Assembly: GCA_009103225.1 (NCBI GenBank)
Contig: RHPI01002402.1
Location: 525,099 to 589,098, forward strand
Source of the DNA: Chlorokybus atmophyticus
Taxonomy: Eukaryota > Plantae > Mesostigma and Chlorokybus algae
Direction of reading: 5' to 3'
Length of the DNA: 64,000 nucleotides
How positions within the stretch are numbered: position 1 is the first letter of the stretch; each line of letters starts with the position of its first letter. Positions 1-64,000 of the stretch are shown in pieces. The notes below the pieces were generated by a model. That model was not told the origin of the DNA. It saw nothing but the letters and a program-made list of their open reading frames with translations, and searched no databases. Made by a program: the position numbers and the translations under genes.

Positions 1-329
1 CTGACTCAACTTGCAAGTGTTGCGCGTGAAAGTCATTACGCCCAGCACTCATGCGCAACAGCATGGCTTTGCTACCTCGACATGTAGCATAGCGGATTCC
101 GCTTGCTTAGTCAACTTGCTTGTACCGTAGCGACACAAAATATACATGCCAGCCTCTGCTGGCGCTCTATATGTTCATGTCCCACGTTTGCACGGTAAGC
201 TGCTCTGTTGCTGCCTGATGCGCTGCTGCGTGATGCCAACCATTGCTCTGTTAGTCGGTGCGTACGCGTGTCCGCACTTGGTCATGCATTGCAGTTTGTT
301 ACCGTATCACTCTCTTGGCCTATGCTTGG

Positions 330-620
330 CATGGAACATAACTTGGTGGAATATGGATTGTCATTTGGCAAGGTTTCGTGAAGTGTTGGTTAGCGGCTCC
401 ATAACAATAGTTTCAAAACGGATTGAATTCGGTCCCTACCGCATTGTATACCAACTCTCACGGATGTACATGATCCTAATGGAAGCTTTGGCCCCGTGAT
501 TAATACTAAAGAAGGATGTACATGAATCATTGGTGACATTTGTTGAACAATTTGATCGTGTTGTTCGAGATAATATTAAATTAGGCGCGTCGGCCATTGC
601 GGGTAGCACCATATACAAAT
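330..620 (+). pseudogene. Relic ORF of unknown origin in an AT-rich, CpG-poor block
   Basis: One frame reads NITWWNMDCHLARFREVLVSGSITIVSKRIEFGPYRIVYQLSRMYMILMEALAP*LILKKDVHESLVTFVEQFDRVVRDNIKLGASAIAGSTIYK* with a single internal TGA. No family recognised. Confidence 0.25.
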
Positions 621-2416
621 AATGCGAATCGAAAATGTATCACAATAGTAATTGAAGAAACTTGGCTTTATAGAACCCTTTTCTCATGTGATCACGTGAT
701 AATCTTAACCCCATACGCACATGGTTAATGCAGGATGAATGTTATGAAAAGTATACAATTGCATCGTCATAAAGACAATACAATTTGAAAAGTTGCATGC
801 GTCAAACTCAACAGCTTCGCATTGAAGTAGCAAGGCGCAATCCATCATAAAAACATATCTGAACATGCGATTGCCGCATCACTTTTAATACAACATGAAT
901 TACAATGCGCATGGCGCCACGCAAATGTGCAATCATATGAGTTGTACAATACAACTATGTTGTGTATGGCTTTAAGTAATATAGTAACTTGTTATTTTAT
1001 ATGTCAAGCTTACATGTAATCCATTACCTTACATCTGCTTGATATAGCACGGTTCCAATTATTGCCAAGTCTAAAATGTTATAATGCGTTGCTGCAACGC
1101 ATATATGCCATACTACATAAGGAATGCATATGTGATAATGTTGATAAATTTCGTCAACATGATATATTGCATATGCATGCGCATATATTGGACTTGCACA
1201 CCTGCGCACTTGCACAAGTTAATTAAACACAATTACATAAATCAAGCATAGCATGATATCATGTATCATCAACGCATCAAGTATTTACACAAGCTCACAT
1301 TTCATGAAGCAACATTATTTATAGATATTAATATTTAAAATATTCATATCATATTTTCATATAACCATAACATTGGTTACCTCATCGTCACGATGGACAT
1401 GGCCGTGAATACAATAGGCTTGTTAGAACTTGTAAACCTCACATTAAATTAGAGTTTGATTACTAGCGCCACGATGCTCCTTTCAGAGTCCTATATGTTT
1501 TGTCAATACAATGCTAACATCCCGCACAACTTTGATGCCAATTGAGCACATCATATCATGTTACATTATGATCTATTTGCTGCATCGTAACCCGCTTCAA
1601 ATGTAATATGGTCTATACTGGCAACATGGTTCTGCGAAAACTATAGCCCTTAATGTTCAACAATGTTATGTTGTACGCACACATGTACGATAAGCTGGTG
1701 TAAGTAATCCTATAAATACTGATTTTCATATATGCTTGATATGATGCTTGACATTGATTGATGCATGTAAGCATCTCAATCCGCATGTGTATAGACTATA
1801 CATCATGTTCACCACATGTCATGTGTCACATGGCACAATGAATGGGTAGACAACCCGCAGGCAAGCCTCCTGGAAGAAACTCGTGCTACCGTCTCGAGCC
1901 GGCATTTAGCAACTTAGGCGCTTTTGGACCAATGCAAGAGCAGCTAGCTCGTCTCCAGGCACACGAGAGGGGCGCGCGACGCCCGGCAGCGGGCGTTCAG
2001 CGCGGGCCGCACCGCGCAAGCCTCCCACGCCGCGCGGGCCTTACTGTTTTGTGCCTTTTTTCGCTGCGCAGTTAACCAAAATCGTGACTCTCATACCATC
2101 TAACCAGCCGGAGTCAAGCCGTTGCAGTCAGTAAACCAAACGATACCGCAGGACCAGAGTTGAGTTCAGATTTAGTTTGAGTTAAATCACGTTAGCTTTG
2201 CTCGTTCACGGTTGAGCTTAACCGAGAAGCCGCCATAGCCAAAAGCTATGCAGCGTTGTCGCTGAGCTCAGGAAGCAGGTAAGTCTGGTTCAGGGTTTCG
2301 GCGGCGGCGGAGGAGGAGGACGAGGACAAGGAGGAGGAGTTGAAGGCGCAGGAGGCGCAGGAGGACGAGGAGATTGTTGTAGAGGGTAAGAAGGAGCAGT
2401 TTACGCAACACACGCG

Positions 2417-3384
<968 letters not shown>

Positions 3385-6030
3385 GCAAGATTGTGGTTTG
3401 GCGTCAAAGACGCAGCTGTACATATAGTTTCAATCAGTGAGCACTATAGTTCAAGGCCTATGAGACTTTGCAGCCTCTGCTGTTGAGTACTACTGTAACT
3501 GTCAACTAGCTGTCAAGTGACAGCGTGTGTTTTCTGGTTGTGACTGTGCCGCAGCTGTGCTTTCTACTGCTGCTTCAGTACGATACCTTGTGCGCCTGCT
3601 TCCCTCTTTGCGCGATTCTGTATATTTTATCACCACATGGCATTCTTTGTATACACCAGCAGAGTCAGGTTCACAAACCCGATGAACTTTCTTAACACTG
3701 CTTTCTAGAAGTGTGCATGATGTCGCAATTGACTTTGTGCAGATGATGATGATGCCTAGCTTGGCTTTAGCTTAGACATGTGTAATGTGAAGTACAGTTT
3801 GGTCTGGCCTAACTCTGTGTTCAGCACTGCGGATTTTAACTACTGCTTGCCCTGATATCAACATGCACGGTACTTGTAAAACTGACAAGTGCCTTTTTAC
3901 AAAACCTACCTAGCCTTGATTTTGACATTGTTCAACATGGCTTGGTTGATGGCATCCATGTCATGGCTGTTATATGCCTCGAATGTCAGCGGCCTTACAG
4001 TAATCAAGTTACACAAGTGCTATGTGCTGAGCCGCCGGGTGTGGTGTTGCAGGTGTGGTGTGCTGTGGTGTGACGCTGTAGACTGCACATGTCATGTACA
4101 TAGGAGTACTGCACAAAGTAGTGTACTTGTTGCCATGCTATGCCATGTGTGGAATGCGTGCCATGAGCGTGCTCAAGCATCATGTGTATATACAATCTGG
4201 CCTAACCATCTTCTTTACCTCCGTGCTCTCCTCTCGGGTAGTGCTGCTAAGCGCTGCCCTACTGGTCGTCCCATGCCTGCCTGCTTGGCATGCATTCATG
4301 TCCTATGCATTGCACATGGGACTCGGCCCCCCTAGATTAGGTAGTCTGCTTGTGCTTGAGGTTGTGTACAAAGTGAGTATGGTACTGTGCTTGTGATAGT
4401 GTCACAATAGTATGTAATAATTTGTGGTTAGCTTGCTCTGCTGCTACATACAATGCGAGGTGAATATGTGCCAATACTCTTGCCTTTGTTTCCTTGGCCC
4501 CTTTACTCAAGTAATATGCAATAGTCGTCCCTCATGTCAAGTACACACGTCCTTGCATTTGCTGTGTTGCAACTGTTGGCCGTTATGTACATGGTCTGAA
4601 CCTATTAGATTGATTGAGCGTTACCTGACAGTGACCTATACCACACGACACACGCCACATGTTAGCCACCAATGGCATTGCGGCCACCACTACGGAGTCA
4701 GATGCGATGCTAACATAGGTGATGGCTGTCGAGTTGTGAGCATTGCCATGTTGTGTGTAGACAAAATGGTGAGTAATTTAAGTGTGTGAGTATGCAGGGA
4801 GCTTGTGGCGCAGTGAAACACTGCCGAACATTGCAATACAATAGGGGTCACCTTGTTGGTAGGTACACAACCACATGGCATCGGGTGAGCAGGCATTGCA
4901 CTTTGTAACAATTGGTGTGTATTAACATTGGCATAGTATGGTAGTGATTGAAGGACCCCATCCCACCCCACCCCACCCCCCGCCCCCTTCCCCGTGATTA
5001 CGCGCACGTTTATTATCATAATCAATGTGACGGTTTTTACGCATGTCAAGCACCAACACCATTGTGGTAGCACCTCACCGTAAGCAAAGCTAGCAGATGG
5101 CATATCCATGTTGTTGGCACGTTTAACGCTTGCACTGCCACTTGCAATTGGCAAGCGTTGCAAGCGAAGTTGCCATGCCAACGTTGACTGCATCATGCGA
5201 CTCATACCTTATGCGAGTCGTGCACGACAATCCAAGAGCGTACATGTAAGCGGCCCCTGGCTGTTGATTGTAGTGCTCAAGCCATCAAGCGCCGTGAATG
5301 GGCTGGGACGACAGACCATGCAAGCTTACAATACAAGCCAACATCTGTACCTACATACAGTAGTGGTCACTACTCATTGCTCAAGCCATCAAGCCATCAA
5401 GCGTGACATGAGCTTAATCCCGGGCTTCGCACCGCAAGCCGTCAGCGGACTCATGACTTGACCATCACTCCGTGCCGGCAACGTGGCTTCAGGCGGCGGT
5501 GGCGTCAGTGGCGGTATGCCCCCGGGGCTGAGCAATACAACCAACAGTAGTCGGCGTTGCCAATTGATGGCAACTTCTTGCAATTCATGCCAAGACATAA
5601 GGTACACGTGTAAATTCTGCCCTGCTCTTCCGCCCACACAAGCACCTCTCCTCCTGCAGCTGGCGCGTGCCTTGCCTGCAATATTAGGTAGGTCAAGCAT
5701 TCGTGCTTTACCGCTATGAGGTGCAAGACAATTCATGCATCTACATGCATGCTTGTTTGATTCAACTGAATTGGGGGAGAGGATTGGAGGATCATCAAAC
5801 GATCTATCTTTACCTGGCTACCTTTATGCACTTTGATGGATCAGCAAACGTTGCAGTCGGTTCGCTTTGGACATACACCTGCATGATGCATGTCATTTTG
5901 ATACGTCTACTTGCACACAACAAGACGACAAGTCAGTGCATAAACCATCATCACGCTCCCCAATCCATCTCTCCCTGCTCCCCAGTTGAAGCCTCTCTGT
6001 AGAGTGCGTGTGCAAAGCAATATTGCAAGC

Positions 6031-6188
6031 ATGCACCAAAGGAAGGGTTCTCCTCTGCTGTGTCTGCCGCTCTTTCTCCTCCCGCTGCTGCTGCGAGCCA
6101 TGCAGCCCGCGGACGCCACACCGCTGGATGACTATGTGAGGCGGCCGGATGAGCACTACAAATGGGAGGTGAGGGTTTGGCAAAACGA

Positions 6189-6235
<47 letters not shown>

Positions 6236-8967
6236 NNNNNNNNNNNNNNNNNNNNNNNNNNNNNNNNNNNNNNNNNNNNNNNNNNNNNNNNNNNNNNNNN
6301 NNNNNNNNNNNNNNNNNNNNNNNNNNNNNNNNNNNNNNNNNNNNNNNNNNNNNNNNNNNNNNNNNNNNNNNNNNNNNNNNNNNNNNNNNNNNNNNNNNNN
6401 NNNNNNNNNNNNNNNNNNNNNNNNNNNNNNNNNNNNNNNNNNNNNNNNTTTTTAGTCACAGTGCAGTCTCTCTCTCTCTCTCTCTCTCTCTCGCTCGCTC
6501 TCTCTCTCTCTCTCTCACTCTCACTCTCACTCTCACTCTCTCTGGCACGTACGCATTCTGGCACATGCGCGCATGCATGCAGACACACGCGTGCGTGCGC
6601 GCGTGTGTCTGTTGATTGTACTTGTGTTCCCTTCTCAGTGCCGAATTGCAGGTTCTGAGCGTGGTTCGCTCTTCCTGCGGCCGCTGCTCCCTCCACCTCC
6701 TCAACATGACGAGTCAGTCGTGGCTGACTCCCTCGGACGTGGACCGCACGGTGTGGTGGCACTACCTCGTGGTCTTCGTTCCCGAGGGGGACGCCGACCC
6801 AAGCATGCGCGGACTGGGGACGCTCTACGTCGGGGGAGGGAGCAACCGAGAGATGGATGTTGGGAGGGTGGAGAGGATCGCGGAAGTGGGAATGGTCAAG
6901 AGGCTGGCGCTGGTGACGAGGGGGATCACTGCGGCGCTGTTCCAGGTGGGGGCTGGTCAGCACGCGCTTGTGCGTGTGCGTTGGCGTTGGCGTTGGCGTT
7001 TGCATATGCGTGCGCCTGTGCGTGTGTGCATGCGTCTCATGTACTTGCACGCATGAACAGCAGTGTTATCACATGCGGTTGGTAGTAGTGCACTCAGCCA
7101 ATACTGCCACTATATCGCGTTGGTGCTGATAGTCGCGCATGGAGTGCAAGCTATGTGGTTGTAATGCTGTATTGCGTGCGACCGTGCGTGCGCATACATG
7201 CGCACGTCCATGAACACACGTGTAATGCGCGCTTGCGCCAATCGCTCGTGGTACTGGTGTGCCATCACATCTATGACATGCCGTGGATAGTGCACGAGCG
7301 CTCAGCCGCTACACTCTAGTCAGTTCCTGTGTTTGGTAAGATTGCATTGCAAACTGTGTGTTTGTGACGTGGTGTTCACAACAATCAAACAGGTGCCGAA
7401 CCAGCCGCTGATATTTGCGAGTGATGCTTCGGGCGCGCGTCGGTCTGAGGACAGCCTGATAGCGTGGGGGTGGGAGCAGTTCCTGCTCGGCGGGGGCAAG
7501 CGACCCGAGTGGCTGCCACGCCTGCCCATGACCAAAGCCGCCGTGCGGGGAATGGACACCGTACAGGCCTACTGCAAACAGGCAGGGGGATGTAGCATCG
7601 CTCACACACATGCATTCATGCCCGATTGCACATGCAGAGACACATGTATGTACGCACACTCACACGCACACGCGCACGGGTGCGCATAAACACACGTGTG
7701 TGCGCGTGAGAAAAGTTTCGACACAGCAGTTACAGTTACAAAGGGGTTCAGTGTGGTCACGTTCACGTTCACGTTCGACTCTTGCCGAATGCTATCACCC
7801 TGTACAGATTGGAGTGGTTGCTCCCGAGCGCTTTGTGGTTGTGGGTGCATCAAAGCGTGGTTGGACGTCATGGACGACAGCAGCAGTGGACCCGCGCGTG
7901 TGCGGCGTGATTCCGATCGTGATGGATCTACTCAACTTCCGTCCAAGCGTGCACCACCACTACCGCAGCTACGGCGGCTGGAGCTTCGCGTTCGCGGACT
8001 ACGTCGCCGCCAGCGTCACGACGCACCTCGACACCCCGCAGATGCGCGCCCTGCTCGATATCGTCGACCCGTACGTCTATCGAGCACGCCTCACCATGGC
8101 CAAGTATATCGTCAGTACCACTGGAGATGAGTTCTTCCTGCCAGACGACAGCCGCTTCTTCCTGTCTGTAAGTTGTGATCTAACGTGCGTGTTGCGAGGT
8201 TGTTGGTTGAGTGAGATGTATGTAGATGAAGCAAAGGGTGCATGCTTTAAGCTCAATTTGCACCCACATGTACACTCATACACACGTGCGCAAGCGCAAG
8301 CGCACACATGCATGCGTGCACGTGTGTGCGTGTGCGCGCGCAGACGCTTATATACGCACGGACGCACTTGCACACACGATCATGCTACGCACACATGCAG
8401 GAGCTGCCTGGCACCAACTACCTGCGTATGCTTCCGAACTGCGAGCACTCGATGGTGATGTGCCTGAACGACGTGATCAAAAACACCGCCGCTTTCATCA
8501 TGTCTCTACGCTCCCCCTCTCCCTCACCTCACCTTCACCCCATCATCTCCACCACCACCTCCGCCGCACCACACGTTGACTGGGTAGTGGACTACCCCAA
8601 CGGCATCATTCAAGCAACAAGCTACTCCATACCAAAGAAAGCCACAGCGTGGTGCGCTCTTACAATCAGCGACAAAAGGAGGGACTTCAGGCTGTTAGCA
8701 CTCTTTCAAGGCAAGCCCGTGCCTCAGCCCGTAGTGTGGCGCAAGCTTCATCTGGCATTGGATGATGTGAGCAGAAGTAACTGGCCGTTTACGTACACGC
8801 ATCGTGTGCCGAAGCCGTTGCGCGGGTGGCGCGCGTGCTTTGTGGAGTTGACGTTTGAGGGGTATCGTGGTGTGGACTTTGTGCTGACCTCCCCGGTCAG
8901 CATCATGCCGGATACCTTACCGTTCCCCGACTGCAGCGGGGAGGATTGCGGGCGGCAGCTGGTATGA
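6031..8967 (+). CDS. PqaA / PhoPQ-activated pathogenicity-related (AprA-like) secreted alpha/beta-hydrolase-fold protein
   Basis: Exons 6031-6168, 6652-6945, 7393-7581, 7808-8167 and 8401-8967. Signal peptide is followed by TPLDDYV, NMTSQSWL, WWHYL, VPNQPL, RSEDSLIAW, LPMTKA, GASKRGWT, DPY, GDEFFLPD and PNCEH, motifs I recognise as this family. Confidence 0.9.
6191..6540. repeat. (CT)n microsatellite flanking a 213-nt assembly gap (N 6236-6448) in intron 1 of the PqaA-like gene
   Basis: Directly visible. Confidence 0.95.
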
Positions 8968-9397
8968 GCTGCGTGACATGGTGTTGGTGGCTGTTGCTGT
9001 TGTTGTTGTTGTTGTCATCAATGTTGTAGGTGTTCATGGTTCTCAGATGTAAAGCATGCAGTGTGTAGCTTAAGCTTGCGTGGGGTTGCCCCCGCACGCG
9101 GCCCACCTGTTCGGGTCTAATGGAACGTACCAGGATACCGCACAAAGCTATTCAAAAACCACATTGACAAACACGGTTGATTGCCTTGCCCAATTGGATT
9201 GTGCTAATAAGCACAGTGTTCATCTGGTTGACTTACGCGCATCAGTATTGGCCATGTAGCTTTGCCCATAGCGATGACAGTACGCATTTGCCTCACACAA
9301 TGATAGCATGCTGCACCACAACGCAGAAGAGCACGCAACACTCCCCATTTCAACCGCATTATGCTTCAGAACAAGGATCAGGTGTTGAGGCACTTCA

Positions 9398-11294
9398 TCA
9401 AGTGATGGAGATTGAGGACACGACATGTTCAAAAAGTTGCTGCATGGGTTTGTTCAACAACTGCTAATGTTGTACGCCACGACATCAACCAAGCCCAGGC
9501 TGTACAAGCAGATGTCTTGGCTAAGAGAAAGGCATATATCAACCCAAGAAGCTTAGAGTGGTGCAGGAAGGGCAAGAAGTGATAGTGAAAGCACCGAGCA
9601 TGTCAGAGGGTAGACGTACTTGGGCGAGTGGGTCTGAGGGTTTTTCAAAACACTCTCGGGCGCATTGCGACTTCACGCATGTGCTGAGGTTGTCTCTCTC
9701 TGCGCGTTAACAAACAGTGCGGCGTAGGACTGCCCATGCACAGCGTACGCAGTCAACAAGCTCATGCATACGTTGCAACTATCATTCCTTCAAGTCACCT
9801 GCGGGATACCTACTTACATCATTGCTACTTACTAGCACTAGCTCCATTAGTCATGCAAGCAAGCACTGCGCTTAGCCAAACATCCAATTCAATCACTTGC
9901 ACAGCGGCCGTGTTGTGTGCTATGTTTCATGTTTGTGCTTTGTGTGTTTGTGCGCGTGCTGTGCGCGTGCTGTGTGCAGGTATGGGCGGTGGCAATGGTG
10001 AGCATGCATCACTCGAACAGCAGCACAACCGCAACCATGTCAGCATGTGTTGGTGCGTGCGCGTGTGCTGTGTGGTGAGTTTTCGTGATGCGAACGAGCA
10101 CTCTATTGCAAACAGCAAAGCAATGCGCATCACACCCACGCGTGTACATCTTAGCCGCAATGCCAGCTGCAACACGCACTCACCTGTGACATCTGGCGCA
10201 CTGTACGTCGCTCGCATTGAATGGAGTGTAAGTTCCTGCATAGCACATATGAGACCTGCTTCCTGCCAAAGCAAGCCGTATGCAGCGTTGATTGTGTCAA
10301 GAACGTCACAGAGGGCTGCATGCAATGCCATCTGATCGGGTGCAGTTGGAAGGTCGTCACGATAACATGTGTGTGCAGAGGACCATTTTTCCAGCGGGAG
10401 GTGGTATGGTATCTCTTCATCTGGCAGTTTTGCATCTGGCAGCCCGCTCAAATCCAATGCCAACAACAGTGCTGCGTTTGTAATTGGCGGCACACTTGCG
10501 CGCACCTGCAGCACGCACTCTCACACACATGCACATGCACGGCGCACGAGCAAGTGCGCGAACAAGCGAGAGTGCACGCATCCACACAATGCCACAGTGC
10601 TGCCGAGATGGCATACACAAGTTGTGCTGTCTTCTTCCAACCATCAATGTGTGGAATTGTGTCGTGTCCTCAAGTTGGGAAGGGTGTGTGTGCATGTAGT
10701 CGACCCTTTCTTTAGAGTGGTAGATTGCTTGTGATCACTTGGCTGGAGTAAAAGAACATGCATGGGATGCAGGAATTCTTGCAGGCAGAGTTGCATGCAT
10801 AATGACGTTTTGTAATACTCATCTGGAAGATTGCACTGCACTGCACTGCAGCACCACCTACAGTAGGCTCTCTGGCATCATCTTTGTACCCTGCATCCAC
10901 CTTCTGCCTGATGCGCACCTCAGTGCAGGTCAGCTTTGGGCAGGAGTCTTGCTGTGAAGAGGGAAAACAGCAGAAGCAGGAGCAGGATTAGCAAAACAAA
11001 CATGTCCTCACTTGTGTAGCAGCTCATGCATGTAAGAAGTACCGTGCACAACAGTGGGAGCCCTGCATCAGCCTGTCTGGTGAGAGGAGTCATGTATTAG
11101 TAGACAGTTGACCCCACAAACATTGGCAAGTTTCCTTCAAAACAAGGGCACGCCAAACCACAACGCTTGCATAGGGTATGAGTCATTTGACATACATGCG
11201 CTCAGTCTGTGCACACACACATACACACGTACTACCAAAGCATATCCAGCCAGCCAGCACAGCGCCACCACACTTACATCACACCCGAGGCCAT
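9398..11294 (-). CDS. Hypothetical multi-exon protein (orphan; ends uncertain)
   Basis: Phase-consistent GT-AG exons near 11278-11294, 11041-11074, 10862-10951, 10184-10505, 9620-9700 and 9398-9460 give MASGVIQADAGLPLLCTQDSCPKLTCTEVRIRQKVDAGYKDDAREPTVRASVPPITNAALLLALDLSGLPDAKLPDEEIPYHLPLEKW...LLNKPMQQLFEHVVSSISIT*. No family recognised. Confidence 0.45.
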
Positions 11295-11860
11295 CGCACT
11301 AGCTTATTCTATGCGCCCTATGTGCAATGCAGTGCCGTGAAGGAGGAGCCAGCAGCAGCAGGCAGCAGCAGCAAGCAACTCCAACCAACCTGAGTGCACA
11401 AGTGTGCATGTGTACCGTAAGATCGTTGTCGTGCATGGTGCACACAACAACAACTACAACAGCAGCAGCAGCAGCAGCAGCAGCACTGTCAGCGCCTGAT
11501 TAAAACTACAACTGGAACAACGTTGTGTTCCGCATAACCCCCGGTTGAAAAGGACAAAACACACACAGAGCGCTCGCTTGTTGTCGTATGTTGTCATGCC
11601 CTGCTGCATGCAAGGTCAGAGCACCCCTTCTTGTACTTCTTGAGTCAGGCTCATCAGGACTTCAAGAACCATGTAGTTGAAGTAGATGCTTGGTATGTGA
11701 CAGCCCCCCTGCTCAGAGGTTTCCAGCTCTCATCTGGCTCAATGCATCAGGCACGACAGATGTGCAGTCATGCGTAAGCAGCGGCTGCACATGCAGCGTG
11801 GTGCTTCTGTGCTCCGGAGGCATCGTCTACACATGCATGCATCAGGCAGGCTTGCCCAAC

Positions 11861-11906
<46 letters not shown>

Positions 11907-12568
11907 GAGCACCAAAAGACACAAGTGTCGTGCCCTTGTCTACTGCCGTCTGTCAAAGGATTTGTCCTGTGTGACAGCAGGTCGGGACAGCGGGAAGCAG
12001 AAGACCAGAGGGTCCCTTTCAGTGCCGGGTGGCCGGGCTAGCCGCAATGGATGATTTATAAAAACTGCCGTCTGGCCCATACGTTGCTCGACCCCTGGAC
12101 TCCTTTAGTATAGTATCAGCATCACTCTATGCCATGCATTGTTTATGTTGGTGGGCACTACGTAGTACTTCAGTGCGTGCATGCGTATTCGCTGTTGTTA
12201 ACTGCATGAGCCAGACAAATAAATGTGCTTATCAGTTTTTAGTCACAGTGCAGAGAGAGCAGGGGGAGCATCCTTGCGCACCAAAACTGGCGTAGATCAG
12301 CTAGAGAAGATGAGGAACCGCAATCTCGGACGTTCCTTGTGTTTAGTAAGATGTAACAAGATCTATGTTGTGCATGGGACTTTGACGACATCATCAGCAG
12401 GGCGACAAAAGCGCAGGTAAGTAGCAGCCCTTCTTGAGAGCACAGTTTCAGCTTTCAGTTGGGGACATACCTTATCATCACGGGCACTTTCAGCCAAATA
12501 ATTTATGTACACAACTCGCAAGCATTGCAGTGGGAGAGGCAAGAGCAGCAGTCACTGCCACTGCGGTG

Positions 12569-13924
12569 CTACGACGCGCGCAGGACCTTCATGAGTCCGT
12601 GGTTGACGAGGCCGCCAAAGCGCCGGAAGCCGTAACCGAGGGTGCTCTTCGTGTACTCCAGCTCCTTGTGATCCCACCTGTTGGGAGGGGGGAAGTGTGA
12701 GAGGGTTGCATCCGCAGTGACACACAGAGTGGGATGCGTGGTGAGACGCATGATGAATGGTAAAGTGTACTGTCTGCCAGCGCACCTGTCTTCCATCCTG
12801 ATTATCTTCCATTGCTCCAGCTGCAGCAAAGAAAGGAGATAAGCATACAGACGTTTGCACGCGCACGCACGCAATAAACGCACACATGTGCATGTGCGCG
12901 TGTGGCATGAGCAATTTACATGCAGGGGACATATGCATTCTGCAGACAAGCAAGCATCCAAGACCTCAAACTGTGGTGTGCAACTCACCTCAAGCCACAC
13001 TGTCGACGCCATCTTCTTCTCCTTGTTGAGCCCCTTCACAACGTATCGCTGCAAGAGGTCTATGCTGATCTGCACGCGCGCATGTGCGTTAGTTTTACAC
13101 AAGCAAGCACAGTGCTTTAAAAAAGAACTCACCAACGTTAAACAACTCTTTGTGCACGACCAGCAACAATGCCACAACGGATGTGACGCTCACCGTGCCA
13201 TTGCCCGCTTCGGTTATATTGCTTGTGACTATGCTCTGCAGCGTCTCAGAGGTCTTGAACGCCTGCCCATGCATCACAAGTATGGTGTAATTAGCAAATG
13301 GTGACAAATCAAATAGCCACATTGTGATGCACATGACTGTGGCAAGTTTAGAAGAGCTTGTGCGTGGACGCACTGAAATCAGCCATGCAATTGTGGCCTG
13401 TTCTGGCTTACATGCATGATACATGCATACTGAATCAGGGTGTTGGTACCTTTGGCATTGCCAGGAACGCCGACTTGATCTGCGGCAATCTGCGGAGGCA
13501 TCAACTTGGGTGTGGGTGTGTTTGCGGGTGTGTTGTTTAGAAGGAGTAGATTGGGGTATACATACAGTTGATACACTTTGTGAATCCATCGCACAACACA
13601 CTTGCGTAGACGTACCCAATGCAGTACATGAGGGGGTCGGCGAAGACCGCTGTTGGGGAGAAAGAGTCAAATGAGGCCTCAGTCGCACGGCATTGGTACC
13701 TACAAGACAAGGGGGGGTGCACAGCCGTGAGTGAAGTCATTTATCCAAACAACCCCTCTGTTGGTTTGAGATCACGTACTGCCAGACATTGGTGCCACAT
13801 TAGACACAGGCTTCAGAATCACTCACAGCTCAAACACTTTGTCCAGCACGCTCTGCACCCCGGGGGTCACGCCGCTCCCTGCCGGCGCCGCTGCCGCAGC
13901 TGCCGTCTGCTGATCCACCGCCAT
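12569..13924 (-). CDS. NTF2/SnoaL-like fold protein (~170 aa)
   Basis: Seven phase-consistent exons give MAVDQQ...VFELYQCRATEASFDSFSPTAVFADPLMYCIGLPQIKSAFLAMPKAFKTSETL...ISIDLLQRYVVKGLNKEKKMASTVWLELEQWKIIRMEDRWDHKELEY...GFRRFGGLVNHGLMKVLRAS*. The AVFxDP and KIxRxEDRWD motifs are typical of SnoaL/NTF2-like proteins. Confidence 0.82.
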
Positions 13925-14195
13925 GCTGACCTACTCACACCGTTGGCTACCTGACTACCCACCTGCACCACCGCCGCCGCCGCCAATGCCACGTGCAAAG
14001 CGCCTATGCGTGACATTACACAGCTGATGTCTCACGGCTGTACCTGTATCTTACTCCACACGCTGCCACGTAGCAGAGATCTCCGTCAGTACGCAGTACG
14101 CCTGTTCTGTTGCAAGTACGTACGTACGTACATGTGTACCAATGCCCCACTCAGTCCCCCCCCAATTCATCCATGTCGTGCATGTCCGCCTCGTC

Positions 14196-15549
14196 ATGGG
14201 CGGCGGCGGCGGTGGGGCGGAGGACGACGTGGTGATACGGCCTGTGGGTGACGGAGAGGCGGAAAGGGTTTCGTACGTCGTGAACCACGCGTACCGTAGC
14301 GGTGAGCTCGGCGGGGCGGAGGGGCGGAGCTGGGTGGACGACTCGGAACTCATACGGGGCATGCGCACGTCACCGGGAAAGGTCGTGTTGGGGTATCACC
14401 ACAACAAAACAATCACAGTTGATAAAATAGCCCAAAACCAATCTCAACTACCACCAGTACTGTTATTGTTGGAGTTTTCAGAGTTAGAAAGTCTTATGCA
14501 AACAACAATGCATTCGCAGCTCTGGTCTGTTGGCATGTCACCCGCAGTCTGCGTAGACGCACAAGAAGAGCAAAGGAATATAGACCACCGGTGTATTGAG
14601 TATTGGATGTTGTTCAAGTAACCAATCGGTACCGCGAGCATGGAACTGGAGAACTCAACCCGAGAGTGTCACACGATGTTGTTTTCGCCTACGATGTTTC
14701 TGCAACCTGCTGATTAGAACGGGATCGTCAGTTTGCTTTTCATTTGCAGGTAGCTCAGTCCCTGGCGTCCGGTACACTCTTGTTAGTTGCCGTTGAGACA
14801 GCGACCAACACCATCATCGGCTGCATCAAACTGGTACCCAACTCTTTGATTTGACTTGTCTGTCTCCTGCTCTATGGACCCAACCCTCTCCCGTATGACC
14901 ACATGCACATCCCACCCATGCACATCCCACCCACACACGCGCAGGAGCCATACAACACCGGCGACGCAAACGCCAGGACCCGCCCGGCTTCGCTGCGAGA
15001 AAGATCAGAAGAGGGAGACAATGCATCACTGCCGGTTCCGAATTGGGAGGTTGGCATGCTAGCGGTGCTGCCTCGCTGCCAGGTGGGGATGCACTTGCGC
15101 ATGCGTGTGCACGTGTGCCTGCATGTCGGTGTGCATGTGCGCGCATTCGTATCTAAGTGGTGTGCTTGCACGCGCACGCGAATGTGTGCACGCGATGGGA
15201 GTGTTGTTTGTTTGGAGACATGGTGATGCGCGCAGAAGCAAGGGTTGGGGAAGAGGCTGCTGGCGGCTGCGGAGGAGGAGCTGCGCCGGCGGGGTGAGAA
15301 GACCGCCGTGCTCGCGCACATGAGCCATGCCAAGATCACCGGTGAGTTGTGAGGGCGAAGAGACTGCGATACAAGATCATGCTAGTATTGTCATGACAAA
15401 GTTGTGCGTGTGGTGCGCGTGCAGAGTGGTACCAGCGGAGAGGGTACCGGCTCACCGGGGACTCCCTCCCAGCCAATGAGATAGTGGAGAAGAACGGGGA
15501 GGTTGCGCTCGGGGAGGTACGCTTCGTCTATCTTGCCAAGGCGTTGTGA
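14196..15549 (+). CDS. GNAT-family N-acetyltransferase
   Basis: Five exons give ...VVNHAYRSGE...WVDDSELIRGMRT...IIGCIKLEP...EVGMLAVLPRCQKQGLGKRLLAAAEEEL...EWYQRRGY...VRFVYLAKAL*, including the acetyl-CoA motif A (Q-x-x-G-x-G). Confidence 0.92.
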
Positions 15550-16167
15550 GATAGGCCACATTAATGTACTAGTCACTGCAGTCCGGTGACTTGGCGAGAC
15601 TTGACGGAATCCTCAGCGCTGAGATGATGACATCCTTACAGCAACCAATTGTAGTATAGCTAGTATCGGTACTGTTGAGTCAATTATTAATTAGCATCGT
15701 TAGGCTATTCATAAATCTAAGGCCCTCAAACTGCTTGCTTTACTTAGCATGTGTGTACATGCAGCGGTTGACCATGAGAACCTGGTGAGCAGCAGCTGTG
15801 GCCAGAAACTTGTTTGGGGACAATGAGTGCTTTGCATGTGATAGCCTTGACGATATCTACAGCGCGCATTGTTGTGGAAATCTATAAATGTTTTGGAAAT
15901 AACTTCCAGTCATGCTATAAAAATGTCAATGAAGTCTGCATGGCGTGGCTGCATGACCTTGTTGCCAAGCGACATACAACACAGCGCCGTGCTTGAGCAA
16001 TCTTCTAACTAGGCCTGGCCACAATGCACCCTTTCACACACATGTGCGCGTGCATGTGTATGCATGTGCGCCCCATCAACAGAGCAGCAGCACCTCAGTT
16101 AGCACACTCAATAGTCGACTCTGATTTGTGGGCTGATGATTATATTATTGCCAAAACAATTGAAGCG

Positions 16168-17989
16168 CTACGGTATGCACAGATTCCGTGCGTTGGCCAG
16201 ATCCAACTCAGGCGGCCATTCAATCTGTCTCAACTTGATCTCGTACAACAAGGGCCACAATTTTCCCGTGACAAACAGGCGGTCGTTATCCGGGTCCCAC
16301 GCGATGCCGTTGAGCACGTCCGCGTTGCGCGCCCCCCGCTCGCGCTGCATCGCCTCCTGCAACCCATGCAGGAGGATCCACCCAACCACCCGCCCCGTGT
16401 CGGGCGATACACGTGCGATGCAGTCATGCTGCCACACGTTTGCCCAAACCTCCCCGTTGACGAATTCCAACTCGTTTAACCAAGTCACCGCGCGCCCGTC
16501 ATCGTGCACTTGAACCTGTCTCACTTCTGCAACACAACGCGCACATACACGTACACACACAGACGGGACTTTAAGTTCGTGCACAAGGGAGGAAAGAAGA
16601 ACGGAAAAAGAAGAATGAAAAAGCCAATCACCATCCATGTGGTACCTTTGAAGGTGTTTGGGTCTATGAAGTTGAGGGTTGAGCCGGAGTCTGTCAGTAT
16701 GAGTAGAGAACCGTTGTGCGTGAGGCCCCAGCCGTCATTGTAGGGCGTCTGGAAGGTGAATGTCTTCTTCAGCGTGCTGGTCTCGTAGACGAAGCCCGTG
16801 CCCGTCAGCCACGTCAGCTGCAACAGGCGGTCGCGCCAAAGAGTCAGCCCTTCCGCAAAGTACTGAGACGGCACCTTGCTGCATGCGCACAACACCAACA
16901 CGCCACATGTGTGTGTATACATGCGCGTGCAGCCAATACACCGTAGGCATGTTGTGTATGTGCGTATGTGTGCACACGTAGCCATTATACCATAAAAACA
17001 ACTCTTTTCATAGACAATGTGTTGCTTACGTTTGCTTCAGCACTCTTCCGGAGGCGAGTTCAACCTCTCGCACGCTGGAGCGGCCACGCAAGCCCGTGGA
17101 CTCGTACAGGAGCCCATTACCGGCCCAAGCGAGGCCTTGCGTGAATGCGGTGGGATCGTGCTCGTATTGAGCGACCACGTCATATGTATATAGCTTGGGA
17201 GGCCCCTCTACTTGCTGTGCCTGCCCAGTTATAACAACATTGGCACCTCTTGCAGATGAGGCAGTAACGAGAACTGCCTATGCAAGTGTTGCACGCATTG
17301 GCGAAACAAAACTGCCACAAACTAGCGCGTTACGCAATGCCCGATTGGCCTTTGGTATATGCCTTGAAATGCAAACCACTCAGTGTAAGCTTGAACACAT
17401 TGCTTGAGATGATGACGGCAACAACCGGCAGCAAACAGCGTAGTGTGCAATGGACACGTTGCATGGGTGGGCATTGCACTAGGAAATCCACCAAAGCACA
17501 GTGACAGCGAGTTTCTACTTGAATTTGCGGCTACTGTACATGCAAGACATACACAGCGTCAGCATTCTGCTTGCACACACACACTCATTGGCAATGCATG
17601 CGCAGGCAGTGTCGGTGACCATGTAGGCCTACCTGGGACAATCTTCGACGGTCGGCAGCAGCGCTGCGACTCTCCAGCAGTTTTTGCTCTCGTGTACGAA
17701 CGCCATTGGTGGAGTCGGTGGAGACGGAGGCGGAGGTGGAGGCGGAGACGGGATCAGCTTGCGGACCTCCAGGCAGCTGCAAGCGCAGAAGCAGCAGAGC
17801 GGCGGCGACCACTATGACCAGCAGCAATACCAGCGAGCTCTTCCCACCCGGCCTCATCCGGCTTCTCCAAAGTCCAGCAGCCTCAACGACTTCCTTCTCA
17901 GCACCACCACGCACCTCACCGCCTCCTCCTACCCCTCCTCCTCCTCCTCCGCCGCCGCCGCCGCCCCCTCGCCTCCGCCGCGCCCCCAT
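16168..17989 (-). CDS. QCT: Plant/bacterial-type glutaminyl-peptide cyclotransferase with N-terminal membrane anchor
   Basis: Motifs HDPTAFTQGL, LYESTGL, YFAEGLT, LLQLTW, DGWGLT, LTDSGS, LNELEFVNGEVWANVW, VLNGIAWD and LFVTGKLWP across spliced exons. Gly-rich N-terminus followed by a hydrophobic segment. Confidence 0.96.
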
Positions 17990-18706
17990 GCGCCATACTG
18001 AGGCGAACTGCACTGCTCACAAAACCACAATGTCTCATGACTCGCGCTGTTGTTTCACAATATGCTTCTAAACGGGACTAGAGTTGCCTGTATGCTTATT
18101 GGTCTGTAGAGCGACGCACGTGACTGGGGACGGTTATAGGAGCGTGCGGCTGAGGCGTGGCGGCGGCGGCGGCGGCGGCGGCCGACAGAGGAAAAGTACG
18201 AAGAGTTAGACGTGCAGGCGCAGGAGCAGGAGGAGACGACCAAGAAGGCGGACAAGCTTCACAGCTCCCAGAGTGACGACTCTTCCTCCTCCTCCTCCTC
18301 CTCCTCCACCACCATGGTGTCCATGGGTCAGGCCGCCTGGTGGTGGCTCCTCTCCTGGTCTCGGTCGGGCATCCTGGTTGGGCCAGCGGCAATGACGGCA
18401 TCAAGGGGTGGGAGTGGTAGGCTCAGGTTCGCTGCCGCGGTCGCGTCGGGACTGATGGCGATGCTGGCGGGAGGGGAGGGAGCCGCGGGGAGGGTCAAAG
18501 TGTACCCGATGGAACTGCTGGCGTCGCCGACGAGATGAGGAGTGTGGGGGAGGTGTGTGTAACATAATGCGACGCTCTGAGGTGAGGATTGGGGGGGGAA
18601 GGTCTTGCAGTGTTGCCGTTATGTAGTGGTCGCGAGAGAGTTCTCACAAGCAGGCATCGTGCGCAGGGTTGCATTTCCTCTGGAGTGAAAGTGTATTACT
18701 AGAATA

Positions 18707-18740
<34 letters not shown>

Positions 18741-19909
18741 GTCCAAGACAAGCATGACAGCATAGTGGCCCACTTACTACTACTACTACGTACGTACGTT
18801 CCTGGTGGCCAGGATATGGGATGTATGGTACAGCTACCATTGCCGCCGACTACCAATCTGTAACTTTATATACATTGTCCTCTAGATCTTCTTGTATACT
18901 GTTGCTGGATGACAGGGCTAGACAAAGAGCACCTTCTCTGGACGTACTACTACACTAGTTAATGTAGCCAATCCTAACAGCTGCTCCGTTGTTTCTGATT
19001 GTAAGTATACTCAAGTGAGACGCTAGTTACACTCTGCATTGCCGGCTACGCTGCTTGCCACTATCTTTGCATGTGCTGTTGCGCATGCTTTTGGTCTCGA
19101 CACGCTGAGGCTGTCCCCAGACATGTTGTTCAATGCATGCTGTCGTGCGAAAATTTGCGTGTGCATCGCGTTCAACTAAACTGCGCACGTGACAGTCTGC
19201 TCTTTGCAATCATCAGCTGCAGTTACTGCCGTGCACAGCAATGTGCAAAGTTGCATGATAATGATGAGTAAACGCAGAAGGGGTCAAGGCAAGAATCGCA
19301 GCAGTGTGATACTTGTACATCACTCTAAACTGTCATGATTACTGATACATGTCTGATGGCGATGTCGTTCGCAGCTTGCAGCATGCACCGTGCACATCCA
19401 TCCAGCAAAAAGAGTGCTTAAGCGTGCACATGCGCACACACGCCTTGATATCAGCAATAGGCACATAGCCCAGCAGAGCTCGCCAAAAAGTCCTCATGAC
19501 TCCTACAGCTAGACAGAATCAGCTCCAACACACCACACCAAAACACAACATGATGGAACAAGCTGCATAATCATCTTTCTGCAGTGTATGTGATTGCGAA
19601 CGCATTCACACCAGACTCCACAACACAGGAGACACAACACGGAAAGACACGCACGTGAGCACTATGCCGCCCACAGCTTCTCTGGCACACTAACAACCGC
19701 GAGACAATTTATCTACCTGTAACTGTGACTGATTTATCTACGCGCCTGCGCACTGCGCACTGTGGGTCCCTACCCTCATTTTCCAAGCACACAACAACAG
19801 CCGTAATAAATATATCCTAGTGGCTGCTGATCCAGCCGCACCAATTTGACAACGCCCCTCGTGCCACGCACACACATGTGCCCAACCTTATTCGTGATGT
19901 CGGCGCTGC

Positions 19910-21126
19910 TCACGTATGATGTGGCACAGGCTGCAGTTGGCACGGCCGCGCGTGCCGGCCGGTCACTGCATCGCGAGGGGACGGCAGCTGCTGCTGCTGG
20001 TCGTTGATAGACATAGACCCGCCGCCCTCGCACGCCACGCGCTGCACCTTCAATGGCGAGTACTCCAGCCGATGCAGCTCTTCGCCCAACCGCAGCGACA
20101 GCTGAGACAGGTTGTTCTGCCGCACAACCAACACATACGTAAGCAAACAAACGAGGAGGAAGTGATGCGCGCGCGCACATGCGCATCTGTCTATCTGGGT
20201 CTGCATGTATGTGTGTGTGCACGTTGTTGGGTTGTTGCTGACCAGTCTATTGCGGATCTGGCGTAGCATGCTGGTGGAGGTTCGCAGCTCCATCTGAAGG
20301 AACTTTGCTCGCGACTCTGGATCAATAGGCTCCTGCTGCACCAGCCGCTGATGCCTATCCGTTACTGCCCGCGGCTGCCACACACTGGACACCGCGTGCA
20401 CACTCCTGCACGAACACGCCATCTCAGCACTTCGACACAACATTGAACTAACTAACTAACTTCTCCCCTCACCGCAGATGCTCGACGCGGCGCAGCTCGG
20501 ATTTGAGGTTCGACTGCAGTTTCAGCTCGGTCTCGAGGCGGGACTTTAGATCCCGAGTGTCTCGCCATACGGCCATCAGCCTGCTCTGAACCCGCAACAC
20601 TTCGCGCCGATGCCGCATCTGATGCTCACGCAAGTTTCTCCTGTACCTGCACTTATAAGTCGCACAATCAATAAAACAGTGCTGCAGTCACACTGATACA
20701 TACAGTGGCAACTTGATGCTAGTGCTTGCGTGCGCATACATACACACGCAAGTACAGCAAGCATGGCGTGTGTGCGCGCGTGCGTGCGGGTCGCTTTGCG
20801 CTAGATCAATGTGCTGACGTTCACAAAGACAAGGAATTGCACTCGTGGTGTTTTTGCGTATGCGCACACAGTCAATTCTCTTCAGTCCCACACCACCACC
20901 CCGTCTCCACTCACTTGATAATGCACTGTTCCCTGTAGCTCCCTCTCCTCCCGCTGGAATTCAACTGCCCCCCTCCCTCCCGCGTCCACAGCGTCCGCCA
21001 CACGCCGTCCTGGCCCGCGAGCTGACAGAACCGCCGGCACGCGATCGAGAAGGCGCACAGGTCGCGGGCGTCGAGGTCGAAGGAGAGGATGCGGAGCCAG
21101 AGCTCGTCGGGGAGGAGGTGGTCCAT
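19910..21126 (-). CDS. SKIP24: F-box protein, SKIP24-like
   Basis: Four exons. N-terminal F-box (LPDELWLRILSFDLDARDLCAFSIACRRFCQLA), a coiled coil, then SVHAVSSVWQPRAV...RAKFLQMEL and ELHRLEYSPLK, which match the plant SKIP24 pattern (VWQPEVV...LEMEMK; KYHPL). Confidence 0.83.
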
Positions 21127-22161
21127 GGGTGTGTATTTGAGATAGGAGGTATTGTCTGCTGAGACGTGGCTGATTGAGTGGTAGTTCACAAACAGCTCGC
21201 AATGTTGATTGCTAGAGGTAGATGGCATGAATTTATTACGACTGCATGGAGTGCTGTAAAGCAAGACCTGCTACCTGCAACCAGTCATGATGACCAGGCG
21301 GCGACAGAGTGTTACAGTGTCAACAGGCATGGCGAGACGTGCTGTGTATATATAACTACACTGTCTCAAACATAGCCTATGACCTGCAGATGCATTCTGC
21401 TTATTCATTCTATGGTAGTCAGGACCAGAATCCCGGCATGACCCTATGACAGGCAACGTAGAGCTGATGCTTAGCAACATACTGCTGCAGAGTGCCTCCT
21501 CAACCACGGAGGACAGAAAACAAACTATTGATTGGTTCTGGTGATGGCAAGTGATTAAAGGGCCTCGCAAGTGATCAAAGGGCCAAGTTTGTAGCAGCCA
21601 CCCAGAAACCGAGCGAGAGACAGCTCTATGCTTCTCCCACTCCCACGCCCACCTTCAAGTGACTGTGCTGAGGCCGCCGCCGCCGCCCGCAACACCCCCG
21701 ACGGCAGCAGCCCACACAATAAGAAGCGAAGGTAGGAACACTGCTTGACGAGAAGCAGGCAGCTGATGAGATGGCTGGGTAGCTCCTCGCCTCGCCTCGC
21801 GTCCACACCTCAGCCCCAGAAGACAACAACCTCGCCGCCACCGCCGACCACGCCGCCGGCCTTGTGCGCGCGCGTGTGTGTGTGTTGCGTTTTGTTTGTT
21901 TCCTGCTGCGTATCAGGCTGACGTGACCTACTACTGTATGGTTCACATTATTGGTGAACAAATGGTTTCACTCCGACGGGGAACCCGGTGAGTCACTCAC
22001 ATCAGTGATGGATGCATTTCACTGCTTGTTTCAGTCAATCCATCCAGTGAAACACTGGTTCAATGTCAACAGTGTCTCCAGTGAACCAAGTAGGCAATCA
22101 AAGAAAAAGTCTCTGCCAACGTGGCTGGTCGGTGAGAGAGCTTTCCACGTCACCGTCCAGC

Positions 22162-24605
22162 ATGGCGGCGGCGCTGACGGCGTCGGTGCCGTCCACATGC
22201 ACGACAACCTTCTCGATGAGCTCTGCAACTGGCCTTGCTGCAGGACTTGGGAGGAGCAGGCTGTCGCCATCACTGAACACCAGCGTACGCAGCGGCGCTG
22301 GAAGACAGGCAGCTTTCACACCCGTCAGGTGCTTTCAGGTAAAATTCCATGTGGGGTATGGTTTGCCAGCATTGGCTCGTGAATGCATGCTTGTTGGTTG
22401 CCATAAGCGTTAGGGTACGAGCTCGAAGGGGCGAAAGTCTTGAGGCTGACACTGCATGGTAGCATGCAGCTTCTGGCTTCTCAGCTTGCGTTGGCCTATG
22501 TGTAGAACCGTAGTTCAGAGTTGCAAACCTTCAGCAACCTCAGGCATGCATTCAAACGGTTTGTGGAGCAATTTGGCATGGCTTAGCGGTGCCTCAGCCT
22601 TTCAATCTTGGGTGTCGCACAGCTCAGCTTAGCTCAGCACAGCTCAGCACAGATAGGCACGTAGCACCGAACCAGACAGGACAGTGGTCACATTCGGCAA
22701 TGCTGGGTTTTTTGCTCAATGCTTGTGTACCATCACCAGACCAACGCACTACCGACACTGACGATGATGTTACTGACGCTGATGTTGGTCATGGTCCTCA
22801 GCAGCAGGGTGCCAGAGACAGCGGCGACAGCGACAGCGACACAAATGAGCTTAAGGACGGCGAGTTCGATTCGGAGTCGCACGCGGCGTTCCGCTCGCCG
22901 GCTTTCCGGGGCAGAGGGGGCAGGGCTGAGGCGGACTCCGCTGCGTGGCGGGGGAGGAGGAATGCTGCTGATCCTCGGAGGGATGAGAACAGGGGGAATG
23001 TGTTCAACTTCAATGACGGCAATGCCAAGCTGCTGCGCGCGCTGGCTGTGCAGGGATGGAGGAGCGTCGCACCACTTGCGCAGGAGTTGATTGAGCCCTG
23101 GCTTCAACTCCCTCCACCAGCCTTGACAGGTGTAAGGTTGATGACCGTGGATACCCACACGAGTACAATGTGACTCGTACACGTGGGAGCATGCAGGCAC
23201 ACATGTGTAACCCTCTTTGTTGGGTGCAGACACTGTGAGGCCGGAGTTGTTGGGGGATGTTGACAGCCGGTGGGTTGACGTGTTGGGCTCGCGTGTTCAC
23301 TACAAGGAGACGGGGAGGGGTGCGGACCCGGACAAGCCCGCTCTCATCTTGTTGCATGGCTTCAGCGCTAGGTAGGGCGTCCGTGCCATGTCTCTTACAT
23401 GGCAAGCATTTTGCGGCTATGACAATCACTTATATAGTACCACGTCGATTCCAATGCAGCACCTTCTCCTTTCGCTCTGTCATGGAGCCTCTCAGCCGCC
23501 TGCATGGCGGCACGCGCGTTATAGCTTTCGACCGACCACCATTTGGCCTTTCCAGCAGGTTTGACTTGCTGCATCTCCTTGTTATTATTATGTGTACACG
23601 ATCATAAACACTTATACTCTGACTTCTGTTAAAGCAGAGGTTGGGACTGGCCGACAGACAGTTTGACACCGAGCCCGCTCACCCAAGAGGGCGCTGCGCA
23701 GCTGACCATTGCTCTTCTCGGTGCCCTAAAAGTGAAACGGGCAGTGCTGCTCGGGTGCGTACTTGTGGATTGCACTATCACTCGTGCTATTTACAGCAGC
23801 TTGTACTGGCGACACAACTACTGATTGCGCAAACCAACATGTTGCGCGCATGGGCAGACACTCAGCTGGTGCGCAAGTGGCCGTGGATGCCGCCGCCATA
23901 GCACCAAGCCGCATTTCGGGTTTGATTCTGGTTGCGCCAGCCGTGGCGATCGACGAGGGCAGCTTCAAGCTTCCGCCCGCGCCTCTCACCACGCAGCTGC
24001 GGCGGCTTTACCAGCGCGCGTTGCTTAGCCTGCCTGGCATAGGCCTCAACGCCGTCCGTGGACAGGTGTGTGTCTGAGTGTCTTTGTTTGTGAATGCCTA
24101 GTTCATACTCGTGTATTGCGGCTTCTTCATCACTCCTGTCAACGCAGCTGAGGCGAAGGCGGTCTGCGTTGGAGAGTGGAGGCCATGAAGAGTTTGGGTA
24201 TAACAGCACCACCGGTGCTGTTGAGGCGGAGGTTGTAGAAGGGTACACGCGCCCCATGCGCGCGCACGACTGGGACAGAGGCTCCCTGGCGTTGTTCCAG
24301 CAGTTCCTAACTCGCCCGCCACAGCCTCCGGACTTTGACTCAATCACAGCACCCGGTGAGTACATGCCATTGAGACATTGCAACAGCAGAAAAGACACAC
24401 TCACTCTCATGTGTGCCATTTCCCAGCGTTAGTGCTGCAAGGTGAGCAGGACCGCGCGGTGCCCGTTGCGTGGGCCAAGAAGCTATCGGGAGCGCTCAAA
24501 AGCTCTGTTGTGTACAAAGAGTTGCCGTCCTGCGGCCATTGCCCTGCAGAAGAGCAGACTGAGGAGACGGTCAAGGCGATCGATGAGTTCCTTGCCGCGT
24601 TGTAA
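22162..24605 (+). CDS. Alpha/beta hydrolase (Abhydrolase_1/6-like), possibly plastid-targeted; 5' exon structure uncertain
   Basis: LLHGFSAS, AFDRPPFGLS, nucleophile elbow GHSAG, QGEQDRAVP (Asp) and CGHCPAEE (His) across seven phase-consistent exons from ~22740 to 24605. Exon 22162-22338 reads like a Ser/Thr/Ala/Arg-rich transit peptide, but its link to the next exon is unresolved. Confidence 0.88.
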
Positions 24606-25335
24606 ACACATGTACACTGTGACGTTGTAACATTAGTTTGTTGAATCTGTTAAATGCTCCATGTAAGCTTGGTATTCCTGGGCTGGAACTCTGTAACTCT
24701 ACTTATTGTCGCAGCCATGATGCGACGTTTGTGACGGTCAGTGACCTACTACTCTGCTGCGTGGACTATGTGAGGGCCTGCTGGCAGGTCACAGCACCTG
24801 TGCCTGAAGTGGTTTCCCTGCAGGTGTAACACCTGTCCACTGTGTACACATATCTCCAAAATTATTATTCTAGTTATTCTAGTTATAATAAATGCCTTGC
24901 ACACATGTGTATGCAACCTATGTACATATGATTTGCACCCATCACCATGCTGGTATTTGTTGGTTGACGAATAACAGTAACAGCAAGTAACGTCTGGCAG
25001 CAGTGCCAGCCATCACATAGTTTTTGTAAGTACTGAAGGTTACCGACATGCAAGCTGCTTGCGACCTAAACTTCAAGCCAGCCCTGCTGCTTAAGCCAGA
25101 GCTGCCTGACATGTAGTAGTCGCGCACCACATGATATACAGTATCAAACCCACTCCCACAACACCATTTTTGCGCACCTTGGTCGCAGCAAACATTGACA
25201 TGGCTTTTTTAGAACATGCAACACAAACACATTTGAGGCTCCACTGTTCACCAGTGCATAGCGACAAATGTGCAAGGACAGTGGATCACCTGCTAACAAC
25301 ACTCGCGGGAGAATACATGCAACCAGGTGCATAAG

Positions 25336-26302
<967 letters not shown>

Positions 26303-27220
26303 CGGCCCGGCCTACTTGTACAACGCGCGTGCGGCGGCATCAGCAGTGTGCGTTACCAAGCTGATCTGCGCCTTGTTGCATGCACTCTGTAAGGGAAGCT
26401 GTGGCAGATGCCGCCGAACAATTCCCTCTGATAAACGCTCAGCACGACGCTAGCGATCGTTTTTCAAGTCAGCCGTGGTGAACGCCCCATCCCAAGTGGA
26501 CTGTGCTCCTGGACAGCAATGCTGCCTCAGCTGCATGGCATAAGATGTTTGCGTGTGCCATGCCAGCGCCGCTTGGAGCAACACACAAGCAATTCTCGGC
26601 TCTGGCCACGCTGCCCACCCCCTAACTGAAAGAACAACCTCTGCGGGTGGGCGGCATCCTACTCTTCTCACTCCAAACAATGGACAAGTAGCACAAGCAA
26701 CAGACAAGTGGCATCCTACTAAAAAGTACGCATAGTGAACACCAACGCCGACAACGACCGTGGTATCACAACCAAGCACAGCTACCTACACTAGCGTAAC
26801 ACAAGACACGCCTAGTCTTTGGCGAAACGAGAAAAACCACAACATTGCAGCGGCTCAAAGCAAAGTAACATGCGCGTAGTGCAAGCCAAGAAAAGAATGG
26901 TAGCAGATGTCCATACAGCATACAATCTGCACCTGAACTGCTGGCGAGAGCGTGCTGTGCTGCGCTGTGCTGTGCGCGTGCGTGGACGCCGCTTCGTCAA
27001 CTTACCGACCAGCACGTGCAATGCCAATGTGCCTCCAGCGGTAACGTCCGGCATCCAACAACAAACACCACTCCTGCCTGCCTTCACAGTAGCCTTGCAC
27101 TCTCAAAGCAGCTCTGCCGGAAAGCGCACGCTGCGGCGCATATAGCGTCTCCGCAGCCGGGCATCCCGAAACAGGGTTTTCGCATGCTGGATGCAACTTG
27201 ACGTTGTAGCTGTCGTCATC

Positions 27221-30200
27221 ATGGAGCGGCGGGGCGGGCGGAAGGGTCATGGAGGCAAGCCTCCCGCTACTCCTTCCCTGGCTGCGTATGAGGAGGAGCT
27301 TGCGGTGGTGGGCTGGTCATGCCAGTTGTTCCATGATGACGATGCCGCGGAGTTTGTGCAGCAAGGTCGGGGGCTCGTCCCATGGATGGGCAGCGACACG
27401 CTCCTGGTGGACCGCTATGACGTGCGGCACCTCCTCAGCGAGCTGCCAGTCAAGCGCAAACGGCATGCTGCAGCGGATGCGGCAGAGGCGGAATTGGATG
27501 CGGAGAGGTATGGAGACCTGTGGGCGGCCAAGCAGGAGGAGCAGCGGCAGCAGGTGCAGGAAGAAGAGCAGGACGCTTTCCAACAGTATTACGCTGAGCA
27601 AGAAGGTACGGTGCCTGCAGGTAGTCCACCTGCGTTGTCAGGGACACATTTGCAACCCCACATTGCATGCTGTTGGTGTCGATCTAGTAGTTGCAACTCA
27701 GTTAGGGTGGTTGCATTGATCTCGTTGTACGATGACTCTGGTATGTTGAACGTATTGCTAATAGGCCAATGCAAAGCTGCCACAGCAGGCATGTGGCACG
27801 GAGTGACCTCGCTGAGCAACTTGGTGTGGTGAGCTCCCAGGAAGGCTTGTCGAGCAACACGATGCTGTCGACGCTAGCTGCCGTCATGTTGCAATACGGC
27901 ATCGATGCTCAATGCATCACGCAACCTGCTATGCCAGCTGACAGCTGGCATATTTGCGCACTTTATGTATGCATTAGGTGCTCAGACTTTGCTCTGCAAT
28001 TCAGCAGCGCAGGAAAGTGCTGCAGACGTAAGGACGGCGTCTGGCTACCAGAACGTGCCATACTCGTACAATGATGAACAGATTGAACAGGAAGCCCCAG
28101 CTGCACCCGCACCAGGCCGCCCAGCATCTGCCGAGCCTTACGTGCCACCCTTTGAGCTTCCTGAACATCTGCAAGGGCTGGGTGTAAGGGTAAGCGCACA
28201 GTTTGCTGCTCACTGTGCGTGTGCGACCTTAACAGCTCATTGCTGTACACGCAAGTACTTCATCAGGCATGCAACAGCATGCCTGATGAAGTACTTGCGT
28301 GTGCAGCAAGTGCTTCATATCTTTTTAGAACCATGCCTGACGTGGCTGCTAACTCCTCGGGGTGTCTGCTTGGCAGCCCGCAACTATGAAGCACCACAAG
28401 GTGATTGTAGGCACAGCAGACTTTGTCAGGAGCCACCCGCCCTCGCGGGCTGGGCAAGTTGAAGTGCTGCTGCGGGTCAAACAAGGCAGCAATCCCATGT
28501 TTGCGTTCTTGACTCCAGGAGACCCGTTGCATCCATACTACCAATACATACTGAAGCACAACCCTCAGCCACCAAAGCCTCAACCTCCTGCCGTATCGAG
28601 CCTGGCGTTGGTCAGCATGGCCTACAATGAAGAGGAACCTGACGATGAGCAATGCGCGCGTGAAGCAGAGGTGGGCAGGCTATACTTCCCCATATGGCAG
28701 TGGCATTGCGCTGATCTCTTTAAATTAGGCTCATGTGGTGGCACATTGTGGTGTGTACAGACGGGGCCACTCCCGAGATCACATGCGCAAGTTACCATAC
28801 AGGCCAAGGTCATACAGCATTTTGTATTCATGAACAAGCGCCGATCATCATGTACACTTGATTGTCATGGTGTTGTTGTCCAATTGGAAGTTCAAAGTGA
28901 GCATCACACAGATGGCTGTTCCAGCTGCTCATGATGAGGAACCCGCGCCTCCTGGTGTTACTCCTGTCGTTCCCGGTAGTGCGCACCCCTCAGCTCCACC
29001 ACCAGATATCAAGCAAGTGATAGACAAAATGGTGGAGTACGTGCGCAAGAATGGACTTGAGTTTGAGATTTCCATCAAAGTACGTGAGAAGATGAACCCG
29101 AAATTTGCGTTCCTGCTTCCATGGAACCAGTGGAACCCCTACTATGTTCAGCAAATGGGCAACTCACAGGCGAGTATCCTCAGCTCCACTTGTTCTCTAA
29201 CCACCTGCCTGCTAGCAAACGTTGTACTGCAGCTTGCATATAGACAACCATGTCAATCATCTAGCAAGGCATGGCTAACTTGTGGTCATGCAGGTCGCTG
29301 TTGCTGCCAAGTCAGTTGGTGTTAGTGGTGGCGACTCCCAGCCATACATGGCATCAACACAACGACCTGTTACACTGGCACAACACCCCAAACCTCCAGG
29401 ACAGTTCAGTGCTGTTACAAGAACACCAACAATAGAAGTGACACCCAGTGAGCAAGCGCGTTCCACCCGTGCTGACGACACTGGCAATGCGCGAGAACCA
29501 GCAGTGCCACCTGCTCAGACAGACAGCTGTGTTGCTCGTGCTGCCGCCGCAGCTGCAGCAATCTCGCAAAAGATCAAGCAGGAAGAGCGGGTGAGGCGTG
29601 TGAGGGCACTACTTTCCAGAGCTGCTGGAAGCGAGAACATTACGTCCCCAACAGGACTCGAGGCCGCAGAGCGCTTGGTGAGTGATGTCAGCATATCGCA
29701 TTCAAGTGACAAGGACGCAGATGAGCCCTTGGTCTCTGCCGAGGGCAGTCAACGCATTGCAGCCTCCACAGCTCAGGCATCACCTGTGCTAGAAGAGGCT
29801 AAGGAGCCCAAGGAGGCTGCCGTTATAGAGAAGCGAGAGCGAAGACATCACCGCCACAGGCACAGAAGCCGCTCACCAGACCGCAGCCCAGAACATCATA
29901 GCTCCAAGAAAACAAGACACAGAGGATCAGGTAGCTCTGGTGACCCTGATGGAGATGAGCGCAGAAGGGAGCGGCACAGATCACATCAACATGGCGACAG
30001 ACATGAGCGCCGTCATATTTCGGGCAAGCGGCATAGGAAGCATGGCCACGTGCGGCACAGTACTCGTTAAATTGATGGTGCGGATCAACCGAAGTCACCA
30101 GTGGGCAAAAGCCGTGAGACCGTTGCACCAAACCCGAAGTCAGCTCCAGCTGAGGGTTCTACCAAGCTCGCAGGTGACAGTCCACCCTTGGCAGCAGAGT

Positions 30201-30286
30201 CTGGAGGGGTCCAGCAAGCACCTCCGCCGACGGATATCCCAGATGATGTCAGGGCAAAAGTGCGGGCGATGCTTTCATCTTTGTGA
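27221..30286 (+). CDS. SFSWAP: Suppressor-of-white-apricot-like splicing regulator (DRY_EERY + two SURP domains + Arg/His-rich tail)
   Basis: [10 protein letters not shown]...ERYGDL; SURP1 ([12 protein letters not shown]...[14 protein letters not shown]); SURP2 ([16 protein letters not shown]...[15 protein letters not shown]); C-terminal [13 protein letters not shown]. There is an in-frame TAA at 30068-30070 (see findings). Confidence 0.9.
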
Positions 30287-30717
30287 CGTGCAAGTGAAGC
30301 TAGCTAGTGTACAGAATATGCACGTGATGTATGTACTACATGCTTGTGCGGACGTTAGGTAGTACCTGACATTGGAGCGGCTGTTATAAGTAACCATTTA
30401 CTTGGGCTCCCTTCTAAGGACTGTCATAGACACATCTCATACATACATCCTTACGCTCGTTTCAAAGTGAAGTGCCTTGTACATGAATTGTAGGCTTGCA
30501 AGGTCCTTGTTAAACTAATATCGGAGGGTACCATGGTCAAACTGTGACCTCCAGGATTAGGGCCAATATAAATGCACCAAACCTCCAAAACTTGTTGGCA
30601 TTACTTTGGTGGGCACTTCACCACATCAACTGTGGCTTCTTCAACAACAAGAAAGATATCCACGGACAATTGTTATATACCACGTTGCAGGCTTTGTGCA
30701 CTTGGGTAAGGGTATCG

Positions 30718-31000
30718 GAGTTTGGTTAGGCAACCTATGTAGCAATGTCAACCGAACCAAGGTATTTTGCTCTACTTTGCGCAGTGGTGTCAATGTTTCA
30801 GATGCCAAGGGACCATTGTGCTATCAAACAACTTCGGCAAGCTAGCCTGGCATCCAATGGTGACTGAGTTTGGTTAGGCAACCTATGTAGCAATGTCAAC
30901 CGAACTAAGGTATTTTGCTCTACTTTGCGCAATGGTGTCAATGTTTCAGATGCCGAGTGACCACTGTGCTAACAACTTCAGCAAGCTAGCCTGGCATCCA
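30718..31000. repeat. Two-copy tandem duplication, ~148-bp period
   Basis: 30718-30856 and 30866-31000 are highly similar (gagtttggttaggcaacctatgtagcaatgtcaaccgaac...gcaagctagcctggcatcca). Confidence 0.9.
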
Positions 31001-31451
31001 GTGAACCATCACCTGTGCTGTTAACCATTTTGTACCAGTACCCACGCATGACTACCTACGCGTCCTGCTGTCGTCGCTGTGCTTGTCAACTCCGCCCTAC
31101 CGCTGCTGCTTGCACTTGGCTGCATTAGGCTTCTAGCCAGCCCACTGATGTATAGTTATGTGTCTCATTGCTTGCTTGCTGGCTTGGTTTGGGTGTGCAT
31201 ATGCATCCGCATGATGGCGCATGAGTGGCACAGCTGAGTAGATAAATGTATTCCCGACTCTCGATTGATATGCATGCTTGTCGAGCAGCTCATGAAATTG
31301 GCCAATTGGTGGCACATGCAAGGCACAACGCCTTTTGTGTTGTCTGTATTGATTTATTGATAGTTTTGCTTTTCTAGCTGCACAGCTGCATTCTATCAAT
31401 AAAGTGCCCTGCACAGGGAGGCAAAGCTAGCTGTCGCTGCCCATACCGGTA

Positions 31452-36422
<4,971 letters not shown>

Positions 36423-37103
36423 GCTCCCCGCCACCGCTGTTTCAGTGTGCGCAGGCCGTTGCATGTGAGCAGTAGCTGAGAGCGCACTTCGAATGCATTG
36501 CAGCTTGCTAGACACCAGCAATGCCCAGACGCATCGGCATGCTGGCACTGCCTGGCTGAAAGTTGATGAGCCTTTGTTTTGCTTACCACATGTACAGGTG
36601 TAGGCCTATACTGAAGTAGCATAGATTGCACCGGTATGCATCATAGGTGTACAACCTGCTTCTCACCGACTTTAGTGGTTAGCTCACATTGACAACGTGT
36701 TGTAGAAAGCTAGAGTTGCGGTAAAGTAAGTCGAAGCGCGACAATTAAGCCATCAGTCTAACTGTTATGAGCACTCGCAAGCACGTAAGCATGCAAGTGC
36801 TAGTTGTCTAAGTGCCTACTGGTTGTTTCACTGCACATAACGAGCTTCGACGACAACAGCACAAAAGACACAAGAGCTACATGTGCAATGCGTTAGCAAC
36901 CATCGCATGATGACGCTTACTTGTTTAACAACAGGTTGCTGCCCGCACTTACGCTGCAATTGAACTTGTCACTGTTGGCCGTTGCATTATATGCATAAGA
37001 ATACGTAAGTGGATAAGTTGCGCAGCTCGTTGCTAAAGTTCATATCATGAATGGTGACACATGCACGCTCTCGGATACATATCTCCATATTTAAACGCCC
37101 AAG

Positions 37104-38168
37104 GAGTGCCCCTTCCACTGGAGTGTCGCCTTGAAGAAAGCTACGCAGGTCCGGTCTGAGAACGTCACCAAGATCAAGCATGTCCTTGAGAAGGAGTACA
37201 AGTGGACACTGTTTAACAGCAACAAGCGCAAGTGAGTTGGGTCCCTCACCATCATGTCTGCTATGCAACACTGCCTTCTTACTCAGCCTTCATACACACG
37301 TACGCATCTCGCATATTGTAACCGATTCAATCAGGCACATCAGCGCCCTAATGGACCCCGAGACCCAAAAAGCCCAGATGCGCAACGGCTCCAAAGTAGG
37401 TCACAGGCACTATTCTAGCCTAGTACATGCTCAACTTGAACTATCTATACCGTGACTAATGCCTTGTTGGAATGACTCTTGCAGACAAGTCAAGGCGGAA
37501 ATTTAGGTGACCAACAATGCAGACCCGGAGCGGAGGAGATACATCCATGAATGGGCAATCCTATAATCTGGCAAATGATCGTGCAATGCTGGTCTTATGC
37601 CGTCACTACACCTGGTCGCCGGCAGCTGACAGTCAACCACCTCGCATATCTGTTGCTTATAGTGAGCACTCTGAACACTCAATCAATAGCACTTCATGAA
37701 TGCTGTAGCCCCAAACTACAGGCTTGAGGACGCGCTGCAGTGAATAGTGGCTTTCAATGCCACAAAGACATGCCTGTAAACTACGCAGGTGGAGGAGCGA
37801 AAAGGGCAAGGATGGAGACCTCTCATAGCTGCCAGCATTGACACACATGAAGAGAAGACCTCAGCGAAATCGACACCATGACCATGTCAATGAAGCGGGA
37901 GATGAGGCAACGGTACGCAACCCTCTAGCCATTCACCCTTGTGAAACGCCGCACTGCATCTTGTGTCGAATACCTGAAAGATCCCAATCGGCGCCGGCCA
38001 CAAAAAACGGCAGCTCGTGACCCGCTCGTAGAGGCAGAAGCGGCATTTGATTAGCTTGCGCAACCGTTTGAGGAGGAAGAGCAAGCTCCGGCGTCTCCTC
38101 CACAGGCCCCAGCGCGTGGTGCTTTGTTCCATGATGACGAGCAAGGCGATGATGGAGAGGAGCTGTAG
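37104..38168 (+). pseudogene. Decayed transposase-like gene, possibly MULE-related
   Basis: Exon ECPFHWSVALKKATQVRSENVTKIKHVLEKEYKWTLFNSNKRK ends at a GTGAGT donor and resembles the MULE CxFHxxxA motif. Downstream frames are broken by TAA/TGA/TAG and end in an acidic tail (DPLVEAEAAFD*LAQPFEEEEQ...DDGEEL*). Confidence 0.35.
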
Positions 38169-38568
38169 CGCAGTTGGTAGTTCGTTTAGCTGGTAGTGTA
38201 CACAACTGCAAGGCTCTTGTGACTTATTGTTGTGCATTTTAAACCAGCTCAGTCAATTGTGATGATGCTCATGCATGTCAATACCTGCATCTCTATGATA
38301 TACAACAGAACAGCAGGCATTCGAGTCACATAATCGAACTACAAGCCTTGGCAAGTGACTGAGAGACACTGTACACATTTCAGGTACCTGTACACAGCAC
38401 AGGCACAAAACGATGCTGGCAGTCAGTGACAGTCGCGTGTAGTCATGCTATGCAAATACATATAACGACAGTTAGGCATCAAACACCTTCAGTTGCTTGA
38501 AGAATGCCTTAATTTAATTATCAATAATTACCTAGTTGGTGCTGGTAAATGAATGAATGAATAAATTG

Positions 38569-39464
38569 GGCTCAGTCGCCTGCGCTGGACTGGTGTGTAA
38601 CCTGCAGGTGCCTGTCACATAGGCTGAGTCACCTAAGTAAGACTGGTGTGTAACCAGCAGGTGCCTGTTCAATAGGTATTGTAACGGGAGCAATAATAAT
38701 AGGGGTATTTTTGCTACCTAAATAACACATTTTGTATGAATAAGTATTTAAGTATGCTTATTTATACCTCTTTTCTACGGTTCCTCGCTTATCAAAGGCT
38801 ATGATGCTTTATCATAGCTTAAATAAGTCCCAATGGGTGTAGAACCGCTTATTCAAGCCTATTTAGTGTCACATTTGATATAATGTGATCACTATCTCGT
38901 TAGGTACCTTACGATAGGTATCTTTGGATAGGTACCTTATCGATATGTACCTTATCTGAGCTGTGATTGGCTCACGCTAGATTTCCTAACTACCCTATCT
39001 GTAGGGTCGATATCTAATTGTGAGTTAATTATCGAGAGGTATATAATTAATATACTCTTGATATAAAAGGTCACATCAATCTGATGTGGGGACTTTCAGT
39101 TCTCTGCTCAGTGGCGGCCACGCCGTTGAAAGGCTTGTCGTAGGCGGTGTGGGTGTTGGGGTAGAGGATTGAAGGGGCATCACCGGCGACGGTGGTGCTG
39201 TTACAGGTATAGTCGCCTAAATAAGACTGATGTGTAATTTGCAGGTGCCCGTTAATTAAGTAAAGTCACCTGTTAAGGCTTGATAGGTTACTTAAAGGTG
39301 CATGTTGATTAGGCATAGTCACCTGTTAAGGCCCGATAAGTAAGTGACAGAGGCCTGCTAATTAGGCATAGTCCATTGTTAAAGACAAAATTGTAACGGA
39401 AAGGGCTTATAGTAACGAAAGTTGTACTCAGGTCCGTGTACCGAGATTACAGGTGGACTGAGCC
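38569..39464. mobile_element. Putative ~0.9-kb non-autonomous (MITE-like) element
   Basis: Short imperfect inverted ends (ggctcagtcgcctg at 38569; caggtggactgagcc ending 39464), internal direct repeats (gactggtgtgtaacc.gcaggtgcctg; agtcacctgttaagg) at both ends, and an AT-rich non-coding core. No clear TSD. Confidence 0.4.
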
Positions 39465-41023
39465 ACGACAGTCCAAAATAAGTACCCTCAGGTGCACGGC
39501 TGTTGTCAATATTTAGTCGGTCGGCAGGGGAAACATATTGCGACGCTAGCACCGTGACATGGCATGAGCAAGCATATTACATGGCATTTGGAGTCTTTGC
39601 AATGGAACTTCCACATTGCATACATGCAAATCGAACCCATACACGTTTAAGGGTGTTATGGCCAGTCAAATTTTCATGCGTATTGTCAATACAATGCTTT
39701 GAATGCACTACATACGAGCAAGCCATGCATTCGGTGGCACATTTTCATGAATAACATATCACTCATGAGCGTTGTAAATATTGTGACGCATGACTGCAAT
39801 GGGGTGATACAAAGCGCAACATCTCGGAGTTGTTGCTTATCATGGCTTCATTTTTGTATAACAACTAATAATGGCTGACCGATAACCATTTAACGGTTAC
39901 AATTTACATAACGACTGCATGTCAAAGCTTAAAAATTGATGAGCTTGAATACTTAACACTTTAGACTCAACACTTGAGTAATGATTTATATTGTAATGGT
40001 TCTATATCAAAGATCTTAAGTGTGTATAATTATGATGCTGCTTCAAGAAACATGTTACATATGTTTCGTGAAAACATAAAGCATACGCATACAGTTACAT
40101 TATCAATAATAGAATACATACGCATTACTAAACACATAAGCTGATCATAGACCATATGGCACATGCACAACAGCGATAGCAAGGCATATAGACAGAGAGC
40201 TTCTACGTTGGGTAGGAGCATGTGCTAGCTACGTGCCGTAGAAGTGAATGCAAATAGACCATGAACAGGGGTTTGACGGGGCGGCGGCCAAGTGGTTGCG
40301 GGGAGGCCCTTCTGCCAAGCGTTGCGGGCCGCCCTGTTTTAAAAAAATAAGGTGGCCACCATGGGCGGCGAGCACGCTTCGTCGCAGCGGGAGTCCCGCA
40401 ACCTTGAATCTCATCCACCAACGCGCCGAGGCGCCCTTTTTTGATGGCGCTCAATGATGTGCTAATCAACCACGACGGTGCACCGGTGTAGCTTGCAAGT
40501 TGTGGCCGTCGCAAGTTGATGGACGCGATGGACGCTTCACAAGCAAGCATTGTGGAGGCTGCGATCAGGGGTACGGCTCCATCGGGCCACCCAGGCAACG
40601 GCTTGAAGGCTAGGCTTGTAGAGCATGGTAGCGAGCTTGCCGAGCGGGTGTTCAATGGCAATGCCGAGCAATTCAGCATTTTCTAAAGTGGAATGATGAC
40701 GCACATCTTCATCTTCAACAATCAATGGCGCTATTGATGTCGCGTTAATCGACCCAACGTGGCTAAAGTTCTTCACGTCACGGACGCCAGTGATGGCAGT
40801 TACTTCCACCTCTTTAATCTTCCGTTTGCACAGCATTGACGTGAGTATACCTTGAACATGCATTGTTTCAAACAAATCTACTCACAATGCGTAAATTCAC
40901 GTTTGAGAGTCCCAATTTGAGACAAGATTGCTACAGCCTATAGCGATCTCCATTATGCACCTGACTCATCTTTGGAGGTGCATCTTAAGTTGAAATCTGC
41001 GAGAGCGGGACACTGCCACGTTG

Positions 41024-42963
41024 GGCATGTCGCACGATCCGGAGGGACAACTCGTTAACGAAAATGTTGTTCGTGAAATGCGCTATTTTTGCAATCTGGC
41101 AACAATTGCTGCCATCATATTGTCAAACCTTTGCCATATATGCAGGCAAGCTATTGTCAAAACTTTGCCAACCACTCTATGTTATTGGTATACATTGCAA
41201 CGTTACAACACACATGGTGCATTCATTATGATGTAAATACTTTGCCAACTACTCTATGTTATACGCATGATTCACCACGTTACATCGCACATGGTGCATT
41301 TACTCCGTTGTTAAGTCTGTGTCAACAGCAAGCCTTTGTTGTTTGTGACATGCATGCTTTAATAGTTATCTAGTACATGTATACGCCATTGGTGTATGCA
41401 TAATAACAGGTTGTGCTTGTTGGCAAACATTTGCCAACAAGCACAACCTGTTATTATGCATACACATATTTTCAATGTCTGAAATCTCTGATGGAAGTGT
41501 TGTGCTAATCCTATATGCACATATTTCCCTTGAACTACTGTACAATTGACGAGACTCGCAAGTGTGCTATGCGAAAATGACACCACTCAACGTGTTAGGC
41601 TAATTTTGCCAACTACTTAGCGCGCAATCAGACGCTCCCGCTCACTACGCGCGCATGCTGCATGTTGTGCGAATCATACATGCACATATTTCTCTTGAAC
41701 CACTGTACAATACAGACGGGACTCGTAAGTGTGCTGTCTGAAAATGACACCACTTGACGTGTTATGCAAATTTTGCCAACTACCCAACGCGCAATAAGAC
41801 GCTCCCGCCCATTACGCGCGCATGCATGTAAAAAGCTAGTAATTTACGCCCATCAAATATACGGATGGGATGGAGTTTGGATGCACGACCTACGGCTTGA
41901 TGTGTCGTGGACTCAGCGACTCGATCAAGTCAAATAACACACATCTTTAACTGTACTACATTATATTATATCAATACTTTTTTTGGGGGGGGGGCTGTAG
42001 CTCTCGCTTGATCGAAGTTTTTGCGGCCGTAAACCCCCAAAACAGAAAAGAAAAAGTTACGCCAAGCGCTATGCGCTGGGGAGTCTAGCGGGGGACTTGA
42101 ACGGGGTATAATTAGTCTATTATGTTAACTGTCTGCGGCAGTGGTTTTGATAATAGATTACTTAAATAATTGAAAGTTTGCTGCAATTTGGCGTCTTAGC
42201 GGTCTAATGCGCAGCTTGTGAATCCGATATGTTGTAAGTGCAAGCCTGCATTGCTCGCGGGTGGACAAGGCCAAAGTTTTGCTTCGATGCGCGCATATGT
42301 TGCGCAGTGGGCTGAAGCGGTGTACTGCACGCCGAGCTTGCCATTGGTAAAATTTGTCCAACACGACGAGTAACAATAGGAAGCGGATGTGCAATCTCTG
42401 CAGAATGCGCGATAACATTGTATTGACTGCATGGGATTAATCGCAATCTCATACCACAGATACGATAGCTATTGACACGCATCATATCTGATCAGATTTC
42501 GAGATGCTACATGCAAGTTTAAACAGCTGCTTGAAGTCGCGTGACAAGATGAGCTTGCAAGTAATGTTGAAAATGTCAAATTAATCAATGATTGAATGCT
42601 TGACACAAGCATCCCTTGCAAAATGCAAACACGAGCATCAAGCAAAATGTATGACAACATTGTATGATGCAGATGGCAAACCTTTGCCTTACTTTAATGC
42701 ATATCAAGTAAAAAAACCAAACAATGATAGAACGCAATATAGGTTGGTAAATGTTTACCAATACCTGTATGTGTTGATTGGATAATGAACACATTGTATC
42801 AGAAGTTGGTTCTTTCCAATTTTGTGTAAATTAATTATAATCCCATCTAGATGATGTTGTAGTTTGAAAACTTCCTTATGCATCTGTTTGCAAGTTTGTT
42901 TTATTTCATGATTTTTTAATCAACTCCGTCTACGAGTTGTCCCCCTGGATCGCGCAACACGCC
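41024..42963. repeat. Degenerate inverted-repeat (foldback-like) structure with internal tandem duplications
   Basis: ggcatgtcgcacgatccggagggacaactcgttaacg (41024-41060) resembles the reverse complement of 42927-42963. Tandem copies at 41512-41657 and 41677-41824, a weaker inverted copy at ~42290-42360, and ~78-bp copies at 41161-41300. A T-tract/G-tract lies at the centre (~41977-41996). Confidence 0.5.
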
Positions 42964-44019
42964 GTTAGCTTCATTTGCAGTGCTACCAAAGGCTTGAGCG
43001 CGGCGTATGTGCACATGGCGTTTGGTGGGCGCGATGTGGATTTTGTGCGTGCGTGAGCGTGTTGGGTAAATATGCCAATGTACATATGTATATAGTGAGC
43101 TGTCATGTGTGCATAATTGACTACGCACAACTCTTGTGGTGTAATAGGTGTGATAGTGGTACGTACCACTCAGTGATAACCCATTAAGTAGCATGCATGT
43201 CGCACAACAAGTTGTCTTGTATGTCCCTTCGCATTGCACCTCACACTCTAAGGCTGAGATAGGCTATGATGCGCTATGATAGGCTGTTGTTATAATAGTA
43301 TCATGTCTTATTGTATCTTGCGCAAGACTGGTACTAGTAGTACGCGATCTTGTCCACGTGGTAGCATGACATCATGTACATGCATGCCATTTTGATTCAC
43401 ATGCGTATACATTATGAGATTGTATGTTGTATAGAAGTAGCACGGTAGTGTCCATGCAAACGTGTATGTAGCAGCCCACAATGCCATTAATGTCGCCTGA
43501 CAACAAACAGCTACACACATTCCAACACCCTCAGCTCTTCAACCCGACGCCAGCTCAATACTGTCATAGCCTACTTGTTTGGCTTAAGGCAGGTGCATAG
43601 CACACAACCATGTACATGTGTATATGGTTTAGGAACGGGGCCACCAGCAGAACACAACACAAAACATCTGCGTTGCATCAAGTAGCAACACACAACAACC
43701 AAAGCAAAGCCAGCTAAGCACAACTACGGGGGGCTGGACCTATGTGCTTGCTATGCGCGTATGATGGCAAGCAAAGATGGAACGTAGTTGCAGCAGCAGT
43801 GGCTCAGCTACTTACAGTGGCACATCACGAGATGCATATACAGAGTGTGCTATGATGAACATGTAAGTACAAGCGATTGCAGGTTGCTATAACAATGTCA
43901 TACGAAACAATGATTGTTGTATTGCATGCGTGATTGGTAACAGCAACATTAAGGGGAATACAACACTACAATCATATATGTGTACATGTCTTACAAGATT
44001 GTGATACGTGCAGGGCTCA

Positions 44020-44450
44020 TGCAGAGTCCTACCACAATTTTTACCTGCATCCAAGAACTGGTGCGTTGTAGGATATGCATCAATGCTTTAATAATCATCA
44101 TTCGACATAATGTCCAATCATGAAGATCATCAATGCTCATGTCGTTTACTATGCAAGCCAGCGACTCTATCAATGTGTATCTTGGTTTGTCACATTAGCC
44201 ACATTTTGCACATCACCTAAATGTCTTGCTAACAACCTCACAGTGCTCATAGAAGCAGTGCGTGGCGTTAGCCATAAAACTAGTCGCAAAACCCTCGCTA
44301 ATGCTGCTTGCTTGCGCAATCTCCTCCGGTCTGAATTTGTGCACTACTTGCTCCAACTTAGGTAAGTTGGCATGCGCAATCCGAATTTCTCATGAAAATT
44401 TTCTTAACTTGGTTGCACTGTGACATCTTAAAATATTGGTCCAAAAGCTA
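44020..44450 (-). pseudogene. Relic ORF with stops explainable by C-to-T deamination
   Basis: About 130 codons in one frame: SATKLRKFS*EIRIAHANLPKLEQVVHKFRPEEIAQASSISEGFATSFMANATHCFYEHCEVVSKTFR*CAKCG*CDKPRYTLIESLACIVNDMSIDDLHDWTLCRMM... The stops (TGA, TGA, TAA) could derive from CGA/CAA. Confidence 0.4.
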
Positions 44451-44855
44451 CCATGTCACTTCGGAATCTTTAAAGAAAAGTCATTCGCGCACAAAAGAAT
44501 ACGAAATGAAATGTTATTGAAATTTTAGTGCATTTTGGTTTAAAAGCTCAAAGGTGCTTACCGCACCTTGATTATAACAAACCAGCTGCCACACATGTGC
44601 ATAAATGTGGTACAAAATGCGGTGCACCTCATATACATAACGTATGATCATGCAAGTTGTATCTTGAGTGTTTCATACAAAATATGACTTGTATGAAACA
44701 CCCAATTGGACTTTATTGCTTCGCACTTTTGTCATGACAGTGTCCATGGTCGATACCTATGCAGCCATATGTAACAAATATGGACAAATGTGTTTATGCA
44801 AGGCTTTTGTGATGGATTTCTTAATGCTTAATGTATACCATCATTATTACCACCA

Positions 44856-45545
44856 TTCGGCTGATATATATATATTGACGGCCGCTCAAACGAAATCAGT
44901 TACGATAAAAATAAATCCTCTCATTATTGCCGTTATTGCTGAGGCTCAATAAATCATTATGTGCTGCACTTTGCTTGTGGTGCATTGTGCATACATCATG
45001 CTCGATGGCATATTGATATATTACTTCGGCTGATGTATAGCCCGACGGCCAAACGAAATCGGTTATGATAACAGAAGATCTCGTGTGGGGGGTGTTAGGT
45101 GCCGACCAACCTCGTACCAATGGAATTCGTTCGCCGTTGCTGCCAACAATAAAAGATTCATCGGGCTTTTTATGGCGCTGTCGGCAACTGTACTTTTAAC
45201 AACGCGACCGCTTGGTTTATGTGCCATTGCAATTAACGCACGCACCGCGGCATAACGACGGTGCCACTTTTTGCGAATGGTATTAACCAATAGACCGATT
45301 TCAACGCCGTTCTATTTTATTGCCGTACTCACGTGATACGGTCAAGGTTAGGTGCGTTTTTAGCAAAAATGCTTGCAATAATTACGTCAGGCACTTGAAG
45401 TCGGCTGATGTATTGCACGCCGTTCAAATGAAATCGGTAAAAATAACAATATGTTGCTAACGAGTAGAGTGCGATTGCTGTTCGTAGGATGGTTTGAAGA
45501 ATTCTTTGAGGTATGGGGTCGTCCAACCTCGTACCAGTGAAAACA
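44856..45545. repeat. Diverged repeats directly left of the large transposon
   Basis: tcggctgat.tat...caaa(c/t)gaaatc(a/g)gt at 44856, 45025 and 45401; ccaacctcgtacca.tg.aa at 45106 and 45523. Confidence 0.8.
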
Positions 45546-45654
45546 CGGTTCCCTTGGCAAACTGTCGAGCTGCGCCAAACACGCGCGCAACATCAACTCT
45601 GCCGTTTCCCGTTCGCCGTCGCCGGGGCGGTGAAAATGCTTTTGGGCTCCTATA

Positions 45655-46220
45655 CACACGGAATTTTTTCCACGGACCAGCCCTGGTCCGCACGTACGGA
45701 GCAGGGCCAAAACGCCCGGGCGGCTTGGGGTCCGGACCAGGGTCGCCCGCCTTGGTCTGCACGCGGGGACCAGGGCTGGTCCAAACAGTACGTAATTGTC
45801 CTACGGTCCCCCAAAAAACCGGGCCAGCCCTGGTTGCTGTTATCATGACGAGCGCAATGGGACCAATGCTGGTCTGCCATGCGTGTTGCTGCATGCACCA
45901 AGGATGGTCCGCTCTTGGCACAGTTCTGTCAAAAGCATCACCACTACTGGTCCCGAGTAGCAGGACCATCCTTGGTTCGCATTGTGGGACCATGCATGGT
46001 CTACTTGTATCTTAATGTCTAGCCCAGATGGTCTGCAAGGATGGTCCCGACTAGTGGGACCAACCATGGCTCTGCTGGCGGGACCATGCCTGGTCCACAC
46101 CCAACCATTTCTTTGTACCAGCCGAATCTCACTGCATTGGTCCATGCTTGCATCCAGGGACCAGCATTGGTGCACGACACCCGCTGACATCCTGCACCAA
46201 TGCTGGTCTATGACCCATGC
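45655..46220. repeat. Putative left TIR and subterminal array of GGACCA/TGGTCC motifs
   Basis: At least 16 exact GGACCA or TGGTCC hexamers plus variants, many arranged as inverted pairs GGACCA-N4/5-TGGTCC, within ~550 bp. Confidence 0.8.
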
Positions 46221-46636
46221 ACCAGCAATTCACGGTAACCCATTCTATTATACAGTGCGTGTCTGGCAATCAGCGAGACCTGCAAAGTGTCAAACATCTA
46301 TGCTAACTACAGCAGTGTTCTCATAGCTACTAAGATCACCAGCGCTCATAGCCTGCCTATGATGAGACTGAGCGCATGCTGCGCACACCACGTGATCTCG
46401 GCACTGCACGCACACGTTCCTTCTGTTCCATACTCTGCTCCATACTTGCAAATGTAGACGGCCTTTCAGATGAACGAGTGCACGCCGCTTGCACCAACAA
46501 CAGATTGTCGTAGACACTGCGCACACTGCATATGAGCAACACCGCAACTGTAGAACACAATGTACATTTCTTAAAGAATAGACACGTAACAGTAGCAACA
46601 TGCAACAGTTGCAACTTTGCACATCTCTGATACCTA

Positions 46637-49183
46637 TCATCTGGAGGATGCCGTTCTGCTTGGCTCCCATCGCCCCATGAAGCGGAACCTCTTGGGCTCA
46701 GGCGTTTCATTTTCATCCGGCATGCCTGCATGCACAATGAGTGGCGAATGTGTACAATCACATACACAGAGACCAGACTGCTCGTACATGGCACTATTAG
46801 CTTACAGCTTACCAGCTTACGAGCATACCCTATAGACTGCATTGTGACACTGTGCATTGGTCACAGCTACCAAGCCTATGAGCGGTCTATAAGCTCAAAA
46901 CATACCTGGCCGTTTCCTCGTGTTTATCCAGCCCAGCTGACCACCCTGCGTTGGGTCTTCGCCCAGCCACTTCTTCTTCATTGCAAACTGCACAACCGCT
47001 TGCATGATACGCTGTGTTGGAATGCTGTCCACCCGGGCCTGGTCTCGAAAGGGAAGAGGTGCCACGCTCTCCATCAGCGCCACCTGCTTCTTCCGCCAGA
47101 ATTCCCATTGCCGGCCAACCTGCGCCCTAGTAGGTGTTTGCTCAGTGCCACAGCACACAGCCGCCAGCATCTCCAGCTTCTCATCATCCACTGAAACCTC
47201 GTGGTCCTGCATGGGCACATCATCAGCACAACCAGAAAGCACTTGAAACAAGAAATTGCGCGCACATAGCTGACAAACCTGATCATCTTGCTGCGCATTG
47301 GTGTTCAGTTCTTCAAGTACTCTCACCTGGCATTCCCCCATCCGGACGTGCCTATTGAAGCTGCATTCACCGTTTTCACAGACGCAGGTGCCCATCTGGC
47401 TCATGAACATAAGTGGCCACTCAACCATCACGCTGCACTCCATCAGTTGTCAGTGTCATAGGCGGTTCACATATGCACACTTTAGCCAACTACACGCGAC
47501 GCACGTCTCGCACTTGATGACATGCAGTGACAAAAGCATAGAATGTGCGTGATTGACAATCACCAACTTACCTCTAGCTCGGCGCGTGTGTAATGATCCG
47601 GTGTCTTGCCATGCATGAGCCTTTGCGACCTGATAGGTATGAACGGCCGCACGCTGTCGTCCTCCACGCAAAACACTGGCAGCCAATTAATGATCTGCAC
47701 GCTGTATGTGCGGCAGGGCTCATCCACCTCGGCAATCTCAAGGATGGTGGCAATGGCCACGGGCACACATGGGTCTTCACGACTTGAGGATTGCATATCG
47801 ATGTGAAAGACTTTGTCTCGGTCGTAATCGTCTGCATGTCTGCACCTCATGAACATGCATCGTGTTAGATAACACAACACAACAGCTGTACATTCAGCTT
47901 GCTTCACCTCTAGTGGAGTTGTCACAGTTCATGGTTGCAATCATACATGCGCGCACACAGTCCTTACCTGAATTTGAGCCAAGTAGCCCGCAGCACGTCA
48001 TCTGGAAGGGGCCCGTCGCTCAAGGGGCACCACAGAATGACTGTCTGCGAAGGGCTGTAATCGTCAGGGCTGAAAACTCTGCCCCACCCTACAGACCGGC
48101 GACGAGCAGCTGTGCCGTGTTTGGCAGTTCGCTCTGCTTCTCGAGCATGCGCACGGAGCTGGACCCGCTGCTCCCTGGACTGTCCTTGGCGTTCACCTCG
48201 TTCTTCTTTAACGCCCCTCCGATAAGTCCATTAGCGTTGTATGAAATATGCCCGGATGTGCTCTGCCAAGCAAAAGTTATAAGGATGTCCACATGTCCAA
48301 AAAGCTGCTTTGGTCTCATAAGGTGGCACCGTCCAAGACACTCTACGACTTATGCATTTCCATAGCTGAGACCTAAAGACTCATAGGAACTGTCCAGTGT
48401 CTGCTTATGCAATCCATTGCTTCTAGATGCTCATAGGCACTGTTGTCAGCGTCTACGACGTATGCGTTCCATTGCTGAGACCTAAGGACTCATAGGCACT
48501 GTCCAGTGTCTACGACTTATGCCATCCATTGCTGAGACCTAAGGACTCATAGGCACTGTCCAGTGTTCCAGCTTGACAAACAGTAACCGACCAACAGTGG
48601 CACCACTAACCAGTAGTAAAAACAGCTGGATATACATGAAGACTAGCTGAATTCAGCTGAACAGCAAGCCATCAAGTAACGCGACAACTTGGCAAGTAGC
48701 GTGATATCAACTGACTTGCAACAGTGGCAACACTGACCAGCAGCAACAACAGCTTGAGGGCTAGCAAAGCTTGCTATATGCATGAATACGGGCTAGTTTC
48801 ACCTGAACAGTTACCGATCTACACACAAGGCATTCAGAGCAAACCTTCACAGAAAACAACTGACCTCTGGACATGCGGAGCTCTATGCCTTCCCCAAACA
48901 CTAGAGGCTCCAGCTCCGGCTCTAACTCCTCACAGATTCTCTCCAGCTTGGCAATGCTGGCCTGCGCTGCATGATCCTTGCTCCGCTTGTCGAAATTCAC
49001 CTCCTTCCAACCTGGACCAGGGATTTGCTCCCACTGTTTGAGCTTGTTGGTGAACTTGTTCATGTTTCGCACATGGGTGGGGTGCACAGAGGAAAAGTTG
49101 TCCCTCAGGAACCTGTCCCCAGTTTTCTGGCCGTTGTTGCCACAGTTGAACACTTGGCTGGCAGAAGGCACTGCGGTCACCAT
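46637..49183 (-). pseudogene. Transposon accessory gene A (orphan, possibly TnpA-like), with premature TAA
   Basis: Exons 48865-49183, ~48093-48263, ~47965-48040, ~47574-47808, further exons at ~47330-47390 and ~46905-47245, and 46637-46725. The first four are phase-consistent only in the frame MSREHIRAYFIQR*WTYRRG (TAA at 48231-48233). Confidence 0.6.
48312..48567 (-). repeat. Intronic ~57-bp tandem repeat, cluster 1 (inverted relative to clusters 2-4)
   Basis: 4-5 units of gctgagacctaaggactcataggcactgtccagtgtctacgacttatg...catt. Confidence 0.92.
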
Positions 49184-49410
49184 TGTTACACTATGCACAA
49201 AGCACCTAAGCTTCCAGGTGACAAAAGGCTCACACAGCAGTCTATAGCACGAGAGTCTACAGCACGCGACTTATTGCAGCTGCGATAACCAGTGCCGAAG
49301 TCATACTGCGCACAATGCACAACACATGCGCACAACGCACGCGCGAGCGAACAAAACTTCCAAATGACGGAACCTGACAACAAACACTTCCAAATGAATC
49401 AACTTCCAGT

Positions 49411-49497
49411 GCCTGTGACCTAGGGTTCGTCGGAGCGGCCTATGCGGTCGCCTGTGACCTAGGATTCGTCGGAGCGGCCTATGTGGTCGCCTGTCAC
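49411..49497. promoter_or_regulatory. 39-bp tandem repeat (2.2 copies) in the divergent promoter gap between gene A and gene B
   Basis: gcctgtgacctagg(g/a)ttcgtcggagcggcctatg(c/t)ggtc twice, between the ATG at 49183 (-) and the ATG at 49640 (+). The regulatory role is inferred from position only. Confidence 0.45.
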
Positions 49498-49639
49498 GCC
49501 GCCGGCAGCCTGATGTTTGGTGTGCCGAAGGTAGTTCTGGCGGTGCTGGCAGAGGTGTGGTAGCGGAGTGCTGGCTTGTGTTGCACAAGAGTGTTATCCA
49601 GTGCAAGTTGTTGCAGAGATCAGCAAGCTGAGAAACACT

Positions 49640-52600
49640 ATGGATGATGACATCCCTACCGTGTCGGCGGCATTGTCGACTTCAGAGGAGACTCGGAGGC
49701 AGCCTTCACACCAGCGGACTTTCTATTGGCACTGTCCCTACTGCAGAACAAATGTGAAGGCGGGCCATTTAAAGTCCAACGGGCTTCCAGAAACCACACA
49801 CACCAAGATTGCAAAGATCGCGCAGCACCTGCACATCAGATATTGCAGGTACATGCGCAGACGAACCAACCAGGGCGGCAGGGAGACAGCAGATGAGCTG
49901 AAGGGACGGATGGGGGATTCTCTCTCCAAAGCAGTACGGGTGCGTGTGATGTTGTGAAAGTGCGTTTGTTCTTATAGACTTGTAGACTCATAGACGTTGT
50001 ATGCATGCTAGTGAACTGATATCTGGGCAAAAGACTATGCAACAAAATTGACTTACGTGAAGCATATGTTGGCGTGCAGGCCCTGAATCATCCCAAACAA
50101 AGCAGAGTTTCCATCGACAACATGCGGAGAGTCACCGAGGAGTATCTGCGAAAGCATCACACTGGAGCCTTTGCATTTGTAAGCACATGCAGCATGCAAC
50201 TGTTAGCGAAAAAAATGCCATTACAACGCCTTGGTTGCTAACCTTGTCGCTTGTTACACAGAACAAAAAATTCTGGGATGACGCTGAGCACGATTACAAC
50301 AACATCCCCCTCTACCCGAAGGAGCAAACCACACCAAAGTGGACAAAGCGGCCGCGGCAGCGAGGTTCAGGTGTTGCCGCTGCAGGTGTAGCGGCAGAAG
50401 CGTCAACAGCGGAGGAAACCGAGTTCGACTTCGCTGCGACAGAGACGAGGGAGCCAGAGGAGCTTGAGGAACAACTTGAGGATGTGATGCAGGAGGGGTC
50501 GGAGGAGTCAGCGCAGAAGGCTACGGAGGAGGTGTTGGAATTGGAGCAGTCTGAGGAGGAAGAGGTGGTGCCACCTGCAAAGAAACCGAGGCATGCCAGC
50601 TGGCGAGGCATGAAAATAGGAACGTCATCGGCAGCCGGCTCTTCCAAAACTCCCCAAACACCTGTGAGTATCCATGCGAATACTCATAGACTGCTCTGAT
50701 CAGGACATGTGCGCGTTGTCTTATGTCATAGGCCGAGACAGTCTGTGAGTCAATAAATGTATATGATATCCTTACCATTGTCTTACACACAGGGTGGCAG
50801 GGTGAACCAACCTGTAGCCGATGCCCCACAGGCTACTAAGCCAAGGCAGCACCGATCAGCGCAGGCCCGTGAACTGGCTGTGACCAATGCTGCAGCCGAG
50901 CTCAATCGATTCACCAAGACGGGGATGGACGCTGTGGAGTTGCCACCGCCATCAGAAGAACATCTGCGGGTGCGTCTTTGTTCGCATAATATCATGCATG
51001 CTGATCACATGCCATGGGCGCCATGCTGCATGCACTGCTCAGTTGCAGCCTATGACAATTCACACCAACTTACCGTCACTTGTTGTTTGCAGAGTGACAG
51101 AGAGCTTCCCAACCGCAAGCGCATACATAGAGCGACCGGTGACCCATGGCAGCTGTGGACGAATGGTCCAATTCCCATAGGCGAACTCTTCCATTTTGCT
51201 GGCAAAGAGTTCGTCATCAAGCCTTCCAATATCCCTGGCGCAGGGCTCGGCTTGTTCACCTGCCAGCCTATTAAGAAGGGTGACCGCATCATGGTCTTTA
51301 ACGGCAAGTGGTACACCTACCGGGAGATGCAGAAGACATTCCCTCAGAAGGAGCACCTGCACCACCAGCGATACCACCTGCACGTCATCAGGGACGTGCC
51401 ACGCCGCCAGAGCCCTGTCATCGATGGCCACCCTCGATATGGGAACATAGCTGGCTTCCTCAACTCCAGCCGCGATACGCAGTACAAACCCAACTGCCAC
51501 ATCATGGACTCCGTTGATGAGGCTGCGGTGCAGGCAGCTGAGGTTAGGAGTCAGAGTGACATCGCCGCCGGGGAAGAGCTGCTCATGGAATACGATCCCT
51601 TCCCTCCACCTCCAGACGAGCAACCTACAGACCATGTGAGTATATGCAGCCTGTGGCTCATGCCTATAGACATCACTTGCTCTGCCAGACACTGTCTCCT
51701 GCTGTTATAGACTGCATCTGTGAGAGCTGTGCGGTCTATGACCTTGTCATTCAGCATTGCAAACAATGTGCTGATCACCGTCTTACCTCAGGTCATGGAG
51801 TACTTTTTCGAGGCGGCCAGAGAAAAGTTTATCAAGGAGGCAACAGAGATGGCAGCTCGCCATGGCGTCGCGCTCGAAGACGGCGCGTACCTCGCCGCTT
51901 GCACTGCACCACGTCAAGCTGGTGAATCTTTAGGCGCCTACACATGGAGGGTGCTGAAACGACCACAAGTTGCCCGAAATCAAAGACAGAATGTAAGTGT
52001 TGAGAACGCTTCATCAGTGCATGGTCGTACATGTCATTGTGCATTCATAGACTGCACTTGTGTCACCAGAACGACACAGTCAATCACACTGTCAGAGAGG
52101 CGTCTGTACGCCTGTTAAAAGGGATATTTGACTCAGCTGAAAGCAAGTGCGCTGAGCTTACACGCGTGCTAGATAGACTATTCCTGCTGTTAAGACAGAT
52201 AGACTCCAGAATAGAACAAGAGAAAGAACAGAGGGTATGTTTGTGTTATTAAACGTAAATGAGTTGTGTGTAATTCGTGTTCTAACTGGTGGTTATGATT
52301 CGCAGAAACTTACCAAGGAAGTGTTCCGTAAGGCAGAGACTACAATTCGCAAAGGCCTTCAAGAGATTGCCGCTCAGGGCGCCATGGTGACACGGGCTGC
52401 AAATCAGCACAGGCTGAAGGAGCAGGATTATCAGTCAAGAATCGAGAAGACCATTTTGTCCATGGTGCGCAATGGTCTGAATGAAAGCCGGCGACATTGG
52501 TTGACTGAGGAGCAGATAGCTGCCGTGCGCACCAATGTTCAAAACGCCCAAGATACGACTGCACAGTGGCAGGCTGAGCAAAAGCAATTGCAGCAACGCA

Positions 52601-55600
52601 ACAAGGCGGAGTGGGAGACACGCCGGCTACGCATCGACGCCATTGCTAATCGGAGGAAACAGAAGCGAGAAGTTTGGCTGGAAGAGCAGATGAAGACCAT
52701 CCATTTTCAGGATCTAGGATGGGCTGAGAATTACAAGTCCTTGCGCGCATACCTCATCAACAAGTGGGAGTGCAACCATCCTTGGCCATCCATTCCTGCT
52801 GCAGCTCCTGGTCCGACTCCTTCTAGTGCTGCTTCTGGTGCTGCGGCTACCTCTAGCAATCCTTCTCAAGCTGCTGTTGATGCTGCTCTTGCCTCTGCTG
52901 CTGCTGCTGCTGCTGCACTTGCAGCATTGGGAGGGGTTTCGGGGCGACCTTCAGTTCCTCTAGTGTTTCCGGACAGGCCACCACAAGGAAGCGCAGAGAA
53001 GGATGCCATAGACCGTGGCCATCAAACTGCTGGAGGGACTCCAGGAGGTGCTGCTGAGGGTCAGCATGTCAGCGGTAATGAACCTGCTGGAGGTGATGAA
53101 CCTGCTGGAGGTCGTGATGAACCTGCTGGAGGTGATCATCATGAACCTGCTGGAGGTGATCATCATGGAGACGGCAGTGGTGATGAACCCAGCGATCATG
53201 AAAGCAGCGATGATGACAGAAACGGTGACGGTGACGACGATGCTCGTAAGAAGTTGGAAGACGGTATCGCTGCTGCACGTTCAGGAGTCGCCAATGCCAG
53301 CAACATAGCCAAGTTGGTTGAAGGCTTTGTCCAGAACCTCCAACAGCAAGTGCCCCAACTTCAGGTAACCCTTGGCCAAAGTCAGCATTAGTCAGTCTAT
53401 GGCTACTTGTGCGTCACAGGCCGCACTGTCCATTTCGGTCTATGACCCCGCTGTTTCGTGTTTGTGCTCTAACTTGGTGTTTCGATGCAGCAACACCTAG
53501 AAGAGGCGTCTACAAGCACCCAGGCCGTTGCATCCGCCAGCGCTGATGTCAAGCGCATCCATGCAGCGGAGTTATCAGCCGCTGTTGAAGCAGCAGCCAA
53601 GGCTAGCCAACAGCATGCAGAGTTGCTGCAACAGGAGAAGAAGGCCAGAGAGGAGGCCGGGGGGCGCATACAGAAGTTGGAGGTGGCTCTTGCAAAGCAG
53701 GAGAAGGAAAGAGAGGAGGCCGTGGGGCGCATACCACAGCTGCAGGCCGCTCTCGATGCAGCCAATGCTGAGCGACAAAGGCTGCAACAGCAGGATCAGG
53801 CCAGAGCGGAAGACAGCCAGCGCGTACAACAGCTACAACAAACTTTGCAAGAGCTGGGAGAAATCAATGCTCGGCGTTCAGAGCTGGCGAGGGAAGAAGC
53901 TGAACGTCTGTGCGGTGAACGCCTTGAAAGAGCACCTCACCCGCTGCAAGCGCATTGAAGATGACGTCAAGGCCGCCTTTAACAGGATCAGCGAGTTGGA
54001 TGAAGAGTTGGTGCTGGCCTTGCAGCGTGAGGATGCAGCGCAAGAGTTGGTTGCCACCACTGCTGACAGGGACCGCCTACGACAGCAGTTGGCGACAGCC
54101 GAGGAGGCCAGGAAAAAGCAGCGAAACCTTCTTGACCAGCTTCAGCAGCAGCCCTCCGCGCAAGCACAAAAGCTCCAAGCAGAGGTTGACGCCCTTAATG
54201 CAAGACTTCAGCGTCAGCAGTCACACCAAGACTCCATTCGGAAGCAGCAGGAAGACACGCTTCAGCACCAGTTGAGGTGGACCAATGCGGAGAGGCAACG
54301 CTTGGAAACAGAGAATGTGAGCCTACGGCAGGCGAGGAGCAGCTTCAAAGGATCAGCAGCAGCACGCTTGGAGGAGATCCAGAGCCTGCAGGAGCGCCTG
54401 CGCAAAGCCGAGGAGGCCTCCCAACAAGCGCGTGACGCTGCGCGCAAAGCCGAGGAGGCCTCTCAACTCCAAATCCAGCTTCAGCAAGTGGCCTCCCTCC
54501 AGCGGCAGGCGGGTGAGGAGGCGGACCGCCTACAAAAGGAAAATGCAGAACTGAGTAAGCGCCTGCGCCAAGCTGAGGAGGTCAGGAAGAAGCAGCAGGA
54601 GAGCGGCGGCCAGCAGCAGCAGGAGGCGTCCACTCAGCAGAAGGCGCTTGAGGAGGCGGACCGTCTACGACAGGACAATGCAAGCCTGACTGAGCGGCTG
54701 CGCCAAAGCGAGGAGGCCAGGAAGAAGCTGGAGAAGAGCAGCGGCCAGCAGCAGCAGCAGCAGGAGTCCTCCGCTCAGCAGGTGCGTAAAGAGGCGGACC
54801 GCCTACGAGAGGAGAACTTGCAACTGAGTGAGCGCCTGCGCCAAGCCGAGGAGGTCAGGAAGAAGCTGCAGGCGAGCAGCCTACGGCAGGACAATGAGAG
54901 CCTGCGCGAGCGCCTGCGCACAGGCGAGGAGGCCAGGAGGAAGCTCCGTGCAGCAGTGCAGTCTCGCAATGAAAAACTCCGGAAGGCCTCTCAGCAGGCG
55001 CAAGAGGCTGGGCGCAAGCTGCAAACAGAGGTTGAATCTTTGACTGCTGAGAAGAACCGCCTCGAAGCAAGAGTGGAGTCTCTCAACAAACAACTCCAGC
55101 GGCTGGCCTCTCAAACGCAAGAGACTGGGGGCAAGCTGCAAGCAGAGGCAAGCAGGCAAGCAGACGCCCTGAATGCGGAGGTGAAACGCCTGCGTCAGGA
55201 AAATGCCAAACTCCAGAAGTCCAATAAGAAGCTTATCAAAGACGGCAAGCGACCAGCCACCATGGACGACCCGGAAATCCTGAAGGCTCAGGCGGACCTG
55301 GCAGAATCGCAAGAAAACGTTGCTCGAGCCATGCAGCGTGTCAGTCATACAGAGAAGCTGCTCGAAGATACCCAGCAAAGCTCGAGGAAACGCTTCAGAT
55401 GCTGCAGACTGTAATGCCAGGTGGTGGAGATGCTGACATTCCTTCCACGTCCGCACTACCGCCAGAAGCTGAACTGCAAGAGAAAATCATTGAACAGCAA
55501 AGGGAGAACAATCAACTTGATAGGCGGGTCACGAACTTAGAAGATGACCTGGAGCTCGTTGAAAAACAGCAAATTCGCATGGAAGGCGTGCTGGTTGATG

Positions 55601-56133
55601 AGTGGATGCGGGTTGTGGTGGAGGACTTCCTGGCTGAAAGTCCCGGCACGCGGGCACGTTCGCTGAGCGAAGGAGGAGCACAGACTACCCAGCGCATACA
55701 ACAGTACTTGCAAGGTTGGCAACAGCTGATGGCTCCAGAGCTTGCGGTCTGCATACAAGCTCGCAATGCCTGAGCGCAGAGGAACAATCAAGCGACACGA
55801 GACACTTGGGACAGTGATCCTGCTGCACTGTGTGTTTTGATCCGAAACACAGCGCACCATTACCTCTGTGACATCAATCAACGGCGAGCGGAGAATGGGC
55901 TCCCTTTGTACGCCAACACTTTGGAGGCGTTTAGTGCTCTGCAGCCGGGCCTCACTCACTTTTTGCTTCTGCTTGATCAGAACATGGCAAACAGATCATA
56001 TACACACCTCACTGCGGCACAACGGGAAGTTATGCACCTGGGCCCACACTACACCAAAGCCATTTATCATAACCTGATCGGCTACTACTTGAGCAGACAC
56101 TCACCACCACCACCGCCACCACCACCACCCTAG
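49640..56133 (+). CDS. Transposon gene B: zinc finger + acidic region + SET domain + long coiled coil (~1,700 aa), two frameshifts
   Basis: Ten exons (49640-49932, 50080-50178, 50262-50664, 50792-50968, 51093-51635, 51792-51992, 52069-52234, 52307-53364, 53491-55712, 55852-56133; boundaries approximate to a few nt). WHCPYC...HLHIRYC; SET motifs SNIPGAGLGLF, IKKGDRI, GNIAGFLNSS, DIAAGEELLMEY. Frameshifts at ~53891 and ~55377. Confidence 0.85.
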
Positions 56134-56431
56134 TATGGCCTATAGACTGAGTCAGTAGCACCCAGGTACCTACTTCAGGTTGCTTATAGTCCAGCTGCAG
56201 GCTGGGTTTATAGGCATCCATTCAGTGTACATAGCCTGCAGAACAGATGTGCATAAGTGTATACAGTAATATATTGCCATCACACATGCAGTCGCATGCA
56301 CACGCGCACAGTGCACATAGTTGTCTGCAAGGCGCAGTTATCCGAACTGGTCTATGATGCAGACACACGCACTTCACAAACACGTGAATGCAAGTGCAAA
56401 CACACTCACTTGCTGCCTGCTGTCCTGGCTT

Positions 56432-59400
56432 TCAATACATGCAATGTTGGTTGAATTTCATTCGCCGTCCATCACTTCTACTTTCCTCAGTCCAAGCGCA
56501 GCTGCTTCTGCTGCTCCCTTGCCTTGGCCAGTCGAGCTTTGTTTTGGCTGAGAAAGGGTCCTCCACCTGGTCGCTCGCAGCTGTGTTAACCACCCAGACG
56601 CCTAGCCTCCTCCCCTCTGCCTTCTTCAGGTAGTCGACTACCATATGACCGTCGGACCGCACCTCTTTGACCACAACAACCCAAGGGGGTGGGTCAGCAG
56701 GATCTTCATCTGCGGGCTCATGCGGAAGTCCGAAGTCGAAAATGAACTTGCTGTTGTGCCGCATCTCCAGGACATCGCCCTTTTCTGGCCACACCGGCAA
56801 GGGGATGTCGGCTGCAGTGACTCTCAACTCTGTGCTGTCATAGTCGTACGCCAATTGATGATTTGCTACATCACGGTTGAGCAACACCCAGAGCTTGCGT
56901 TGCAACTGGTCTCCACCGATGAGCGTAAACTCATCTGCCAAACGCCCAATGCACTGTGCACCAGTGTCTCTGTCAATCAGGTCATTGCCCATGGCATCAC
57001 GCTTCTTGGTATAAGGCCGCACTTGCACATGGATAGTGGATTTCCGCCAATTGAACAGGTAGATCTCATCCACCCGGCATGGTGCGACAGTTGGGTCCGC
57101 CATCTTCACGTTATCAACGCCTCTGCGTCTGCAATACCAAAGGCTTTACTCACTCACTTTGTATCAAGAGATGACAGTAGACTTTCGGGCAGAGCAATAG
57201 AATGCGTAATTGGTAGACACTGGACAGTGCCTATAAGACTTTCGGTCAGAGCAATAGATTACATAATTCGTAGACACTGGACAATGCCTATGAGACTTTA
57301 GGTCAGAGCAATAGATTGCAAAATTCGTAGACACTGGACAGTGCCCATGAGACTTTAAGTCAGAGCAATAGATTGCAAAATTCGTAGACTATACCACACC
57401 TGTAAATGACCCCGTTACGCAGATATGCGCGGAACTTGCGTATGCCTCCGGGCAAGTTGCCAGTGATGTCCTCAACGCGCTTGATTTCCAAGGCCAAGGG
57501 TCCCTGAAGAGGGACAGGCTTCCTGGTGCTGCCAATAAGGATGCCCTTTTCTCTAATCAGTCGCGCATGCTCCAAGTCTGGGAATTTCTCAGCGAGGGTC
57601 CAGAGCTCCATGGCGTGCTTTTGAGTGCGCACTTCGTAATGACAGTCACTACATGCTCCACTCAGAGGCTGGTAAACCTGCTGAGAGTGCGCCATTATAT
57701 CATTAGCTCGGTGGCACAACAGCTTTCCAGTCCTCTGATCTTCTCGCATGACGTTGAGCATCCTCAGAAACCATCTCCTTAGTGTACGCCGCATGTAGCT
57801 GATCTCAAACTGCTTCCCATTGGTGAAGGTGTTGACATAGTTGGACACAGTGCGCTCTTGCACAAAACACCAGTACACATCATGACTCCCGTGCCAGATG
57901 ATGTCCTCCAGAATGTGACCGGCACCGGCCATATGCTCGTTGGGCCTTTTGTTGGTGCCAAACAGGTCCTCCGAGTAGACCCTCCAATATTTCAAAAGAG
58001 CATTAGCAAGTTCCAATAGCTCCGCAGTCCAGCCATGTAGGCGAGAGTTGTGGAAGATGATGCGGATGAGCAAGTGAAGCGCAAAGCTGACATCTTTGGT
58101 TGCTTCGTCTACCAGATCGGACACAGCGTATGGCACAGCATACTGCACGAACATCTGCAAGTCCTGGGCCTTGAACCAAGCCAGGTGCTTGCTGATGCCT
58201 CTTGGGAAACGTTTGCTCTTCAAGTCCATGGGGCGTGATATGCGCATCTGGGACAGCCTGCGCTCCACCTTGGCAATGTCTTCGACATGCTTTAAACTAT
58301 CTGCACCCAGCGTACTGTGCACGAAACTTTTGCAAAGCCCCTCCAGCAACAGGTGCATCGTGTCATAGACCAAGTCACGGCAAGGGTTAAACTCATACAT
58401 ATGCCACAGCCGCCAGAGTGGAGATTTCCCTGTGATGCCGCACTCCATTGATTTTTCTTTCCGGTTTTGGCCATCGAGTGAGTCCACCATGCACGCGTTG
58501 TCGAACGCATCCTTTGCTGCTCTCTCTGCTGGGGGATGGCGGCAGTAGTAGCGATTGTCACCATAAAAATGGTATGTACGTGTCCTCGTAGTATCTTCAC
58601 CCTGCTCAGCACGCCGGGGCACTTGGTGCTGAGTGGCTTTGAGGAGACAACGCCGGCAGAGGACGAGGCCTCCATTCTTAAACTGGCCTATCTTACATTG
58701 CGCTGGCTGGTCACCCGTCCATGCCCACAGCACTACCCGCAGTGTTATCTCTTGACCTGCAATGAAGTCAACATCAGTATCTCACAACCAGTCTGATAGA
58801 GACTGTGATAGGCCGCACTGGGCAGTGCAGCCTATGACAGTCTCATAGACCGCAAGAAGGCAGATATGCTATAACCAAGTCGCAGCCACTGAACAGTGCC
58901 TATGAGACTTTGGCATACACAAAAATGGACTGCATAAGTTGTAGACTCTGAACAGTGCCTATGAGACTTTGGGTGATATAGGTGACAAAACATTTTATAA
59001 CCCAGTCATTACCTGGTCGTCGATCAAGCACGCGGCTGTCGACATGATTGGAATCGAGGCCATAACGAACAGTGAAGCCGTTCAAGTAGAGGTTCTCCAG
59101 GTCACGCACCAGTGGTTCCAGAAAGGGCTCCAGACTGTCCACACCGTTTGGGAGCTGATCAGTGGGAACAAAGAGCAAAGGCATGACGGAAGACTCTTGT
59201 GAGGAAATGCGCTTCCCGCCATTGAGCACAGAGGAACTGACAACGGTGCAGCTGTGCTTCACAGTGGTTGTTGAGCTGAAGCCGTCGGCGTGGATTAGCA
59301 GGGCTATGTTGCGAGGGTCGCCAAGAGCTTGCTGTACCATCTGATGGTTGGTTTTGTGGCACCCTGAGCATTTAAATGTCACGTGATCGCTTGCGTTGTG

Positions 59401-60584
59401 ATGCTCTAGATCGACATCCGGGATGTGGTGGCAGAATGCGCAGGACACAGGCAGCTTGATTTTGTGGCGAGGGTCCCGGAAGCTGCAGTGATGCTGCTTC
59501 TTCGCACCATGCCAATACTCAGTGTTTGCAGCAGGTACTTGTTCCACAGGGACGTGCAACCACTCATCTTTGTGGCGCCATTCCTCCAGATAGTCGTGAG
59601 CGATTGAAGGGACAGCTAACTTGGCGCTGAGCCAGGCACCTATGCGATTGTACAAGAAGTCGCAACATTCTTTGCGAACCCTGCCGCATCCCCCTCCGCA
59701 CGGTGTGTTGCGAAGGTGATCAATCATTTTTTGCTTGGTCTCGCTCGTGTCCGAGTCTTCGTCATCTTCATTGAGTGTGGGATAAGGTGCATCAAACAAG
59801 TACTTGCATGTGGGACAGACGGTCAGGCGCTGAGGAACAGGCATGCCGAGTGCGGCCAACAGTTTATCCACGGCGGCAATGTCTGTCGACAGCTCATCCG
59901 CGACAGGGCTGTGCGATATTGTGTCGCCTATGAGGCTGGCGATGTCATCCCGCAACTGCTCCTGTTTAAAAGGAACCTCCAAGGCCAGCTTGACCACAGA
60001 ATTTATCTAGCCAAAGATGAGCTTCATAATCTCGTTGACGAGAGCCCCTTGGCCACCAGAACCTTCCAGGGCTGTCACAATCTTTAGGTAGATATCCAGC
60101 CACTTCTTCGTAGCAGACTCCGATGGTGGTTGGCTGGGCTCGAGAGGTTGACTATGGGGAATAGGTGGTGCCCACCTGCTTGCGGCAACTGTCAGGTCAA
60201 GTGCACGGTGCGCCCTTGCAACTGCTTCGTCCACCATCTATGATGACAGAACTTGGTTAGCACGCCAGCGATCAACACCAATCCACATCACCACGCTATC
60301 AAGAATCACAAGCAAGACACACGCGTGCATGGCTGTGTCATAGACCAGACTGGCACTGTCCAGTGCCTATGAGTCTTTAGGTCTCAGCAAAGGAATACAT
60401 AAGTCGTAGACACTGGACAGTGCCTATGAGACTTTAGGTCAGAGCAATGGAGTGCATGACTCGTAGACACTGGACTATGAGACTTTCGGTCAGAGCAATA
60501 GATAACTGCATTGATAACTCATAGACCGCACTGCTTACCATGCCGCGGCATCCACTGGAACTGTAGTTGCAGATAACTTGACGA

Positions 60585-60617
<33 letters not shown>

Positions 60618-60769
60618 CTCTCCACATGATCAGATGACTCGTCGGCGAATGAGCCACCTCCAGCTTCAACAGCCGGTGACAGAGGGGAATGCGAAGTGGA
60701 TGGCTGGCAAGCGGTTGCAGGGGGGTGAGCAGCAGGCTGAGTTGCTGAAGCTGGCCTGCAGGGAATCAT
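56432..60769 (-). CDS. CACTA/EnSpm (Transposase_21/Plavaka-like) DDE transposase, premature TAG at 60007-60009
   Basis: Exons 60539-60769, ~59032-60237, ~57398-58762 and 56432-~57130. Motifs EYWHG, GDPRNIALLIHADGF, LEPFLEPLVRDLENLY, LRVVLWAWTGDQPAQCK, LCRRC, YDTMHLLLEG, KAQDLQMF and EHMAGAGHILEDIIWHG...YWCFVQER. Confidence 0.92.
57178..57390 (+). repeat. Intronic 57-bp tandem repeat, cluster 2 (~3.6 units)
   Basis: tagacactggacagtgcctatgagactttaggtcagagcaatagattgcaaaattcg at 57214, 57271 and 57328 plus partial copies, in the last transposase intron. Confidence 0.95.
58887..58972 (+). repeat. Intronic repeat, cluster 3 (2 units)
   Basis: ctgaacagtgcctatgagactttgg twice, ~59-bp period, in the middle transposase intron. 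Confidence 0.88.
60352..60503 (+). repeat. Intronic repeat, cluster 4 (3 units)
   Basis: cactg(t/g)(c/a)cagtgcctatgag(t/a)ctttaggtc...gcaa three times, in the first transposase intron. Confidence 0.92.
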
Positions 60770-61227
60770 ATTAGGCGCTTAACAACTGCTGTCAAGAAAT
60801 CTGTGCTGGCTCACCGGTAATTTTGAGACCCCCCGAGTCCTGATTATTCACGCCATCTCGTCTGAATATTGATGACTTGATCCGTTTCACGCCTTTTGTC
60901 CGTGAATATCCAATGGTTATTGTACTTTCTGTCCCATCCCTGCCAAAAGGAACAGCGTTCTTCACCCGCAAGACGCATTCATATTCAACGTACATACCAC
61001 TGAACCTCGTTTCAACCCGTACACTTTGCATTTCAAACTGAGTATTTCGTGCATATTCAATGTCAGTCAAGTTGTAGTTGATGAACGATATGGTACAATG
61101 AATTGTCAGTGCCCAAACAGCAGAATAATCACCCAGCGTGTGTGGTGCTGGCTACGACTTGCCGCGAAAACCCTGAGTCCTAAATACCATTGCATAGTCA
61201 CCGTCATATTCAGGGAACATCTAGCAT

Positions 61228-61384
61228 GAAATACACCAAGTCCCAAGTGCCATCGAACATTCAACACCACTTGACAAAACTGCCGATGTGAAATTACACC
61301 AAGTGCCAAGTGCCATTGAAAGTTCAACACCACTTGGCAAAACTGCCGCTGTGAAATTACACTAAGTCCCAAGTGCCATTGAAA
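61228..61384. repeat. ~63-bp tandem repeat (2.5 units) between the Ulp1 gene and the transposase
   Basis: gaaattacaccaagtcccaagtgccattgaa.gttcaacaccacttg.caaaactgccg.tgt. Confidence 0.9.
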
Positions 61385-61515
61385 AGGCAAGCATGCTAAT
61401 GGCATGCATTCTAAATTCTATTAAGCACAAAGTTAGCTTGGGCTACTATTACACAGCTGGCCAATGAACCTGTGCTTTTGACTACAATTTAGCTATGTAC
61501 CAACCGCCTGCTACT

Positions 61516-63520
61516 TCACATCCGCCGTGACGTTTGCTGTGCTGGCATGCTGTCCATGAGTGTTCGCAGTCGTCTCCTTAAGCTGTCTGCCTCTTTTGGA
61601 CGAAACCAATCCTTTTGCATCTGCGTTGCACACACCCACACCATCTGGTTGCTCAACACATGTCAACCTACACGACTTTGCACTAAGGCAGCTGCCATAT
61701 GGAGTACATTCCAATGCATGAGCTGTACCTGCTGAAATATCGGGGCGTTTTGCTCAATTGGACCAGCTTGTATCCCATCTATAAACTTGTCAAGGTAAAC
61801 CATGACAAACAGCCCGCACGCAACTCCATCCCTCTGCTGAGGGACCTGCACGAACACGCTATGTCAATGCGGGCGAACCAAACGTATGTGCATCTACATA
61901 GGGATTGTGCCGGGAGAGGGCGTGACCTCATCACCAGGCCAAAACAACATGTCCTCCCTGTGGATCAAGTAGCGGGACGTTTGCGGGAGAGAAGCGCTGT
62001 TGCGACTCACTTCCATGCTTCCTGCCCCACATATAGTTTAGATAAGCGCGCATTGGTCCGTCGACGTTGCGATGTAGACCAAGGGAGTCGAGATGGACGA
62101 TCAAGGGCGGCGTGTTGCTTCCAAGTTCCCCTCCAGGATTGCACACCAGCAGCAGACTCCAGTGAGTCCTGTGGCATGCAGACTTCAAAGTGAGTCCATG
62201 CGAGCAAGTACAGCAGCACTGCAGTGCGAGAACTTGGCTTCACTCTCACCGGCTGTCTGGGTTGACAATTGCTGCCAGCAAGTTCTTGGAAAACGGATCG
62301 TTCTCCCACCTATCTATCCTGTGATTGCCACTGTGCCAGTTATGTTGTTCATGGCAGTGCACAATCTTGGTGTAGAAGTGCGGGTTGAACAGCCTCACGT
62401 GAATGCCTTCAGCTCTGCCCACGACCTCCTCTTCCTTATATCTGCGCGTGCGTGACACATACATGACACAGCTGCACAACACCAACAACGCAAGGCTCAT
62501 ACCTGCAAAAGAAGTGGAGCACGGTGTCGTTGAGCTCCTGTCTGCCGTCCAGCAACTTTCTGTCCGCTTCAAACACTGGCACCGCATCACGTGCATTTGC
62601 ACTAGGGTAAATGAACAGGGGCACAGGTGTTGACGCCTCAACTTCAGCACCCGGCCCGTCCAGCACCATGATGTCATCATCGCTGTCCACGAGGTCCACA
62701 ACTGCTGCAGCCGTCGTGGTTCCCTGACTTGGGTGCTGGCGACGTTCTCCGTTGGCATCCTCATCATCAAGTTCCATCGGGACTGGCTCTGCAGCGTAAA
62801 AAGGTAGGATTATGCAATAAGCGCCGCAACGCAAACCAAGAAGCGCCAGCACGTTGCTGCTTACCACTCATATCCTCATCCCCGCACTCTTGAACAAAGC
62901 TTCTACCCACGCTCTCAGTCGGTGGTTGTGAAACCCTACCGCTGCTGCCCGGCAGAGAACGACGCGCGAGGCTGTCCCTTGGAAGCTGTGCCGGAGCCCC
63001 ACCTTCTTCGTACGCAGCGCATTGCGAGCATGTGACCGCAAAGATGTTACCAACAGCATGACGTTGACAGAGGCTGTTTGGGCATGTCGCGCATACTTGT
63101 CGAGCTGGTTCATTGCATCTGTGCACATGGCACCTGCGTTCCAGTGATCATTTTAGAACTTGTCGACTTCAGACACCATGCATTCACTGGATACTGAAGC
63201 TTACTTGTGCCTTGGGCATTCCCAATGGTCATCTTCCACAGGTGGTACAGTGACGCAGCGTGCGTGGTAGCTCTTCCAGCAGCCTTCTGCATCACAGCCG
63301 AATATGCTACCGCCATCCTTGCAGACAAAGCAATAGTCTTCGTGTTCACGATTCTCCAATGCATCCAGCTCTAGCCCCGGTCTCATCCTGCAAACCAAGG
63401 TCAGGTGCCCAGATCTGCAGTCACACAACAGTAGGTATATGCAGCATCACAATAGCAAAGAGTACCTCATGTACTCAAAATGCCAGTCACGGCGTGTGGT
63501 CCACGACACCTCGCTCGCTC
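61516..63520 (-). CDS. Transposon gene C: PHD-C5HCH reader + SIM-like motifs + Ulp1/SENP (peptidase C48) SUMO protease; 5' end uncertain
   Basis: HEDYCFVCKDGGSIFGCDAEGCWKSYHARC...WECPRHK|CHRCNEPARQVCATCPNSLCQRH; VVDLVDSDDDIMVLD; LFIYP...LNDTVLHFF; FNPHFYTKI; HWSLLLV (His); HLDSL (Asp); VPQQRDGVACGLFV (Gln/Cys); final exon MQKDWFRPKEADSLRRRLRTL*. Confidence 0.88.
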
Positions 63521-63636
63521 GCACCTTGCTTGCTTGGTTTGTTTGCTTACCTGAACATCTGTGCGTGTGCCGGTGTGTGTGTGTGTGTGCATGTGTGTGT
63601 GGGTGGTTGGGTTGGGCTTGTGTTGTTACTTCTCGT

Positions 63637-63828
63637 GGTTGGGGCAAAACGCTGGGGCAGCCTCGTGCGTAAGGCCTCGGTGACCTTGCCCCTGCGCCCA
63701 TGCACAAGTTGGTTTGGGGAAAACGCTGGGGCAGCCTCGTGCGTAAGGCCTCGGTGACCTTCCCTGCGCCAATGCACAAGTTGGTTGGGGGAAAACGCTG
63801 GGGCAGCCTCGTGCGTAAGGCCTCGGTG
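63637..63828. repeat. 72-74-bp tandem repeat (3 units) upstream of the PHD exons
   Basis: aaaacgctggggcagcctcgtgcgtaaggcctcggtg at 63646, 63720 and 63792. Confidence 0.93.
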
Positions 63829-64000
63829 TCCAGGTTGCATGCTTGCATTATGCGTGTGGTTTCCAGTTTCAGTAGTTTTGCGGTGGTCACCTGCGCTTGG
63901 GTGCGATTGCTTGGATGGTTTACTTGCTTGCCTTCACATATGTGCGTGTGCTGGTGTCTGTGTGTGTGTGTGGTGGTTGGGGGGGGGGGGGGGGGGGGGG

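Follow-up and report, generated by a model that had tools for sequence, protein, structure and literature searches.

The block at positions 45655-64000 of the analyzed DNA (the window, 64,000 nucleotides in all) probably consists of two related DNA transposons of the CACTA/EnSpm-Plavaka type, one nested in the other, from a green (streptophyte) alga. In our model, element A would span 45655-60811 and resume beyond the insertion of element B, which would run from 60812 to past 63.5 kb with its own CAC terminus, having landed inside element A. The original prediction had treated the block as one transposon of more than 18 kb that united a histone writer, a histone reader and a deSUMOylase. What stands of it is a CACTA-type element of large size whose terminus looks real and which very probably bears an accessory gene with a SET domain, together with element-specific repeat arrays. 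What falls is the placement of PHD-Ulp1 inside that same element, and the writer/reader/deSUMOylase combination most likely arose only because one element inserted into another.

The probable left end of element A carries a palindromic subterminal array

The left end of the block has the following features:
45655-45671, plus strand: left terminus of element A, CACACGGAATTTTTTCC, after ATA
45674-46173, no strand assigned: subterminal array of eight GGACCA-N4-TGGTCC palindromes with extra half-sites

The predicted CAC-initiated end with a subterminal array was confirmed. The terminal sequence occurs once in the window, and the 500 bp adjoining it hold all eight palindromes, where 0.04 would be expected by chance; this is a subterminal array of the CACTA type. 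No second cluster of these sites occurs anywhere else in the window, and the array is strongly self-complementary (fold z = -6.2). We hypothesize that this 0.5-kb array would contain the transposase-binding sites of element A. The left end of element A, CACACGGAATTTTTT, resembles the terminus at 60812, CACCGGTAATTTT, and the two have the core CAC-CGG-AATTTT in common.

The original prediction also called for a matching right terminal inverted repeat (TIR). None was found within the window by searching for the left end in reverse complement, with up to 3 mismatches, or for the 9-mer core, and a sensitive BLASTN comparison of both terminal regions with the rest of the window gave no match. Because both elements run off the window, neither the 5'-CAC...GTG-3' TIR pair of CACTA/EnSpm elements nor their 3-bp (2-5 bp) target-site duplication is visible for A or B; the window contains one CAC end of each (45655 for element A, flanked by ATA, and 60812 for element B, flanked by GCT) and no inverted partner. 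An Rfam search of 45-64 kb found nothing.

One could propose that the 45655 end and its palindromes represent a third element or a solo end, and that the left boundary of element A lies in the 46.2-48.3 kb interval. The window offers no link between 45655-46173 and the genes; the first shared repeat is 2.2 kb away at 48338, and repeats are also abundant on the left, at 38-45.6 kb. However, the 46.2-48.3 kb interval has no other terminus-like feature or break in composition, and the 45655 terminus not only resembles that of element B but also sits at the same relative position, on the 3' side of the minus-strand genes. We give a third element or solo end a small chance, and keep 45655 as the left end of element A.

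A 57-bp repeat family and a transposase gene define element A

The repeats, the transposase gene and the neighboring ORFs are located as follows:
48338-48566, plus strand: 57-bp tandem array near the orphan ORFs, with the palindrome CACTGTCCAGTG, inverted relative to the three arrays of the transposase gene
57162-57389, 58859-58974 and 60354-60475, minus strand: three intronic 57-bp arrays of the transposase gene, one per intron
56435-60769, minus strand: transposase gene, four exons (approximately 60769-60541, 60240-59014, 58756-57399 and 57130-56435), convergent with the SET gene
60007-60009, minus strand: in-frame TAG in transposase exon 2, CAG in a related copy of the public runs
46898-49270, minus strand: orphan ORFs (stop-to-stop 48764-49270, 47563-47928 and 46898-47449)

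Each 57-bp unit includes the palindrome CACTG-N2-CAGTG, and outside these four arrays the family occurs nowhere else in the window. Marked by the arrays, the 48.3-60.5 kb interval is one family unit. Intronic repeats flanking the SET gene had been taken to tie the whole block together; they do so for 48.3-60.5 kb and not for the rest of the >18 kb. In the public sequencing runs, read depth peaks at 60251-60450, over an intronic array region. We dropped the idea that array orientation follows transcription, since the array at 48.3 kb is found in the opposite orientation among minus-strand ORFs.

The transposase is approximately 1170 aa long and Transposase_21/Plavaka-like, and all three of its introns hold 57-bp arrays. 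Its Pfam Transposase_21 match (E = 4.7e-5, 23 bits) falls under the 28.6-bit gathering cut-off; its nearest Atlas clusters are also Transposase_21/Plavaka (score 0.97, with 198 of 256 features in common), and the motifs TGDQPA, CRRC (C(2)C), DxMH and WCxxxER are common to four homologues. The prediction of a CACTA-type transposase is thus borne out by Pfam, clusters and motifs, which together lend moderate, short of strong, support to its putative assignment to the Tnp2/TnpD-type DDE class. An AlphaFold model of the 473-aa transposase exon with four homologues reached a pLDDT of 43.7 and was consequently kept out of the fold search. The ratio of synonymous to nonsynonymous changes, 12:17, indicates only mild constraint. 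At the in-frame TAG, both public runs (X1 and X2) show the A>G difference at 60009 with full depth.

The orphan gene of the original prediction was not confirmed as a gene; the analysis found a set of ORFs that lack homologues. They gave no Pfam, Atlas or homologue match. The best Atlas score for one of them (0.63) is meaningless, and one had no match in a word-indexed protein collection that evidently lacks the transposon proteins of this genome. These ORFs may constitute a second gene of the element, TnpA-like by position alone.

Element A very probably encodes a SET/coiled-coil protein

Between the 48.3-kb array and the transposase gene lies the following gene:
49364-56132, plus strand: long SET/coiled-coil gene, an ORF chain joinable by GT-AG introns, with uncertain start and last exons
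51144-51626, plus strand: SET domain with the motifs GAGLGLF, NIAGFLNSS and GEELLMEY (Pfam E = 9e-11)

In this gene, a SET lysine-methyltransferase-like domain is followed by a coiled coil of roughly 900 aa. The exon-chaining script maximises length, over-extends and gets the frame wrong for part of the coiled coil; it was used solely to show that the ORFs can be joined by GT-AG introns. The prediction of a SET-domain gene held, both in the Pfam match and in the structure: the AlphaFold (AF2) model of the domain has a pLDDT of 87, and Foldseek matched it to MLL1, SETD8, ASH1L, NSD1 and EZH2 (E = 4e-9). A PDB phmmer search with the domain also matched EZH2/ASH1L.

Of the catalytic motifs, GAGLGLF, the Asn, PN and GEELLMEY, including its Tyr, are present, while N-S-S replaces the canonical N-H-S. 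The same Ser for the His of NHS occurs in the closest SET subfamily, which has an N-S-S/C motif. With N-S-S in its SET domain, the protein is a putative lysine methyltransferase. An IMG/VR scan for the N-S-S subfamily returned 26 pattern matches, 0 of which were confirmed; a 25-sequence SET alignment was too heterogeneous for use in scanning.

Could this be a host gene caught between transposon fragments rather than cargo? The SET fold is ordinary, and the movement of the gene with the element is only inferred. However, against 1.84 billion representative proteins the best E-value of the ORF was 4e-9, with the SET domain alone covered and no close homologue, which argues against a conserved host gene. 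A 5.8-billion word-indexed set, evidently without the transposon proteins of this genome, yielded no homologue either. Element-specific 57-bp arrays lie on both sides of the gene, and X1 and X2 contain approximately 75% of the SET-region 31-mers, indicating a second copy about 99% identical. In addition, the gene appears damaged: its frame changes at two A-runs, one near 53925 and one near 55385, and a TGA interrupts it in frame at 55771-55773; given their position at A-runs, the two frame changes could alternatively be assembly errors. Several relatives of the SET ORF are fused to retrotransposon domains; three of the close relatives lie on contigs of less than 2 kb, which carry no neighborhood information. 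We consider a host gene improbable and treat the SET/coiled-coil gene as cargo of element A.

A second element probably interrupts element A at 60811/60812

The right part of the block contains the following features:
60811-60812, no strand assigned: junction at which element B interrupts element A; contigs of both public runs diverge here in both directions, and the transposase ATG is at 60769
60812-60850, plus strand: terminus of element B, CACCGGTAATTTTGAGACC..., with three other preceding flanks in X1/X2; one further contig diverges after 60850
61227-61385, no strand assigned: 63-bp tandem repeat, 2.5 copies, subterminal in element B, with read depth up approximately 2-3 fold
61663-63446, minus strand: exons for PHD_NSD, C5HCH, an acidic/VVDLV SIM-like stretch and Ulp1 (C48), intact with GT-AG introns
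63450-64000, no strand assigned: upstream of the PHD exon, a GT microsatellite, a 72-bp tandem repeat and a run of poly-G; copies diverge at approximately 63480-63525

We matched public DNA contigs from runs X1 and X2 against 57.6-63.6 kb. X1 is labelled as 'rna', a use we rejected: the run covers introns and intergenic DNA without splice joints, and was therefore treated as DNA. In both runs, contigs matching 60625-60811 run on into dissimilar sequence (at least 918 nt of it in X2), and the expected continuation of element A beyond the insertion is GTGTCGCAATGAGG... In the other direction, contigs matching 60812-61220 have three different preceding sequences (X1/X2). None of the flank sequences of the diverging contigs occurs in the window. 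The window differs from the public contigs by approximately 1.7% in element A and 0.3% in element B, which points to different histories, and the PHD-Ulp1 exons are 99.7% identical to the X1/X2 contigs. Element B is multi-copy. The contig break at 60811/60812, together with a second CAC terminus with three flanks, places the PHD-Ulp1 module in this separate element. Its insertion point would lie 42 bp upstream of the element A transposase start codon, interrupting the promoter.

These results bear on the single giant CACTA element of the original prediction, in which SET, PHD-C5HCH-Ulp1, transposase and orphan gene would form one mobile unit of >18 kb with a right end past the window. One CAC terminus, without a second copy in the window, does lie to the left of all the genes, and the core common to both termini makes a single family imaginable. 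Against it, the contigs of two runs part exactly at 60811/60812, three other left flanks precede 60812, and 60812 is itself a CAC terminus. The 57-bp arrays end at 60475, the two sides diverge unequally from the contigs, and the PHD-Ulp1 exons lie upstream of the element A transposase, both being on the minus strand. One giant element is thus very unlikely, and with it a single transposon carrying writer, reader and deSUMOylase. That the junction is an assembly misjoin of two repeats is hardly credible: no bridging contig is listed (weak evidence alone, since contigs drop rare variants), simple repeats and a poly-G run close the window, which has an N gap elsewhere, but De Bruijn contigs are expected to break at repeat borders anyway, and this break matches, to the base, a CAC terminus that is flanked differently in its other copies, as expected of a true insertion.

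The PHD-C5HCH/Ulp1 gene of the original prediction exists, then, within element B. PHD_NSD scores 31 bits, above its 23.9-bit cut-off, and C5HCH 23.7-24.8 bits, just below its cut-off of 26.3; the two exons are adjacent, with a GT-AG intron between them. From these profile matches, we regard the NSD-type PHD-C5HCH module as a putative histone reader. Two exons match Peptidase_C48 collinearly, covering 95-131 and 160-190 of the profile, with scores of 17.8 and 16.1 bits, each under the 20.7-bit cut-off. The Ulp1 His, Asp, Gln and Cys are readable in order in successive exons (THW, LDS, PQQ and ACG). A PDB phmmer search with the His/Asp exon found nothing. Our model suggests that the PHD-Ulp1 module would be a separate accessory function, carried independently of element A.

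This copy of element A appears decayed

To judge from its reading frames, this copy of element A appears decayed and non-functional, as the transposase has a TAG where a related copy has CAG, the SET/coiled-coil gene has two frame changes and an in-frame stop, and the promoter is interrupted. In intact copies, the SET protein would be an accessory factor altering lysine methylation at or around the element, and activating-type methylation could counter host silencing. The coiled coil would provide multimerisation or tethering, and the 57-bp arrays are candidate cis sites. Put together, an active SET enzyme would be tethered by its coiled coil, alone or with the orphan protein, to the 57-bp arrays and write an anti-silencing mark on its own copies, while sister family B would independently carry a histone-reader/deSUMOylase. 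This full scheme is tentative, and we think it unlikely to be right in all its parts.

Comparison with known systems

In maize En/Spm, the termini are CAC(TA), an element protein binds the subterminal repeat arrays, and the transposase is of the TnpD type; the element is approximately 8 kb long and carries no chromatin enzymes. By their position, the orphan ORFs of element A recall TnpA of En/Spm. Chromatin-enzyme cargo shows how mobile DNA fights or exploits host silencing.

The suggestion that the combination had not been described was too strong, as SET cargo and CACTA-Ulp1 cargo have each been published. SET genes are reported from HarbingerS, MuDR and Helitron elements and from giant red-algal Plavaka (EnSpm/CACTA) elements (PMC12730594; bioRxiv 10.1101/2025.02.11.637652), and Ulp1-bearing CACTA elements are described as common in plants (PMC2528002).

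The giant Plavaka of Bostrychia moritziana, with accessory genes PAG1-3, is a cut-and-paste element of 17-19 kb from the same broad transposase clade as element A (bioRxiv 10.1101/2025.02.11.637652). Like element A, it has a SET accessory gene, and its tandem inverted-repeat arrays adjoin an accessory gene; it is proposed to act on its own chromatin (bioRxiv 10.1101/2025.02.11.637652). In contrast, its PAG2 is a SET domain fused to an N6-adenine DNA methylase and its PAG3 a ParB/2OG-oxygenase, whereas the SET of element A has a long coiled coil instead; its host is red and that of element A green, and the arrays of element A are intronic 57-bp units. No ORF of the block contains a methylase, ParB or 2OG domain, so that the PAG cassette is absent, and no PF01555 was found among relatives of the element A SET. 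The SET genes of HarbingerS and oomycete MuDR (Kojima & Jurka 2014, cited in PMC12730594) are likewise accessory genes in DNA transposons and have been read as counter-silencing. Unlike element A, these elements use a Harbinger or Mutator transposase rather than a CACTA one, and no coiled-coil fusion is reported for them.

Element B resembles the CACTA-ULP elements of grapevine and rice, Tnp2-type CACTA elements with an Ulp1/C48 domain (PMC2528002), and can be compared with the Kaonashi/VANDAL MULEs, which carry Ulp1 cargo (PMC13317346). Beyond what CACTA-ULP elements have, element B places an NSD-type PHD-C5HCH module and an acidic, SIM-like stretch before Ulp1; its own transposase is outside the window.

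A SET/coiled-coil accessory gene in a CACTA element of a basal streptophyte would bring the SET-cargo theme into the green lineage and add a new protein architecture to it, and sister families A (SET cargo) and B (PHD-Ulp1 cargo) would be a tractable pair for testing cargo function. Conceptually, element A recalls VANC of VANDAL, an element-encoded anti-silencing protein that acts on the short repeated non-coding motifs of its own family (PMC13317346 and PMC12730594). The two have no sequence relation, and the 57-bp arrays are candidate protein targets by analogy only. If our scheme were true, the self-targeting system of element A would parallel VANC at the level of histones, in a streptophyte alga that diverged early.

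A second CAC terminus probably divides the block into two elements

The original prediction united a SET gene, PHD-C5HCH/Ulp1 exons, a CACTA-type transposase and an orphan gene in one CACTA element of more than 18 kb. The listed parts are largely real: the CAC end with its array, the transposase, the SET gene, the PHD-C5HCH/Ulp1 exons and the orphan ORFs were all recovered, in DNA that is eukaryotic and carries spliced genes. They are arranged as follows.

49.27 to 46.9 kb, minus strand: three orphan ORFs, protein-like
about 49.4 to 56.1 kb, plus strand: SET gene, a chain of long ORFs joinable via GT-AG introns
60769 to 56435, minus strand: transposase gene of element A, four exons with in-frame junctions and GT-AG introns
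63446 to 61663, minus strand: PHD-C5HCH-Ulp1 exons, all joined by canonical introns
48338-48566, 57162-57389, 58859-58974 and 60354-60475: arrays of 57-bp units, found nowhere else in the window

We compared positions 57651-63650 with contigs from two public runs, X1 and X2, in which about 75% of sampled SET-region 31-mers are present; the contigs behaved like DNA, with no splice joints in either run. An exact break occurs at 60811|60812 in X1 as well as in X2. Contigs matching 60625-60811 continue into non-window sequence that starts GTGTCGCAATGAGG, of which X1 shows 149 nt or more and X2 at least 918 nt. Three different sequences precede the contigs matching 60812-61220. None of these flanks is present in the window, all of which was searched. 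Position 60812 is the start of CACCGGTAATTTTGAGACC, a second CAC terminus similar to the one at 45655. Divergence between the window and the contigs is about 1.7% left of the junction (in one case 25 differences over 1504 nt) and about 0.3% right of it (in one case 5 over 1733 nt).

The single-element interpretation finds no support here, since the contigs of both runs break at a position that is itself a CAC terminus. The simplest reading of these sequences is that 60812 rightwards is one end of another element, distinct from A and present in multiple copies (element B). B would carry the PHD-Ulp1 exons and would have inserted into element A (45655-60811), 42 bp upstream of A's transposase start codon. 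Two elements would also account for the PHD-Ulp1 exons standing upstream of A's transposase on the minus strand. Nesting predicts that a B-type right end (the reverse complement of CACCGGTAATTTT) would lie to the right of 64000, followed by a 3-bp GCT repeat, then by GTGTCGCAATGAGGCTTGAAAGC and eventually by the reverse complement of CACACGGAATTTTTTCC and ATA. Within the window, the right TIR expected for the 45655 end was sought as its inverted, reverse-complement partner and is absent.

The left end of element A and its repeat family

The motif CACACGGAATTTTTTCC, at 45655, occurs once in the window. At most 500 bp after it lie eight GGACCA-N4-TGGTCC palindromes, against a chance expectation of 0.04; their half-sites form no other cluster across the 64 kb, and the palindrome stretch has strong self-complementarity (z = -6.2). 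Motif and palindromes together have the appearance of a true terminus of the CACTA type and its subterminal array. To its left, 38000-45650 has a lower G+C content (0.43-0.46) and many 53-, 77- and 167-bp tandem repeats; element A is placed in an already repeat-rich tract, with a gene-dense region adjoining. An assembly gap of 213 N, flanked by CT microsatellites, occupies 6236-6448.

The 57-bp units bear a CACTG-N2-CAGTG palindrome. Each of the three transposase introns contains one array (57162-57389, 58859-58974 and 60354-60475), and the array at 48338-48566 is inverted and lies amid the orphan ORFs. This repeat family had been proposed to tie the whole block together. Arrays do lie on both sides of the SET gene, but the span that they link is 48.3-60.5 kb only, and the family stops short of the PHD-Ulp1 exons.

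The transposase carries a nonsense mutation in the window

In Pfam, the transposase matches Transposase_21 with E = 4.7e-5, under the gathering score. Its largest exon falls among Transposase_21 and Plavaka clusters in a protein-language Atlas (score 0.97, 198 of 256 features common). The motifs TGDQPA, CRRC, DxMH and WCxxxER are common to the protein and four distant homologues (~32% identity), and they are the counterparts of DFPA, CxxC, D-MH and PFER in plant Tnp2 transposases. Exon 2 consists of two large ORFs split by one in-frame TAG (60007-60009). Position 60009 is A in the window and G in both X1 and X2, which thus read CAG, so the window copy has a nonsense mutation. The differences listed within the main exons of the transposase gene comprise 12 synonymous and 17 non-synonymous changes, which indicates mild constraint at most.

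The SET gene is a probable cargo of element A

One ORF of the SET gene encodes a SET domain (Pfam E = 9e-11), whose AlphaFold model (pLDDT 87, with 25 sequences as input) matches the SET domains of MLL1, SETD8, ASH1L, NSD1 and EZH2. It retains the GxG motif, PN, the conserved Asn and the catalytic Tyr. In the NHS motif Ser replaces His, as it does in the closest subfamily, which also has an N-terminal PIPI motif. Downstream lies a coiled coil of roughly 900 aa containing 135-bp coding repeats. Its plausible reading frame shifts near 53925 and near 55385, both at A-runs; the two changes are of opposite sign and 1.46 kb apart, and either real indels or assembly homopolymer errors could explain them. 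An in-frame TGA follows at 55771-55773, and the SET exon itself is intact. No relatives of the orphan ORFs were detectable. A 39-bp tandem repeat (49411-49494; 2.2 copies, 95% matches) occupies the short spacer between these ORFs and the divergent SET gene and may be part of a promoter region common to both.

We consider the SET gene a probable cargo of element A, because element-specific 57-bp arrays flank it on both sides, because no match beyond the SET domain was found among 1.84 billion representative proteins, and because X1/X2 hold a second SET-region copy (about 99% identical) as well as diverged transposase fragments (about 90% identical). The SET lineage is often borne by mobile elements, as its relatives occur in retroelement fusions and on a virus-like contig. 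Some of them (P0022, P0031 and P0034) are fused with a LINE-type endonuclease, a Tf2-type domain (Tf2-1 SH3) or a reverse transcriptase, and capture by retroelements seems recurrent. P0018 (L003:8668-12855), a close relative that shares the N-S-C/S motif with the SET domain described here, lies on a 38.9-kb JGI metagenome contig that is dense, intron-free and virus-like, with a TnpB/Cas12f-like gene, a JmjC gene, an EsV_1_7_cys protein and DUF5901 as neighbours. This suggests that giant-virus-like elements carry the lineage as well.

The window copy of element A is most likely inactive, given the TAG in the transposase, the frame changes and TGA in the coiled-coil gene, and the insertion of B near the transposase start.

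The probable element B and its PHD-C5HCH-Ulp1 exons

The exons assigned to element B are intact. They encode a PHD finger followed by a C5HCH finger, then an acidic stretch that contains VVDLV, and lastly an Ulp1 domain. PHD_NSD scores 31 bits, over the cut-off, and C5HCH 24-25 bits, slightly under it. Two Ulp1 exons match Peptidase_C48 at collinear profile positions, and the domain contains THW, LDS, PQQ and ACG in that order. At 61705, close to where the Ulp1 frame ends at the C terminus, the X2 contig has one base fewer than the window, at full depth; the Ulp1 tail may be shifted in one copy or the other. One X1 contig matches just the first 39 bp of the B terminus (60812-60850) and then diverges; this terminal sequence may be shared with another family or with a non-autonomous derivative. 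Around 63480-63525 the X1/X2 contigs are rearranged or divergent, and the stretch from 63560 to the window end at 64000 combines a GT microsatellite with 2.6 copies of a 72-bp tandem repeat (95% matches) and a poly-G run of 22 nt.

A model for the two elements

Our model suggests that intact A copies would express the SET methyltransferase, that the coiled coil would multimerise or tether it, and that it would change the lysine methylation of the element itself or of a wider region. Were the mark of the H3K4 or H3K36 type, it would counter silencing; the fold matches do not give specificity. The 57-bp arrays and terminal palindromes are candidate binding sites. SUMO is a modification in wide use for repression, and we hypothesize that the B protein would combine histone-tail reading (PHD-C5HCH) with SUMO removal (Ulp1), as a separate accessory function belonging to the sister family.

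Comparison with known systems

SET genes in DNA transposons are cited, for HarbingerS and oomycete MuDR families, in PMC12730594, and have also been published for Helitrons. Ulp1-domain CACTA elements are reported to be common in plants (PMC2528002), and VANDAL/Kaonashi MULEs with Ulp1 are reviewed in PMC13317346. The closest known case to element A is that of the giant Plavaka (EnSpm/CACTA) elements of red algae, 17-19 kb long, in which PAG2 combines an N6-adenine methylase with SET and which bear tandem inverted-repeat arrays (bioRxiv 10.1101/2025.02.11.637652). In contrast to these, domain searches found no methylase, ParB or 2OG domain in the cassette described here. Thus, a transposon with chromatin-enzyme cargo is of a known kind, and the green-alga variant is new.
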